Of a stretch of DNA of 64,000 nucleotides, positions 1 to 64,000 are shown in pieces. This DNA is from an uncultured Campylobacter sp. GTDB lineage: Bacteria; Campylobacterota; Campylobacteria; Campylobacterales; Campylobacteraceae. Under the pieces are notes generated by a model, which saw nothing but the letters and a program-made list of their open reading frames with translations, was not told the DNA's origin and did no database searches. Within the stretch, counting starts at the first letter, position 1, and every line of letters begins with the position of its first letter. Where the stretch lies: NCBI RefSeq assembly GCF_900539505.1, contig NZ_UQCL01000002.1; one strand, written 5' to 3'. Position numbers and translations under genes: made by a program.

Positions 1-1782
1 ATCATCAAAATCAGCGTGCTGATGAACGCGTGGGACAAGCGTTTTTACGACGCGCTAAGCGAGCTTAAAGGCGAGCTGATCCCCGCGCTCGTGGGCGAGT
101 TTTTGCTCTACACGGCGCTCATCGTGCTTTTCATCGTCTGCGGCAGCTGGCTTCGCAAACTGCTCGTAATCGTCTGGCGCGAGCGGCTAAGCGCGATGAT
201 GGAGCGCAAATGGCTACATAACGCAAACTTCTATCGCACGAGCCTTGAGGGGAATTTCAGCGCCAGGGGCGGATCAAATTTAGAAAAACCTGGCGACGTA
301 AATTTAAACGAGCGCGCAGAGTGTTCCGCAACCGAGGCGGACAGCGCAGCTTTGCATAGAGACGTAAATGAGCTTGAAATTTTACCGAGCACGGCGGAGC
401 AAAATGCGGCAGAGCAAAGCGGCGCAAGCGAGAATGAAATTTCATCTAAAACTCGCGCAGATCGTGAAATTTCAAAAACGATCGCAAAGCTAGACAACCC
501 CGATCAGCGTATCGCCGAGGACAGCTTGCTGCTCGTGCAAAAAAGCGTCGATCTCGTAAAATCGCTCGTCTATAATCTTGCCAAGCTCATCGCCTTCGTT
601 GCGATCTTATGGCAGGTCTCGAAGGTGCTGAAATTTGAAATTTTCGGCATGCGCTTTGAGATCGAGGGTTTTTTGCTCTACGTGGCGCTCCTTTATACGC
701 TGCTTTGCTCGCTGATTACACATCTCATCGGGCGCAGGCTTAGGGGGCTAAATTTTGCCAAGCAGCGCGCCGAAGCCGACTACCGCTCGGATCTGTTGCT
801 AGTGCGCGAAAACGCAGAAGCCGTAGCCTTTATGCGCGGAGAGGATGCCGAGCGCGGCCGCTTCCGCGCGAGCTTCGGCGAGATCATTAGAAATTGGCGC
901 AGCATTATGAATACGGAATTTCGCCTCGAATGCTTTTCGGCAAGCTACCTAAAAATCACGAATTTAATCCCGATCTTTGCCTGCTTGCCGCTGTATTTGT
1001 CGCGCGCGATGAGCTTTGGCGACATGATGCAGGCGCGCTCGGCGTTTTACAGCGTGCAGGATGGATTTGCGTGGTTTATGGACTATTATAAGCAGATCAT
1101 GGAGTGGGCGGCGAGCGTGCAGAGGATCTATGAGTTCATCGCGCGCATGGATGGCGAGAGCGCAAATTTGCACGCTTGCGTCAAACAAAGCGACGAAAAT
1201 TCTGCGCGTTGCGAGGGCTTGTCGGTCTTCACGCCTGCGGGCGAGCCGCTGATCGAGGATCTACGCTTTGAGCTTGCGCCCGCGCAGTTTATAATGCTGC
1301 GAGGCAAGAGCGGCGCGGGCAAAAGCACGGCTCTGCGCTACGCGGCGGGGCTTTGGCGATACGGCCGCGGCGAGATCAGCCTGCCGCGCACGGGCGTGAT
1401 GTTTATCCCGCAAAAGCCCTATCTAGCGCCGCTTAGCCTAAAAGAGCTCATCTGCTATCCGCAGCCGCCGCGCGCAGACGACGCGGAATTTTTAGAAATT
1501 TTACGCCGCGTAGGACTTGAAAAATTTGCCCGCATGCTAAACTCACGCACCGATTACGTTAAAATTTTAAGCGGCGGAGAGGCGCAGCGGCTCAGTTTCG
1601 CACGTATTCATTACCACAAGCCGAGCTTTGTTTTTGCCGACGAGATCACGTCTGCGCTTGATTTCGCCTCGGCGCGCGAGCTACTACTGGGTCTGCGTGC
1701 GGATCTACCGAGCCTCGGCATGCTAGCGATCGTGCATCAAACGGGGCTTGAGGACATATTTGAGCGGACGATAGAGCTTTAA
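1..1782 (+). CDS. ABC transporter fused permease/ATP-binding protein (SbmA/BacA–YddA-like), 5'-partial; carries an internal low-complexity insert at about nt 259–526
   Basis: The frame is open from the first base of the window. The C-terminal ATP-binding domain has Walker A LRGKSGAGKST, ABC signature LSGGEAQRLSFARI and Walker B FVFADE. The N-terminal part is hydrophobic. An 85–90-aa N/E/S/A-rich insert is encoded by AAATTT-containing DNA. Confidence 0.8.
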   Translation: MIKISVLMNAWDKRFYDALSELKGELIPALVGEFLLYTALIVLFIVCGSWLRKLLVIVWRERLSAMMERKWLHNANFYRTSLEGNFSARGGSNLEKPGDVNLNERAECSATEADSAALHRDVNELEILPSTAEQNAAEQSGASENEISSKTRADREISKTIAKLDNPDQRIAEDSLLLVQKSVDLVKSLVYNLAKLIAFVAILWQVSKVLKFEIFGMRFEIEGFLLYVALLYTLLCSLITHLIGRRLRGLNFAKQRAEADYRSDLLLVRENAEAVAFMRGEDAERGRFRASFGEIIRNWRSIMNTEFRLECFSASYLKITNLIPIFACLPLYLSRAMSFGDMMQARSAFYSVQDGFAWFMDYYKQIMEWAASVQRIYEFIARMDGESANLHACVKQSDENSARCEGLSVFTPAGEPLIEDLRFELAPAQFIMLRGKSGAGKSTALRYAAGLWRYGRGEISLPRTGVMFIPQKPYLAPLSLKELICYPQPPRADDAEFLEILRRVGLEKFARMLNSRTDYVKILSGGEAQRLSFARIHYHKPSFVFADEITSALDFASARELLLGLRADLPSLGMLAIVHQTGLEDIFERTIEL

Positions 1783-2655
1783 ATTTCATCGTTTAAATTT
1801 CACGCTGCAGGGATTTCGCCTTTAAATTCATATCTTTTTAAATCCAGATTTATTAAAATTACTCATTTATATTAAGCGGCGATAAAATTTAGCCGAGGCG
1901 CTAAGTGTTCGCATACATGGGCTGCGGCAGCGGCGCGGCTAGGCGCTTGTACGCAGTCGGTGGCATAGCACCGCCGTAGGTAAGTATTTGCGGCGCAATT
2001 AGTAGCTCGGAAGTCGGTCAGCAGTGCGCGATCGCAGTTCTGTACGGAAATTTAAGCTGATAAAATTTAAACGCAAGATAGTCTGCTCAATGCGGGGCGT
2101 CTCGATAAAATTTTAAGCCACGCGGCGATCTGTAACGTAGCAGTGCGCCAAATGAGAAGGCTACGGCAGCGGTGCGATGCGCGAGCGTAGCGATAAATCG
2201 GTAGCGCGTCGGATGGCGTGTAACACATCAGCGGCGCAGATGGCACGCCGTAGTCGAGAAGCGGAACGGCGATACGTACCTACTCGGCACCGTATGACAT
2301 AACCTTCGCTTGGGCAAATCATCATCGTAACGGCGCTACGATCGAAGCGAACAGAACGGCCGCGACGGCGGATCGGCAGCACAAAGCGGCGCGGCGTGAT
2401 TGCGGCGGCGACAGCATAAAATGCCGCAATATGGCAACCGTGATCGACAGGATGCGTATGTAGGTAAGGCGCAGTGCAAGTAGCGCAAACAGCGATACGA
2501 TGATGGCGACCTGCGGAGTGTATAAATGAAGTAGCGGTGCGGGCGGCGCAATAACGCCGAGGCGATACGATAGCGGCGAGCGGCGAGGCGTACCGGTGCA
2601 GCAGCTTAGCGCTCGCGTGAAGTCGCTAAATTTTAAAACGAAGCAAGGAGATTTG

Positions 2656-3144
2656 ATGCTTAAGGCGGAGATTGTTTATAAATTTGTGCTCATCGTGTTG
2701 CTAGGCTGCGCGCTTTGCATTTTGGGCTTTTCGGGCGCCTACTTTGCGCGCGGCGAATACGACGAGGCGTGGATGAGCCTGCATAAGATCGCGGGATTCG
2801 GTCTGCTTTGCGTCGCGATCTTGCATATGATCACAAGGCGAAAGAAGCTCGTAAAGCTCTGGGGCGAGTTTTTGGACGTGGTTTTGAGCCGCAAAAATCC
2901 CGGTTTTTGTAATATGGATCGCATCATCGGCGTGATCGAGCCTTATAATATCAGAGAGATCGCTGATAAAATGGGCTTTAGTGCGGACGAGCTCGCTAAG
3001 ATTTTGAAATCAAACGGTATCAAGCTTGTAAGCGTAGATCAGAACCTACGCGAGCTTGCGAAGCTCAACGACGAAAAAATTTTCTTCATCTTGGTGCTTT
3101 TGATCGAGGCGAAATTTGGCAAAGCGGGCGAATGCAAGGTCTAA
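2656..3144 (+). CDS. hypothetical small membrane protein with two N-terminal TM helices
   Basis: The ATG at 2656 is preceded by AAGGAG at 2645–2650. The listed ORF start at 2596 is a GTG with no RBS. N-terminus is hydrophobic (VLIVLLGCALCILGF, GFGLLCVAILHMI). No recognisable catalytic motif. Confidence 0.5.
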   Translation: MLKAEIVYKFVLIVLLGCALCILGFSGAYFARGEYDEAWMSLHKIAGFGLLCVAILHMITRRKKLVKLWGEFLDVVLSRKNPGFCNMDRIIGVIEPYNIREIADKMGFSADELAKILKSNGIKLVSVDQNLRELAKLNDEKIFFILVLLIEAKFGKAGECKV

Positions 3145-3400
3145 ATTTTAAAATTCCGGCTAGATTCGCTTCGCAAATTTACCGTTTTGAAAAGCAAGCG
3201 GCGCCAAGGAGTCTAAATTTAAAACCGAAATTTTACCGCGCCACGTAAAATACTCAAGATCAAAATTTCATCCAATTTCCGCCAAAATTTTAAAAAATCT
3301 ATCTTTAATCTTTGAAATTTATTATTATTTAATCAAGAGAAATTATAATATAGCATTTGCAAATCATTCGCAAAATTCTAATTTTGAATAGGGGAGAGTG

Positions 3401-5473
3401 ATGTTTAAGAAATTTTATCTTTCAAATGCCGCGATCGCGCTAAGTTTGTGCGCCGCATTGCAACTAAACGGAGCCGAAAATAACGCTACATCCGCAAATA
3501 TCGCGCCTAGCGCGGGGGCGGTAAATTCCGCAGCTTCTAAAAACGCTTCCGGCGCGAACGCCACAAAGCTGGGCACCATCGTAGTTACCGCGACGGGCTT
3601 TGAGGATATGCTTAAAAACGAGGTTCGCAACGTCTCCGTTATCACCGCGGAGGATATGGAAAACCGCGGATACCGCGATCTACGCGAAATTTTAGAAAAG
3701 GCGCCGGGGGTTAGCTTTCACGGCGATACGGTCGATCTGCGCGGACAGGGTCAGAAGGCAAATACCTCCGTCAAAGTCCTTCTTAACGGAGTCGCGCTCA
3801 ATATGATCGACACGACGCCGACGAGCATCCCGATCGATCTAGTTCCGATCGAAGATATCGAGCGCGTGGAGATCATCCCCGGCGGCGGTAGCGTGCTTTA
3901 CGGCAGCGGCACCAGCGGCGGCGTGATAAATATCATCACGAAAAAGGGCGCCAGATACCCGTACGCCAATATCTCGACCAAGATCGCGTCATATAATTAC
4001 AATGATCTAAATTTGGGGCTAGGCGGAGGCGTGAGCGATAATCTGTTTCTAAAAACCGCCGTTAAGGGCTTTAAGCAGCGCGGATACCGCAAGGGCGAGA
4101 AAAATACCGGCTACTACGGCTCGCTCGGGATACATTATAAAATTTCGGACGATCAAAGCATCTCTTTCGATCCGAGTTTTTATCGCGCCAGAACCTATTC
4201 CGTGCCTACTCTGGGTCTTGCCGAGCTTAAAGCGGATCGCCGCCAACAAGGAGGCGAGAGAACCTTTACTAAAAGCACGCGACTAAATTTTGACTTGGAT
4301 TATGCAGTGAAATTCGGCGATAGATTTGAAGCAAATTTACAGCCTTATTACCAAGATATTAGAATTTTGCAAAAGGGATTTGTGATGAAAGATCGCAAAG
4401 AAGGTGCAAATTTAAAGGGCAAGCTCGACTACGACAGCGGCGAGTTCATAGCGGGATACGATTATCTCAAAAACAAGGGCTTTCGCAAGATTGACTTTAC
4501 CACTCCGATGAATCCTATGATGAGCCGTTCGCAGCTTACGATCTTTGATATGCAAAAGCTTACCCACTCGGTCTATGCTTTAGAAAAGCACAATTTAACC
4601 GATCTGTTTTCGCTTAGCGCGGGCGGTCGGTTTGAGCGCGCCGAATACAAAGTAAATCGCAGAGTTTCGACTACTATAAAAAGGATGGGAAACATAATCT
4701 CGCAGACGCAAAATAGTACCCGAGTAAGCGATCATAAGAACAACTATGCTTTTGAGATCACGCCGAATTTTAATTATTCCAAAGACGGCAACGTCTATTT
4801 TAAATTTGAGCGCGGCTATATCTCCCCAGGCCCTAATCAGCTCATCGATAAGCTCGGTCGCAACGGTCCTTATGTGCTTAATAACCTCAAATCCGAAACC
4901 TTTAAAACCTACGAAATCGGTCTTAAAGATCTGATCTACGGGCAATACGTAAGCGCTACGATCTTTTGGACCGATACGAAAAACGAGATCGTAAACGAAA
5001 CCCTGGGCAGCTCGATCACCGACGGTTGGCATTTTATCAATATCGACGAGACGCGCCGCAAGGGCGTGGAGCTGTATGCGGAGCAAAGTCTGCTTTCAAA
5101 TTTAAAGCTCAGCGAGACCTTTTCATATGTCGACGCCAAGATCCAATCCGGTGCGGATAAAGGCAAGCAGGTTCCGCTAGTGGAGCGCTCGAAGTTCGTT
5201 TTGGGCGTCGATTACGAGCCGATTAGAAATTTAACGCTGATGAGCGATTTTAAATATTTTTCATCATCGCATGACGCCAACCACGATAGGATCGACTCGC
5301 GCACGATCGTAGATCTGGGCGCTGCGTACCGCTTCGCAAGTGGGTTTTTGATAAGCGCCGGAGTCAAAAACGTCTTTGACGAGGAGTATAATTACAACCA
5401 AAATTTACGCGCAGACGTCTATACTCCAGCTCCAGGACGCAACTACTACGTGGAGTTTAAATACGCCTATTAG
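3401..5473 (+). CDS. TonB-dependent outer-membrane receptor
   Basis: Signal peptide, then a TonB-box/plug region (IVVTATGFEDMLKNE…VSVITAEDMENRGYRDLREIL…PGV) and a long β-barrel ending in aromatic …YVEFKYAY. RBS AGGGGAGAG upstream. The GTG at 3398 is the alternative first codon. Confidence 0.85.
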   Translation: MFKKFYLSNAAIALSLCAALQLNGAENNATSANIAPSAGAVNSAASKNASGANATKLGTIVVTATGFEDMLKNEVRNVSVITAEDMENRGYRDLREILEKAPGVSFHGDTVDLRGQGQKANTSVKVLLNGVALNMIDTTPTSIPIDLVPIEDIERVEIIPGGGSVLYGSGTSGGVINIITKKGARYPYANISTKIASYNYNDLNLGLGGGVSDNLFLKTAVKGFKQRGYRKGEKNTGYYGSLGIHYKISDDQSISFDPSFYRARTYSVPTLGLAELKADRRQQGGERTFTKSTRLNFDLDYAVKFGDRFEANLQPYYQDIRILQKGFVMKDRKEGANLKGKLDYDSGEFIAGYDYLKNKGFRKIDFTTPMNPMMSRSQLTIFDMQKLTHSVYALEKHNLTDLFSLSAGGRFERAEYKVNRRVSTTIKRMGNIISQTQNSTRVSDHKNNYAFEITPNFNYSKDGNVYFKFERGYISPGPNQLIDKLGRNGPYVLNNLKSETFKTYEIGLKDLIYGQYVSATIFWTDTKNEIVNETLGSSITDGWHFINIDETRRKGVELYAEQSLLSNLKLSETFSYVDAKIQSGADKGKQVPLVERSKFVLGVDYEPIRNLTLMSDFKYFSSSHDANHDRIDSRTIVDLGAAYRFASGFLISAGVKNVFDEEYNYNQNLRADVYTPAPGRNYYVEFKYAY

Positions 5474-5593
5474 CGTGCGTTTAAATTTAAGTGAGGTTTT
5501 GAGCTGCAGGCTTTAAAATTTACGGGCAAAATTTAAAATTTTGCCGCGACATGCTTTGCTGCCGCGGGATTAAATTTAATAAAAGGAGCGAAG

Positions 5594-6385
5594 ATGAAAC
5601 CGGACTATAAAAACTGGGTGCCTAAGGGCATGATCGCGAGCTTTGCCGCGGGTGCGGGCGTAGCGTTAGTTTTGTTTTTGATTTTCGGCGTTTGCGGCGC
5701 CTTCGTGGGCGGCGTGCTGAGGTGGTTTCTTGCGGGGCTTTTCGGCGCAGCGGCGCTGTTTTTGGTCGGCTTTACGATATACTGCGTCGTGTGGTACCGC
5801 GCGTTTGATTACGGCGGCAAGCGCCAGCTCTCTCGCGCGATCGTAGAGGGCACGGCGAAATACGTGGATCTGCCAGAGGGCGGGCGCGGGCTGGACGTGG
5901 GCTGCGGCAGCGGCGCGCTAACGATCGCCGTGGCTAAGCGTAACCCGCACGCATCGGTGCTGGGCGTCGATCGCTGGGGCTTTGAGTACGCGTCTTTTAA
6001 CAAACAGCTGTGCGAATCCAACGCGAGCGCCGAAGGGGTGCAAAACACTAGCTTCGAGCAGGCCGATGCCGCGCAGCTGCCCTTTGAGGACGGCAGCTTC
6101 GATGCGGTTACAAGCAACTACGTCTATCACAACATCATGCGCAAGGACCGTCAGGAGCTGCTTTTAGAGACGCTTCGCGTGCTTAAAAAGGGCGGCAGCT
6201 TCGCGATACACGATCTTTTTTCGCGCGGAAACTACGGCGATATGGATGCTTTCATCGCGCGACTTAAGGAGCAGGGCTATGAGCGGGTCGAGCTCATAGA
6301 TACGACGCGGGGGCTTTTTATGGGCTCGCGCGAAGCCAAATGGCTAATGCTAGGCAGTTCAAAGCTTCTGGCGGGTAGAAAATAG
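5594..6385 (+). CDS. class I SAM-dependent methyltransferase with N-terminal transmembrane segment
   Basis: Motif I LDVGCGSGALTIAVAKRNP and acidic post-I GVDRW. About 60 hydrophobic N-terminal residues. RBS AAAAGGAG. Confidence 0.7.
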   Translation: MKPDYKNWVPKGMIASFAAGAGVALVLFLIFGVCGAFVGGVLRWFLAGLFGAAALFLVGFTIYCVVWYRAFDYGGKRQLSRAIVEGTAKYVDLPEGGRGLDVGCGSGALTIAVAKRNPHASVLGVDRWGFEYASFNKQLCESNASAEGVQNTSFEQADAAQLPFEDGSFDAVTSNYVYHNIMRKDRQELLLETLRVLKKGGSFAIHDLFSRGNYGDMDAFIARLKEQGYERVELIDTTRGLFMGSREAKWLMLGSSKLLAGRK

Positions 6386-6808
6386 AAAGTCTTTATTCGA
6401 TTTAAAATCGGTAGCTAACGCGAATAAAATTTTAAAATTATTAAAAATTTTGGAATTCTAAGACTTATGAAATTTTAGAATTTTGCAAAATTTTAAGAAA
6501 ACACAATGCGGTGAAATTTTAGAATTCTGCCTAATTTTAAATTTTGAAATTCCGCCTGACGCACTACTGCGTTAGTATCGCGACAAATAGCTTGAGCTGC
6601 GTTTTGGCTATATTTGCCGTATTGAAGCGGCACATTTTTCGCTCCCGCCGCGTGCCTAATCGGATTTAAATCCCACCGCTTAGAAAATCCGCGAAATTTT
6701 TTATAATTCTATAAATCTAAAATTTTATAAATTTTAAAATTACGTATCGTTATGCCACTATCGCGGCAGAGTACTTTAACCGCGCCTACCCGCTGAATAT
6801 CCGCGCGG

Positions 6809-7363
6809 CTAAATATCGATAACGCCGAGGTGCGAGAGCAAAATTTTAACCCCGATTAAGATCAAAATCACGCCGCCTAAAACGAGCGCCTTTGAGTGCA
6901 GGTATTCGCCCGTTAGCTTGCCTACGTAGCACGCCGCGACGCACAGCGCGAAGCAGACGAGCCCGATTACGCAACAGGCGTAGAGTATGTTTATCTCGCC
7001 AAAGGCAAAGGTCACGCCCACGGCCATCGCGTCGATGCTGGTTGCGATCGCACCCAGCACCAGCTCCTTCGTGCTTAGGCGAAGATCTGGCTCGTCCTGT
7101 TCGCGGCGGGATTCTGCGATCATCTTAACGCCTAAAAAAGATAAAATTCCAAACGCGACGAAGTGATCGATCTGCGCGATAAATTTTACGAAGTTTATCC
7201 CCAAAGCGTAGCCCGCAAGCGGCATTATAAACTGAGCCGCCGCGTAGAAAAACGCGACGCGCGCGATCTGTGCAAATTTGAAATTCGGATATTTCGCGCC
7301 GTTTGAGATACTAAGCGCGACGCTGTCCATCGCAAGCGCAAAAGCGATGAGTAAAAGCTCCAT
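6809..7363 (-). CDS. mntP: manganese efflux pump MntP
   Basis: 184-aa, 6-TM protein. The N-terminal MELLLIAFALAMDSVALSI and the duplicated half (…IDAMAVGVTFAF…) are typical of the MntP/YebN family. Confidence 0.8.
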   Translation of the reverse strand: MELLLIAFALAMDSVALSISNGAKYPNFKFAQIARVAFFYAAAQFIMPLAGYALGINFVKFIAQIDHFVAFGILSFLGVKMIAESRREQDEPDLRLSTKELVLGAIATSIDAMAVGVTFAFGEINILYACCVIGLVCFALCVAACYVGKLTGEYLHSKALVLGGVILILIGVKILLSHLGVIDI

Positions 7364-7449
7364 ATTTAGCCCTTTTGGTATTATAAAAGCGTTGATTATA
7401 CATTAAAATTTTCGAAATAAAATAATCAATCTTTAATTAGGGAAAAACT

Positions 7450-8079
7450 TTGCTTAAAAAATTAATCTTTTGTTTATTGCCGCTATTTGCGACTGCTAGC
7501 TGGGAAGAGGTCGCCGTAAAGGGACTAGACGTGATGCTTAGTGCGGGCGCGGGCGATAGCGAAAATTTCAAAAGCTCGCTAAGCACCCTGATCGAGCGTG
7601 CCGCAAATGAATACGAACGCACTGGCGTGCAGGATTACGAGCTCGATCTGCCTAGCTACATTACCGAGCGTGCGGGCAAAAAGAGCGTCGCCGTGCAGAA
7701 TATGCAAAGACTGGCGAGCAAGAAGCTAAGTCTTGCTGTAGAGCCGATCAAAAAGCTCGTACTCGCTAAAATAAAAGATATGTCCGAAGCCGATACCAAG
7801 GCAGTAATGAGCGGCGAGGTGCTATTTAGCCACTATCTGCGCACCAACGCCTTTGATGAAATTTACGAAATCATTCGCCCTTTGGCACGCGAACTAGGAG
7901 CCGACGCGAGCTTTGCTAAAAGCTTTAAAAGTGCCGTTGGACGCAACCCTGGAGACGATTTTAGTAGCGAATTTAGCAGCGCTCTCATCAACGAGAGCTT
8001 TGATTTTTTAAGCAAAAACGAAAGGGAGTTTCGCAAAAACTCGGGCGCGATTTTAAACGCGATAAAGACGGTCAGATAG
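7450..8079 (+). CDS. hypothetical secreted protein (TTG start)
   Basis: Signal-peptide-like N-terminus MLKKLIFCLLPLFATASWEE. Helical, coding-like composition. No family recognised. Confidence 0.45.
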   Translation: MLKKLIFCLLPLFATASWEEVAVKGLDVMLSAGAGDSENFKSSLSTLIERAANEYERTGVQDYELDLPSYITERAGKKSVAVQNMQRLASKKLSLAVEPIKKLVLAKIKDMSEADTKAVMSGEVLFSHYLRTNAFDEIYEIIRPLARELGADASFAKSFKSAVGRNPGDDFSSEFSSALINESFDFLSKNEREFRKNSGAILNAIKTVR

Positions 8080-8706
8080 GCGCGCGACGGCACTAAGATC
8101 TCGGCGAAATTTTACTTTAAATTTATGAAAAATTCTATCTTGGAGCCTGCGGAAAATTTTAATTCAAAACCCGCTTTAAATTTCATCTCAAATCAGACGT
8201 GCGAGCGCGCGAAAAACACAGCGCCCGGCGGTAAGGTAAATTTCGCTCCAGCTTCTCGCTTCAAAAGAAATTTCGAATTTAAAGATGCGACTGCCGAGTT
8301 AAATTTTATGAGCGTGCGAAATTTAAAATTTTATCCCGCTTCGGCCGGTTTCGCCGCGCGCAATAGTGCCTCTGTCGGTTTTGCCGTGCACAATCTCGTC
8401 GCGCTTTATTCCGCTCCGCGCGTCAGAAATATTGAAAGAAAATCCGCTTTACATTTCGCGGCTCTTGCGCTAAATTTAAAGTCCGCGCAGGATATGAGCC
8501 GCACCGAAAATAAAGCTTTAAATTCCGCAAAAGTCTCCGTAATAAATCCTTGCGAAAATTTCGCGAGAAATTTCAAACGAAATTTTATATTAAATTTTGC
8601 GGAAAATTTCACTCATAGCGGCGCAAATAGCGCGAGTCCGTTAAGTCGTGCAAGCGTCGTAGACGAGCTAAATTTAAGCCCCGCAAAAAGCCTTGCCACA
8701 GCTCAT

Positions 8707-9885
8707 ATGCGACGCTCAAAGAAAAATTTTATCGAGACCCTTGCAAATGATCCAGCCTCCGCTAGCGCGCCGCAGCCGCAGAGGTCTAACTATGGCGCCG
8801 CGCTAAGCCACGGTGCTCCGCAAAATTCTAATACTACACAGAATTTTAACTCCGCAAAAAATTTAAATTCTACGCAAAGCTCGAATTCCGCGCAGAGTTT
8901 CGGGCAAAATTCCAATTCCACGCAAAACCATGCGCAAAATCCCGTTCCGCCTAGCAGGCTGTGGGATCTGGGGCTGCTTTTCGTAGCGATCGTTTGGGGA
9001 TGCACTTTCGTGCCTGTTCAGCGCGCGCTGCATAGCGGCGACGTTTTTAGCTTTTTGTTTTGGCGCTTTTTGGCGGCGAGCATTTTTACCTACCTCGCCT
9101 GCCTGCGCTTCGGCGTCAAATTTGACCGCGGCACGATAGGGCGGGGCGTGTTTTGCGGGCTGATGCTGTTTTGCGATTTTTCCTGCCAGACCATAGCGCT
9201 TGATTATGCGCTCTCCTCGACGGTGGCGTTCATTTTGGGGCTAAACGTCGTTATCGTGCCCTTTTTGATGCTTGCGTTTTTCGGTAAAAAGGTCGGTGCG
9301 AGCGCCTTTGGCGGCGCAGTCGTGGCGCTTTTGGGGCTCTATTTTTTAAGTGGAGCAAGCGCGGTGGGATTTGGCATAGGCGAGCGGTTGACGCTCGTTT
9401 CGGCATTTGCATACGCGCTTCACATCGTATTTACCGGCGTCTGCGCGCGCAAAAGCAATCTCTACGGCTTTGTGATCGTGCAGTTTATCTGCGTTTGCGT
9501 CTGCGCGCTGATCGCGGCAGTTTTCACTCCGCATGTGCAGTTTGAAGGCGAGATAAGGGTGATTGGAAATTTAATCTTTTCGCTGAACTTTGATTTCGTT
9601 TTTGCGCTGGTTTTGACCTCGATCTTTGCCACCGTTGCGGCGTTTGTGATCCAAACAATGGCGCAAAACCGCGGCGTAAGCGAGATAAAAACGGTGCTGA
9701 TTTTCGCGCTAGAGCCCGTAAGCGCGGGCATTATGGGGTATACCTTCGGCGAGAAGCTAAGCGCGCTTCAAATTTTAGGCGCGGCGCTGATACTCGCAGG
9801 CATCCTGCTTAGCGAGCTGGGCGGGCTTTTAGGCGCGAAGTTTGCTAAAAATCGAGCTTGCGAAAAAGCAGACCGAGGCGACTAG
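8707..9885 (+). CDS. EamA/DMT family transporter. The ORF is open from the ATG at 8125, giving an optional ~195-aa N/S/Q/F-rich low-complexity N-terminal extension
   Basis: The C-terminal ~300 aa has two EamA-type repeats (LLFVAIVWGCTFVPVQ…; …LIFALEPVSAGIMGYTFGEKLS) and 10 TM helices. The upstream 8125–8706 is AAATTT-repeat DNA read in frame (NFNSAKNLNSTQSSNS…). The true start is undetermined. Confidence 0.65.
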   Translation: MRRSKKNFIETLANDPASASAPQPQRSNYGAALSHGAPQNSNTTQNFNSAKNLNSTQSSNSAQSFGQNSNSTQNHAQNPVPPSRLWDLGLLFVAIVWGCTFVPVQRALHSGDVFSFLFWRFLAASIFTYLACLRFGVKFDRGTIGRGVFCGLMLFCDFSCQTIALDYALSSTVAFILGLNVVIVPFLMLAFFGKKVGASAFGGAVVALLGLYFLSGASAVGFGIGERLTLVSAFAYALHIVFTGVCARKSNLYGFVIVQFICVCVCALIAAVFTPHVQFEGEIRVIGNLIFSLNFDFVFALVLTSIFATVAAFVIQTMAQNRGVSEIKTVLIFALEPVSAGIMGYTFGEKLSALQILGAALILAGILLSELGGLLGAKFAKNRACEKADRGD

Positions 9886-10632
9886 GATTATCGAAGCGCC
9901 GCTGGTTAGATTGAGCTTAAAGCTCAAAATAAGCCCCGCCGCGCAGAAAAGCGCCGATAGCGCGCAGCTTATCGCCATCATCGAGCCTAAGCTTTTTGAA
10001 ATTTTTTCGGCGATGAAGGGCGGGATCGTCATCAGCGAGATTACCAAGATTAGCCCTACGATCTGAATCGACGCAACCACCGCGAGGCTCGCCATCACTA
10101 CGAGGACGTAGTAAAAGACGCTAGTATTTACTCCGCGCAGCAGGGCGAATTCCTTATCGAAGCTGATCGCTAAAAATTGCCTATAAAAGCACGCCGTAAG
10201 CGCCGCAAATGCCGCGCCGCAAATGCCGATGAAGATTAAATTTTCATGATTTATCGCTAAGATCGAGCCGAATAAAAAGCTCATCAGATCGGATTTGTAC
10301 CCAGGTGTGAGATCGGCGAATATTATCCCCAGCGCCATTCCAAACGCCCATATCGCGCCGATTACGGCGTCGAAGCGCTCGGTGTTTCGCAGCGTGACAT
10401 AAGCGATGAGTAGACCCAAAAACAGCGCAAATACGCTAGCTCCCAGCACGGGCGAGATGCCTAAAAACAGCGCGATGCCGATGCCGCCGTATGCGCCGTG
10501 CGCGATGCCGCCTGCGATGAAGCTCATGCGATTTATCACGACTAAAGAGCCCACGACGCCGCAGACTATACTAACTAAAAGCCCGCCGAGCAAGGCATTT
10601 CGCATGAAGTCGTAGGAGAGAATTTCAGCCAT
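9829..10632 (-). CDS. metal (Zn/Mn) ABC transporter permease, ZnuB/TroC family
   Basis: ABC-3 family pattern MAEILSYDFMRNALLGGLLVSIVCGVVGSLVVINRMSFIAGGIAHGAYGGIG. Eight TM helices. Overlaps the upstream ATPase gene by 8 bp. Confidence 0.8.
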   Translation of the reverse strand: MAEILSYDFMRNALLGGLLVSIVCGVVGSLVVINRMSFIAGGIAHGAYGGIGIALFLGISPVLGASVFALFLGLLIAYVTLRNTERFDAVIGAIWAFGMALGIIFADLTPGYKSDLMSFLFGSILAINHENLIFIGICGAAFAALTACFYRQFLAISFDKEFALLRGVNTSVFYYVLVVMASLAVVASIQIVGLILVISLMTIPPFIAEKISKSLGSMMAISCALSALFCAAGLILSFKLNLTSGASIILVASVCFFASSIFSKLRA

Positions 10633-11392
10633 TTTCGCCCTCCTTGCAGCAGCATTCGTTAAGCGCGAGATCGACGGCGCAGAAGTGCCCGTGCTCGCGT
10701 CGCAGGTGATCTAAAAATTCCGCCCTGCCCCCCGGATCGATCTCATGGGTATGCGCCGAGCCGTTTGCGACGTAAAGAGCGCGGTTTGCGTAGTTTAGCG
10801 CGAGCTGCACGTCGTGGCTGATTAGAATTATGCCGCAGCCGCTCTCGTTTAGGGATTTTAAAAGCTCGTAAATTTGAACCTGCCCCATCGTGTCGATGCT
10901 CGCTAGCGGCTCATCAAGAAGTAAAATTTTAGCCTTCGCGCACAGCGCCCGCGCGATGTAAACGCGCTGTCTTTGTCCGCCACTAAGCTCGCTGATACGG
11001 CAGTCTGCAAGGTCTTGCATGCCTACGCGTTCCAGGGCTTGCATGGCTTGCTCGCGCTCGGATTTGGAGTAGAAGCCAAAAATTTTCTTATCTATCAGCC
11101 CCATTAAAACTACTTCGAGCACGCTTATGGGAAAGCTTTTGTTTATCGCTATAAACTGCGGCACGTAGCCCATTTGCGCTCTGGCAAGCGCGGGCGATCT
11201 GCCTAAAATTTCGATCATGCCCGAGCTTGGTCGCAGCAACCCCAAAAGCAGCTTCAAAAGAGTGCTTTTGCCGCCGCCGTTGGGCCCGAAAATCGCTAAA
11301 AAATCGCGCAGCTCGTAGCTTAGGTTTATATCTTTTAAAATTTCGCGTTTTTCGTAAGCAAAGTTTAAATTTCTTATCGTCACGTCCGCCAT
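10625..11392 (-). CDS. metal ABC transporter ATP-binding protein (ZnuC-like) with a His/Cys-rich C-terminal tail
   Basis: Walker A GPNGGGKST, signature LSGGQRQRV, Walker B LLLDEP. Start chosen at MADVTIRN; the listed ORF begins 21 codons earlier. Tail HTHEIDPGG…HGHFCAVDLALNECCCKEGENG. Confidence 0.8.
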   Translation of the reverse strand: MADVTIRNLNFAYEKREILKDINLSYELRDFLAIFGPNGGGKSTLLKLLLGLLRPSSGMIEILGRSPALARAQMGYVPQFIAINKSFPISVLEVVLMGLIDKKIFGFYSKSEREQAMQALERVGMQDLADCRISELSGGQRQRVYIARALCAKAKILLLDEPLASIDTMGQVQIYELLKSLNESGCGIILISHDVQLALNYANRALYVANGSAHTHEIDPGGRAEFLDHLRREHGHFCAVDLALNECCCKEGENG

Positions 11393-11491
11393 GAACGCCC
11401 TTTCGCCTAGATTTTGAAAGCATTTATTATAGCCCAAATTCGGAAAAATTGCCAAATTTTGCTATTATTACAAAAAATTTAAAGGCTAGCG

Positions 11492-12400
11492 GTGGAGAAA
11501 ATCGGCGAAAAATCAGATGAAAATAGCTGGGATAAAAAGTCCGAAAGTTACGCTAAATTTAGCGGCGAGCCGGGCAGTTTCGGCAAGCGGGTGTTTGAGA
11601 TACTGCGCGGCTGGGGCGTGAGCTTTGCGGGCAAAAGCGTGCTCGACGTGGGCGCCGGCACGGGGGTTTACTCGCTTTATCTCGCGTCGCTGGGCGCTAA
11701 AGTAACGGCGATCGATAGCTCCGAGGGGATGCTGCGCGAGCTAAGGCGCAGCGCGCAGGAGTTTGGAATTCGTCTGCAAAACGTATTAAATTTAAGCTTT
11801 GCGGAGTTTTGCGAGCGGCTGAGCCGCGATGGTTTCAGGGATACGACGGGCAAAAATTTTAAAATTTATCCGCGCCCGCAGAGCGAAATTTCAAACGCGC
11901 AAGCTCAAGAAGCGCAGGCTTTAAATTTTAAAAATTCTGCGAGCAAAAGCCGCGAGAGCGAAAATTTTAAAATTCCCGCAATTTTTGATATCGCGTTTCT
12001 TACGATGAGCCCCGCGCTAAAAAGCACGGAGGATTTTGAAGCGTTTTTGGCTTTGGGCGAGCGTAAAATTTATCTAAACTGGGCGAGCGAGCGCAATTCA
12101 TCTATGCTGGCGCCGCTTTTTGAGCGCTTCGGCACGGGGCATAAAAGACTTGCTACCGCCGCCGAAAAGTTCGAGGCGCTGCTTGGGGCGCGCGACATCA
12201 AATTTAAAAGCGAAATTTTAACCGAGAGGCGCGAGCAAAAACGCAGCCTGCAAGAAGCTGTGCAAAATGCCGCGTGGCACCTGCATATGGACGGCGCGGA
12301 GGCGAGCGAGCGTGAGATCGAGGAGCTTTTGAAAAAGCGGGCTAAAGGCGGGGTGATAAGCGATGAGATCGAAGCGAGCTTTAAGCTGTTTTATATTTAG
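11492..12400 (+). CDS. class I SAM-dependent methyltransferase carrying an internal ~60-aa low-complexity insert (GTG start)
   Basis: Motif I VLDVGAGTGVYSLYLA, post-I AIDSSEGML, motif II-like IFDIAFL. Between them lies NFKIYPRPQSEISNAQAQEAQALNFKNSASKSRESENFKIP, encoded by AAATTT-repeat DNA at about 11850–11990. Confidence 0.6.
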   Translation: MEKIGEKSDENSWDKKSESYAKFSGEPGSFGKRVFEILRGWGVSFAGKSVLDVGAGTGVYSLYLASLGAKVTAIDSSEGMLRELRRSAQEFGIRLQNVLNLSFAEFCERLSRDGFRDTTGKNFKIYPRPQSEISNAQAQEAQALNFKNSASKSRESENFKIPAIFDIAFLTMSPALKSTEDFEAFLALGERKIYLNWASERNSSMLAPLFERFGTGHKRLATAAEKFEALLGARDIKFKSEILTERREQKRSLQEAVQNAAWHLHMDGAEASEREIEELLKKRAKGGVISDEIEASFKLFYI

Positions 12401-13235
12401 TCTGGCGCCGGTTTTGGGGCTTTGCGGCAATCTTTTTACGCCGCTTGAGATGCCTAAATACGACCCGCAAAAGGCGCGGCTGGGCGCAAAAATTTTTACC
12501 GATGTAAGATTTAGCAGCAAAGGCCGCTCCTGCGAGAGCTGCCATAACTTCTATCTAAACGACTCAGGCGCTTCAGTGCGCGACGGACGCGTGCCTACGC
12601 TAATAAATTCTTATTATTTTGATCGCTACTTAGGCGATTATAATTTCGCGGGCTTTGAAGCGCGGATCGCGGCGTCGGTTTTTGGCAAGAACGAGCTTGA
12701 TGCGAGCGAAGATAGAATTTTAGAGCTTATCAGGAAGAATTTAACCTACAAGCAGGCTTTTGAAAGTGCTTACGGCGAGGCGAATACGGCGAACTTCATT
12801 GATGCGTTGAAGGAATTTTTAAAGTCCAAAACGGCGATAAATTCCAAATTTGACCGATTTTTGCGCGGCGAGGTTAAGCTAAATGATGCCGAATATAACG
12901 GATATGTGCTTTTTGTGCGGCTGTGCTCGGCATGCCATAACGGCGTTAGCCTAGGCACCGGCAGCTTTACTAAAATTCGCCCGAGCGCGGAAGAGGAGGA
13001 TGCGCCTAGGCATAGGCTCACTTCCGACGGATTTGAGTTGCGCCGCGTGCCTAGCTTGCGCAATATCACGCAAACCGCGCCTTACGTAAACGGGCAGACG
13101 GATTTGCGTCTTGCGGTGCGGCAGATCGCAAAAGATCTGCTAAAATACGATCTTAGCGATGGGGAACTTGATGCTTTGATGAGCTTTTTAGCTACACTTA
13201 AGGGCGAGATGACGGAGGCACAGGATGAAAGATAA
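12363..13235 (+). CDS. di-haem cytochrome c peroxidase family protein (lipoprotein-type signal)
   Basis: Two CxxCH haem-binding motifs (CESCH, CSACH). Signal MRSKRALSCFIFSLAPVLGLC. CCP/MauG-like spacing of the two motifs. Confidence 0.7.
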   Translation: MRSKRALSCFIFSLAPVLGLCGNLFTPLEMPKYDPQKARLGAKIFTDVRFSSKGRSCESCHNFYLNDSGASVRDGRVPTLINSYYFDRYLGDYNFAGFEARIAASVFGKNELDASEDRILELIRKNLTYKQAFESAYGEANTANFIDALKEFLKSKTAINSKFDRFLRGEVKLNDAEYNGYVLFVRLCSACHNGVSLGTGSFTKIRPSAEEEDAPRHRLTSDGFELRRVPSLRNITQTAPYVNGQTDLRLAVRQIAKDLLKYDLSDGELDALMSFLATLKGEMTEAQDER

Positions 13236-15645
13236 GATAATGTGGACTTTGATGGTGGGGATTATGATATTAGGCATAATCATCGCCGGGAATTATTTCT
13301 CGTCGCTAAGAGATGTAGCGAGATTTAGCACGATTTCGCGCGAGCTAGCTTTGATCGATAATGCCGACAACCGCTTAAATATATTATTTGATGCAAAGAT
13401 CGCAAGAAGGGACTTTTCGATTGCAAATGCCGATATGCGCGGCATCTATCAGGTGCTGCAAGCTTTACAAAAAGACAAAATCATCGATAAAATCGGACTT
13501 AGCAGCGATGTGCGCGCGATCGGAAGCGCTTTTAGCGATAAAATTTCACTTTTGGACGAGCTTGGGGCTTTAAATTCGCAGAATTTAATCCTTTTTCAAA
13601 GTCTGCAGCAAAAATTTTTATCCAGTGGCGCAAATGCGCAAAGAGCAAATCTCTACTCTCAAATTTTAGGGCTTAATTATAAAAATCGCTCCGAGATCTC
13701 TGCTTTAAAAAGTGCGCTAGAAAGCGCAGATGCGTCAAGCCCTGACGAAGCTGCGTTTATAGGAATCGCACGGCAAATTTTAAGGAATTTCGAGCGGCAA
13801 AATATCATCGTAAGTGATAATCTCTCGTTGCTAAATGAGCGCTTCGCAAGTCTGCGCGAGCGATTTTCTTACGCTAGTGAGGAATTTTACGGCTCGTTTA
13901 TGCAAATGACGATGCTTTACACGGCGGTGTTTTTGTCGTTTTTACTGCTTACTTACATCATAAATTCCAATGCTTTGCGTAGCAAACGCGCCCTCGCGCC
14001 CTATCACGCACTATGCGAGCAAGCAGGCGAAGCGATAGTTTTAGCAGATCAAAACTTTAAAATTTTATACGCTAATAAAAGCGTGCTTAGCTTAAGCGGC
14101 TACGAACAAAGCGAGCTGGAAGGAGGCGATCTTGGAGTTTTGATGCCCAAAGATAAAGGGATCGAACTTCCTGCGATGGTAAATAAAAGCGCCAAAGATA
14201 CGCGCCTTCTTCGTAAAAACGGCGAACTAGCCGATGTGAGCCTAAGGCTAGCAAATATCGCCACCGCATCCAAGCCGCCGCTATATGCACTTTACGCTCA
14301 TGACATCGGCGAGCGCGAGATTATGAAGCTAGCTCTTGCGAGCGCAAAGGAGAGCTTAAACAATCAAGTCTATATCGATCATCTTACGGGCCAGGGCAAC
14401 GAAGCAGCGCTATATGAGCTAATAAACGCCGAAAAAACGGGCGTAGCGATCTATATAACTATCGTAAATTTTGCAAATTTGCGACTTTTTTACAAGGCGG
14501 AGACGACGAATGAAATTCTGCGCTCCTTTGCGCGCACGCTTGCAATGTGTATCGAATCGCACGAGATCAAAGCTAGTATCTTTCGCATCCAATCGGATGA
14601 GTTTTGCCTATTTTACGAGGGACTAAATGTCGCGCGCGACGTGGAGATCATAAATAAATACTTCACCGACAAGGTTTTTAATCTCCATACCACCGAGGGC
14701 TTTGCCTCCGCGCCTTTAAATATCACGATGGGCGTAAGCGAGCGCGCCGACGTAGCGGGCGGCGCAAATAGGGTCTTTCAGGCGGTTATGGCGATGTATG
14801 AGGCGCAGAGCAAAAACGAGCACGTGGGCTTTTACTCGCGCCCAAATGCGATTGAGGAAAAATATCTTCAAAATCAGATTATGATCAACACCATTCAAAA
14901 CGCGATCAAGAAAAATCAAGTCTTTGTGCTTGTTCAGCCCATATTTGATATCACCCACCGCGATCCTAGTGGTAACACCTACGGCACCGAGGGCGGTGAT
15001 TATGTCCCGTTAGTATATGAAATTCTAATCCGCCTAATCGATCGTTCGGGCAAGACGCGCTGCCCGGGTGAGTTTATCGATATCGCAAAGCAAACCTCGC
15101 TCTACATCCCGCTAACTCAGGTAGTAATAAACGAAGCTTTTCGCTTGCTAGACCGCTTCGCAGGGACTTGCTTTAGCATAAATCTTTCATATTTTGACAT
15201 CGCAAACGAAGGTATCAAGGAGCTTTTAGAGCGCAAGCTCGCATCCAGTCCAAACGCTTCAAATCTATTCATTGAAATTTTAGAAAGCGAGGAATTTGAC
15301 GATTACGAGAGCCTACGCAGCTTCATCGCCGTAGCCAAAAACTACGGCTGCAAGGTCGCGATAGACGATTTTGGCAGCGGATACTCCAACTACTATAGAA
15401 TTTTAACGCTCGACGTGGATTACATAAAGATCGACGGAGCGCTCATCAAAAACATCGCAAACGACAAAAACTCGCGTGCTATCGTCGAAACCATCGCTAA
15501 CTTCGCGCGCAAGCAGGGCTACGAGCTCATCGCCGAATACGTAGAAAACCACGAAATTTCAATCATCTTAGAAGAGATGGGGATTAAATATATGCAAGGC
15601 TACTTCTACAGCAAGCCGATGGAGCCTTCGAGGATAAAATTCTAA
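13225..15645 (+). CDS. membrane sensor cyclic-di-GMP phosphodiesterase: periplasmic sensor region, PAS, degenerate GGDEF (SDEF) and EAL domains
   Basis: Two TM helices flank a ~190-aa N-terminal domain. PAS-like segment (ILYANKSVLSLSGYEQSEL). The GGDEF position reads IQSDEF. EAL domain with EILIR, DDFGSGYSNY and KIDGALI motifs. RBS GGAGG. Confidence 0.75.
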   Translation: MKDKIMWTLMVGIMILGIIIAGNYFSSLRDVARFSTISRELALIDNADNRLNILFDAKIARRDFSIANADMRGIYQVLQALQKDKIIDKIGLSSDVRAIGSAFSDKISLLDELGALNSQNLILFQSLQQKFLSSGANAQRANLYSQILGLNYKNRSEISALKSALESADASSPDEAAFIGIARQILRNFERQNIIVSDNLSLLNERFASLRERFSYASEEFYGSFMQMTMLYTAVFLSFLLLTYIINSNALRSKRALAPYHALCEQAGEAIVLADQNFKILYANKSVLSLSGYEQSELEGGDLGVLMPKDKGIELPAMVNKSAKDTRLLRKNGELADVSLRLANIATASKPPLYALYAHDIGEREIMKLALASAKESLNNQVYIDHLTGQGNEAALYELINAEKTGVAIYITIVNFANLRLFYKAETTNEILRSFARTLAMCIESHEIKASIFRIQSDEFCLFYEGLNVARDVEIINKYFTDKVFNLHTTEGFASAPLNITMGVSERADVAGGANRVFQAVMAMYEAQSKNEHVGFYSRPNAIEEKYLQNQIMINTIQNAIKKNQVFVLVQPIFDITHRDPSGNTYGTEGGDYVPLVYEILIRLIDRSGKTRCPGEFIDIAKQTSLYIPLTQVVINEAFRLLDRFAGTCFSINLSYFDIANEGIKELLERKLASSPNASNLFIEILESEEFDDYESLRSFIAVAKNYGCKVAIDDFGSGYSNYYRILTLDVDYIKIDGALIKNIANDKNSRAIVETIANFARKQGYELIAEYVENHEISIILEEMGIKYMQGYFYSKPMEPSRIKF

Positions 15646-16235
15646 TCTCATCTCGCCGCGACTTTATAGCCCGCCTCTTTAAATTTATAGCCCAAAGATC
15701 GCCTTCGCAAGGCGATAAATTCTGATTTAGCAAGCTGCTGCTTTAATACGAAATTTATCTTGGCAAATACTACGCGGTTTTATCACAAACTTATGGCATG
15801 CCTTGTAGCTAAAATCATCATAAAAGCTTGCGCATGGCAAATGAAGTGAGAGCTAAATTTAAAATTTAATGGCGGATCTATGGACGAAATTTTGCGAAGT
15901 TCAAAATTTTAAAATTCCAAGCTGTAGAATTTTAAAATTTGAAATGCGCGAGCTGCAAATTTAAGGCTAAATTTTAAAATTCCGTAGCGATAAAATTTTA
16001 AATTCCGCGCCTTAAACCCGCCTGCAAATTTTAAAATTTTATGGCGCAAATTTCGATCCATTCGTTTTATAACATTTCACGCGAGCTTTACAAAATAAAA
16101 ATTTTAACGAGCTTTGCTCTAATTATCGATAGAGCTTTCAAATGCAGGCGGAATTTTTAAGTGCAAACTTTCTTGCTTTCAGCGAGAATGAGCTTAAATT
16201 TTAGGCTTTAGCGCATTAGCTCAAGCAAATTCGCT

Positions 16236-17744
16236 CTAAGCCTTCATACTCCCCGTATCCTTAAATCTTTGATGCCACGACAGCGCCTCGCTTAGGATGT
16301 GTGGAGTATGCCCCGCACAGGGCTGCGCACATGCCCGCTCGAAATAATCTCTCAGCGCATCTTGGTAAGTGGGATGTGCGATGCTTATCATCGCGCGAGC
16401 CCGTTCGCGAGGGCATTTACCGCGCAGATCGGCGATGCCGTATTCGGTGATGATGACTTGGGTGTCGTGTTCGGTATGATCGACATGGCTTACGAAGGGC
16501 ACGATAGCGCTAATCGCGCCGCCTTTAGCGAGCGATGGGCTCAAAAATAGCGACAAATATCCGTTGCGAGCAAAGTCACCGCTACCGCCGATGCCGTTTT
16601 TCATCTGCGAACCCATGACGTTGGTAGAATTCACATTGCCGTAGATGTCTGCCTCGAGCATGCCATTCATCGACACGACGCCGAGCTTTCTGATGAGCGC
16701 TGGCGAGTTGGAGACGTCTTGTGAACGCAGTATGATGTGCTTGCGGTAGAAATCGATGTTTTTTTGAAATTCCTCGACACCTGCGGGGCTAAGCGATAGC
16801 GCTGTGGCACTTGCAGTGCCTACGACGCCTCTTCTGATGAGATCTAGCATGCCGTCTTGGATCACCTCGGAGTAGCACTGCAGCCCTTGATAGCCGGCGT
16901 CTTGTAGCGAGCTAAGCACGGCGTTAGCGACGTTGCCGATGCCCGATTGTAGCGGCAGTAGCTTCTTTGCGGGAAGCCTGCCGCAAGCTTCCTCGTTTTT
17001 TAGGAATTTTACGACGTTTCGCCCAATCGCGCTTGAAATTTCATCCACGGCGGTGAAATTATTGACGCGATCATGCGTCCTAGCCTCTATAACAGCGATT
17101 ACTTTAGCAGGATCTACATGCATGTAGGGGCTGCCTACGCGATCGCCTACGTGCTTGATCGGCAGATCCTCAGCATGCGGCGGTAGGCGCAGATCTGTAA
17201 CGTCGTGAATGCCCTCCAGCTCAAGTGGCTGGTAGTAATTCACTTCTAAAATCACGCGATCGGCGATATCGAGCCAGGCTTGGTTGTTGCCTAGCGATGT
17301 GGACGGCACGAGCTCACCGCTTTCTTTAATCGCCACTACTTCGATCACAGCAAAGTTTAGATGTGGAAAAAAGCCCGCCTTAAGCTGCGCGGCAAGGCTT
17401 GATAGATGCACGTCTGCGTATCGCACGGCGCCGCTATTTATCGCACGGCGCATATCGGCATCCGTAAAAAACGGCGCGCGAAAGCTCACGGCACCTGCTT
17501 TTGCCAAAACTCCGTCTAAAAGCGGATCGGTCGATGCGCCTGTAAAAATTTCGATTTGATAGGGCTCGCCTTTTTCGTGCAGCGCTGTCGCTCGTTGCGC
17601 CAGAGCCTGCGGCAGCGCTAGTGCGCAGCCCGCCCCAACAAAGCCGCTAAAGCCCACCGATGCGCCATTTGGGATCAGCTCGCAGGCTTCCTCGGCGCTC
17701 ATAATTTTTGATTTTAGATATTCGTTTTGCACGCGTGAGTTCAT
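16236..17744 (-). CDS. acetyl-CoA hydrolase/transferase family protein (succinyl-CoA:acetate CoA-transferase-like)
   Basis: 502 aa. N-terminus AEEACELIPNGASVGFSGFVGAGCA. Conserved …GIGGSGDFARN…. Full-length match to the Cat1/ScpC/Ach1 family pattern. Confidence 0.8.
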   Translation of the reverse strand: MNSRVQNEYLKSKIMSAEEACELIPNGASVGFSGFVGAGCALALPQALAQRATALHEKGEPYQIEIFTGASTDPLLDGVLAKAGAVSFRAPFFTDADMRRAINSGAVRYADVHLSSLAAQLKAGFFPHLNFAVIEVVAIKESGELVPSTSLGNNQAWLDIADRVILEVNYYQPLELEGIHDVTDLRLPPHAEDLPIKHVGDRVGSPYMHVDPAKVIAVIEARTHDRVNNFTAVDEISSAIGRNVVKFLKNEEACGRLPAKKLLPLQSGIGNVANAVLSSLQDAGYQGLQCYSEVIQDGMLDLIRRGVVGTASATALSLSPAGVEEFQKNIDFYRKHIILRSQDVSNSPALIRKLGVVSMNGMLEADIYGNVNSTNVMGSQMKNGIGGSGDFARNGYLSLFLSPSLAKGGAISAIVPFVSHVDHTEHDTQVIITEYGIADLRGKCPRERARAMISIAHPTYQDALRDYFERACAQPCAGHTPHILSEALSWHQRFKDTGSMKA

Positions 17745-18692
17745 TTTCCGTCCTAGCCGTGATTTGGGCGAAATTATAATATTTTTGCGCTAAATTTCAA
17801 AATCTAAATTTCGTGCGCGAGCTAGGCTATAGAGCAAAATATGAGGCGCGGTCGGTTGGGATACGCCACAAACGCTTCCGATCAGGCTTTTTTTGCTTCG
17901 GCGGTTTACAATACCCGCTTGCACAAGCGCTCCGTAAATAGGGTTTTAAGCGTGATTGAAGCTTAGTTGATAGTCTCGCTGCGATACTGCAAATACTTAT
18001 CGCGCACCCAATCTTGCGAAATTTAAACGCAAAATTTCATCGCATAATTTGTGAGCTGCGATATTTAAATTTAAGCTTCCTTTTGCAATTTAATCGCTCG
18101 CCGCACTCAAATTTAAATCCCCGCCTCGCAATTTTAAAATGGATGTTTTGAAATTTATCGCTCGTGGCGTTTAAATTCCGCGTCTAGCGAGCCTTGAACT
18201 CATATTTGAAATTCCATCACTTGCGATGCACGCATTTGCCCATCGCACCTGTATTTTAATCCGCATTAATGAAATTCCCTCTGTCTGAAATTTTAACCTC
18301 TTCGCACAATATGGCAGTTTAAAATTTCAAATTTCTCGCTTTTTTTTGGGAGCGGCTCGACATAGATACGTAAAATTTTGATAAATTTACGCTTGCAAAA
18401 TTCTAAAAATTATATCATCGTCACGGCTAAATTGCAGATTTGTTTAAATTCTGGTTCTTAAAATTGTAGCCTGGCCGTCACGCACGATTTGCAATTCAAA
18501 GAGCCTTGCCGCGTAAATTCTAATCTCTCTGAGCCCAAAAATTGACGCCGCTTAATACATGAATTTAAACGCGTTTTGGAATTCAAAATTTAGCCCGCCT
18601 TGTTACCATTTTCGGTCGAGCTCTATAAAATTTCGGCAAATTTTATACTCGCGGAATTTTAAAATTTTATCGCCATAAAAGCCAGTAAAATT

Positions 18693-19205
18693 TTATCTCT
18701 GCGGCTTGCCGTCGCCAAATTTCGCGACTATCTCCTCGCTACAGCTCTCTTTGGGCGCCCAGCCTTCGCGCTTCATCCGCGCCAGATTGTCGCATGCCTC
18801 CTGCGAGCCGCCCTCGCAAAGCTCGTCGTATATCACGAGGCTGCGGCACTGCCCGCTCGCGAAGCTCTCCAGCGTCGCGGCATTGCCCAGGCAGGCTCGC
18901 TCGCGCAGATTGCTCATCGCGCGCCCGCCTGCGCCATCCGCTTTGTCTCCCTGCTTCCGCTCGGCGAGGGTTGAGAGCTCGCATGCGTCTGCGAAAAAAC
19001 CCTGTGCTTTGAAGCGGTTTCGCACGACGCCGCGACCGCCCAGCTCGTATCTCATCGCCGCTTCGTAGCATGCGGCGGCGTCCTTTTTGCTGCATTTTGC
19101 TAAAAGCGCGCTGGTTTTTGCGCCGCTAAATTTAAACTCTTTGGCTTCGCCGTCTGCGTTTGCCAAACTAAGCGCCGCCGCCAGCGCAAGCTTTAAAGCT
19201 TTCAT
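18693..19205 (-). CDS. Sel1-like repeat, cysteine-rich secreted protein
   Basis: Signal peptide. Repeated C-x7-C pairs with GxGV…A…Y…A motifs (ACYEAAMRYELGGRGVVRN…ADAC). Confidence 0.55.
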   Translation of the reverse strand: MKALKLALAAALSLANADGEAKEFKFSGAKTSALLAKCSKKDAAACYEAAMRYELGGRGVVRNRFKAQGFFADACELSTLAERKQGDKADGAGGRAMSNLRERACLGNAATLESFASGQCRSLVIYDELCEGGSQEACDNLARMKREGWAPKESCSEEIVAKFGDGKPQR

Positions 19206-19381
19206 CTTTGCCCCTTTTTCGTTTATCCGCTCGCACGCTTCGATTTACCGCCTCATCGCGCACTGCACTCGCACAGCCCGCTAAAATTTTAAAGGCTCGC
19301 GCGCTCCATATCCAGGTCGTAAAGGTTGTGAAAATCCACGTCGTTAAATTTATTTTTTGCCACTTTCGCTCCGTTTAAATT

Positions 19382-19924
19382 TTAATATCCGGCTTCATTT
19401 AGCTTTTTGTAGTCGTCGCAGCCAAACTGATCGCCCAGATCGCATGCTTTGCCAAAATACTCTTTGGCTGTTTTGAAATTTTGCTCCACGCCTTTTGCCT
19501 CAAGATATAAAGAAGCGACATCGTAGCAAGCGTCAGCGCCCCCTAGATCGCAGGCCTTTTGATAAAGCTCCATTGCCTTTTTGTAGTCTTGTTTCACGGC
19601 TTTACCGCTCTTATATGCAAAACCAAGCTGAGCGCAGCCAACAGCGTCTTTTTTATCGCATGTCATTTGCCAAATCTCTATCGCTTTTTTGTAGTCTTGC
19701 CTCACACCCTCGCCGTTGTAATAACTGATACCAAGGAAAGAGCACCCATTGATACTTCCTTTATTGCAAGCGCTCTCAAAGTGCTTTGCCGCTCTTGCCA
19801 AGTCTTGATAATAAGATGCCTCCAATCCATATTCAAGCTCTTTTTGCGCCGATAATTCAAAGGCAAAGGCAAAATTTAATAAACCTGCCAAAGCCATCAT
19901 CACAAAAATAAATTTTCTCATCAT
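19382..19924 (-). CDS. Sel1-like repeat protein of the Helicobacter cysteine-rich protein (Hcp) type
   Basis: Signal peptide, then four SLR units each with a disulfide-type Cys pair (NGCSFLGISYYNGEGVRQDYKKAIEIWQMTCD; VGCAQLGFAYKSGKAVKQDYKKAMELYQKACD; …). Confidence 0.8.
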   Translation of the reverse strand: MMRKFIFVMMALAGLLNFAFAFELSAQKELEYGLEASYYQDLARAAKHFESACNKGSINGCSFLGISYYNGEGVRQDYKKAIEIWQMTCDKKDAVGCAQLGFAYKSGKAVKQDYKKAMELYQKACDLGGADACYDVASLYLEAKGVEQNFKTAKEYFGKACDLGDQFGCDDYKKLNEAGY

Positions 19925-20119
19925 TAATCCTTTAAATTTTTATTGATATTTTGATCCGCGTCGGTTAAAAAGCTTTCATCTTTGCTCCTTTGTTTCGTTT
20001 ATCTGTCTGCTCCGATTTGCTGCTTCATCGCGCGCTGCACTCGCACAGCCCTCTAAAATTTTAAAGGCTCGCGCGCTCTGTTTGCGCTCGAAGCTCGGAA
20101 ATTTATCGCTTTTGCCGCG

Positions 20120-20680
20120 CTAATTTTTCGGCAGTAGATCGAGCACCGCGCAGGCGCGCTTGTTGTGCATTTTGCATGCCTTATCTAGCGCCTGCCCCGA
20201 GAGCCCAAAGCTTTGAGGAGTGCCTATTCCTTGGAGATATTTGACCGATAGCTCGTAGCAAGCTTCGCTGCTGCCGGCATCGCACTGCTCGCGAAAAAGC
20301 TCAAACGACGCCACGACGTCCTTTTCAACGCCGAGGCCGCGCCCTAGCGCATCTGCGTAGAAAAAGCACGATAGCTGATCTTTTCGCTCGCAGCCGCTTT
20401 TCAGACCGCGCGCGACGCGATCACAGGAGCCCTCGTCGCTTTTTACGATACAGCTTTGCAGATCCGCCCGCGAAATTCCGTCCGTTTGGATGACCGCATC
20501 GGCGCTGCTTTGCGAGCCAGCGCTTGCTTCGCCGCTCTTTATAAAGCGCGCGCTTGCGGTCTCGCCGATACTCGTTGTTTTGTCCGTTTTGCCCGCAGCA
20601 GGGATTTTATCTGTCCGCCCGCTCTCGTCGCAGTTTGCCGCAATGGCGCAAAATAGCGCCAAAAATAGAAATTTTTTCAT
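20120..20680 (-). CDS. Sel1-like cysteine-rich secreted lipoprotein
   Basis: Start placed at MKKFLFLALFCAIAANC (lipobox-like). C-terminal SLR units (SCFFYADALGRGLGVEKDVVASFELFREQCD; ACYELSVKYLQGIGTPQS…ACK). Confidence 0.65.
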   Translation of the reverse strand: MKKFLFLALFCAIAANCDESGRTDKIPAAGKTDKTTSIGETASARFIKSGEASAGSQSSADAVIQTDGISRADLQSCIVKSDEGSCDRVARGLKSGCERKDQLSCFFYADALGRGLGVEKDVVASFELFREQCDAGSSEACYELSVKYLQGIGTPQSFGLSGQALDKACKMHNKRACAVLDLLPKN

Positions 20681-20817
20681 ACCCGCCTCCGTTAAATTTC
20701 GCGCCATTTTAATTAAAAATGCTGAATTTAAGAGAAATGCGCCTCTGCTCCAAATTTCAGCTCTATGTCGCAATGTGTTTGGAGCGCGAATTTAAAGCGC
20801 GCCGCCAAAGCGATCGA

Positions 20818-21249
20818 TCACAAGCTCTTTAGCGCCGCAAGTACGTTTTGTGCGTCCTGTTCGGGCTCCTCGATTCGGCTAAAGCGCTTTATCTCCTTGC
20901 CTCCTCGAAAAATCAGGGTTTGGCGGTGGTAAAATTTCTTCCCGTCGCCGGTGGTGAAGGTTTCGAGCCCAAGCGGCGCCTCAAGCTCGAATTTTTCGTC
21001 GTTTATGAACTCAAACGATGCGCCCGTAGCGCGCTTAAACTCGCTCGTGCCCGCCTCGCCCATGCTGCCTACGGCGATAAGCTCAAAGCCGAGGGCTTTT
21101 ATCTGCGCAAACGCGCTCTCGTAGGCCTTGCACTGAAGCGTGCAGCCAGTAAGCCCAGCCGCATCGCGCAACTCTGCGGGCAAAAATTTGCCGCTGTCGC
21201 CCATTTTTGGGTAGGTAAAAACCACGCAATTTTTCGGTAAATTTATCAT
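20818..21249 (-). CDS. thioredoxin-fold peroxiredoxin (Bcp/redoxin-like)
   Basis: VVFTYPKMGDSG…LTGCTLQC resembles the Bcp active-site region FYPKD…PGCTxxxC. Size about 143 aa. Start taken at MINLPKN. Confidence 0.55.
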   Translation of the reverse strand: MINLPKNCVVFTYPKMGDSGKFLPAELRDAAGLTGCTLQCKAYESAFAQIKALGFELIAVGSMGEAGTSEFKRATGASFEFINDEKFELEAPLGLETFTTGDGKKFYHRQTLIFRGGKEIKRFSRIEEPEQDAQNVLAALKSL

Positions 21250-21371
21250 CTCTCGCCTTTTGATCGAAATAGGTCGCAAAAATAGCATAAAAAATCTTAA
21301 ACCCGCTTGACGGATGAAATTTTAATAAAATTTAGCGTAAAATAAGGGGCAAAATTTCGGCAAAATCAAAT

Positions 21372-22466
21372 TTGGAGTTAAATTTGGATATCGACAGAGC
21401 GTTAGAGGAGCTGGCAAAAAAGCAGCAGCAGTGCAAGATAAAATTTCTAAAACCGCTGATTTTATTGCTATGCATCGCGGTTTTTTCCATCGGCTGGTTT
21501 ATCCACGGCTTGATCCAAAACGAATACTCCTCCGCCGTGCTGATGTCCGCGATGATCCCGATAATTGCGGTAAGCTGCGTATGGGGGATTTTTGATGATT
21601 CCATCGCCAAGTGGGAGTACAATGCCTTTTACAAAGACGCCTTCATCCGCGCCATCATTTCAGATATCGATCCCGCCTTTAGATACGAGCCGCAAAGCGG
21701 CATAGACGAAGAAGAGTTCCGCAAAACAGGCATCTATCCGAACAATGAATTCGTAGCCGAGGATCAGATAGACGGCGTGTATAAAGGGGTGAAATTTAGC
21801 CTAAGCGAGGCGATAAAAATCTATGAAACGCGCGAGTCTATGGAGCTTGTAAGGCTATCTCAAAGGGCTAAAAGCGATCTTTCTGCGGCTTTTTTGCTGT
21901 CGGCGATCGCGCTTTGGAACGCTTGGAGGCTCGGCGAATACGTGCAGGCCTTTAGCGGCTCGGTGTTGGTGTGCGAGTTTTATAAGAAATTTAAGGGGCG
22001 GACCATCATCGCGGATCGCTCGCCAGGCACAAAATTTTTAGGCGATCAGGAGCTGATGGACGATGTGATTTTCGGCGAGGAATTTCGCGTGTTCGCAAGC
22101 GATAAGATCGAGGCGCGGTATCTTTTGACGCCTAGCCTTATGGAGCGTCTCGGGGCTTTGAAGCTTAAGCTTGCACCTAAGATCGCTCTTAGCGCGGCGT
22201 TTATGGACGGAAAATTTTATCTATTTTTAAACGGCGCGAAAAACCGCTTCGAAGCCGCGCTGTTTTCGCCGCGCACTACGCTAAAAGACGCCGAGCGGAT
22301 AAAGGCCGAAGTTTTGCAGCTTCTTGGTATCATTGACGAGCTGCGTTTGAATGAGGAGGTTTTTGGCGGCGCAAGCGAGAGCGGCGAGTCCGCAAATAGC
22401 CCGCCACCCGGCGGCAAAGAGCTGCAGAGATTGCGCGATAAAGGCTTGAGCTCGCGCGATCGCTGA
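21372..22466 (+). CDS. DUF3137-like membrane protein (paralogue of 46975..47949)
   Basis: TTG start. N-terminal charged segment plus TM helix. C-terminal block EFRVFASDKIEARYLLTPSLMERLGALKLK…FYLFL is shared with the second copy (FSVYASDTVAVMYVLTPALMEKILSLKQ…IYIAI). The DUF3137 assignment is from memory of that family's pattern. Confidence 0.4.
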   Translation: MELNLDIDRALEELAKKQQQCKIKFLKPLILLLCIAVFSIGWFIHGLIQNEYSSAVLMSAMIPIIAVSCVWGIFDDSIAKWEYNAFYKDAFIRAIISDIDPAFRYEPQSGIDEEEFRKTGIYPNNEFVAEDQIDGVYKGVKFSLSEAIKIYETRESMELVRLSQRAKSDLSAAFLLSAIALWNAWRLGEYVQAFSGSVLVCEFYKKFKGRTIIADRSPGTKFLGDQELMDDVIFGEEFRVFASDKIEARYLLTPSLMERLGALKLKLAPKIALSAAFMDGKFYLFLNGAKNRFEAALFSPRTTLKDAERIKAEVLQLLGIIDELRLNEEVFGGASESGESANSPPPGGKELQRLRDKGLSSRDR

Positions 22467-22693
22467 TTTGAATTTTAAAACGCCATCTCGCGGTTTAAAA
22501 TTTAACGCTTTTCGTAAAATTTAATCTCATCGCCCGCGTCTTTAAATTTAGCGCTTTTTAGAATTTGGCGTTTCTTGAAATTTGGCGTCTCTTGGAATTT
22601 AACGCGGCGCAAGCGAGTAAAATTTACCACTTGTAGCAGTAGCTTGAAATTTTAAAATTTGATCTCGCGCACGGCAAGATATGCGATGAAATT

Positions 22694-23707
22694 TTACTCG
22701 TTATTTCCCGCGATCGTTTCGATTAATTTGCGTTTGTTGCGGCGGTTGTAAAGCACCGACGAAAGGAGCGATAGCGCGATGAATAAGATCCCCACGGTGC
22801 CGGTTATGATCTCGCTTACTTCAAATTTCAGCTTGGCAAACATTATAAATGCCAAACACGCGATAGCATAGTGCGCGCCGTGCTCCAGATACGCGAAGTG
22901 CGACAGCGTGCCGCGAGCGATGAGATACAGCGTGATGGAGCGCACGAACATCGCGCCAGCACCTAGCCCCAGCATAATGATGAAGATATTATCGCTTAGC
23001 GCAAACGCGCCGATCACGCCGTCGAAGCTAAAGCTCGCGTCCAGAGTTTCTAAATACAAAAAGCCCGCAAGGCCGTTTTTTACGCCGTCCGTGCCGAAAA
23101 GGCGGTCGAAGCAGGAGATGAGCAGATAGAGCAGGATCGCGCCGAAATACGCTGCGCCGAGCGTAGCCGAGCCCGTTTTAGCAAGCAGCGCGAGCCCCGC
23201 GGCTAGAGCGATCAGCGTGGGCGCGTTTGGAATGCGCTTTAAAAATCGCACGAGCCCGTTATTTTCGATTATGCCCAGCCAGTGTAGCTCGCGCTGCGCA
23301 TCGAAGAAAAAATCGCAAAAGACCATCAGTAAAAAAGCGCCGCCGAAAACGTAAATTTGCGCTTCGTTCTCGCTTAAAATTTCATGATAGCGCTGCGGCT
23401 GCTTAAGCGCCAGCACGAGAGTTTCCCAAAGACCCAGATGCGCGCTTGCGGCGACGATTAGCACGGGGAATAAAAATCTCATCCCAAAAACCGCGATCGG
23501 AATGCCCCAGAGGATAAATCTGCTCTGCCACACCGGCGCCATATCTTTTAGCACCTTGGCATTGACTACGGCGTTATCGAAGCTGAGGCTGATTTCGAGC
23601 GCGCATAAAAGCGCACAGATATAAGCGGCACCCGCGCCGCCGATATAAAATGCGATAGCAAGCGCAATTAGGCTTACTACAAAAGAGGAGTAAAAATATT
23701 TCATCAT
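22694..23707 (-). CDS. DUF475/TerC-like integral membrane protein
   Basis: The motif EISLSFDNAVVNA near the N-terminus is diagnostic of the TerC/DUF475 superfamily. Polytopic membrane protein. Confidence 0.7.
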   Translation of the reverse strand: MMKYFYSSFVVSLIALAIAFYIGGAGAAYICALLCALEISLSFDNAVVNAKVLKDMAPVWQSRFILWGIPIAVFGMRFLFPVLIVAASAHLGLWETLVLALKQPQRYHEILSENEAQIYVFGGAFLLMVFCDFFFDAQRELHWLGIIENNGLVRFLKRIPNAPTLIALAAGLALLAKTGSATLGAAYFGAILLYLLISCFDRLFGTDGVKNGLAGFLYLETLDASFSFDGVIGAFALSDNIFIIMLGLGAGAMFVRSITLYLIARGTLSHFAYLEHGAHYAIACLAFIMFAKLKFEVSEIITGTVGILFIALSLLSSVLYNRRNKRKLIETIAGNNE

Positions 23708-23791
23708 CGTCCTAGCTGATTTTTTGCGCGATTTTAGCAAAATTTAGCCCTAAATTCTATATAATTGCAAAAATTCCAAAAAAGGCAAAAG

Positions 23792-25111
23792 ATGCTTACC
23801 AATCCCGTATTTATCAGTATCTGTGTGATGTGCGCGCTGTGCTTGCTGAGGTGCAACGTAATGCTCGCGATCCTAATCGGCACGATCTGCGCCGTGCTCT
23901 CAAGCAAGATCCCGCTGGGAGATGCCATAAATTTATTCATAAACGGCAACCCCGAAAACGCCGGCAGTCTCGGCATGGGCGGAAATTTAGAAACCGCGCT
24001 TTCGTATCTGCTGCTAGGCGTCATCGCAAGCGCGATCTCAAAGACCAACTTAACGGCGATCTTGGTGCGCGCGGTGGCAAATTTAATCAGCGACAAAAAA
24101 TACGTTTTTATCTTTTCGATCGCCTTTTTTGCATGCTTCTCACAAAATTTAATCCCCGTGCACATCGCCTTTATTCCGATTTTGATCCCGCCGTTAGTTA
24201 AGATCATGAACTCGCTAAAGATCGACCGCCGCGCCGTTGCGTGTGCGCTAACGTTCGGCTTGCAGACGCCGTATATGGCGCTGCCGCTGGGATTTGGACT
24301 TATCTTTATGGGATTAATTGAAAAAAATATGAACGCAAACGGCATCGCAGTAAGCCTAAGCGACATATCGAGCGTGATGTGGCTAAGCGCCGTGCCGATG
24401 CTCGTGGGGCTAGTGCTGGCCGTGATCTACTACCGCAAGCCGAGAGACTACGCCGAAACCAAACAGAGCCTGGATGCGCATTTTAGCGAGCTTAAGATGG
24501 GTATGCGCGAATGGGGCGCGCTAGCGGGCATCGCGGTGTGCTTCGCGGTGCAAATTTGGATTAAATCCCTTCCGTTTGCCGCGCTTAGCGGAATTTTAGT
24601 AATGCTTGCTAGCAAAGGCATCGAGTGGAAGAAGCTCGATAGCGTATTTGACGAAGGCGTGCATATGATGGGCTATATCGCGTTTTTGATGCTGATCGCC
24701 GCAGGATACGGCACGATCTTAAAAGAAACCGGCGGCGTGAATGAGCTGGTGCACGTAGCGAGCACTTTAAGCGGCGGCAAGCTCGGCGGTGCGCTGCTGA
24801 TGATCGGCATCGGACTGCTTGTGACGATGGGCATAGGCTCGAGCTTCGGCACGATCCCTATCATCGCTACGATTTATTGTCCGCTAGCCGCACAGTTGGG
24901 CTTTAGCACTGCGGCGACGATCTTTATCATCGGCGTGGCCGCAGGTATCGGCGATGCGGGCTCGCCTGCTAGCGATAGCACGCTTGGACCTACCGTGGGG
25001 CTAAATATCGACGGCGGACATAGCCACATGTGGGATACCTGCGTGCCGACCTTTATTTTCTTTAATATCCCGCTGATTATATTTGGCATAATCTTTTCGA
25101 TGATGCTTTGA
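23792..25111 (+). CDS. NhaC-family Na+/H+ antiporter-like transporter
   Basis: About 440 aa, 11–12 TM helices, glycine-rich helices. General NhaC-like pattern (…AISKTNLTAILV…, GIGSSFGTIPIIATIY). The ATG at 23792 has an RBS; the listed start at 23765 is a TTG. Confidence 0.5.
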   Translation: MLTNPVFISICVMCALCLLRCNVMLAILIGTICAVLSSKIPLGDAINLFINGNPENAGSLGMGGNLETALSYLLLGVIASAISKTNLTAILVRAVANLISDKKYVFIFSIAFFACFSQNLIPVHIAFIPILIPPLVKIMNSLKIDRRAVACALTFGLQTPYMALPLGFGLIFMGLIEKNMNANGIAVSLSDISSVMWLSAVPMLVGLVLAVIYYRKPRDYAETKQSLDAHFSELKMGMREWGALAGIAVCFAVQIWIKSLPFAALSGILVMLASKGIEWKKLDSVFDEGVHMMGYIAFLMLIAAGYGTILKETGGVNELVHVASTLSGGKLGGALLMIGIGLLVTMGIGSSFGTIPIIATIYCPLAAQLGFSTAATIFIIGVAAGIGDAGSPASDSTLGPTVGLNIDGGHSHMWDTCVPTFIFFNIPLIIFGIIFSMML

Positions 25112-25141
25112 AATTTTATAAAATTTAGCTGCCCGGCGTTG

Positions 25142-25226
25142 TCCGTAAATTTATAAATTTACGGATACGAATGTTTTTAAATTTATCCGCGCGACTTTGT
25201 TTTTAAATTTATCCGCGCGATTTCGT
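25142..25226. repeat. 24-bp perfect palindrome followed by two tandem 27-bp direct repeats, downstream of the NhaC-like gene
   Basis: TCCGTAAATTTATAAATTTACGGA (25142–25165), then TTTTTAAATTTATCCGCGCGACTTTG and TTTTTAAATTTATCCGCGCGATTTCG. Confidence 0.5.
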
Positions 25227-25367
25227 CGAAATTTATTTGCGCCGTTCGCGCGGTTTGCTTAAATTTAGCCGCTTTAAATTTAACCGCTCACGGCGCGTTG
25301 ATGAAAATCATTGCTAAAATTTGAAATTTCGCATAAAATGGGCGAAATTTCATAGCAAGGAGCGGTG

Positions 25368-25811
25368 GTGGAGCAAATTTATCCTTACGTGCAGATCGTC
25401 CATCTTATCTGCGCCATTATCTTTTTAGGCTACATATTTTTCGACGTCGTGATTTTTTCGCGGCTCAAAGGCGTGCTGGGTGCGGACTACGAGCGCGTTA
25501 AAAAGGCGATCGGCTCGCGCGCGATTAAGATCATGCCGGTTTGCCTTTTTACGCTGATAATCACCGGCGGAATGATGATGAGCCGCTGGGTCGGGAGCGC
25601 TAACGGCGGGTATTTCGGCACGCCGCTTCAAAAAATCTTTATGCTAAAAGTTGCGCTCGCGCTCATCATCGCCGCATGCGTAGCGATAAATTTGAGCTGC
25701 CGCGCGATGGGAAGGCCCGCGCCTGAGTTTTTACGAGCAAATATCCACAAGATCGCTTTTGTATTCGGCTTCATCATCGTGCTTTGCGCTAAGCTGATGT
25801 TCATAGTATGA
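25368..25811 (+). CDS. hypothetical 4-TM small membrane protein (CopD/HemJ-like topology)
   Basis: AAGGAG at 25357–25362, GTG start. Four hydrophobic helices. No soluble domain. Confidence 0.4.
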   Translation: MEQIYPYVQIVHLICAIIFLGYIFFDVVIFSRLKGVLGADYERVKKAIGSRAIKIMPVCLFTLIITGGMMMSRWVGSANGGYFGTPLQKIFMLKVALALIIAACVAINLSCRAMGRPAPEFLRANIHKIAFVFGFIIVLCAKLMFIV

Positions 25812-26424
25812 TTTATGACGCAAAATTTAGCGCTGGCGGCACGCTTTTATCGCGGAATTCTGTAGCGTGGCAAAGATTTAATTTTGCTTGCTTTTAAAAT
25901 ACGACGCTTGCTAAAAATTTTAAAATTCCGTTTTGCTGGGCGGGAGTAGAAATTTAAGAATTTTAAATTCCACTATGTCTGCGCTAAAGCGCGAAATTTT
26001 AAAATTCCACTCCTTTTTTGTGCTGTTTTGTCAAATGCAATCTCAAAATTTAATCTCATAAAATTTTAAAATTTCATCGCGAGCTTTAAAGCGCTCATAA
26101 AATTTCTCACCCAATTCTGCAGCTTTAAAATTTTGTAAAATTCTGTGGCTTTAAAATTTTGCAAAATTTTAAAAATTTTAAATTCTATCGCTAGGACGCA
26201 GATGAAAACTCTAAAAAAACTCGCGCAAAATCGAAGCAAACAATGAAAAAGCGAATTTATTTGACGACTTTACTTACTATTTAATAATCATTAAAGATAT
26301 AAAAAGCTAAAATTGCTTTTTGCCTGCGGGCGAATTTAATGTCTGCTTGCCATTCGCGCGGGATTTTGAGGTTTCCCGTAGCCGTGGCAATAGTTTTGAA
26401 ATTATTTATGAGAAAGGAAAAAGG

Positions 26425-27234
26425 ATGAAGAAATTTCTCTTAAGTCTGCTTGTCGCAGCTTTAGCTAGTAGTGCGCTTTGCGCAAGGTCGCTCTCCGAGA
26501 TCAAAAGTAGCGGAGTGCTTAGAATAGGCGTTTATGACGCGCAACCGCCGTTTAGCAAGATAGAAGACGGCGTGCATCAGGGCTTTGAGGTCGATATGGC
26601 AAATGCTATCGCTAAAGATATGCTTCCATCGGGCGGAAAGGTGGAGTTTACCTCCGTGCTTGCAAATCAGCGTATAAAATTCCTACAAGAAGATAAGGTG
26701 GACGCAGTTATCGCAACTTTTACCGTAACTCCGGAGCGCGAGAAGCAGGTAGATTTTACGACCCCGTATTTTAGCGTCAATATAGGCATTTTAACCCGCG
26801 TCGAAGATAAGATTAAATCTTTAAACGAATTGCAAGATAAAACTATTTTAGTTCTTAGCGGCGGTACTGCAGAAACATACTTTGAAAAGCAAGGCTATAA
26901 TATCGCCAGATGCGACAACGCAAACGCTTGCTATAAGGCGCTAAAAGCTGGACAGGGCGACGGGTATGCCGATGATAACCTAGTCGTGCTGGCTTATCCG
27001 GTATTAGATAAAAAGGTAGAAGTAAATATCAAAAATTTAGGTACTTCGGATTTCTTAGCCATCGGCGTGAAAAAGGGCAATTCGGAGCTTTTGGATTTTC
27101 TAAACGGCGAGCTAATCAAGCTAAGCAAAGAGGGCTTTTTCAAAAATTCGTTCGATAATTTCATCGAGCCTTACTACAAAGGAACTGCAGAGAAAAAGTA
27201 TTTCTTGCTGGACGATCTTTATAGCTTGCTGTAA
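26425..27234 (+). CDS. periplasmic solute-binding protein, amino-acid ABC type (SBP family 3; PEB1/CjaA-like), copy 1 of 4
   Basis: Signal peptide. GVLRIGVYDAQPPFS… and …DAVIATFTVTPEREKQVDFTTPYF… are characteristic of SBP_bac_3. Conserved Cys pair ARCDNANAC. RBS AAGGAAAAAGG. Confidence 0.8.
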   Translation: MKKFLLSLLVAALASSALCARSLSEIKSSGVLRIGVYDAQPPFSKIEDGVHQGFEVDMANAIAKDMLPSGGKVEFTSVLANQRIKFLQEDKVDAVIATFTVTPEREKQVDFTTPYFSVNIGILTRVEDKIKSLNELQDKTILVLSGGTAETYFEKQGYNIARCDNANACYKALKAGQGDGYADDNLVVLAYPVLDKKVEVNIKNLGTSDFLAIGVKKGNSELLDFLNGELIKLSKEGFFKNSFDNFIEPYYKGTAEKKYFLLDDLYSLL

Positions 27235-27254
27235 TTTTTAAAAAGGGGGACGCT

Positions 27255-28058
27255 ATGAAAAAGATAATCCTAGCATTGATGCTGGCTGCGTGTTCGCTTT
27301 TTAGCAACACTTTAGCTCAAATCAAAGAAAAAGGGGTTATTCGAATCGGTATAGATGGCTCGTCTCCGCCGTTTAGCGTCGCTAAAGCCGGCGAATATAG
27401 CGGGTTTGAGATACTTTTAATCGAAGGGCTTGTTAAAGAAATTTTCGGCGATAAAGGCGGCAAGATAGAATATGTCGTAACTTTGGGCGATGATCGTATA
27501 AAAGCGGTGCAGGACAACAGAGTCGATTTAGATATCGCGCTTATCTCGGTTACGAAAGAGCGTGAGAAGCTGGTAGATTTCTCCGATCCATACTTTAGCG
27601 TAAATATCGGCGTGCTAACCCGTAGCGAAGATAATATCAGAAAAGTCTCCGATCTAAACGGAAAGACTATACTAGCGCAGCCCGGCACCACCGTGTTTGA
27701 TTACTTTACGAAACAGGGCTATAACGTAGCGCCGTGCGATAGTGCAAGCGAATGCTTTAACGCTCTAAAATCGGGCAAGGGCGACGGATACGCAGACGAT
27801 AATCTGCTTGTGTTCGCTTACGCCGTAGTAGACCGCAAAGTTGAAGTAAATATTAAGAATTTAGGCTCGACGGACTTCCTAGCCATCGCGGTGCAAAAAG
27901 GTAATACTGAACTACTTAACGCGGTAAATGCGGGACTGATCAATTTAAGCAAAAAGGGCTTTTTTACAAAAATTTTTGATGAGAGTATCGAGCCTTTTTA
28001 TAAAGGTACCGTCGATAAAAAGTATTTCTTGCTGGACGATCTTTACAGCCTGTTTTAA
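27255..28058 (+). CDS. periplasmic solute-binding protein (SBP family 3), copy 2 of 4
   Basis: Paralogue of copy 1 and highly similar to copy 3. Cys pair APCDSASEC. Motif GKGDGYADDN. Confidence 0.8.
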   Translation: MKKIILALMLAACSLFSNTLAQIKEKGVIRIGIDGSSPPFSVAKAGEYSGFEILLIEGLVKEIFGDKGGKIEYVVTLGDDRIKAVQDNRVDLDIALISVTKEREKLVDFSDPYFSVNIGVLTRSEDNIRKVSDLNGKTILAQPGTTVFDYFTKQGYNVAPCDSASECFNALKSGKGDGYADDNLLVFAYAVVDRKVEVNIKNLGSTDFLAIAVQKGNTELLNAVNAGLINLSKKGFFTKIFDESIEPFYKGTVDKKYFLLDDLYSLF

Positions 28059-28123
28059 TTTAAAATGGCGATGGATGGAATTCTATTCGCTGGCAAAATT
28101 TTAGTAAAATTTAAAGGAATTTT

Positions 28124-28927
28124 ATGAAAAAGATTATATTTACGTTGTTAATCGCTTCGTGTTCGTTATTTGCCAACTCTTTAGCGCAGATCAAAGAAAA
28201 AGGGCTCATTCGCATTGGGGTAGACGGCTCACTGCCGCCACTTAGCGTCTCTGAGGACGGAAGATATAGCGGTTTTGAAATTTCGCTTATCGAAGAGCTC
28301 GTGAAAGAAATTTTCGGCGATAAGGGCGGCAAAATCGAATATGTCGTAACTCTAGGCAATGATCGTATCACAGCCGTGCAAGATAACAAGGTCGATTTGG
28401 ATATCGCGGCGATTACGGTTACGAAAGAGCGCGAGAAACTAGTGGATTTTTCAAACCCTTACTTTAGCGTAAATATCGGCGTACTAACCCGTAGCGATGA
28501 CAATATCAAGACAATAAGCGACCTGCAGGATAAAGAAATTTTAGCAGAGCCCGGCACTACGGCTTTTGATTATTTTAATAAGGAAGGCTTTAAAGTTATC
28601 TCATGCGCCAGTTCGAGCGAATGCTTCCGCGCGCTAAAATCCGGTCGCGGCAGCGGCTATGCAGACGATAATATGGTAGTTTTGGGTTATTCGGTTGTAG
28701 ATCGCAAGGTAGAGGTAAATATCAAGAATTTAGGTACGTCGGACTTTTTAGCTATCGCGGTGCAAAAAGGCAACGATGACTTGCTAAACGCCTTAAACGA
28801 CGGGCTTGTCAAGCTCAGCAAAAATGGCTTTTTCAAGAAAATTTTTAACGACAGCATCGATCCTTTTTACAAGGGAAAGGCTGAGAAAAAATATTTCTTG
28901 TTAGATGATCTTTATAAAATGTTTTAA
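28124..28927 (+). CDS. periplasmic solute-binding protein (SBP family 3), copy 3 of 4
   Basis: Paralogue. Cys pair ISCASSSEC. Motif GRGSGYADDN. Confidence 0.8.
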   Translation: MKKIIFTLLIASCSLFANSLAQIKEKGLIRIGVDGSLPPLSVSEDGRYSGFEISLIEELVKEIFGDKGGKIEYVVTLGNDRITAVQDNKVDLDIAAITVTKEREKLVDFSNPYFSVNIGVLTRSDDNIKTISDLQDKEILAEPGTTAFDYFNKEGFKVISCASSSECFRALKSGRGSGYADDNMVVLGYSVVDRKVEVNIKNLGTSDFLAIAVQKGNDDLLNALNDGLVKLSKNGFFKKIFNDSIDPFYKGKAEKKYFLLDDLYKMF

Positions 28928-28942
28928 TTCAAAGGACAAAAT

Positions 28943-29746
28943 ATGAAAAAAATTCTACTAAGTATTTTGCTGGGTGCTGGCGCGCTTTGCGCTAATTCCC
29001 TAGCAGATATCAAGCAAGCAGGCGAAATTCGCATAGGCTTGCAAGATTCCCAGCCTCCGTTTAGCTTCGATGATAACGGCACGCTAAAGGGCTTTGAGGT
29101 TGATTTGGCAAATGAGTTAGTCAAAAATCTATTTGGCAATAAAAAGATCAAAATCGACTTTATCGCCGTAGCATCTAAAGATCGCGTTCCTTCACTGGAG
29201 CAAAACAAAGTAGATCTCATCATATCCAAGCTTACCGTCACAAAAGATCGCGTTCAGAAAGTCGATTTTTCTTACCCGTATTATTCAGTGCAAATTGGCG
29301 TGCTAAGCCGCAAGGACGATAATATTTCAAGAATCGATCAGATCGCGCATAAAAAAATTCTAAGCGTTAAGGGCACAACTGCCGAGGAGCACTTCAAAAA
29401 CGCGGGCTATGAGATTGCGACATGTACCGACGCGAATGAGTGCGTCGCTAGGCTAAAGGCTGGCGAGGGCATAGGCTTTGCCGACGATAATACGGTCGTA
29501 CTCGGATACGCTAGAAACGATGCCGCGCTTGATGCAAAAATCATCAACCTTGGCAAGGTAGATTATATCGCCGTCGCCCTATCTAAGGGCAATACCGAGC
29601 TGCTTGATGCGGTCAATAGCAGCCTGGTAAAAATGTATAAAGCGAAATTTTTCCATAAGGCTTTTGACGAGGATATCAAGCCATACTACGGCGGCAAGAT
29701 CGATAAAAAGCACTTCACGCTCGATGAGGTTTATAGCCTGTTTTAG
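28943..29746 (+). CDS. periplasmic solute-binding protein (SBP family 3), copy 4 of 4 (most divergent)
   Basis: Paralogue. Cys pair ATCTDANEC. Motif GEGIGFADDN. Confidence 0.8.
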   Translation: MKKILLSILLGAGALCANSLADIKQAGEIRIGLQDSQPPFSFDDNGTLKGFEVDLANELVKNLFGNKKIKIDFIAVASKDRVPSLEQNKVDLIISKLTVTKDRVQKVDFSYPYYSVQIGVLSRKDDNISRIDQIAHKKILSVKGTTAEEHFKNAGYEIATCTDANECVARLKAGEGIGFADDNTVVLGYARNDAALDAKIINLGKVDYIAVALSKGNTELLDAVNSSLVKMYKAKFFHKAFDEDIKPYYGGKIDKKHFTLDEVYSLF

Positions 29747-29797
29747 GCTTAGACGCATCTAAAATTTTAAGGCGCCCCTTGGCGTCTAAACATACCC

Positions 29798-29829
29798 GCA
29801 GCTGCGATATTTGATCGCAGCTTGCTTTT
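29798..29829 (+). terminator. putative Rho-independent terminator after the solute-binding-protein array
   Basis: Hairpin AGCTGCGAT-ATTTG-ATCGCAGCT followed by TGCTTTTG. Confidence 0.5.
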
Positions 29830-29969
29830 GCCGCCAAGGCTTCGGCGGCAATTTATAATTTAAATTCCGTATTTTTACGGATCCCGGTTGCGATATAAAA
29901 TTTTATGATGTTTTGATATGCGGTTGTGAAAGGGCGCGGCTTATAAAAGATAGTCGGTCGCAAGAAATT

Positions 29970-30926
29970 CTAATCCGAGTAGTAAAATTTTATATCCTTT
30001 TTCAGTTGCGTCGGCAGTATATTAAATTTAGCCCTAAAAATTTTAGAAAAATGCGATAAATTATTGTATCCGACCATTTTAGCGGCTTCGTTTACGCTGA
30101 TTTGATCTAGACTTAATAGCTCTTTTGCAATTCCAAGCCGCTCATTTGTCAGCATCGCATAAACGCTCGTGCCAAAATATGCTTTAAAATCCCTTTTTAG
30201 TGCAAATTCATTCGTGGCACAAAGACGAGCGAGCTCCTTAATGCTAGGTGGGTTTTGCATATTTTCAAGTAATATTTTCTTTGCTTTTTGGACTGTTTTT
30301 ATGTCATTTTCATCAAGACTAAGCGTATTTTCAGGCTCATTAAATTTATAAAAACTTTTATAAAGCATCTCTAAAATTTTACTTTCCATAAAAATTTCGC
30401 GCATTTTGCCGTCGTATATCGCGGCATTTTCGAGCTCTTTGAGGATGATATTTTGCACGGCGCTTGTTTTAAATTTCTTCATGCAAACGGCCTGATCTAA
30501 ATTCAAATTTTTTAAAATTCCCAGCTCATTTGCAAAAGCGGTGCTAAGCGCTATGCATGAGCTTTTATAGTGTTTATTTTCAAGCTCGTGAACGCCACGC
30601 AATTTGCTTTGCATAGTTCCGAGCCAAAACTCACCTTTATTCAAAACGAATTGATCTTTATCCGATCTGAAGCAGATAGGATTTTCGCCCGTATTGAAAA
30701 ATAAAAATGAATAGCGGCTACCTCGCTCGTGGCGATGCAAAAGAAAATCTCTGCAAATTATATCGCTGCTATAATATCCTATCCCTCCGCCCGTATAAAA
30801 AGAGCTAAAGTCGAATTTTATACTTTCGCTTTCAAGCTCGGTTTTGTTATACCCACATTGCTTGGACGGCTCAATGTCGTTAGATATTTTTTGTAAAAAA
30901 TCATCTAAACTTATCTCTTTAATCAT
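29970..30926 (-). CDS. AraC-family transcriptional regulator
   Basis: C-terminal double HTH (KELARLCATNEFALKRDFKAYFGTSVYAMLTNERLGIAKELL…GYNNLSHFSKIFRAKFNILP). Divergent from the TonB receptor gene. Confidence 0.8.
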   Translation of the reverse strand: MIKEISLDDFLQKISNDIEPSKQCGYNKTELESESIKFDFSSFYTGGGIGYYSSDIICRDFLLHRHERGSRYSFLFFNTGENPICFRSDKDQFVLNKGEFWLGTMQSKLRGVHELENKHYKSSCIALSTAFANELGILKNLNLDQAVCMKKFKTSAVQNIILKELENAAIYDGKMREIFMESKILEMLYKSFYKFNEPENTLSLDENDIKTVQKAKKILLENMQNPPSIKELARLCATNEFALKRDFKAYFGTSVYAMLTNERLGIAKELLSLDQISVNEAAKMVGYNNLSHFSKIFRAKFNILPTQLKKDIKFYYSD

Positions 30927-30974
30927 CTTATCCCTTTAGCGTTTAAAAAAATCCCTCTGCCGTTTAGTATTTCT

Positions 30975-30994
30975 TGATAATGCGTATCTTATTA
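30975..30994. promoter_or_regulatory. possible Fur-box-like element in the AraC / TonB-receptor divergent promoter
   Basis: GATAATGCGTATCTTATTAT contains a GATAATG core followed by AT-rich hexamers. Confidence 0.25.
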
Positions 30995-31035
30995 TAGTAA
31001 AATGAGTTTAAATTTTAATAAGAAAAGGGGCGTTT

Positions 31036-33006
31036 GTGCGCGCAATATATAAATTATCGCTGATTGCTGCTATAGCGACAGCCGGAATATCGAGCGAGAT
31101 AGAAAAACAAGGCAAAAGTGTAAATTTGGGTGAAATTACCGTAGTCAGTGCTACGGGCTATCGGCAAAATATCCAAGACGCACCCGCTTCTATCTCCGTT
31201 CTTACGCAAAAAGAGATACAAAAGCGCAACTATCAAGATATCTCCGCGATGGTAGAGGATTTGCCGAGTGCCTTTACCGCAACGCTAGGCGCTGCATCGA
31301 GAAAAGGCATAAGCCTAAGAGGCCTATCTCAAAAATATACAAAAATTTTAATCGACGGCAAACCTGCAACCAGCGATAGTGCTTATAAAGGATTAAGGAG
31401 TATCGGCAGCAGCCAGAATTTCTTGCCTCCCGCAAATGCGATAGAGCGCATAGAGGTCATCCGCGGGCCTATGAGCTCGCTTTACGGCAGCGACGCTATG
31501 GGCGGAGTAATAAATATCATCACCAAGGGCTTTTCAAATGAGCTTAGCGGTAATGTAAACGGATACTATACTTTCGCTAAAAAATCGCAAATAAAAGGTG
31601 ATTATCAAACAGGTTTTTATCTAAACGGAGCTATTGTCCCGGACGTGCTAGGTATCGCACTTTACGGCAGATTTTTTGAAAAGATAGAGGACAAAGAGCC
31701 TTATGCGAATAGAAATAATGAAGAGACGAATATGGGCGCAAAACTGATGTATAACGTAACGCAAAATGATGAGGTAGCGCTTGATTATCGTAAAGTAAAT
31801 AATAAATTTAGGCGTACATACGGGCGTACGCGAACAACCTCGGGAGGCAATAACGATATTGCGAAAGAGGATATGAAAGGCTACACCGCAAGCCTGTCTC
31901 ATCAGGGAAAATACGATAAGTTTATGATAGATAGCTATGCAAATTACGATAGCATGAAAGAAAGCGGCGCCCAGGATCTGCGTCTTAGAACGACTACGCT
32001 AAATTCTAAAGGCTCATATTTTTTCGATTCAAATGCTTTGAGTTTGGGCGTGCAATACCGAAGCGAGAGATTAAACGAAGCCGCCACTACCGCAGATGAG
32101 GCAAATGTCAAAAGATGGGATTATTCGATCTACGGCGAGGATGATTTTTATCTAACTGATGATTTAACGCTAACCGGCGGAATCAGATATAACCGCGATA
32201 AAGACTACGGCGGCCATATATCGCCGCGCGCTTATGCCGTTTATCGTTTAAACGAAAGTTTTTCTATTAAAGGTGGCGTTTCGACGGGATATTCAACTCC
32301 GGATATTAAGCAGCGTAGCGAGGGCCTTGCCCTGCCGTTTGCAGGAGGGCAAGGAGCGCAGATAGGCAGAAGCTCTTTAAAGCCTGAAAGCAGCATAAGC
32401 TACGAAGGCGGGTTTTCTTACGACGATAACGATAAATTTAACTTTAGCGCTACCGCGTTTTATACCAAAATCAAAGATGGAATTTCTACCAAATTAATTT
32501 GCCGTCCAAGACTGGGAAATCCTTGCGTGCATAACGGCAAAACTTACAGGCGCGGAATTTGGGATACTATAAATATCGCAGAAGCCGAGGTTAGGGGTCT
32601 AGAGCTAAGTAGCGATTATCAAATTTTAGATAATTTGAAGCTGCATGCAAACTACGCCTATACGAAATCCGAGCAAAAAACGGGTAGCGAGAAGGGCAAA
32701 ACCTTAAATAATTTTCCAATCCATTCGGTAAAGCTAGGATTTGATTACGACGTAAGCTCCAAGCTAAACTTATGGTCGCAAATAAATTATTATAGTAGGA
32801 CGCGCGATAGCCTAAGCTACGATGAGGATATCCGCTCATACACGCTTTTTGATCTGGGCGCGAGCTATAAACTCACAAAAGACGCAAGTTTAAATTTTAC
32901 GCTTTATAACATATTCAACGAATTCGTACTAACGCGCTCGGGAAATTATCAAATGATGGTCGTAGACGGGATGAAGGCTCAGGTTGGATTTAACGTGAAC
33001 TTTTAA
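31036..33006 (+). CDS. TonB-dependent outer-membrane receptor (siderophore/haem type), GTG start
   Basis: Signal peptide. Plug region (ITVVSATGYRQNIQDAPASISVLTQKEIQKRNYQDI). About 600-aa barrel ending …VGFNVNF. RBS AAAAGGGG. Confidence 0.85.
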   Translation: MRAIYKLSLIAAIATAGISSEIEKQGKSVNLGEITVVSATGYRQNIQDAPASISVLTQKEIQKRNYQDISAMVEDLPSAFTATLGAASRKGISLRGLSQKYTKILIDGKPATSDSAYKGLRSIGSSQNFLPPANAIERIEVIRGPMSSLYGSDAMGGVINIITKGFSNELSGNVNGYYTFAKKSQIKGDYQTGFYLNGAIVPDVLGIALYGRFFEKIEDKEPYANRNNEETNMGAKLMYNVTQNDEVALDYRKVNNKFRRTYGRTRTTSGGNNDIAKEDMKGYTASLSHQGKYDKFMIDSYANYDSMKESGAQDLRLRTTTLNSKGSYFFDSNALSLGVQYRSERLNEAATTADEANVKRWDYSIYGEDDFYLTDDLTLTGGIRYNRDKDYGGHISPRAYAVYRLNESFSIKGGVSTGYSTPDIKQRSEGLALPFAGGQGAQIGRSSLKPESSISYEGGFSYDDNDKFNFSATAFYTKIKDGISTKLICRPRLGNPCVHNGKTYRRGIWDTINIAEAEVRGLELSSDYQILDNLKLHANYAYTKSEQKTGSEKGKTLNNFPIHSVKLGFDYDVSSKLNLWSQINYYSRTRDSLSYDEDIRSYTLFDLGASYKLTKDASLNFTLYNIFNEFVLTRSGNYQMMVVDGMKAQVGFNVNF

Positions 33007-33055
33007 ATTCGCAGCGCATAAATTTCGTCCGCGGATTTAAAATTTAAGGAAATTA

Positions 33056-34201
33056 ATGGCGATTCTAAAAAGGAAAAAATTTTGGTTCAATGTCCATCTT
33101 ATTTTGACGCTTATATGCTGCGTGCCGATCTTAATCATAGCCCTTAGCGGCGCTATTATCTCGTATCATGATGAGATAATAGATGCGTTAAATCAAAGCA
33201 AATCTTTCGTGAGCCCGAGCGGAAAAGACGCTCTTAAGCCCGTCAAAATTTTAAATATTTTCAGAAAAGCCAAGCCCGGTTTTACGCTCAGTTATTATAG
33301 AATTCCTCAAAATAAAAATGGGGCGATTAGGCTTTCCGGTACAGATTCTAGCGGCGAGTTTAAATCATATTTTATAGATCCTTATAACGGCGAAATTACT
33401 TCGGAAAACATAGGCGATACGTTTATTGGCGTAGCGCTAAATCTACATACCAATCTAGGGTTTGGGCTAAGCAAAAACGAAACTCTGCGGCTAATAGGCA
33501 AAAATATCGTGGCGCTTAGCACGGTTATGTTTATTTTGGTCTTAATTTCAGGCGTGGTGATCTATTATCCTAGTTTTAGAGGAAAGATTTTACGCGCATT
33601 TAGGATAAATTTTAAAGCGAGAGGTTACACGTTTTTATATAGCTTGCACGGCGCGGTCGGAGTTTTGCTACTGCCCGTTTTGCTTACGATAAGCGCTAGC
33701 GGGCTTTATTGGTCGTATGATTGGATAGCCAAAATCACCAACAGAGCGCTAGGGGAAAAGGAAATTTTTAGAAAAACGAGCTTTACCGAAGTGCGAGGAT
33801 TTTCGCTCGAGGATGAAGATAAAATTTTAAATTTGCAGACGGCACTTGATATTTTTAAGCGTGAACGCGGTGAAAACTACGAATTCTTTAACATCATCGC
33901 CCAAAAAGATGGAGAAAATTTTATGATCTTTTATTTCGATAAAGGCGAAAAGAGCGAAGAGCATATGAACACGATGAGCGTAAACGTTAAAAAGGGCATC
34001 TTGCGGCATGCTTGCTATGATGATGCGAAAAGCACCATGCCGCGCCCTTTTGCTATACATAAAGCCGTTTTGAGCGTGCATTCGGGCTATATCTTCGGCG
34101 AGGCGGGTAAGTTCTTATTTTGCGTAGCGGCGATTTCTGTGTTATTTTTTATAGTTACGGGATTTTGGATGAGCATAAAAAGAATTTGCAAGAAAAGATA
34201 A
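33056..34201 (+). CDS. PepSY-associated TM-helix domain protein (PiuB-like)
   Basis: N-terminus KRKKFWFNVHLILTLICCVPILIIALSGAI, four TM helices and repeated PepSY_TM segments. Typical partner of TonB receptor genes. Confidence 0.7.
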   Translation: MAILKRKKFWFNVHLILTLICCVPILIIALSGAIISYHDEIIDALNQSKSFVSPSGKDALKPVKILNIFRKAKPGFTLSYYRIPQNKNGAIRLSGTDSSGEFKSYFIDPYNGEITSENIGDTFIGVALNLHTNLGFGLSKNETLRLIGKNIVALSTVMFILVLISGVVIYYPSFRGKILRAFRINFKARGYTFLYSLHGAVGVLLLPVLLTISASGLYWSYDWIAKITNRALGEKEIFRKTSFTEVRGFSLEDEDKILNLQTALDIFKRERGENYEFFNIIAQKDGENFMIFYFDKGEKSEEHMNTMSVNVKKGILRHACYDDAKSTMPRPFAIHKAVLSVHSGYIFGEAGKFLFCVAAISVLFFIVTGFWMSIKRICKKR

Positions 34202-34390
34202 ATTTATGAATTCAAAGCGGAGAAATAGCTTATTCGCGGCGTAAATTTAAAATTTTATCCGAAGCAGTATCGCTTCTTTTCAGTTAATAAAATTTTATGT
34301 GTAGCGCTTTGAAATACTGCGTGCAGAGTCTTTGTGGGCCTTGTGCCGCATCTTGATTTTGTTAAATTTCCTTCGGCGTTTCAACCGCGC

Positions 34391-35323
34391 TTATTTGCCG
34401 TTCATAAAATCCCTAATATTTTGCGCGATCATCTTTATCAGCCGTTTGCGAGCCTCGACGCTCGCCCATGCGATGTGAGGCGTGATGATGACGTTGCGGC
34501 GATTTTTCACGCGCAGCAGCGGATGATCCGCCCTCATCGGCTCTGTTTGCAGCACGTCAAGCGCCGTGCGTAGGCCTCGCTCGTCCACGGCGCGAGCCAG
34601 CGCGTCCTCGTCCACGATGCCGCCGCGGCCGAAATTCATCAAGATCGCCCCCTCTTTCATCTTCGCAAGCTCCGCCTCGCCGATCAATCCCGCCGTTTTT
34701 GGATTTAGCGGAGCGTGGATCGAGATTATGTCGCAAGCCTTCAAAAGCGCGTCCAGGCTCACTCTGGCAAACTCGCCGTTATCGTTCGCGCCGCTGGTGG
34801 AGTAGTATCTCACGTTTGCGCCGAACGCGGCGGCGATGCGGGCGACCTTTGCGCCGATCTGTCCAAGCCCGATGACGCCGAATTCTTTGCCGTAAATTTC
34901 GCTGATGGGCGCGTCAATGTGGGTAAAAATTTCGCTCTCGCACCATTTGCCACTGCTGCCGTAGTCTGCGTAGTATCCGAGCGCGTTGGTTAGCGCGAAC
35001 AGCGACGCGAAGGTCTGCTGCACGACGCTGTTCGTCGAATAGCCCGCTACGTTTTTTACCGCGATGCCGCGAGCCTGCGCTGCCTGCATGTCGATGTTAT
35101 TCGTGCCAGTGGCGCTGACGCAGATCAGCTCAAGCGCGGTTTGCGCCATGATCTCGTCCGTGATTAGGACTTTGTTGGTTATGACGACGTCAGCGCCCGC
35201 TAGGCGCTGCGCGGTTTGCGCGGGCTCGGTCATCTCGTAGCTTTCAAACTCGCCTAAGCTCGCAATCTCGCTAAGATCGGCGTCGCTTCCCAGCGTCGCG
35301 GCATCCAAACATACGATTTTCAT
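34391..35323 (-). CDS. D-isomer-specific 2-hydroxyacid dehydrogenase
   Basis: NAD-binding GVIGLGQIGAKVARIAAAFGANV. Catalytic-domain pattern (…HIAWAS…). 310 aa. Confidence 0.8.
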   Translation of the reverse strand: MKIVCLDAATLGSDADLSEIASLGEFESYEMTEPAQTAQRLAGADVVITNKVLITDEIMAQTALELICVSATGTNNIDMQAAQARGIAVKNVAGYSTNSVVQQTFASLFALTNALGYYADYGSSGKWCESEIFTHIDAPISEIYGKEFGVIGLGQIGAKVARIAAAFGANVRYYSTSGANDNGEFARVSLDALLKACDIISIHAPLNPKTAGLIGEAELAKMKEGAILMNFGRGGIVDEDALARAVDERGLRTALDVLQTEPMRADHPLLRVKNRRNVIITPHIAWASVEARKRLIKMIAQNIRDFMNGK

Positions 35324-35439
35324 ATTTTCCCCTTTGCGTTTTAAAATTTTAAGTCGTAGCAGCGCGGTTAAATTTAGCCGCTAAATTCCGCCACGCGGTC
35401 GGAGCGCGGCGCTTAAGCGGCAAAATTTTAACTCTGCAA

Positions 35440-35560
35440 ATTTAGCTATTGCGGAAATTTGCTCGCGAGATTTTGCTATTGCAAAATTTGCTCTCGCAAA
35501 ATTTAACTATCGCAAATTCTGCCCTCGCAAAATTTAATGCTCGCAGCGCGCGGCGTTAAA
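35440..35560. repeat. degenerate ~25-bp tandem repeats in a long intergenic region
   Basis: …ATTGCGGAAATTTGCTCGCGAG / ATTTTGCTATTGCAAAATTTGCTCTCGC / AAAATTTAACTATCGCAAATTCTGCCCTCGC / AAAATTTAATGCTCGCAGCGC. Confidence 0.4.
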
Positions 35561-35962
35561 TTTTAAAATTCTAACTCGCATCAAAATAAGCGGTAAATTT
35601 TACTGCCGTTGGAACCTGCGTCTAAATTTAAAATTTCAATTTGCGCCGAAGCGAGAGATAAATTTAATCGCCGTCGCCGTTCGCGTATAAATTTTAAAAT
35701 TTAGCTCGCGCAAATCTTAGTCTGTACGGAATTTTAGCCCGCGCCAATTTAACCTGCGCAAAATTTATCCGCGCAGAATTTTGGTCGCGCCACTACGTTA
35801 AATTTCGCCGTAGCTTCCTAGCGTTAAATTTTGCTACCGAGCGACAAATTTGCCGTTGCCGCCGAGCGATAAAATTTACCGCCGCGAGAACCTTGCTGCC
35901 AAATTTATCGCCAAGAGCCGCCGCCCTAAAATTTCTCAAATTTTATAAAATTCGCCGCGCCG

Positions 35963-37147
35963 CTAATGCGCATCCTCGATGTAGTGCCCTACAAATTTTG
36001 AGAGATTATTGAGTATCTCGCCGCCCTTGCGGAAGCCCAGCGCGCAGCCTTCATAGGCGAAAAATACCCCCGCTTGGTAGTTCTGGGCGCGCTCGTCTTT
36101 GTTGAGCTCATAAAATTCCTGATATAAAAATTTCTGATTTCCGTATTCGCCGCCGTTTTCCTCTATCTTTTTGCCGTCCGCGTCGAAGATCGCCACGTTC
36201 GCTCCCTCGCGCGCCAAAAACGGCTTTTTGATCATCTTTTTACCGATGATCGGCGAAAAGGAGCTTTGTATCAGCAGCGGGTGGTTCGGATAGAGATCCC
36301 ACAGGATTTTCATAATCCCCTTGCTTTGAAAAAGCAACGTGTATGCGGGATTTAGGATGATCGCCTTTTGATTTTGCACGATGTTTTTTAAGATGAGCGC
36401 AAGCTCGCCCTCCTCGATCGCGATCGCCTCCCAAGGGATGAGCTTGAACCAATACTCGTAGTTTTCGCCGTCAAAAAACACGCCCTCTTCGTCGTTAAAT
36501 TCCACCTCGTTCACGTAGGCAAAGCGCGTCTTAAAGCCCGCATCCTCCGCGGTCTGCTGCAAAAGCTTCGTCGTCTTTTCGTCCTCGACGTTGCCCGCGA
36601 CGCTGCTAAATAGAATTTTCCACCCCTCGTAAAATTTAGAAAAATCCTCCAGCTCGCCGTCAAGCACCACGAGCCGCTTGAAATTATCGCGCAGCGCGTC
36701 GTAGAGGTCGTTGAACTGGCTCGCCTCGTCCATGCCGTTTTTTTTGAGCATCGCCCACTGGATGATCGCGGTCTCAAACACCGCCGTAGGCGTGTCGGCG
36801 TTAAATTCTATCAGCTTGATTGGCTTGCCGTCCAGCCCGCCTGCGAAATCAAAGCGCCCGTATAGGTGCCAGTGCACCTCGTTTTCCCAGCTTTGCTTGA
36901 TTAGATCGACGAGGTTGAAGGGGATGCCTAGCTCGTGGAAGAGGTTATTGTCGATGACGTGCTGCGCAGCTGCGACAAACATCTCGTATAGCTCGTTTGC
37001 GGCCTTATAATACGCATCCGCCTCCGCAGCGCTCACGCGCACAATCTCGTCGCTGACGTAAGGGGTCTCGTCTGCGTCCGTGTGCCAGTAAAAGCCGAGC
37101 TTTTCGAGATACTCGTTGCTTAACGGCGTTATCTTTTTTAGTTGCAT
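35963..37147 (-). CDS. glutathionylspermidine synthase family protein (YgiC/YjfC-like ATP-grasp amidoligase)
   Basis: 394 aa. GSP-synthase pre-ATP-grasp pattern (…LYGRFDFAGGLDGKPIKLIEFNADTPT…). Lies next to a UPF0323 lipoprotein gene, as in Cj0371/Cj0372. Confidence 0.7.
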   Translation of the reverse strand: MQLKKITPLSNEYLEKLGFYWHTDADETPYVSDEIVRVSAAEADAYYKAANELYEMFVAAAQHVIDNNLFHELGIPFNLVDLIKQSWENEVHWHLYGRFDFAGGLDGKPIKLIEFNADTPTAVFETAIIQWAMLKKNGMDEASQFNDLYDALRDNFKRLVVLDGELEDFSKFYEGWKILFSSVAGNVEDEKTTKLLQQTAEDAGFKTRFAYVNEVEFNDEEGVFFDGENYEYWFKLIPWEAIAIEEGELALILKNIVQNQKAIILNPAYTLLFQSKGIMKILWDLYPNHPLLIQSSFSPIIGKKMIKKPFLAREGANVAIFDADGKKIEENGGEYGNQKFLYQEFYELNKDERAQNYQAGVFFAYEGCALGFRKGGEILNNLSKFVGHYIEDAH

Positions 37148-37512
37148 TTTTATCCTTTTTTTAAAATTTTAACTCATCTGCGCCGCGATCCTTGCGGCCT
37201 TTGCTAGTTTTGATACGCATACGATTTCGCGTAAATTTAAAGCGCGCAAGACGCACGGCAAAATTTAATTAGCGTAGATCATGCGCGGCGATCGTGCGTA
37301 AATTTAAGCCACGCGAGATCTGCGGCTAATTTAAACGGGCACGCAGACGCTGTGGATCATGCGCGACAGAAGCGATAAAATTTAGCCGAGTTTTACCGCG
37401 CGTTTTTTGAAAAACCCACGTCAAATCAATGCTAAATTTGGCGCAAATTTTAAAATTCTACGCGCTAAATTTAAACTCGCCGCGCAAAGCCGCCGTATGT
37501 TTCAAAGCGCGC

Positions 37513-38100
37513 TTAACCGCCGAAAAATCCACCGCTCTTGCCGCTCTTGCTTCCGCCGAAAAATCCGCTTCTACCGCTTCGCGCCTTATCGTTTTGCTGC
37601 TTTGCTTGATTGAAGCTATCGACGCTTCTAGAATATGCGCTCGGGCTTTTATAGGCGGTTTGGCGCTGGCTTTGGTAGGCTGGGTTGTTAAACAGCTTGC
37701 CGCCGATCCACGAGCCGATGATGGCGCCTGCAGCGCTTGCCAAGATCGCTTCACCCAGGCTCATGCCGCCGCTGCTAAGCTGCGCGTTTTGGTTGGTTAA
37801 ATTTGAAGTGCCGGCGTCGATTTTGGCGTTTTCTTCGGCCAGAAGGGCTTTGGTTTCATCATCGCTTAAAATTCTCTCCGTGCCGTCGAGCGATCTTAAG
37901 ATGATCTGGGTCTTTTCGCTTGGAAATTCCTCTAAAATTTTATATTTTCCCGGCGCGACCTCTTCAAGCCGCACGAGCGCGCCTTCTTGCAGACGGACGT
38001 TTTGCTCCTGCCCCCTATCGTCGCAGCCTGCTAACGAGCCCGCCATAACGAGCCCGAAGCCGCTTACCAGCGCATAGCTAGCGATTTTGCGTAGTTTCAT
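37513..38100 (-). CDS. UPF0323-type lipoprotein with a G/S/F-rich C-terminal tail
   Basis: Start at MKLRKIASYALVSGFGLVMAGSLAGC (lipobox LAGC). RBS GAAAGGAAAAAA. The listed ORF carries a spurious 55-codon 5' extension. Tail GFFGGSKSGKSGGFFGG. Confidence 0.6.
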   Translation of the reverse strand: MKLRKIASYALVSGFGLVMAGSLAGCDDRGQEQNVRLQEGALVRLEEVAPGKYKILEEFPSEKTQIILRSLDGTERILSDDETKALLAEENAKIDAGTSNLTNQNAQLSSGGMSLGEAILASAAGAIIGSWIGGKLFNNPAYQSQRQTAYKSPSAYSRSVDSFNQAKQQNDKARSGRSGFFGGSKSGKSGGFFGG

Positions 38101-38735
38101 TTTTTTCCTTTCAATGATTTTATATCTAAGCTTTGATTTATCAAAAGCTCGTTTCCCTCGACGCGGATAAACTCGCTCTTGCCGATATTTTCGATGATTA
38201 GGCTTTGCGCTTTTGGACGCTTTTTGCGTTTGAGCGATTTTACGAATTTTGCAAGGCTCGTCCATTCGCTGCGATCGAAGGTTTTTTCTTTGATTTCGAC
38301 ATCATAGGGTTTGGCTTCGCGGCTTTTGCTCGAAAGCAGCGGTTTGTCGAAAAACGACAAAAAATACCTGAGCTTCTCATCGCGCTCTTTATACATCAGC
38401 TTGATTTCATCTTTCGAGGCGATTAAAATTTCCTCTTTTTCTTTGTGAAGCCTGTCCTTATCGCTTTGTAGCGCTTCGATTTTACTCTTTAGCTCGGAGA
38501 TTTCTTTGATGAGATAGTCGATGAAGCTTTGAGTGCCAGCCCCGCCGCCAGTGCGCGAGCTTTTCGCAGAGCTTTGCGAAGCGGGCTCGCTTTGTTGCAT
38601 TTCATCATCTAAAAGCACGTAGCGTACGCCGCCGCTTTCCTCGGCGCGCAAGGAATTTCTGCGGATGCGGTTATAGACGGCTTCTTTTGAAATTCCTAAA
38701 ATTTCGGCTGCTTCGCCGATCGAGACTTTTTTCAT
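38097..38735 (-). CDS. helix-turn-helix domain protein with central coiled coil
   Basis: N-terminal HTH (VSIGEAAEILGISKEAVYNRIRRNS), excisionase/MerR-like. A heptad-rich middle region. Its stop overlaps the lipoprotein gene start (ATGA). Confidence 0.5.
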   Translation of the reverse strand: MKKVSIGEAAEILGISKEAVYNRIRRNSLRAEESGGVRYVLLDDEMQQSEPASQSSAKSSRTGGGAGTQSFIDYLIKEISELKSKIEALQSDKDRLHKEKEEILIASKDEIKLMYKERDEKLRYFLSFFDKPLLSSKSREAKPYDVEIKEKTFDRSEWTSLAKFVKSLKRKKRPKAQSLIIENIGKSEFIRVEGNELLINQSLDIKSLKGKK

Positions 38736-39011
38736 ACAAAGATGCCTTTTAGCGTTTTAGGTAATTATTGCTAAATTTGCCTAAAATAGGCATTAAACGC
38801 TTCGTTTACAAAGATAGATTCCGCTTTACCGCAGCCGGCGCGCGATAAATTCCGCTCGCTTGCGCTTGCGCGATATAAAATTTCGCTTCGCTTGCAAAGC
38901 CGCGCAAATTATTTTTTGCTAAGCTTTTAGAATTTTAACCAAACAATGTTGCTTAATTAAGTATATTTTTTATACACTTACAAAAAATTTTAGTATTTCA
39001 AAGGAGGCGAA

Positions 39012-39635
39012 ATGCCCGAATCGCCTAAATATAAAAAATCCGAAATTCGCTGCAAGCTCATTTTAGACGCGGCGCTGGAGCTGTTTTTAGCCAAAGGCTA
39101 CGAAGCTACGAGCTTAAGCGATATCATCGAGCTTAGCGGCGGCTCGCTATCGTCGGTTTATAAGTATTTTGATAACAAAGAAAGTCTATTTTTGCGCATC
39201 ATCGAACTGCAAAGTAAAAAGCTCGACGAGCGAATGAACGAGCGCATGCGAATCAATAAAGACCTAAAATTACGTGAGTATCTGCAGGAGTTTGCAGGGA
39301 TTTATCTGGAGTTTCTTTTCGCTCCGGAGGCGATAAAATTCTACCGACTGATACTTTTCAGCGGCTTTAACGGTGCGCTTAGCGAGAGCCCAAAAATCTT
39401 TTTAAAAAGCGGCGTGCTAGGTTCGCCGAATGCGCTGGATGAGTATTTGGCGGCGCATGCGGACGAGTTTGCGCCCGGACGCACGGCAAAAAGCCTAGCG
39501 CTATATTTCTGCTTTTTGCTTAGAGAGCCGCATTTTAGCAGGCTGCTATTTTTCGACGAAAAGCTAAATTTCAAAGCGAGCGAGCTAATCGAGGATCGCA
39601 TCGATATGTTTTTGCTAGGCGTAAAAAAGCGCTAA
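39012..39635 (+). CDS. TetR/AcrR-family transcriptional regulator
   Basis: N-terminal HTH KLILDAALELFLAKGYEATSLSDIIELSGGSLSSVYKYFDNKESLF. RBS AAGGAGG. Confidence 0.8.
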   Translation: MPESPKYKKSEIRCKLILDAALELFLAKGYEATSLSDIIELSGGSLSSVYKYFDNKESLFLRIIELQSKKLDERMNERMRINKDLKLREYLQEFAGIYLEFLFAPEAIKFYRLILFSGFNGALSESPKIFLKSGVLGSPNALDEYLAAHADEFAPGRTAKSLALYFCFLLREPHFSRLLFFDEKLNFKASELIEDRIDMFLLGVKKR

Positions 39636-39970
39636 TAGCAGAATTTTACGGCGTAAATTCTGCGCTTTTTGCACCTTTAAATTTTATGAGCGGTTTGGGA
39701 CTTGGATTTTGTAGCTTGGATTCTATCCGTTACCAAGCGCTATAAAGTGCCGCATATTCCGCGCTTAAAATTTTAATTCTATCGATGCAGAATTTTTGAA
39801 ATGATTAGAGCTGAAATTTTTATTTTCCGTATTAAATTCTGCGCCGCAGTTAGAATTTTGCCGTTAAATTTCGCGCCTCTTGCCTGCGCCTTTAAATTTG
39901 CGCCACGCAGATTTTAAATTTAATAAAACCTCTTATAATCTCGCGAAATTTCAGATCAAAAGGATTAAAA

Positions 39971-41311
39971 ATGGATTATGATATCATCGTAATAGGCTTT
40001 GGCAAAGCAGGCAAAACCCTTGCCGCAAAATCCGCCGCACTGGGCAAAAAGGTCGCTCTCATCGAGCGCTCGCCGCAGATGTACGGCGGCACCTGCATCA
40101 ACGTAGGCTGCATCCCGACCAAGCGACTGGTTACCGCGAGCAAGGAAGCTGGCTTCGTAAATTTCAGCGTGCTCGGAGAGTATTTCGTGCTGAGCATGCA
40201 GAAAAAGGACGAGCTCGTAGAGGCGCTGAGGGCGAAAAATTTAGCGATGCTAAAAGGTAACCCGAATATCGACATAATCGACGGCGAGGGCTCATTTACG
40301 AGCGCGAATTCCGTGCGCGTGCTAAGTCCCGATGGACAAACGCGTGAAATTTCAGCAGAAACGATCGTCGTAAATACGGGCTCGAGGGAGGTCGAACCGA
40401 GCTTTGAGGTAAACTCGCAGATCGCTTATAGTAGCGAAGAAATTTTAAATTTAAAGATCCTGCCGAAGCATCTAGTAATCATCGGCGGCGGATTTATCGG
40501 GCTTGAGTTTGCCTCGATGTTTGCGGGATTCGGTTCGAAAGTTAGCGTGCTTATGCGATCGAAATTTATGAAAAACGAGGATGAGGACGTGGCTGCTAGC
40601 GTCAAATCCGCTCTAGAGGCCCAAGGCGTGGAGATTATCGAGGGCTGCGAGTTTTTGAGCTTAAAGGGCGGGGAGCTAAAATTTAACCTCGCGGGCGAGA
40701 GCAAGGCGGTCGCGGCGGACGCGTTTTTATACGCCCTTGGGCGTCGCGCGAATACGAATGATCTAAATTTAGCCGCTGCGGGAGTGCAGACGGACGTATA
40801 CGGCAATATCATCACGAATGAGCATCTGCAAAGCTCCGCTGCGAGCATCTACGCGGCAGGCGACGTGCGCGGCGGCGAGATGTTTACCTACACTAGCCTG
40901 GATGATTTTAGGATCATTTTTAGCGCGCTTTTCGGAGACGGTGCGCGCACTACGAAAAATCGCACGCCGCATGCAAGCGTGCTGTTTACCCGCACGCCGC
41001 TAGCTCGCATCGGCCTTAGCGAGAGGCAGGCAAGAGAGAGTGGGCGCGAGATCAAGGTGCTAAAGCTTTCGATGGCGGCGGTGCCGGGCGCCAAGGTCGT
41101 AGCGCACGACGAGGGAATGATGAAAGCAGTCGTGGACGCAGCTAGCGGCGAAATTTTAGGCGCGGCGCTTCACTGCGTAAACGCGCACGAGATCGTTAAT
41201 GAGTTGGCGATCGCCATGGCGCTGGGCGCGAAGGCGGACTTTTTCAAAAACCAAATTTTTACGCATCCTAGCATTAGCGAGGCGCTAAACGATCTTTTCG
41301 GACAGTTTTGA
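39971..41311 (+). CDS. class I FAD-dependent pyridine nucleotide-disulfide oxidoreductase (glutathione reductase / dihydrolipoamide dehydrogenase-like)
   Basis: FAD-binding DIIVIGFGKAGKTLA. Redox-active disulfide GGTCINVGCIPTK. Second Rossmann fold LVIIGGGFIGLEFASMF. C-terminal dimerisation domain with THPSISE. Confidence 0.75.
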   Translation: MDYDIIVIGFGKAGKTLAAKSAALGKKVALIERSPQMYGGTCINVGCIPTKRLVTASKEAGFVNFSVLGEYFVLSMQKKDELVEALRAKNLAMLKGNPNIDIIDGEGSFTSANSVRVLSPDGQTREISAETIVVNTGSREVEPSFEVNSQIAYSSEEILNLKILPKHLVIIGGGFIGLEFASMFAGFGSKVSVLMRSKFMKNEDEDVAASVKSALEAQGVEIIEGCEFLSLKGGELKFNLAGESKAVAADAFLYALGRRANTNDLNLAAAGVQTDVYGNIITNEHLQSSAASIYAAGDVRGGEMFTYTSLDDFRIIFSALFGDGARTTKNRTPHASVLFTRTPLARIGLSERQARESGREIKVLKLSMAAVPGAKVVAHDEGMMKAVVDAASGEILGAALHCVNAHEIVNELAIAMALGAKADFFKNQIFTHPSISEALNDLFGQF

Positions 41312-41515
41312 GCTTTTAAACCTTTTTGCGTTTAAAGCTTTGATAGCAAGTGGTGCTCGGGGTTGGCGATGCCCGGGCGCCCTAGCGCAAATCGATCGTG
41401 AAATTTAATGCGCCGGAGCGGGTTAAATTTAGACTGGGTTAAATAATGTGAGCCCTTATCGTCCGCTTCTTTCTTGGCTACCAAAAGTTAGCTATAAAAG
41501 AAATGATTGAAATAG

Positions 41516-42073
41516 TTAATTGATAAAATATTCTCGTTTAGGAATAGCAAGATCGCAATCTATTCGGCACTCGGTAAGAGTATGCGGATAAAATTTCTTC
41601 TCGCAGTTTATACAGGCGAAAACGATTTCGTCCGTCGCTTCATTCAACATAACTCTATAATCGCTAGGCGACCATTGCGGGCATTCGCACGCCAAGTCCA
41701 AATCCACGCTAACTACCAAGCTGTCAAATACAATCGAGTTTAATTCCTCGTAGACTAGTCTTAAGCTCTTTTGATCTTTCAGCGCTCTAATTTTATTTAT
41801 CAAGCGGTATTTGTCCGATTTGATAATCTTTGCGCCAAAGAGATCCTTCGCTTTTCCGTCGCCGTAAATCGATAGCTCGGTCGGATAATATTTAAAATTT
41901 AACTTTAACAGCTCGTCCAAGCCGCAGCCGTCGTATTCTTTCATAAGAAATAAAATTTTATTTTCCATAAACCAAGCCGCTATGCTATAGCATACTTGCT
42001 CGGGATTAAAAGGATGTAGATTTAAAATTCTATTTTCTAACGATAAACACAAATTTCTAATTTTGGGCTGCAT
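41516..42073 (-). CDS. hypothetical protein with a Cys-cluster C-terminus
   Basis: 185 aa, low GC. Motif CECPQW…CINCEKKF…TEC…C. No family recognised. Confidence 0.4.
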   Translation of the reverse strand: MQPKIRNLCLSLENRILNLHPFNPEQVCYSIAAWFMENKILFLMKEYDGCGLDELLKLNFKYYPTELSIYGDGKAKDLFGAKIIKSDKYRLINKIRALKDQKSLRLVYEELNSIVFDSLVVSVDLDLACECPQWSPSDYRVMLNEATDEIVFACINCEKKFYPHTLTECRIDCDLAIPKREYFIN

Positions 42074-42180
42074 TATTTCATCCTTTATTTCTACCTATAT
42101 CGACGATCTCGACAAAATTTTAGCCATCTTTTCTTTATACTTAATTTTATATTTATAATTTCACAAATTTAATACCTTTA

Positions 42181-42546
42181 TTAATCCCCAAAGATTAAAT
42201 AGGCTAAATTTCTACTCAAATTTCCATACGCAACTATCCAATATTCTCGTATGATGTTTTTTATTTGCAAGTTATCGTCCAGAAAGTCTGCAAATATTTT
42301 AACCCTATCTTTGTCTACTGTGCCTAGCTCTTCATCCTCTTTCTCAAACGAAGCGACAATTAAATGCGACAGAGCAATCTTGTCTTGGAAATTTAATGTC
42401 TTGTCTTCTAGTAAATTTAGCATTGACGTAATTTTACCGATATCTGCTAATTCTAGCTCCCAATCTTGCTCATTTCCCGTCGAATCTAATCCCAAAAGCT
42501 TATTTAATTTTATCGCGCTTTCTTTTCTTACGAAATAATCGGTCAT
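42181..42546 (-). CDS. hypothetical small acidic protein
   Basis: Start taken at MTDYF (RBS AAAGGATAATAAA). The listed ORF extends to 42630 and then overlaps its neighbour. Acidic, Trp-containing (EYWIVAYGN). Confidence 0.35.
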   Translation of the reverse strand: MTDYFVRKESAIKLNKLLGLDSTGNEQDWELELADIGKITSMLNLLEDKTLNFQDKIALSHLIVASFEKEDEELGTVDKDRVKIFADFLDDNLQIKNIIREYWIVAYGNLSRNLAYLIFGD

Positions 42547-42581
42547 TTTATTATCCTTTATATATGTTTTAACCGCGATAC

Positions 42582-43064
42582 TCAGCCGACCGCGCCATCT
42601 AGCAGCTTTTTGGAATTTTGCAAAACCCATACGAAATTTTCGAGCTCTACGCAGTCTTTTAATTCAAATCCAAAATTTAACAAACCTACCGATAGGGCGT
42701 CGCCATCTTTTATGACATGCGCTATTAGATTGCCTTTATGTTCTATACTCACTTTATTCTCATATCTTGTAAATTTAAAGATATTTTTCGAGCATCTTCC
42801 GTTTCTTTTTGAAAATTTCTCAAACTGCTCCGCAAAATTCGGTCTTTGATTCCCATCTTTTAGCCATAATCCCCCAGCATATAGCGCCCATATAAGCTCG
42901 TAAAAATTGATATTATGCCGAGTCTCGGCAGCAGCAACTAAAAGCTTATTTGTTTCATGGTTGATCTGTATTAAAGGCTCTCTGTCCATATGCCAAATCT
43001 CGGCTACTACTTTTTCTCTATCCGGCACGGAGGCAATTAAAAATTCAAATTCATTTTCTATCAT
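42582..43064 (-). CDS. hypothetical protein
   Basis: 160 aa, low GC, no motif recognised. A 37-codon ORF (about 43095–43208) lies immediately upstream. Confidence 0.4.
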   Translation of the reverse strand: MIENEFEFLIASVPDREKVVAEIWHMDREPLIQINHETNKLLVAAAETRHNINFYELIWALYAGGLWLKDGNQRPNFAEQFEKFSKRNGRCSKNIFKFTRYENKVSIEHKGNLIAHVIKDGDALSVGLLNFGFELKDCVELENFVWVLQNSKKLLDGAVG

Positions 43065-43242
43065 ATCAAAATCCTATTTTTTGTTTTTTACTGCCTAATT
43101 TAATTTGAATGCTCTATCGTTCGAGCCTAAATCATATTTACCCCATTCTTTTATGACATCTTGAGCTATACTTTTTACGCGGAATTCCTGCCCTACTAAA
43201 ATAAGCATCTATTTTCTCCATAATTCTATTAAATCATCATAT

Positions 43243-43476
43243 CTAAATCAAATTTCTATCCATATCAAATATTTTGGGATAGTTTTTATAGTTTATTTCG
43301 ATATAATCGCCCTTTTTAAATTTTTCAGCTTGCGTCGATAAAACCTCTAAAACTATAAATTCAAATCCAAAAAATAGCTCATCCCACCCCTCTTCTCCTT
43401 CTTCAAGATCTGGATCGCAGCATCCTTCAAAATCGTCATAAAATCTGACTTTGTATATTATTTTCATCAAACTCAA
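43243..43476 (-). CDS. hypothetical small acidic protein
   Basis: 77 aa, acidic (DPDLEEGEEGWDELFF). Confidence 0.3.
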   Translation of the reverse strand: MSLMKIIYKVRFYDDFEGCCDPDLEEGEEGWDELFFGFEFIVLEVLSTQAEKFKKGDYIEINYKNYPKIFDMDRNLI

Positions 43477-43813
43477 TGATAAACTCTCTTTTGTTTAGTT
43501 CATATATATTTCTCGCCAAATTTTTCATAATATCGCGTTCGTTGTCCGAAAATCTTAACAAAAAATTCTCGTAAATTTCTCTTCCGCTTAGCATTGTGCT
43601 CCTTTTTGCAGTTTAGCAAAGATTTGTCCGCTTGAGCCTTTTAATCGGCTTCTTGGCTATTGTATTTCGCACTCTCGATCTTTGCAAGCGTTAATTTCGC
43701 TAAAGGATTGATAAACTTAGCGATACAATATTTATTATCGCATGTAATCACGCTTTGGCGCTCATCTACTTTCATTGCGTTGGAGCAATTCGGGCACATT
43801 ACATAGCCTTCGC

Positions 43814-44122
43814 CTAAATCAACGCCAATCGGAAAATTTCTTCTGCCTTTTGCCTTATCTCGCCTTCTTTAAAAAATACGTTAGGAGCCTTTTTAAAATC
43901 TTCATCAAACTCAGAAAATCTACTCGTCATCATATCCAATTCTTTTAATGCCTGCTCTTCCGCTTTATTGGTTGAGCAATATTGCGATTCCAAATCATAC
44001 ATCTTATAAAATTCATCGCAAAACAGCTCTATATCGCACCAATCGGATAGAAGTCCAGCTATTAAATAATACAACTCTTCATTTTGCTGCATATTTCGCC
44101 TCATTTTAAATTTTATCGCCAT
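43814..44122 (-). CDS. hypothetical small acidic protein
   Basis: 102 aa. Overlaps the upstream gene by 17 bp, so the two are probably co-translated. Acidic, Cys-containing (SDWCDIELFCDEFY). Confidence 0.4.
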   Translation of the reverse strand: MAIKFKMRRNMQQNEELYYLIAGLLSDWCDIELFCDEFYKMYDLESQYCSTNKAEEQALKELDMMTSRFSEFDEDFKKAPNVFFKEGEIRQKAEEIFRLALI

Positions 44123-44945
44123 TTTTATTATTTACGTCTTTTAGAATTGCATGCAATAGCTCGTTTTCGGTTGCATTTTTCTCATCTAATATTGATACGC
44201 CCATAGTTGTTGGAGTAATCTTGGATAAAAATAGATTTACAAGCTCTGTTTTTTCATCGATTCCGTATGACAATGTAACGATATCCAATAAATCGTGCCG
44301 CTCTATAAAACTATCAAAGATATCTTCTAATCGCGACGCTTTCTCTGCGTAGAAGAATATCCACTTTACGCCTATAAGAAAATCCGTTGTGATATTACTA
44401 AAGATATCTATCTTATCCATAAAGTGCGATCCGATAAGCAAATATATATCCGAGCCGTTTTTGGACAAAGAGCCAAGCTCGTAAATAGAACCGATATTTT
44501 TGTAATTTATCATTTTATTTCTCGCTCCCTTGTTTTTTATCATCTTTAGCCACTCTTTTTCAAATTTAAAATATCTTTCAAGCTTTTTATTCTTTTCCGC
44601 TTGATTCCACTTTTCTATCTCGGCATAATCTTGCAGCTCGCCTCCGAACTTAGGGCAAACACTCCTATCTTTAACGTCCGAGAAATTATAAAATTTAAAA
44701 CACCCTTTGCAGTGCATAAATTTAGGATAATATTTTATGCTTTTTTCGGAGCGAAATGCGAGATATAAAAAGAAAGCGCACGCCGCAAAGCATAAAATTC
44801 CTATGATGATACGCAGATGCACGCTTTCAAATTTTACCGATGCCATAAAATAGGGTTTTATATCAACTCTCCCCAATAGGGCGGCCGCCAGTCCCCATGC
44901 GAAAAAAGCAAAAAAGCCGATTAATGCAAAAATTCTATTTAGCAT
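44106..44945 (-). CDS. membrane-anchored zinc-ribbon protein with an unknown ~170-aa cytoplasmic domain
   Basis: Two N-terminal TM helices, then AFRSEKSIKYYPKFMHCKGCFKFYNFSDVKDRSVCPKFGGEL (CxxC…CPxxG). The rest has no recognised motif. Confidence 0.45.
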   Translation of the reverse strand: MLNRIFALIGFFAFFAWGLAAALLGRVDIKPYFMASVKFESVHLRIIIGILCFAACAFFLYLAFRSEKSIKYYPKFMHCKGCFKFYNFSDVKDRSVCPKFGGELQDYAEIEKWNQAEKNKKLERYFKFEKEWLKMIKNKGARNKMINYKNIGSIYELGSLSKNGSDIYLLIGSHFMDKIDIFSNITTDFLIGVKWIFFYAEKASRLEDIFDSFIERHDLLDIVTLSYGIDEKTELVNLFLSKITPTTMGVSILDEKNATENELLHAILKDVNNKNGDKI

Positions 44946-44974
44946 TTTTATATTCCTCTATAACAAATCAAATT

Positions 44975-45247
44975 TCATCGCTTTTTAAATTTACGCTTTT
45001 TGGGCTTTGGGGGTTTAACGCCTTGATGAGGAGCGTTTCTTCGCCAGTAGTCGCCGTCATTATACTCCGTAAGCTTTTTGCCGCAGTCCGGGCAAATTTG
45101 ATCCGTATCTTTGACGTCCTCGTATCGGTAAAATTTGCCGCAGTCTGCACACCACATATACTCCGGGTATCTTTTTATGCTCTTTTCAGAGCGGAAGGCG
45201 AAATAAAAGCCGTAAATACCTATTACTATAAACGCGATTGCGGGCAA
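44975..45247 (-). CDS. truncated paralogue of the TM–zinc-ribbon module, with a basic tail (TTG start)
   Basis: AFRSEKSIKRYPEYMWCADCGKFYRYEDVKDTDQICPDCGKKL matches the N-terminal module of 44106..44945. Ends KPPKPKKRKFKKR. Confidence 0.35.
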   Translation of the reverse strand: MPAIAFIVIGIYGFYFAFRSEKSIKRYPEYMWCADCGKFYRYEDVKDTDQICPDCGKKLTEYNDGDYWRRNAPHQGVKPPKPKKRKFKKR

Positions 45248-45484
45248 TATCCATAAACTACCCGCATCATCAAATTTAATATATTTCTCGCCTATTTTTA
45301 CATGTTTATGTACCGTAAAATAAGAAGCACATTGTGCCTGTCAAAAAAGCGGCAATTCTATCTAGCATTTTGCTGCTCCTTTTCGTTATGATCTGCTTCA
45401 TTCATAGCGTTTTGTGCCATACCGTCTGATCCTTAAATTTGGGCTTTATGAGATAAATTTTTATTTTTGATAGTTCGAAATTTC

Positions 45485-46003
45485 TCATATAACAAACCTG
45501 CAATATTGTAAAATCAACGTATAATCTTCGCTATAAAATTTTACCCTATTTTTTCTATTGTAGATACTCATGCTTAGCAGATATTTGGCGAAATTTATAT
45601 AATCCTCCGTATTAGGAAAATAAAATGTAACGCTTTGGTAGAATGTTTTAAAATCCAGCTCAAATTTATACCTGCCCATATCGTCCGCTATGCAGCACTC
45701 CGCTTCGTCTATTTTGATAAATTCCTTTATATCTATACATAATTGAGCGCTATTTTTTGCAAATCGCGCTCCTCCCACCCAATATTCATAAGGGAAAAGC
45801 TCTAGGTATGAGACCCTTTCATTATACGATGATGTTAAAATGTTTTTTGCGAAATAATACATAGCCAAATTCGTAGTAAAACCTAAGACCACAAGCTTTT
45901 TGTCTTCTAGAATTTTAATATCTAATTTATGATACTCATGCCCCATAAGCTCCTCATCGATAGTTAGAGGATCGTCTTTTATATAAATTTTATTCGGTAG
46001 CAC
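45485..46003 (-). CDS. hypothetical protein (GTG start with strong RBS)
   Basis: AAAAGGAGAATAAATCA-GTG. 172 aa, aromatic-rich, no family recognised. A 30-codon ORF at about 46034–46126 is ATGA-coupled to the upstream 86-aa ORF. Confidence 0.4.
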   Translation of the reverse strand: MLPNKIYIKDDPLTIDEELMGHEYHKLDIKILEDKKLVVLGFTTNLAMYYFAKNILTSSYNERVSYLELFPYEYWVGGARFAKNSAQLCIDIKEFIKIDEAECCIADDMGRYKFELDFKTFYQSVTFYFPNTEDYINFAKYLLSMSIYNRKNRVKFYSEDYTLILQYCRFVI

Positions 46004-46122
46004 TGATTTATTCTCCTTTTGCGCACTACGCCGCTATTCATCGAGCGCCATTAAATATGATCCAAATCCCTTTGATTGCGGAGTATAATAACTTCTTCCA
46101 TCTACATTGAAGCTATTTGTGT

Positions 46123-46383
46123 TCATATTTTCTCCAATATAAGTTCCGTCGAGCCCTCTTCAAGCGAATTATACTCATCCAGATGTATATGCGAATGTTT
46201 CGGCGCGGAATCTTGCGCTAAAGTAAGCAAATGCCTGGCAAGAGATATAAGCCCGCTTTTATTTGCCCTTATAGTAACTTCGTTTCCTAGAGTATTGACG
46301 GAGATCGCGAAGTCCTTTTCCCATTGTAGCTGCAGTCCCTTTTCTGCGCAATAGTCTAAGGTTTTTATAACATACTGCCCCAT
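46123..46383 (-). CDS. hypothetical small protein
   Basis: 86 aa. First ORF after the tRNA on the island strand. Confidence 0.3.
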   Translation of the reverse strand: MGQYVIKTLDYCAEKGLQLQWEKDFAISVNTLGNEVTIRANKSGLISLARHLLTLAQDSAPKHSHIHLDEYNSLEEGSTELILEKI

Positions 46384-46572
46384 ATATCGCCGATACTCCT
46401 TTCTAAATTTAATCGGTTGCCGATAGAATTTACCTCATCGATCGGCTAATCGATCTCGTAGTATTTTGGAAAAATTATATCTAAAATAAAAATGAAAGAG
46501 GTCGGAATAACTAAATTTAAGATAAGTGTTGTGCGCAAAAATGAAGTGATTGAAACTTAAAAATAGATTAAG

Positions 46573-46648
46573 TGGTGGTCCCGATTGGACTCGAACCAAC
46601 GACTTCCACCATGTCAAGGTGACACTCTACCAACTGAGTTACGGGGCC
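46573..46648 (-). tRNA. tRNA-Val (anticodon GAC), CCA encoded
   Basis: Reverse complement is GGCCCCGTAACTCAGTTGGTAGAGTGTCACCTTGACATGGTGGAAGTCGTTGGTTCGAGTCCAATCGGGACCACCA. D, anticodon and T arms all pair. T-loop TTCGAGT. Anticodon loop TTGACAT. One C·A mismatch in the acceptor stem. Confidence 0.85.
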
Positions 46649-46974
46649 AAAAAGAAACGGCAGTATATCAAAAAAATCTCTCAATAGCAAGCAAATTTTA
46701 ATTTTTCGTAAAATTCCGCCGAAATTTTATACAAGACTCCGCCGCGACGTAAAACGCCGTCGAATTCTACGCGAAATTTCACGATATTGCCGAAACCCCG
46801 CACAAAATTCTATCCCGCAACTAAATTTCGCAATCCCGCATGAAATTTTATCGCGCTTACGCGGTGCTCGCGTGCTTTGCCCCAGCAGCCTATTCTGCCC
46901 CGCTTTGTTTTATCTAGTCGTTTTGCTTCACCCCGCCCCGTTTCATCTGCTTGCCTCGCTCCGCCTTGTGCCCG

Positions 46975-47949
46975 TTAAGACGTCCAAATTTTCTCATTCA
47001 GCTTTAGAATTTTTACGATTTGCAGCATCGCGTCTAGATCCGCCTTGATATCCTTTGCGATGCGGGCATTGAGTATCGGCTGATCCAAGCTCGGCTCGAA
47101 ACTATCGGCGCCGCGAGATATCGCGATATAAATTTTATTTTGCTTAAAGCTCAGCGATATATCCGATTTTACGAGCTGTTTAAGAGATAAAATTTTCTCC
47201 ATCAGCGCGGGCGTCAGGACATACATAACCGCCACCGTATCGCTTGCGTAAACCGAGAAATTTGCATTGAAATCCGCATTATCTATCGGGATTTTGCGGT
47301 CGCTCCATAGCCCGCGTGGCAGCCCCGAAGGCGGCAAATCTATGCCTGCGGGTGCTGCCGCGTCCGAGAAAACAAAAACATCGGAGTGGATTTTTTTATT
47401 AAAATTTGCCATGAAAAAGGGTCCTTCGAAAAATGTGGCGTAATTATTTTTAAAAATAAATGAAATTCCCGTACCGATTTCTTTTTCCAGCCTTATATCG
47501 CAAAACATAAAATCTACTCCGCCTGCGTTCGCGCAAACCAGATCATCCGCGCGAAATCTATCAAATCCGTCAAATATCTCGCTTTGCCTTACCTCTTTTT
47601 CCTGAAAAAGCGCGCCCATTTTATACGAAAAGCCCAGACTCTCGATATAAGGCTTGAGATAAAGCTCTTTGTAGCGCATCAAAAACCGCTCGGTTTTGCG
47701 CTCAAAAATCCACTCGTAAAATTCGTCCCTCGTACTGATTATTGCTAAAATAGACATGACCAAAAAAGATAAGCTTTCTATACCAAGATCGAGTTTGGGA
47801 AAATCAAGAAAGATGATTATCAATGCGAGCGCAAGCATCGGACCGAAAACCGCAAACGCTACGAGATAACTTAAAATTTTCCAAAGCTTGCGACTTTTCT
47901 TGAGCCGTTTGCGCTGCTTTTCTAAATCTATGACGGTTTTAATATCCAC
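46975..47949 (-). CDS. DUF3137-like membrane protein (second paralogue)
   Basis: Shares N-terminal architecture and C-terminal block with 21372..22466. Start probably the GTG at 47949 (RBS AGAGG); the listed start is a TTG at 47955. Confidence 0.4.
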   Translation of the reverse strand: MDIKTVIDLEKQRKRLKKSRKLWKILSYLVAFAVFGPMLALALIIIFLDFPKLDLGIESLSFLVMSILAIISTRDEFYEWIFERKTERFLMRYKELYLKPYIESLGFSYKMGALFQEKEVRQSEIFDGFDRFRADDLVCANAGGVDFMFCDIRLEKEIGTGISFIFKNNYATFFEGPFFMANFNKKIHSDVFVFSDAAAPAGIDLPPSGLPRGLWSDRKIPIDNADFNANFSVYASDTVAVMYVLTPALMEKILSLKQLVKSDISLSFKQNKIYIAISRGADSFEPSLDQPILNARIAKDIKADLDAMLQIVKILKLNEKIWTS

Positions 47950-48135
47950 GCCCAACCTCTATTTATTAAATTTAATGGCGCGAACTCGCGGCGCAACATA
48001 AATTTACGCCAGATACGGCGTAATAGGCGCACGTTGTTTAGAGCCGCTAAATTTTATGGCTACTTGCGCGAGCCGCGCGCAGTGAAATTTGCCGCCAAGC
48101 TCAAATTGCAGCATAAATTCCGTGATTAAAAAAAC

Positions 48136-49221
48136 TTATTTCAGCAGTTCGTTTGCATACGCTCGCACGCTCGCATCTACCGCCGCAAGCGCTTCCGCGT
48201 CCGTTACGCTAGGCGAGTTAAATTTCTCCGCGCACTTCAGCACGACGCGCGCAATGTCGGTGAAGTGGCAGCGCTGTTGCAAAAACGCATTTACGCCCGC
48301 TTCGTTCGCGGCGTTGATGACGACGCCTAGATCGGGGTTTGCTAACAGCGCGTCTTTGAGAGTAAAAATTTGAAATTTCATCTCGTCGATCGGCTTAAAT
48401 TCTATCGGTCGCAGCGCGCACAGATCCACAGGTGCGGTGATCTGCTCCCGTACATCGCCGCCAAACATCGCGTGCGCGATAGCTAGGCGCATATCGGCCC
48501 TGCTAATGTGCGCCGTCGTGGAGCCGTCTACAAATTCGACCAGCGCGTGGATCTGCGAGGTGCGCTCGATGAGCGCATCGATCTCGCGCGTGCCGTAGAG
48601 CCAAAACGCCTCGATCACCTCAAAGAGTTTATTCGCCATCGTGGCGCTGTCGATCGTGATCTTTGCGCCCATCTTCCAGTTGGGGTGCTTTAGGGCGTTT
48701 TGCGGCGTGAGCGAGCCCAGCTGCGTTAGCGGAACGTCGTAAAATGCGCCGCCGCTAGCCGTGATGATTAGGCGCGAAACAGGGATTTTGGCATTGCTAA
48801 GTAAAAATTTCAGTCCGAAATGCTCGCTGTCGATCGGGTAAATTTTATCCGTTTGCAGAAATTTCCCGCCGACGACGAGGCTTTCTTTGTTAGCTAGACA
48901 GAGCCTTTTTCCGAGCTCTTGGGTTTTTAGGCTAGGCATCATGCCCGCAAAGCCTACGAGAGCGTTTACCACGGTCGTGCTTTTGCACTCTGCAAGCATC
49001 TGTAAAATTCCATCTGCGCCGCAAAATACGCGCTCGTGATCTACCTCGCTTTTCTGCTCCGCATCCGCGATGCAGACGAGACGAGGATGAAATTTTGCGA
49101 TCTGTTCGTTTAAAAGCTTGATATTGCGCCCGCAGCTAAGCGCTTCGATCATACTGCCGCTGCGCGCGGCTACGTCTAGGGTGTTTGTGCCGATAGAGCC
49201 AGTGGAGCCTAAAACTACCAT
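48136..49221 (-). CDS. dxr: 1-deoxy-D-xylulose 5-phosphate reductoisomerase
   Basis: N-terminal NADPH motif [16 protein letters not shown]. Full-length DXR pattern (…LANKESLV…, …DSEH…). Confidence 0.9.
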
Positions 49222-49979
49222 GAATAGACTATCGCCATCGCGATTGCGCCGAACATATAGCCGTCGATGCGGTCTAAGATCCCGCCGTGTCCGGGAAAGA
49301 GCGCGCCGCTATCTTTAAGACCCGCCGCGCGTTTTAGGTAGCTTTCAAACAGATCGCCGAATACGCCAAAAATTGCTATGATGATGGTTTTGCCTAAAAT
49401 TTCAAGCGGCGGCATATTGGTAAAGATGCGCGCATAAATGAGGCTAACGATAAGCGCGAGCGCAAGACCACCTAGTACGCCCTCTACGGTTTTATTCGGC
49501 GAGCTAGCGCTTAGCGGGGTTTTGCCAAAGGCTCTTCCGATAAAATATGCGCCGCTATCGCTAGCTACGATAATAAAGATCAGCCAAACGAAGTGAAAAA
49601 TTTCCCCGAAATCATCGTAAGCCGCCCACATAAAAAATATCGGCGCAACGGGATAGATGAAAGGAAGCGTGATCTTTAGGCTGGGGCCCTTGGTAAAGGC
49701 CACGACAGAGGCGACGCATAGGATCATTAGGATGCTAACTTTTAGCGCTGAGACGAAAGGCTCGTCGGTCTGCGTAAATGGTAGCAGCGCAAAAAACGCG
49801 ATCGCCAGCGCGAGCCACTTTTTGCTAGTTTCCTCCAGACCCCATAACTTGAGGCTTTCAAAAAACGCCAGCACGAGTATCAGCGCAAATACGGCGAAAT
49901 TTAACCACCTGGCGTTTATGAGAATTAGAGCCAAAAATACGGCGAGTAAAATGCTTGCCGTGATTATTCTTTGCTTCAT
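49215..49979 (-). CDS. cdsA: phosphatidate cytidylyltransferase
   Basis: CTP-transferase-1 signature [32 protein letters not shown]. Eight TM helices. Overlaps dxr. Confidence 0.85.
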
Positions 49980-50028
49980 AGAATTTCCTTGGAATTTATT
50001 TTGAGCAATTATATCGCAAGCTCGCTTA

Positions 50029-51351
50029 TTACGGCTTTAAAACGCTGATTGTTTTAAAATTTACGTAGTTTACGAAAGCACCTTCGTTGATTTTGACATT
50101 TTGGCGTTTGGTGTAATCGACGAGATATTTTCCGCTGCCATTTGCACTGAAGCTCACACAAATTTTAGCGGCGAATTCGATCACCTCTTCGCTTAGACTT
50201 TGTTTATTTGTCTTTACGATGACGTGTGCGCTTGGAATATCCTTAAGATGAAACCAATAGTCGGATTTGGAGCTATTTTTTAGTAAGAACTCATTGCCTT
50301 TTTCGTTTTTCCCGACGCTGATTTTAAAATCCCCGAGATAAAAGCTCGCTACATATTCGCTATTTTTTTCCTTGCTTTTTTGCTTAATTTGCGTGCGCTT
50401 AGGCATTAGAATTTCGATCTCGTGTGCATCCTGTGCGGCGAGAATGAGCGATTTTAAATTCTCATAAAACGCGAGTTTCTCCTTTAAATTTTGCTCTTCG
50501 ATATGGATATTAGCAGCCTTTTGGCGCATACGCTTTGCCTCGGAGTAAAGCTCGCCCAAAGCGGCGCTTGCAGGCTTTTGCAGCTTAAATTCTACCGCTT
50601 CGGCGTCTCCTTTTTGCAGCGTAAATTCTCGCGCGCTAGTTGGAATTTTATAGATATTTTCTTTTAGCAAGGCGGCTTTCGCACCTAAAAGCTCGGCGCT
50701 TCGCAGTAGTTCGGCGCTGCTTTGCAAAGAGCCTAAAGCCTCACGCACCGAGTCTAGCTTTTTATTTAGCGCCGTGATTTTTGCGGATTTGAGCGAGTTT
50801 AAGCGATCCGCATTTAGCGCGTTAAATTCCGCGCGAAAAAATGCTTTAAAATCCGAAATTTTTGGCACAGGGGCTTCTTTAATATTTGCAGGCGGTAGGT
50901 GGCGGAGTTTTCTTCCTACCTTAATCTGTCTAAATTCCGTTTCGAAGTGCCGCAGTGCCTCTAAAATCACATCGTTTTCATCAGTGATTATTACGTTTGT
51001 AAAGCGCCCGGTAAATTCGAAGTAGATATTTGAGCTTTGGGTTTTGTAGCTTGCGTTTTGGCTCACGCCAAGGCATAGAATTCTATTATTTTCTGGCACG
51101 CTAACGGAGGTGATGCGCGATTTTACGAAGCGCTTGGCAAGTAGCACGTCAAAGGGCGCCGCGTAAACCTTACCTTCGGTAAAAGCGTCATTTTCGTGGA
51201 TATTGCAGCCTGATTTATTCATATCGAAAAACAGCGTCTCGTTGCCGTCAAAGCAGACTTTAAAAAGGTTATCTCCTACGCGCTTAATGTGTGAAAGGAA
51301 GCGTTTGGCGCGTAGATACTCGCAAATCTGAATTAAGTTTTGATACTTCAT
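50029..51351 (-). CDS. NFACT/fibronectin-binding protein A (FbpA)-like protein
   Basis: 440 aa with a central coiled coil. N-terminus resembles the NFACT-N domain. Synteny with the C. jejuni Cj1349c-type gene next to cdsA/dxr is inference. Confidence 0.5.
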
Positions 51352-51356
51352 ACGCG

Positions 51357-51881
51357 TTAAAATTTCTCTTTGTGGATTTTGCTTAAATTTAGCTTCTGCA
51401 GATCGTGCGGGCTCGGGCGCTGCTGCGGTACGCCGAGGGCCAGTATCGCTTCTGCTTTGAAATTTGGCGGAAAGTCCAGCGCCTCGCGCAAAAACTCCTC
51501 GCAGCTGCGTCCGTCCGCGGCGGCGCGCAGCCTTATCTGCACCCAGCAGCTGCCGAGATTTAGCGCGCTTGCAGCAAGGTGCATGTAGCCTAGCGCTACC
51601 GAGCAGTCCTCGATCCAGACGTCCTGTTTCTGTTCATCTGCGATCACGACGATCGCGGCCGCGGCCTGTTTTAGCATATTTGCACCGCTGCTGCGGCACG
51701 CGCTTAGCCGCTCAAGCATCTGTTTGTCGCGCACGAGGATGAACTCCCACGGGCGGCGTGCATGCCCCGACGGCGCAAGCAGGCCCGCTTTTAAAATTTT
51801 ATCCAGCGCCTCGTCCTCAAGCGGTCCCTGCGCGTATTTTCTTACGCTTCTGCGGTTTGCAAAAATATCTAAAATTTCCAT
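51357..51881 (-). CDS. nitroreductase family protein
   Basis: ANRRSVRKY…LLAPSGHARRPWEFILV is the typical FMN nitroreductase fold signature. Confidence 0.75.
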   Translation of the reverse strand: MEILDIFANRRSVRKYAQGPLEDEALDKILKAGLLAPSGHARRPWEFILVRDKQMLERLSACRSSGANMLKQAAAAIVVIADEQKQDVWIEDCSVALGYMHLAASALNLGSCWVQIRLRAAADGRSCEEFLREALDFPPNFKAEAILALGVPQQRPSPHDLQKLNLSKIHKEKF

Positions 51882-51978
51882 CGTCTCGCTCCTTGCGGCT
51901 CAATTATACATAAAATTGCAAAAATTTATGATTTTTTAGCTAAAATCGCGCAAATTTAACCGATACGAAGGAGATTTT

Positions 51979-53244
51979 ATGAAGCAGACGATCACGGAGA
52001 AAATTTTTAGCGAGCACGTGGGCGAGGCGGTTTTTGCGGGACAGATCATCGAAAGCGCCATAGATATGGTCATAGGCAACGACATCACGACGCCGATTTC
52101 GATCAAACAGTTTGAGCTTAGCGGCGCAAAAAAGCTCGCTAACCCGGACGGCTTTGCGATCGTGATGGATCACTACATCCCTACGAAAGACATTTTAAGC
52201 GCAAACCAAGCTAAAATTTCACGCGAGTTTGCTTACAAACACGATTTGAAAAATTATTTCGACGAAAAAGATATGGGTATTGAGCATGCGCTGATGCCTG
52301 AAAAGGGGCTCGTAGTGCCCGGCGACGTCATCATCGGCGCGGACAGCCACACCTGTACTCACGGCGCACTTGGGGCATTTGCGACCGGTATGGGCAGCAC
52401 GGATCTTGCTTTTGCGATGATAACGGGCAAGAATTGGTTTAAAGTGCCACCTACGATCAAAGTGGTCTTTCACGGCAAGCCTGCACCGCACATCTACGGC
52501 AAGGATCTGATCCTAGAAGTGATCCGCCTCATCGGCGTGGATGGCGCGCGCTATAAGGCTTTGGAGTTCTGCGGCGACGCGCTGGAGCATCTGGATATGG
52601 ATAGTAGATTTTCGCTTTGCAATATGGCGATCGAAGCGGGCGGCAAGAGCGGTATCGTCGCGGTCGATGAGATCACGAAGGAATTTTTGGCGGATAAAAA
52701 TTTGCGCGCCGAGCCGAAATTTCACTACTCCGACGAGGGCGCGAACTATGAGCAAATTTTGCAGATCGACGTGAGCAAGCTTGATCCGGTGATCGCCTAT
52801 CCGTTCCTGCCTAGCAACGGCAAGAGCGTGCGCGAGGCGGTGCGCGATGACATCGCCGTCGATCAGGTCTTTATCGGCAGCTGTACCAACGGCAGGCTCT
52901 CCGATCTGCGGATCGCGGCGCAAATTTTAAAAGGTCGCAAGGTCGCGCGCAAAACCCGCCTCATCATCACGCCCGCGACGCAGAAGATCGCTCTGGCCGC
53001 GCAAAAAGAGGGGCTGTGGGATATTTTCGTGGAAGCGGGCGCGGTCGTGAGCAACCCGACCTGCGGCGCGTGCCTGGGCGGATATATGGGGATTTTGGGC
53101 GTGGGCGAGCGCTGCGTAAGCACGACTAATCGAAATTTCGTCGGCCGCATGGGCGATCGCAGCAGCGAAGTATATCTGGCAAACTCCGCCGTCGCCGCAG
53201 CTAGCGCCGTCGCAGGAAAGATCGCCGATCCGAGGGATTTGTGA
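51979..53244 (+). CDS. leuC: 3-isopropylmalate dehydratase large subunit (type-2, ~420 aa; aconitase family)
   Basis: MKQTITEKIF…DMVIGNDITTP. Fe–S ligands present (…GSCTNGR…, …NPTCGACLG…). RBS AAGGAG. No leuD is adjacent. Confidence 0.8.
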   Translation: MKQTITEKIFSEHVGEAVFAGQIIESAIDMVIGNDITTPISIKQFELSGAKKLANPDGFAIVMDHYIPTKDILSANQAKISREFAYKHDLKNYFDEKDMGIEHALMPEKGLVVPGDVIIGADSHTCTHGALGAFATGMGSTDLAFAMITGKNWFKVPPTIKVVFHGKPAPHIYGKDLILEVIRLIGVDGARYKALEFCGDALEHLDMDSRFSLCNMAIEAGGKSGIVAVDEITKEFLADKNLRAEPKFHYSDEGANYEQILQIDVSKLDPVIAYPFLPSNGKSVREAVRDDIAVDQVFIGSCTNGRLSDLRIAAQILKGRKVARKTRLIITPATQKIALAAQKEGLWDIFVEAGAVVSNPTCGACLGGYMGILGVGERCVSTTNRNFVGRMGDRSSEVYLANSAVAAASAVAGKIADPRDL

Positions 53245-53282
53245 ATTTTATATGATGAATACCTTTATGAGAAAGCTTTGTT

Positions 53283-53744
53283 GTGGATATTTTTAAAATT
53301 GTTCTTGGCGCTTCGTTGTCTATTATAACTCAAGTTGTATATAGCTGGATTATTAATAAACGGGAAGATAAAAAAATAAGGCTGCAAAAATTAGAAGAGA
53401 CTTTTTTGATAGTTAGTGAAATAATAGGTCAAACATTAGATAGGGCAATAGGCGAGGTAGCTCCAAATTCAGAAAACAAAAAGATGGAAATTAGTAGATT
53501 GCACCTCTTAATAAGTATATATGTTCCTGAACTAGAAAAAGATTATAAAGAATTTATGAAACTATCTCAAAAGCTAGTCAGTCGCGACTTTGATAGGGAA
53601 GAATTTGTAGAAATTCAAAATACCTTCCTTGAAAAAGGAAACGGGATAAAAGAAAAAATTGCAAATATGGCGAGAAAAAGTTTAAATTCATGCAAAATTT
53701 TTAAAATTTGGTCACTAATAACAGCTAAATTTATTAAAATTTGA
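53283..53744 (+). CDS. hypothetical AT-rich small protein with an N-terminal TM helix (GTG start)
   Basis: Local GC is far below the flanking genes. 153 aa. TM helix LGASLSIITQVVYSWII, then a charged/helical domain. Confidence 0.35.
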   Translation: MDIFKIVLGASLSIITQVVYSWIINKREDKKIRLQKLEETFLIVSEIIGQTLDRAIGEVAPNSENKKMEISRLHLLISIYVPELEKDYKEFMKLSQKLVSRDFDREEFVEIQNTFLEKGNGIKEKIANMARKSLNSCKIFKIWSLITAKFIKI

Positions 53745-53782
53745 ACTATAAATAATTTATCTGTTAAAGCAGAGGCGTAAAT

Positions 53783-55456
53783 TTACGCCTCCAAAATCGC
53801 TCCGTTGCTAGCGTTCGTTACCAGTTTGCGATACATTCGCAACCAGCGATACGGCAGCGGTTTTTCAATCGGCTTAAATTTAGCCCTTCGCTCGGCGATT
53901 TCGGCTTCGCTTAGGCGCACGTTGATCGCGTAAGTATCCACGTCGATGTCGATGATATCGCCGTCCTCTAGCAGTCCGATCATGCCGCCCTCGGCAGCTT
54001 CGGGGCTTATGTGCCCGACGCTTAGCCCCCTCGTCGCTCCGCTAAATCTGCCGTCCGTGATGAGAGCCACGTCCGCACCGAGACCTCGCCCCATGATGAG
54101 CGAAGTCGGGCTTAGCATCTCCTGCATGCCCGGGCCTCCGCGCGGCCCTTCGTAGCGGATGACGACCACGTCGCCTTTGTTTACCTTGCCGCTTGAGATC
54201 CCCTCTATCGCCTCGTCTTGGCTGTTAAAGCACACGGCCTTGCCGCTAAATTTGCGCTCGCCGATAATGCCCGCGGTCTTGATGACGCAGCCCTGTTCGG
54301 CTAAATTTCCAAACAAAACCGCCAGCCCGCCGACCTGCGAGTAGGCGTTTTCGACCTTGCGGATGACCGATTCGTCTTTTATGGCGCTAGCTCCGACACG
54401 CTCGCCTAGGCTTTCGCCGCTTACTGTTAGCGCGTCTAGCCCCAGTAGCCCGTTATCGCGGCGTGAAATTTCATTTATCACGGCGCTTAGACCGCCCGCG
54501 CGGTCGATGTCCTCCATATGCACGTTTGGCAGGCTCGGGCTGATTTTGGCGATGTGAGCGATCTTGCGGCTGATCTCGTTGAGTCCAGCGATCTGTAAAT
54601 TTACCCCCGCTTCGCGCGCGATAGCCAGGATGTGCAGCACGGTGTTGCTGCTGCCGCCCATCGCCATATCGACGACTAGGGCGTTTTGGATCGATTTTTC
54701 GTTCACGATATTTCGGATTTTGTATTTTTCATCGAGCGCTATCTCGCAAATTCGGCGTCCCGCCTCGCGGATAAGCTCCTCACGCTCAGGCGTTAGCGCA
54801 GGCACCGTGCCGTTGCCCTTTAGCGCGATACCCATCGCTTCGCACAGCGTATTCATCGAGTTTGCCGTAAACATCCCCGAGCAGCTGCCTCCGCTCGGAC
54901 AGGCGGCGCACTCGATCTCTTTTAGCTCCTCGGCGCTGATCTCTTTGGTTTCAAATTTACCCACCGCCTCAAACGCAGTCGCAAGATCGATCGGCTCGCC
55001 TTTTTTGGTGTAGCCCTTTTTCATCGGGCCGCCGCTAACGAAAACCGTCGGCACGTTCACGCGAAGCGCGCCCATTACCATGCCGGGCACGATTTTATCG
55101 CAGTTTGGCATACACACGAGAGCGTCTAGGGCGTGCGCGTTCATCACCGTTTCTATGGAGTTTGCGATCAGCTCGCGGCTAGGCAGGCTATAAAGCATCC
55201 CAGCGTGCCCCATCGCGATGCCGTCGTCCACGCCGATGCAGTTAAACTCAAACGGCACGCAGCCGTTTTTGCGGATCTCGTCTTTTAAAATTTCGGAGTA
55301 TTTGTTGAGGAAAAAGTGCCCCGGGATGATCTCGATAAAGCTGTTTGCTACGCCGATGAAGGGCTTTTCAAAGTCTTCGTCCTTTAACCCGGTCGCTCTT
55401 AGCAAGCTTCTGTGCGGCGCGCGCGTATAGCCTTTTTTGATGATGTCGCTTCTCAT
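53783..55456 (-). CDS. ilvD: dihydroxy-acid dehydratase
   Basis: N-terminus [31 protein letters not shown] signatures (…CDKIVPGM…, …SGGPM…). RBS AAGGA before Met11 of the listed ORF. Confidence 0.9.
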
Positions 55457-55648
55457 TTTATGTCCTTGGATTGAAATTTTCTCCATTTTAGCATAAAATT
55501 TTACCGCTGCGGACGTTTAAAATTCTAGCGCATTAAAATTTTAAACGGGACCATTGAGCTTAATCAAATCGAATAACTCCTATTTTTGATATAATTGCAC
55601 ATCGATTATCAAAATCTTGCCGTTTGGCAGGAATGAAAAGAGGAAAAG

Positions 55649-56608
55649 ATGCAAAGAAGAAATTTCTTAAAACTAACGTCTGCGTTGGCGGCTAGCGGGC
55701 TTGTTAGCCCTCTTTTTGCGAAGGAAGCCTTCACTATCTACGGCGCGCCTGCGATGCCTAGCCTCATCATCGGCGTTGCGTGCATGCAGGGGCAGATCGG
55801 CAAAAAATACGACGCGAAGCTTGAGCTTTGGCGCGATCCCGATCAGCTGCGCGCGGGCGTGGCAAACGGCGAGTACAAGGTCATGATGAGCCCGAGCAAC
55901 GTGGGGGTGAACCTCGCAAATCAAGGGCGCAAGATCGGTATGGTAAATATCCTCACCGAAGGGCTAAATTTCGTGATGAGCAAAGGCGAGAAGATAACGG
56001 AATTTGCGCAGCTGAAGGGCAAAAAGATCGTAATGCCTTTTAAAAACGATATGCTAGACATCATCGTGCGAGCCATAGCGAAAAAGCAGGGCATTAGCGG
56101 GCTAAATATCGACTACACCGCCAGTCCCGCAGAGAGCGCGCAGCTGTTTTTGGCTAAGGACTACGACATCGCGATCACGGTGGAGCCGCTAGCAAGCGCC
56201 ATGATCTTAAAGGGCAAAGTATCGGGTATCGCCGTGCAACGAGGGGCAAATTTAAGCGATATGTGGGCGCAGGCGTTTTCGGTAAAGCCTATAATCCCGC
56301 AAGCGGGTATCATCGCTGATACCGATTTTTACGCCGCGAAAAAGGCGGATTTTGAAATTTTAAACGCCGATCTGGCAGACGCGCTTGCGTGGATAAAGGC
56401 AAACAAACAAAGCGCCGCGGCGATCGGGACAAATTTCTTTCCCGCGCCGCCGCCTGCGATATTTATGAGCATCGATACGTCGAATTTATGCGTCAAAAAG
56501 CCTAGCGAGATCAAGGACGAGCTTTTGAAATTTTATGAAATTTTGATGGAATTTAACCCCAAGCTCATTGGCGGCGCGATGCCTAAGGACGAGTTTTTTC
56601 TATGCTAA
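55649..56608 (+). CDS. ABC transporter substrate-binding protein, NMT1/THI5-like (NitT/TauT family), TAT-exported
   Basis: Twin-arginine signal MQRRNFLKLTSALAASGL. Size and pattern fit the sulfonate/nitrate/HMP-type binding proteins. Confidence 0.7.
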   Translation: MQRRNFLKLTSALAASGLVSPLFAKEAFTIYGAPAMPSLIIGVACMQGQIGKKYDAKLELWRDPDQLRAGVANGEYKVMMSPSNVGVNLANQGRKIGMVNILTEGLNFVMSKGEKITEFAQLKGKKIVMPFKNDMLDIIVRAIAKKQGISGLNIDYTASPAESAQLFLAKDYDIAITVEPLASAMILKGKVSGIAVQRGANLSDMWAQAFSVKPIIPQAGIIADTDFYAAKKADFEILNADLADALAWIKANKQSAAAIGTNFFPAPPPAIFMSIDTSNLCVKKPSEIKDELLKFYEILMEFNPKLIGGAMPKDEFFLC

Positions 56609-57399
56609 AAATCGATAAAATTCGCAAAGCTCAAAACCCCGTATTTTACGTCATAGACTATCTATGGGGCGGCTTTGCGAGCCTAGGGGCGGTGTGCTTT
56701 TTTATAGCCGTTTGGCAGGTGGCGAGCGAGGCTTACGGGCCGCTCATTCTGCCAGAACCCGCGGCTGTTTTTTTTAAGGCGTGTGAAATTTTAAAAAATT
56801 TCGCCGCAAACGATCTAGCCTTATCGCTTAAACGTGCGCTTGCAGGCACCTTTCTCGCGCTTTTTGCGGGGATTTGCAGCGGACTTGCGGCGGGGTATTT
56901 CAAAAGCCTGCGAACCTTTTTAAACCCGCTAATCACCGTGCTTCTTTCGACGCCGCCCATCGTCTGGATCGTGCTTGCGATATTTTGGTTTCATTTCGGC
57001 GATACGAGCGTGCTTTTTACCGTCGTTATCGTCGTCGCGCCGATGACTTTTGCGTCCGCGGCGCAGGCGATGGCTAGCGTGAGCACCGAATACACCGAGC
57101 TTTTCGACAGCTACAAAAGCTCAATTTTAAAAAAACTGCGCTACCTCTACGCGCCGCACCTAATCGAGCGGCTGCTCCCTGCGATCTACGTTGCGGTCAG
57201 CAACGGCGCGAAGGTGCTTGTGATGGCGGAGCTTTTAGGCGCGAACGACGGCATCGGCGCAAAGATAGCCGAAGCGCGCGTCAATATCGATACGGTCGAG
57301 GTCATGGCGTATGTGTGCCTAGTCATAGCCTTTACGGCGCTTTTCGATTATCTCGTGACCAAGCCGCTTGAAATTTTACTGATGCCGTGGAGCAGATGA
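56602..57399 (+). CDS. ABC transporter permease (NitT/TauT family)
   Basis: Six TM helices. Its stop overlaps the ATPase start (ATGA). Confidence 0.75.
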   Translation: MLKIDKIRKAQNPVFYVIDYLWGGFASLGAVCFFIAVWQVASEAYGPLILPEPAAVFFKACEILKNFAANDLALSLKRALAGTFLALFAGICSGLAAGYFKSLRTFLNPLITVLLSTPPIVWIVLAIFWFHFGDTSVLFTVVIVVAPMTFASAAQAMASVSTEYTELFDSYKSSILKKLRYLYAPHLIERLLPAIYVAVSNGAKVLVMAELLGANDGIGAKIAEARVNIDTVEVMAYVCLVIAFTALFDYLVTKPLEILLMPWSR

Positions 57400-58088
57400 T
57401 GCTAAAAATTTCAAATTTGCGCTACGAAATTCTGCGCGACGTTATAATTTCCGATTTTTCGCTGCGGCTGCGCGCGGGCGAAGTAAAGACGCTTTTTGGC
57501 CCCAGCGGCTGCGGCAAGACCTCGCTTTTGCGGCTGGTCTGCGGGCTGGAGGATAAAAAAAGCGGGCAGATCGAAAACGGCTTTAAGAAAATCAGCTTTT
57601 TGTTTCAAGAAAACCGCCTGCTGCCGAACCTCACGGCACTTAAAAATATCGAAATTTTTAGCCCTGCGGGCGTGAGTGAAATTTACGCCCTTGCCGCGAA
57701 GATCGGGCTAAGCCCGAGCGATCTGAATAAATTCCCGCGCGAGCTAAGCGGCGGCATGCAAAAGCGCACGGCGTTTTTGCGCACGATCCTTAGCGGCTGC
57801 GATCTGGCGCTGCTTGATGAGCCATTTGTAGGTCTGGATCGCGATCTGCGCGGCGCGCTGATCGAAATTTTAGTCTCAAAGATCGAGCGCGAGGGGCTTG
57901 CCTGCCTTTTGGTGACCCACGACCGCTTCGAAGCCGCACGCCTAAGCCACGAGATCATCGAGCTTGAGCCCAAAGGGATGGGGCTTAGACGCGTCGTGAG
58001 GCTGGATGAGCCGCTAAGCGCGCGCGACGAGCGGTACGAAGAGCGCGTGGTAAGCGAGCAGTTTGGGGGAGTAAGCTATTATGAATAG
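57396..58088 (+). CDS. ABC transporter ATP-binding protein (NitT/TauT family)
   Basis: Walker A GPSGCGKTS, signature LSGGMQKRTAF, Walker B LLDEP. ATG at 57396; the listed GTG at 57387 lies inside the permease gene. Confidence 0.8.
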   Translation: MMLKISNLRYEILRDVIISDFSLRLRAGEVKTLFGPSGCGKTSLLRLVCGLEDKKSGQIENGFKKISFLFQENRLLPNLTALKNIEIFSPAGVSEIYALAAKIGLSPSDLNKFPRELSGGMQKRTAFLRTILSGCDLALLDEPFVGLDRDLRGALIEILVSKIEREGLACLLVTHDRFEAARLSHEIIELEPKGMGLRRVVRLDEPLSARDERYEERVVSEQFGGVSYYE

Positions 58089-58159
58089 AAATTTTATCTT
58101 TAATGCGCGCAAACAGGGAGGTTCCGCACGAAATTTGAACTTACGTTGCGGCTCAGACG

Positions 58160-58340
58160 CGAGCAAGCGGGACTTTGGCGCACAGCGTGTTCTGGGCGCG
58201 TACGGATGCGGGTATTTGTCGGGCGCTAGATGCGACGATCTGGGCATACGCAGACACGGGCTCTTACGAAGTACTAGATGCCGCGATTTCGGCGCGGGCA
58301 GACACAGGCTCTTGCAGGACACCGGGCGCCGTGGTTTTGC
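58160..58340. repeat. three degenerate ~48-bp tandem repeats (GC-rich)
   Basis: Units GCGCGTACGGATGCGGGTATTTGTCGGGCGCTAGATGCGACGATCTGG / GCATACGCAGACACGGGCTCTTACGAAGTACTAGATGCCGCGATTTCG / GCGCGGGCAGACACAGGCTCTTGCAGGACACCGGGCGCCGTGGTTTTG. Confidence 0.5.
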
Positions 58341-58599
58341 CGTACCGAAATACGAACTGCGCAGCCATGCGAACTGCGATTATAGTGCGAGCGTGCTCTT
58401 GAATGGCGCAGTGTGCTGCGGTTTTGTAGCACAAAATTCGACGAAATTTAGCAGCGATACATACTGCGGCTCTAGCGCGGGCGCTTGTTTACAGCGCGTA
58501 TCCGATCGCCCTGCTCGTGCCGCCTGCCCGCATTGCAGATTTGGTACGAACCCAGACGCCCGTCTGCGTTGTGGATTTGGCGCAGATTATTTTAAAAAT

Positions 58600-59124
58600 T
58601 CAGGCGGAATTCCTACGCGAAATTTTAAAATTTACGCTCTCGATTTCGCACGGAATTTTAAAGATTTTACACGGAGCTTGGAAGCCGCACCCGCGCAAAA
58701 TTTCAAAATTTCCGATCTAAATTTTACGCGAAATTTTAAAAATTCAGCTCGCAATTCGGACGCCGAGCCAGTGCAAAGCTTTAAAAATCCAAATTTCGCA
58801 CATGATTTCTTGCAAAGCGCTAAAAGCTACGATCAAAATTCCACTCATGGCTTCTCACAAAGCGGCAGAAGCGCCGAGCCAAATTCCGAGGCGAGTTTTT
58901 CGCAGAGCATTAAAAATTCCGAACGGAATTTCTCGTTAAGCTTCTTACAAAGCGCCAAGAATTCCGATCAAAGTCAAAATTTCAAATCCAGTTTCGCGCA
59001 AAGCTTTAAAAATCAAAATTTCGCGTGGGATTTCTCACAAAACGGCAGAAGCGCCGAGCCAAATTCTGTTCAAAACTTCTCGCAAAGCACTAAAAATTCC
59101 GATCGGAATTTTAAGGCTAATTCC
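58600..59124. repeat. AAATTT/AAAATTC-rich repeat tract containing two ~180-bp imperfect tandem units
   Basis: TTCTCACAAAGCGGCAGAAGCGCCGAGCCAAATTC… at about 58850 recurs at about 59030. AAAGCTTTAAAAATC(C/A)AAATTTCGC occurs twice. Confidence 0.5.
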
Positions 59125-60345
59125 ATGCAAAATCAAGTAGAGCCCGTTTCGTTGCAGGAGTTCAAAAATCCGAAGCCGTGCCCGGCGCAGAAGCAAGGGC
59201 TGGGCTTTTACGCGCCTAAATTTAAAGATGAGCGCGCTAGGAATTTTTTCTCCCATCCGATGCGCGCTTTCGTTCTTTGCGCCTGCTTTTTTGCGGCGCT
59301 GGGCGCGCTTAGTTTTTTAGCGCCCGATGCGCTGGCGATCGATTATGTCGCCGCTCATAAGTTTTACTTTCTGTTTTTGGCGCCTTCGTGCATCTACGCG
59401 GCGTTTTTGCTTACCGCGCTGCCCGATTGGACGAACTTCGAGGGCTCGCTAAAGCCCGTCTCGCTCGCCTTTGCCGCCTGCCTGATCGCAGCTTTTATCG
59501 CGAGCTTTTTAAATTTACGGCTTGCGGCTGCGATCACGGCGCTGTTTTGGGCGGTATTTTTCATCTTTGCGGCGCGGCTTTTGTGGCTGGATAAAAACTC
59601 GAATAATTTTAGCATCCTGGCAGTCCTTGCGGCGTTTTGCGCCTGCTCTGCGGCCTATGGCGCGAGCGGGGATGAGAAGTTTTTGCTTAGCTTCGTGCAT
59701 ATCAACGTCGCGGCAATCGCCGTCGTAAGCTACCGCATAAGCGTCGTCATCGGCAACGAAGCGCTAAGAGAGGCGGGGCTGAAGGACGCCGTTTTTATTC
59801 CAAATTTTATCTACAAAAATTTAGCCGCTTTCCTCGCCTTCGCTTTGGCGCTCGCGACGCCATTTTTAAGCGAGGCGACGTGCGGATTTATCGCGCTTGG
59901 CATCGGGTTTTTGTTTTTGGCAAAACTTCGCGAGCTACACTACGTCGAAATTCTAAGCCGTCACTATATGGCGTTTTACTACGCGTTGCAGGCTGCGTGC
60001 GCGGCGGGCTATGCGTGGCTGGGTTGGGAGCTGATCCGCGGGGGATACGCTGCTGCACCGCTGCACGTCATCGCGATCTGCTATATGTATGGAGCGATAC
60101 TTTTCGTAGGAATGATCGCCGGACAGCGCCACAGCGGAATTTCGCCGCTAAACTTCCCGCGCCTAAGCCGCGCGGCGCTCGTTTTGGCTCTGCTCGCGGG
60201 AGGTTTAAGAGCCGTTTTTGCGGGCGAGAGCTTTGTTTTATACGTGATGATCCCCTCGGCGCTTTTCATCGCCGCGGTCGCGCTATATCTGATAAATTTC
60301 ATCCCGATCTTTCTGAAAAATCCTTTCAGCGCGGATCCGGATTGA
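59125..60345 (+). CDS. NnrS-like haem/copper membrane protein. The ORF is also open from the ATG at 58081, which overlaps the ABC ATPase stop
   Basis: The C-terminal ~400 aa is polytopic (…SHPMRAFVLCACFFAALGAL…, 10–12 TM), similar to the NnrS N-terminal pattern GFRPFFL.AAL. The 348 codons upstream are translated repeat DNA. The true start is undetermined. Confidence 0.5.
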   Translation: MQNQVEPVSLQEFKNPKPCPAQKQGLGFYAPKFKDERARNFFSHPMRAFVLCACFFAALGALSFLAPDALAIDYVAAHKFYFLFLAPSCIYAAFLLTALPDWTNFEGSLKPVSLAFAACLIAAFIASFLNLRLAAAITALFWAVFFIFAARLLWLDKNSNNFSILAVLAAFCACSAAYGASGDEKFLLSFVHINVAAIAVVSYRISVVIGNEALREAGLKDAVFIPNFIYKNLAAFLAFALALATPFLSEATCGFIALGIGFLFLAKLRELHYVEILSRHYMAFYYALQAACAAGYAWLGWELIRGGYAAAPLHVIAICYMYGAILFVGMIAGQRHSGISPLNFPRLSRAALVLALLAGGLRAVFAGESFVLYVMIPSALFIAAVALYLINFIPIFLKNPFSADPD

Positions 60346-60411
60346 TGCTCATCAAAGCGGGCTTGCTAAATTTTAGCTACAATCGATCAAATTTCATTTC
60401 AAGGAGAACTT

Positions 60412-60741
60412 ATGCAACACATCAAAAATATCGACGCCGCTAAGGCCGTAGAGCTTGCTTCGCTAGTCGAAGTGGCCCCTCATAAGGTGATTTCGCGCAC
60501 CCTCGCGCAAAATCCTGCGCTAAATATGACGCTTTTCGCCTTCGACGACGGCGAGGAGATCAGCTCGCACAAATCTGACGGCGACGCATTCGTTTACGTG
60601 CTTGAGGGCGAGGGCGATTTCACGATCGACGGGCAGAAGCACCGCGTAAAAGCGGGGCAAAGCATCGTCATGCCTGCGGGCTTGCCGCACGCGATCTTCG
60701 CGCCGGTACCGTTTAAGTGGTTTTTAGTGGTGGTTTTTTAG
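60412..60741 (+). CDS. cupin-domain protein
   Basis: Cupin-2 β-barrel motifs (G.EISSHKSDGDAFVYVLEGEG…, MPAGLPHAI). RBS AAGGAG. Confidence 0.7.
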   Translation: MQHIKNIDAAKAVELASLVEVAPHKVISRTLAQNPALNMTLFAFDDGEEISSHKSDGDAFVYVLEGEGDFTIDGQKHRVKAGQSIVMPAGLPHAIFAPVPFKWFLVVVF

Positions 60742-60989
60742 CCTCTAAGCTTAAGGGCGGGTCAAATTTTAAAATTTAGCCCGCCCGCCGCTTCATAAAA
60801 TTTTATCCGAAATTCCATTCGCAGGGTCGCTCTGTTTGTTTCCGCCTGCTCCCGTTCGCTCTCACAAAATTTTAAAATTTAGAAACGTTTAAATTTTATT
60901 TTCACCGCGCCAAAAAATTTCGTCTGTTTTGCAAACCGTGCGGGAGCTAAAAATAACACATCGCGTTTACGCGCTGTGTCTGGCCCCGA

Positions 60990-61260
60990 AATCGCACGCT
61001 TGAGCTCGCATCGCAAGTCAAATCCATAGCTCGCGCGTTAAATTTCAAAGCCGCATCGAGCATGCAAATGCGCGCCAAGCTAGTCGAGCAGATAGGCGCT
61101 GTAATAGGGCAATGCGCCGAGCGTGCAATACATATCGGGAGAATAGAGCAGACGGGCGCCGTAGTAGGGCGAACCCGCCCAGTGCGCAATGCGCGCCTAG
61201 CTCATAGATTAAGCGTAAATTTAAAGGCCGTGTCCTGCGCGAAATGCACGCCAAGCCGGC
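60990..61260. repeat. cluster of imperfect GC-rich direct repeats downstream of recJ
   Basis: GCAAATGCGCGCCAAGC / GCAATGCGCCGAGC / GCAATGCGCGCCTAGC / GAAATGCACGCCAAGC, with AGCAGATAGGCGCTGTAATAGGG versus AGCAGACGGGCGCCGTAGTAGGG. Confidence 0.5.
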
Positions 61261-61274
61261 CTAAATTTTAAAAT

Positions 61275-62855
61275 TTAGCTCTCGCTAGGGGTCAGCTCCT
61301 TGATGATGAGCTCGGGCGTGATCGTGCCGCGGAAGTTGTTTTTGCTAATCGTAAAGATCGCGTCCACTCGCTCGCCGGCGCGCGGCAAAAAGTCGTAGTT
61401 GAAAAACAGCGCCTCGACGCTGCCGCCGTTTTTGTCAAGCGCCATTTTGATATGTTTGCCCTCCTTGCCGATCTCTCTGATGTTGCGGGCGCGGGCGCCT
61501 TTGATGCAAAAGAGCGGGCGCGGATTTTTCTGCCCGTAGGGCTCGTAAAATTCTAAAATTTCAAGCAGTTCGAAGTCTATCTGCGACGCATCCAGCTCGC
61601 CCAACAGATCGTCTTGCGCGCTAAAATCGCTCAGATCCTTAGGCGTAATGCGCTCATTTACGCGCCGCTTAAACTCCTGCAGCAGCGCAGGATCGATCCC
61701 CACGCCCGCAGCGCCCTTGTGCCCGCCGAAGGTCGTTAAAATTTCGCTTTGCGAGGAGATCAGCTCTAAAATGTCAAATTTACCGATGCTGCGCGCACTT
61801 CCTTTGGCGCGCGAGTCGCTCACGCTAAAGACGATCGCGGGCTTTTTGTAGGTCTTGCTTAGTCGGCTTGCGACGATCCCGATGATCCCTTCGTGCCACT
61901 GCGGACCCCACACGACGATGACGTTGTCGCTCGGATCGACGCTTTTTACGATCTCGTCGTAGAGGTTTTTCTCCTCCTCTTTGCGCGAGTTGTTGATTGA
62001 ATTTATCGTCTCTAGGTAGTGGTTTGCCTCTCTGATATTTTTGGCGCATAGAAATTTATACGACATCGTCGCATCGTCCATCCGCCCCGTGCAGTTGATT
62101 AGCGGCGCGATCGTGTAGCTGATATCGTCGAATTCGAAATGTTTTTTGAAATAATGCTCTTTAATCGCCTTGAAGCAGGCGCGGTTCGAGCTATTTAGCC
62201 GCTTGATGCCGAAGCGCAAAAGCGCGCGGTTCATATCGCGCAGCTCCATCATATCGGCGATTATGGCGATGATGAGAATATCCATCGAGCTTGCCATATC
62301 GTAGTTAACGCCGAGGGTTTCTTTTAGCGCGCCCACGAGATACCACGCTACCTGCGCGCCACAAATTTCGATATTCGGGAAGGTGCAGTCAGGCTGCTTC
62401 GGATTGATTATCGCATAAGCTCTAGGCAGCACGGGCGGGGGCATGTGATGATCGGTGATGATGAGATCGATCCCCTTTTGGGCGCAAATTTCGGCAGCTT
62501 CCGTCGCGGAGGTGCCGTTATCTACGGTGATGATGAGATCTACATCCTCAAGCTCGCCTATAATCTCGCTGTTTAGCCCGTATCCGTCGGTGAAGCGGTT
62601 CGGGATCTTAATGACGTACTCCGCGCCTATTTGATTGAAAAAATCGCTCATTATGACGGTGCTTACGATACCGTCGACGTCGTAATCGCCGACTACGGCT
62701 ATGCGCTGATTTTCTTCGATGGCAGTTTTTATGCGCAAAGCCGCCTTATAGGTATCTTTCAGATCGCAGGGTAAGGGAATTTCAGAAATTTTAGTATGCC
62801 GATCGTTTGCAAATCTCGATTTTAGAATTTCCCTTATCTCATTTTTACCTAGCAT
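61275..62855 (-). CDS. recJ: single-stranded-DNA-specific exonuclease RecJ
   Basis: DHH motifs (IAVVGDYDVDGIVST…, IITDHH). DHHA1 domain. C-terminal OB region. Confidence 0.85.
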   Translation of the reverse strand: MLGKNEIREILKSRFANDRHTKISEIPLPCDLKDTYKAALRIKTAIEENQRIAVVGDYDVDGIVSTVIMSDFFNQIGAEYVIKIPNRFTDGYGLNSEIIGELEDVDLIITVDNGTSATEAAEICAQKGIDLIITDHHMPPPVLPRAYAIINPKQPDCTFPNIEICGAQVAWYLVGALKETLGVNYDMASSMDILIIAIIADMMELRDMNRALLRFGIKRLNSSNRACFKAIKEHYFKKHFEFDDISYTIAPLINCTGRMDDATMSYKFLCAKNIREANHYLETINSINNSRKEEEKNLYDEIVKSVDPSDNVIVVWGPQWHEGIIGIVASRLSKTYKKPAIVFSVSDSRAKGSARSIGKFDILELISSQSEILTTFGGHKGAAGVGIDPALLQEFKRRVNERITPKDLSDFSAQDDLLGELDASQIDFELLEILEFYEPYGQKNPRPLFCIKGARARNIREIGKEGKHIKMALDKNGGSVEALFFNYDFLPRAGERVDAIFTISKNNFRGTITPELIIKELTPSES

Positions 62856-64000
62856 TTTTTATAGATGCTTCGATAAAGCCCAAAATAGCGGGATTTGGGC
62901 GCACTAGACGGCTGGTAAATTCCGGGTGAAACTGCACGCCCAGAAAAAACGGATGATTTTTTAGCTCGACCGCTTCGATAAGCCCATCACTCTCGCCGCA
63001 GACGATAAGCCCGTGCTTTTCAAACTCGGCGCGGTACTTTGGATTGGCTTCGTAGCGGTGGCGGTGGCGCTCGCGGATGGTTTTTTGCTCGCCGTAAATT
63101 TTACTCAAAAGCGAGCCTTTTTTGACGTCGCAGTCATAGCCGCCCAGCCGCATAGTGCCGCCCATAGGGGATTTGTGCGTGCGGATCTGCTTTTTGCCGC
63201 TTGCGTCGATGAAGCTATCGATCAGATAGATCACCGGATCTTCGGTCTGATGGTCAAATTCTGAGGAGTTAGCGTTTTTCAGTTTTAAGACATTGCGCGC
63301 AAACTCCACCATTGCAAGCTGCATCCCCAGGCAAATGCCCAAAAACGGCACCTTATGCACCCGCGCGTAGTTTATGGCTAAAATTTTACCCTCCACCCCG
63401 CGCGAGCCGAAGCCGCCTGCGACTAAAATTCCGTTTACGTCGCGGAAAATTTCATCCACATTGCTCGCTTCAATTTTTTCACTATCTACCCACTTTAAGC
63501 TTATCCGCGTATCAAGCGTAGCGCCCGCGTGGATGATTCCCTCGGTGAGGGATTTGTAGCTTTCTTTCAGATCGATATATTTGCCGACGAAGGCGATCGT
63601 GGTTTCATTCGTAGGCACAATGACGCGCTTAACAAGGCTATCCCAGTTGCTCATATCGACTTCGAGCTTGTTTAAGCTTAAAGTCTCCGCGATCGGCGTT
63701 AAAATATCCTGCTTCAAAAACGCAAGCGGGATCTGATAGATGCTCGCGCTATCGGGGCTTTCGATGACGCAGTTTTTATCCACGCCGCAGCTTAGCGCGA
63801 TCTTATCTTTAAGCGCGCGATTTAGCGGCATTTCGGAGCGACAGATTATCATATCGGGGCTGATACCGATGCGGCGCAGCTCGCCTACGCTGTGCTGCGT
63901 GGGCTTGGTTTTGAGCTCGCCAGCTACCTTGATGAAAGGCACGAGCGTGAGGTGGATATTCATCGTATTTACCCTACCAAGCTCCACTCTCATCGCGCGA
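62845..64000 (-). CDS. pyrG: CTP synthase, 3'-partial in window (N-terminus lies beyond position 64000)
   Basis: …MNIHLTLVPFIKVAGELKTKPTQHSV aligns to the middle of PyrG. Glutamine amidotransferase domain LGICLGMQLA…VQFHPEF. The frame stays open to the window edge. Confidence 0.85.
   Translation of the reverse strand, partial: RAMRVELGRVNTMNIHLTLVPFIKVAGELKTKPTQHSVGELRRIGISPDMIICRSEMPLNRALKDKIALSCGVDKNCVIESPDSASIYQIPLAFLKQDILTPIAETLSLNKLEVDMSNWDSLVKRVIVPTNETTIAFVGKYIDLKESYKSLTEGIIHAGATLDTRISLKWVDSEKIEASNVDEIFRDVNGILVAGGFGSRGVEGKILAINYARVHKVPFLGICLGMQLAMVEFARNVLKLKNANSSEFDHQTEDPVIYLIDSFIDASGKKQIRTHKSPMGGTMRLGGYDCDVKKGSLLSKIYGEQKTIRERHRHRYEANPKYRAEFEKHGLIVCGESDGLIEAVELKNHPFFLGVQFHPEFTSRLVRPNPAILGFIEASIKNAR

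Follow-up and report, generated by a model that had tools for sequence, protein, structure and literature searches.

The repeat tract at 58081-59244, upstream of a gene for an NnrS-type membrane protein in an uncultured Campylobacter sp., is in our judgement very probably translated as the 5′ part of that gene. Since selection purges both stop codons and out-of-frame indels along the entire tract, across ~50 species-level lineages of the Campylobacter gracilis group, ribosomes must read frame 1. The window analyzed, meaning the whole stretch of DNA under study, is 64,000 nucleotides long.

A repeat-rich open frame between an ABC ATPase gene and NnrS

The tract lies at the end of a same-strand cluster of ABC transporter genes. 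The features of the locus are as follows.

55649-56608, plus strand: ABC transporter substrate-binding protein gene (TAT-type signal, NMT1/SsuA-like; weak Pfam/NCBIfam matches), which heads the cluster
56602-57399, plus strand: ABC transporter permease gene (BPD_transp_1)
57387-58088, plus strand: ABC transporter ATPase gene; its stop, TAG at 58086-58088, falls within the start of the nnrS ORF
58068-58071, plus strand: Shine-Dalgarno-like GGAG within the ATPase coding sequence, 9 nt 5′ of the ATG at 58081
58081-58083, plus strand: start codon of the long nnrS ORF, overlapping the ATPase gene by 8 nt (ATGAATAG); conserved as ATG in 49/49 relatives in the alignment
58081-60345, plus strand: nnrS ORF, 754 aa, stop-free, ending in the Pfam NnrS domain
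58081-58152, plus strand: conserved N-terminal core, aa 1-24 (M[NS]RNFIFNARKQGGSARNLNLRCG); dN 0.05-0.07
58153-58605, plus strand: aa 25-175 of the tail, GC-rich and with many Cys, Arg, and Gly residues; degenerate units of 48 nt (16 aa) occur at ~58189-58380; missing from the shortest relatives
58606-59100, plus strand: AT-rich, N/F/S/K/Q-rich part of the tail, aa 176-340, with repeat modules and AAATTT-type motifs read mostly as Asn-Phe
59101-59244, plus strand: linker preceding the membrane domain, aa 341-388
59125-59127, plus strand: internal ATG (M349), AAGG 8 nt upstream; the start chosen by some gene callers
59260-59262, plus strand: internal ATG (M394), invariant but located within the conserved first helix, just after codons under strong constraint; it is not the only start
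59245-60345, plus strand: membrane domain of NnrS (Pfam PF05940 at aa 389-746, with 12 helices predicted), followed by the stop codon
60412-60741, plus strand: Cupin_2 protein gene downstream of nnrS, syntenic in relatives

As the initial annotation had described, the ATG at 58081 overlaps the ATPase stop: the sequence read as TAT TAT GAA TAG in the ATPase frame is ATG AAT AGA in the nnrS frame. An in-frame TAA at 58072-58074 ends the nnrS frame directly 5′ of this ATG, and the context of the GGAG motif, GAGT[G/A]AGCTATTATGA, is kept in 50 loci. Given the overlap and the position of GGAG, initiation at 58081 would be translationally coupled to the ATPase gene. The 348 codons noted earlier between this ATG and the one at 59125 are indeed free of stops, and the frame runs on into the membrane domain. 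The NnrS-like identity first proposed for that domain agrees with a PF05940 match of 124.7 bits (cut-off 28) that covers positions 2-369 of the 371 in the profile. The encoded protein is WP_295097911.1.

The tract had been described as GC-rich 48-bp tandem repeats followed by AAATTT-type repeats. Repeats are present, but as degenerate 48-, 78-, and 45-nt modules; Tandem Repeats Finder (TRF) detected no array in 57900-59400, its sole match being CAAAATTT x2.1 (an 8-nt unit), and no homopolymer or short perfect repeat in the tract. A repeat search and autocorrelation revealed modules spaced in every case by a multiple of 3 nt: a 16-aa/48-nt period at aa ~37-100 of the tail, 26-aa/78-nt units at 58616-58771, 15-aa/45-nt units at 58803-59104, and a pair of copies 225 nt apart (58773-58897 and 58998-59122). 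Units are 66-81% identical as DNA, with a lag identity of about 0.2-0.3. The described change from a Cys/Arg-rich to an N/F/S/K-rich translation matches what we found, as aa 1-175 are rich in R/G/A/S/L/C (7% Cys) and aa 176-388 in S/N/F/A/Q/K.

Two other kinds of element were considered in the tract. No RNA family was credibly matched when 55400-61300 was scanned against Rfam at E≤1 (one chance match scored 23.7 bits against a gathering score of 75), and we abandoned the idea of a riboswitch or leader RNA. A gene on the opposite strand or in another frame was ruled out, since every other frame is full of stops (7-26 in each of the other five frames of this tract). A promoter and terminator scan gave counts within shuffle expectation and no promoter-like site on the plus strand of the tract.

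By composition the tract does not resemble a gene. Its codon-usage score is 0.04-0.10, compared to 0.41-0.65 in neighboring genes, its GC content is flat over codon positions, and intergenic-type AAATTT/AATTTTAAA motifs occur within it. Because the score is near zero and GC is flat, Prodigal and PGAP often pick internal starts, giving proteins of 361-613 aa, while more than 120 public protein clusters are called at 657-1063 aa. The "short" NnrS entries in databases (361 and 406 aa) reflect the gene caller's choice of start or a scaffold gap, not frame breakage. Public start sites for nnrS are inconsistent, with lengths from 361 to 1063 aa for near-identical membrane domains.

These properties (the poor codon usage, the flat GC, and the intergenic-type motifs) would also fit a tract that is an untranslated leader or intergenic repeat DNA, with NnrS starting at M394 (59260) or M349 (59125) and the open frame a by-product of units whose lengths are multiples of 3. 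Gene callers at times start at one or the other position, and M394 is invariant. We nevertheless consider an untranslated tract highly improbable, and the comparisons with relatives described below already bring it close to refuted.

Conservation of the frame among relatives

We compared 52 species-level complete loci from the C. gracilis group, in which NnrS is 95-99% identical. As these relatives are close and many are MAGs, repeat lengths could include some assembly error. The frame is conserved: in 50 of the 52 loci it is open from the ATPase-overlapping ATG (ATTATGA[A/G]TA[G/A]) into NnrS, with tails of 113-667 codons, even though substitutions and indels have turned the tract over heavily. 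Frame +1 of the relatives contains no stop in 24,734 codons, compared to 630-1533 stops in each other frame, and columns in which a stop is present in just a subset of the aligned sequences number 0, 49, and 105 in frames 1, 2, and 3, respectively. That so long a stop-free frame is unlikely by chance, as suggested at the outset, was borne out by first-order Markov simulation of the 387-codon tract, which gave a mean of 13.8 in-frame stops and no stop-free run in 20,000. If the tract were untranslated, about five nonsense substitutions per sequence would be expected (4.9 when substitutions are relocated at random). None was seen in 49 sequences, and each of the four quarters of the tract shows the deficit, aa 1-60 included.

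Indels give the same picture. In frame-blind nucleotide alignments, 106/106 gaps at ≥90% identity and 2099/2158 at ≥85% identity are multiples of 3. The commonest lengths are 45, 6, 33, 3, 48, and 30 nt, and gaps of 78 and 90 nt also occur. Indels as small as 3, 6, and 9 nt, too short to be whole repeat units, likewise stay in frame, arguing against a frame kept open merely by unit length. In contrast, only 11% of gaps are multiples of 3 in a true spacer nearby (cupin-recJ, same loci and parameters), where 1-nt gaps dominate. Initial, lenient nucleotide alignments had given many gaps that were not multiples of 3; we judged these to be artifacts, since raising the gap penalty removed them but left the 1-nt gaps of the intergenic control in place.

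Of the two internal starts, M349 is ATG in only 10 of 49 relatives and ACG in 36, and the AGGA that precedes M394 lies 17 nt from it. Since profile positions 2-369 align to aa 389-746, the NnrS domain starts before M394. Just 5′ of M394, aa 382-393 (KDERARNFFSHP, 59224-59259) have a dN of 0.005 and a dS of 0.28 (dN/dS 0.02), which is not expected of an untranslated leader. Among 49 aligned relatives, aa 200-394 contain no conserved start-codon column besides M394, and the ATG at 58081 is the sole ATG of the shortest (113-aa) tails. The alignments thus show the ATPase-overlapping ATG to be the only candidate start codon conserved in all relatives.

The initial annotation had also raised the possibility that the tract is phase-variable in unit number and controls expression. 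The number of modules does differ between relatives, as it had suggested might be the case: pairs at least 95% identical differ by gaps of 3, 30, 45, and 48 nt, and a 736-aa variant clusters at 90% with the 754-aa protein. Rare frameshift variants exist as well. However, a contingency switch, in which repeat number turns nnrS on and off or tunes its expression, is in our view extremely doubtful, as the tract lacks simple-sequence repeats and 97-100% of indels preserve the frame; the proposal is unsupported as an on/off mechanism. In addition, no contingency genes are reported in the genome paper on the type strain of C. gracilis (PMC4574385).

Frameshifts combined with an intact NnrS domain, which had been put forward as evidence that would count against a translated tract, occur in just 2 of the 52 relatives, so that the condition applies no more than marginally. 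One (L005) carries a 17-nt duplication-like insertion, and its 112-aa fragment is found on at least nine contigs and annotated as WP_315005163.1; the other (L036) has gained or lost 1 nt within an A/T run. Both frameshifts are young, the remaining tract is still stop-free, and they lie at different sites outside the repeat arrays, which again does not fit a switch driven by repeat number. Since NnrS is intact in both, the full tail is dispensable, at least transiently.

Constraint on the tail and its likely nature

The product would be a 12-helix NnrS preceded by a 390-residue tail that is basic, hydrophilic, and of low complexity. Its length would shift as degenerate modules of 45, 48, 78, and 90 nt are gained or lost in frame, and through larger deletions between copies of GAAATTT-type motifs, all in one frame. 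The tail evolves 5-8 times faster than NnrS, and its amino acid sequence appears only weakly constrained (dN/dS 0.44, compared to 0.14 for NnrS). An open frame seems to be its chief requirement, because no conserved internal start delivers ribosomes to the membrane domain.

These data also bear on a related explanation, in which translation of the tract serves just to couple the two genes and the peptide itself does nothing. Selection would then preserve unbroken translation between the ATPase stop and the NnrS domain, avoiding loss of initiation and Rho-type polarity; continuous translation would be needed because the domain lacks a usable start. This explanation shares the translated step with ours and differs on whether the tail matters as protein. 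Consistent with a mere spacer, dN/dS is 0.2-0.9 over most of the tract, substitutions are almost flat by codon position in the GC-rich part, composition is non-coding-like, and no internal start is conserved. The range of tolerated lengths, and the loss of the entire Cys-rich half in some lineages, also fit. However, in frame-blind alignments dN/dS in frame 1 is below that of the two off-frames (0.80 and 0.68), and the first 24 and last ~50 residues of the tail are conserved. A spacer should shrink to a few codons, yet no relative has fewer than 113, and an unrelated second membrane protein gene has gained a similar tail. We regard a functionless peptide as possible but doubtful.

The idea of a conserved module in the Cys-rich half that binds metal or NO was considered and rejected. 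Several Cys columns are 90-100% conserved where present. As Tyr and Arg freely replace Cys at other positions and no more than 0-1 Cys is left in the shortest relatives, such a module is not essential.

A HMMER search of the tract against 1.84 billion representatives gave six matches, four of which were the same gene and two unrelated repeat proteins (P0154 and P0155), and a PDB sequence search found no relative. The genome-collection scan for nnrS loci gave close relatives only and no outgroup locus. The non-coding-like composition, the AAATTT motifs that also occur in the intergenic DNA of this genome, and the lack of a homolog together suggest that the tail originated within this lineage from spacer or repeat DNA.

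An AlphaFold2 model of the full ORF (63-sequence alignment) is of low confidence throughout (mean pLDDT 33). It places 12 helices between aa 384 and 746 and no helix or strand in aa 1-383 (pLDDT 23-37). With so shallow an alignment even the NnrS domain scores below 50, and the model therefore cannot establish that the tail is disordered. The tail does resemble a disordered region in its biased, hydrophilic composition and fast, indel-rich evolution. It has a net charge of about +25 and no hydrophobic segment; no 19-residue Kyte-Doolittle window exceeds 1.33, compared to maxima of up to 2.45 in the NnrS part. Lys and Arg number 6 in the N-side loops and 1 on the opposite side. From composition, fast evolution, and the absence of predicted secondary structure in the low-confidence model, the tail is most likely largely disordered. 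It most likely stays in the cytoplasm. Thus, of the large repeat-derived disordered N-terminal domain envisaged initially, translation is supported by the comparative evidence and by the constraint 5′ of M394, while disorder stands as a prediction. Our best guess for the role of the translated tail, if it has one, is a flexible cytoplasmic spacer or interaction arm of low sequence specificity.

Significance and comparison with known systems

The nnrS tract is a natural case of DNA that looks non-coding and misleads gene finders about the start, yet is kept open over ~50 species-level lineages while changing six-fold in length. It offers a tractable bacterial system for studying how repeat DNA gives rise to low-complexity or disordered segments, how these can lengthen and shorten while the gene stays intact, and whether selection acts on the peptide or on uninterrupted translation alone.

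In the same window, a DMT transporter gene (8125-9885) has the same kind of N-terminal extension, and a 56%-identical outgroup protein lacks it. Two tailed genes, nnrS and this one, thus lie within one 64-kb window, and the parallel suggests that the phenomenon is wider in the C. gracilis lineage. We also entertain, as an unlikely conjecture, that in genomes of this group the abundant spacer or repeat DNA rich in AAATTT is recurrently converted into N-terminal tails, translated, basic, and disordered, on polytopic membrane proteins. These would form a lineage-wide class of newborn coding sequence that grows and shrinks rapidly and has a shared function, not neutral passengers. If so, that function might be membrane-protein biogenesis or tethering to nucleic acid or to a membrane surface.

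[quoted passage not shown] Since NnrS is implicated in nitric oxide stress in other bacteria, the tail may matter for how oral and gut Campylobacter cope with host NO. Literature searches on C. gracilis and NnrS, and on N-terminal fusions of NnrS, returned nothing relevant. The C-terminal 366 residues agree with the family in matching the full Pfam profile and in their twelve predicted helices. The protein differs in its 390-residue N-terminal tail without a homolog elsewhere and in a start that overlaps an ABC ATPase gene. The profile has 371 positions, and the nearest homolog found outside the gracilis group (P0150) has 390 aa. At 754 aa here and 657-1063 aa in relatives, this is therefore a variant NnrS architecture and not a single domain of ~370-400 residues.

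Like lineage-specific de novo or repeat-derived coding sequences, including those that arise by N-terminal capture of upstream DNA, the tail is an orphan with non-coding-like composition, intergenic motifs, and weak purifying selection; it differs in that the ancestral non-coding state of nnrS is seen in no outgroup locus, the genome scan having returned close relatives only. The start resembles translationally coupled ATGA-type overlaps in operons, with the same overlap of start and stop and an SD-like GGAG inside the upstream gene; here the overlap is 8 nt, and coupling is read from the sequence only. With the simple-sequence contingency loci of Campylobacter, Neisseria, and Haemophilus, the tract shares a hypervariable position at the 5′ end of a gene, but it has no simple-sequence repeat, its indels are in frame, and it shows no on/off pattern. 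The in-frame coding VNTR domains of bacterial proteins also have multiple-of-3 spacings, copy variation between close relatives, and a frame that is kept. In contrast to these, the units of the nnrS tail are highly degenerate and escape TRF, three or more types of unit are interspersed with non-repeat segments without a clearly recognizable head-to-tail array, and the tail is predicted to be a cytoplasmic part of a polytopic membrane protein, not surface-exposed.

Start and extent of the nnrS frame

The claim that the ATG at 58081 overlaps the ATPase stop was borne out by reading both frames, as TAT TAT GAA TAG in the ATPase frame contains ATG AAT AGA in the nnrS frame. The relevant features are:

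57387-58088, plus strand: ABC-transporter ATPase gene, its last codons overlapped by the nnrS ATG
58068-58071: GGAG, 9 nt upstream of the nnrS ATG at 58081
58072-58074, plus strand: in-frame TAA, read from the sequence
58081-60345, plus strand: long nnrS ORF, 754 codons

Since the TAA is in frame, no earlier start is possible. The frame does run without a stop into NnrS, as had been noted: a Pfam NnrS domain (PF05940, 124.7 bits, profile positions 2-369 of 371) occupies aa 389-746 of the product, WP_295097911.1 (754 aa, annotated "NnrS family protein"). Because the domain begins at aa 389, the first 388 codons (58081-59244; the tract, encoding an N-terminal tail) are extra. Genes for a substrate-binding protein, a permease, the ATPase, the long NnrS and a cupin lie in this order on one strand, and relatives have the identical order of ABC genes, nnrS and cupin gene. 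We infer that the upstream ABC transporter is translationally linked to nnrS. Its substrate-binding protein (55649-56608) carries a signal of the twin-arginine type and matches NMT1/SsuA/phosphonate-binding families only weakly.

We compared the in-frame Met codons M1 (58081), M349 (59125) and M394 (59260). M1 is ATG in 49/49 relatives and is the sole ATG in the shortest tracts (113 aa). M349 is ATG in 10/49 and ACG in 36/49; M394 is invariant, but lies within the first helix. The twelve codons immediately before M394 (KDERARNFFSHP) have a dN of 0.005 against a dS of 0.28, which marks them as translated, and the relatives' alignment has no conserved start-codon column from aa 200 to aa 394. 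Since M1 is invariant and the internal ATGs are either not conserved or inside the first helix, these alignments indicate that nnrS starts at the ATPase-overlapping ATG, where initiation probably occurs through translational coupling to the ATPase gene.

Public start calls for near-identical NnrS domains (the window at 58081-60345 and database entries P0121-P0148) disagree, giving 361, 406, 481, 499, 541, 562 and up to 1063 aa. PGAP and Prodigal often take internal starts despite the open long frame (499 aa in locus L037, 541 aa in L039). Two short entries were ruled out as broken genes: P0131 (361 aa) adjoins a 100-N scaffold gap, and for P0122 (406 aa) the long frame is wholly open and the caller picked an internal ATG.

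Selection on the open frame in relatives

The organism falls within the Campylobacter gracilis group. The comparison drew on 54 species-representative loci whose NnrS domains are 95-99% identical; 52 of them contained the whole tract. Conservation of the frame, a check proposed in the initial annotation, was found in 50 of these 52, in which it is open from the ATPase-overlapping ATG into NnrS with the start context GAGT[G/A]AGCTATTATGA[A/G]TA[G/A]. Tract length ranges from 113 to 667 codons (390 in the window), and over 120 clusters in protein databases have lengths of 657-1063 aa.

Tracts simulated from the window alone (387 codons, first-order Markov) contained a mean of 13.8 in-frame stops, and 0 of 20,000 were stop-free. 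In the relatives' loci, the frame entering NnrS (frame 1) has no stop in 24,734 codons, with 630-1533 in each of the other five frames. In the codon alignment, frame 1 has no column in which only some sequences carry a stop; frame 2 has 49 such columns and frame 3 has 105. The 49 aligned tracts depart from their consensus at 11.5% of positions; when the substitutions of each were relocated at random, 4.9 new in-frame stops were expected per sequence (242 in the 49 sequences), against 0 observed. The deficit is present in every quarter of the tract, aa 1-60 included.

Gaps were scored in nucleotide alignments made without regard to reading frame and with a strict gap penalty; the cupin-recJ spacer served as a control under identical parameters. 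Gap length was divisible by 3 in 106/106 cases for pairs at least 90% identical and in 2099/2158 for pairs at least 85% identical, the most frequent lengths being 45, 6, 33, 3, 48, 30, 90 and 78 nt. In the spacer of the same loci, 11% of gaps were multiples of 3 and 1-nt gaps predominated. In the same frame-blind alignments, dN/dS was 0.44 for frame 1 of the tract and 0.80 and 0.68 for the off-frames (NnrS, 0.14; ATPase, 0.08). The four tests (stop columns, stop deficit, gap lengths and dN/dS) agree in pointing to selection for the open frame, and by these sequence comparisons the tract is read by ribosomes. Compared with the flanking genes, dN in the tail is 5-8 times as high, and the amino-acid sequence of the tail is, in these alignments, weakly constrained.

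The initial annotation had named frameshifts beside an intact NnrS domain as counter-evidence; these occur in two loci, whereas the frame is open in the other 50. In L005 (about 3040-3160), a 17-nt duplication-like insertion near "ELRSHANC", between short direct repeats GAACTGCG, leaves the ORF in two pieces, a fragment of 112 aa and a remainder of 735 aa, and L036 has a 1-nt indel within an A/T run. As the rest of both tracts lacks stops in the original frame, the changes are young. The 112-aa fragment (P0152/P0156, WP_315005163.1) is found on at least 9 contigs of differing origin, so the L005 type probably reflects a genuine lineage rather than a misassembly. The Cys-rich half is missing in the shortest variants (0-1 Cys vs 13-26 elsewhere). 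Judging from these losses and the frameshifts, the complete tail is not indispensable.

Composition and origin of the tail

Tandem Repeats Finder detected no tandem array in the tract. A seed-based repeat search and protein autocorrelation revealed degenerate modules, every spacing being a multiple of 3:

aa ~37-100: 16-aa (48-nt) period in the Cys/Arg/Gly-rich part of the tail
58616-58771, plus strand: two 78-nt units
58803-59104, plus strand: run of 45-nt units
within the tract: a module pair spaced 225 nt apart

The composition described in the initial annotation holds, but "tandem repeats" holds only in part, since the repeats are old and degenerate. Residues 1-175 are R13 G13 A11 S9 L8 C7 (%; net charge +16) and residues 176-388 S15 N12 F11 A9 Q9 K8 (net charge +9). 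The AT-rich half shares its AAATTT/AATTTTAAA motifs with this genome's intergenic regions, which are full of them; in the tail they are read mostly as Asn-Phe.

AAATTT is the window's most over-represented hexamer (472 copies, 21.8 times the base-composition expectation, ~7.4 per kb). Motifs of the AATTTTAAA type gather in intergenic DNA (11855-11966, 15858-16030, 25916-26174, 35559-35693 and 60765-60871), and RAATTY density in the window is 10.8 per kb. In C. jejuni, methylation at RAATTY allows self-DNA to be told apart during transformation, a possible lead to the abundance of AAATTT here.

In codon usage the tract scores 0.04-0.10, compared with 0.41-0.65 for the neighbouring genes and values below zero for true spacers; GC by codon position is flat in the tract, versus 0.53/0.37/0.58 in ordinary genes. 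A search of the tail against 1.84 billion representative proteins returned nothing beyond this gene itself and two repeat proteins unrelated to it. Together, composition, orphan status and AAATTT motifs fit a tail that arose within this lineage out of spacer or repeat DNA. The suggestion of a large repeat-derived N-terminal domain on NnrS gains support from the relatives' open frame and the selection tests.

We detected no hydrophobic segment in the tail (maximum Kyte-Doolittle 19-residue mean, 1.33), and loops contain 6 K+R on the N-terminal side vs 1 opposite. Membrane-protein biogenesis does not normally carry long, charged N-tails across the membrane, so this one is predicted to be cytoplasmic. 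AlphaFold2 placed aa 1-383 without secondary structure, followed by 12 helices; mean pLDDT was 33 because the available homologues are all near-identical, and the model is only consistent with a disordered tail.

A second gene of the window (loci L057-L094) has an extension with similar features:

8125-9885, plus strand: EamA/DMT transporter ORF with N-terminal extension

The extension (~275 residues, A/N/S/L/F/K-rich, net charge +16, poor codon score) averages 76% identity to the window's copy, versus 96% for the EamA part, and the protein forms more than 120 clusters of 525-629 aa. The frame into EamA is free of stops in 32 complete metagenome loci, against 185-578 stops in the other frames; a conserved MKN... 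ATG starts 29 of the 32 (exceptions L079, L087 and L092), with lengths of 230-321 codons. An outgroup protein (L091; 56% identical, 302 aa) has no extension. By these comparisons, the tail phenomenon extends beyond nnrS in the C. gracilis group. Elsewhere, an 810-codon ORF (13213-15645, plus strand), whose C-terminal part resembles GGDEF and EAL domains by eye, has a low codon-usage score at codons ~104-223, which look like an ordinary helical sensor region, unlike a repeat tail.

Phase variation and known systems

The alternative that unit number controls nnrS by phase variation was not upheld. Module number does vary between very close relatives, yet the frame stays. Tandem Repeats Finder found no simple-sequence repeat in the tract and length changes are in frame, so we rejected an on/off switch in favour of a coding tract hypervariable in length. 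The C. gracilis type-strain genome paper reported no contingency genes (PMC4574385).

As a whole, the initial observation on 58081-59260 is confirmed. The tract is of value mainly because it can serve as a model for weakly constrained coding sequence derived from repeats, and because such tails recur in the C. gracilis group. Previous work describes NnrS as a membrane protein containing haem and copper, with an auxiliary role in NO stress (PMC3345576); the literature searched yielded no description of an NnrS with a long hypervariable tail. The tract lacks the defining features of contingency loci and behaves like an in-frame coding VNTR, but without a recognisable array. By profile match, the C-terminal part of the ORF is a member of the NnrS family, and the tailed architecture is a variant of it.
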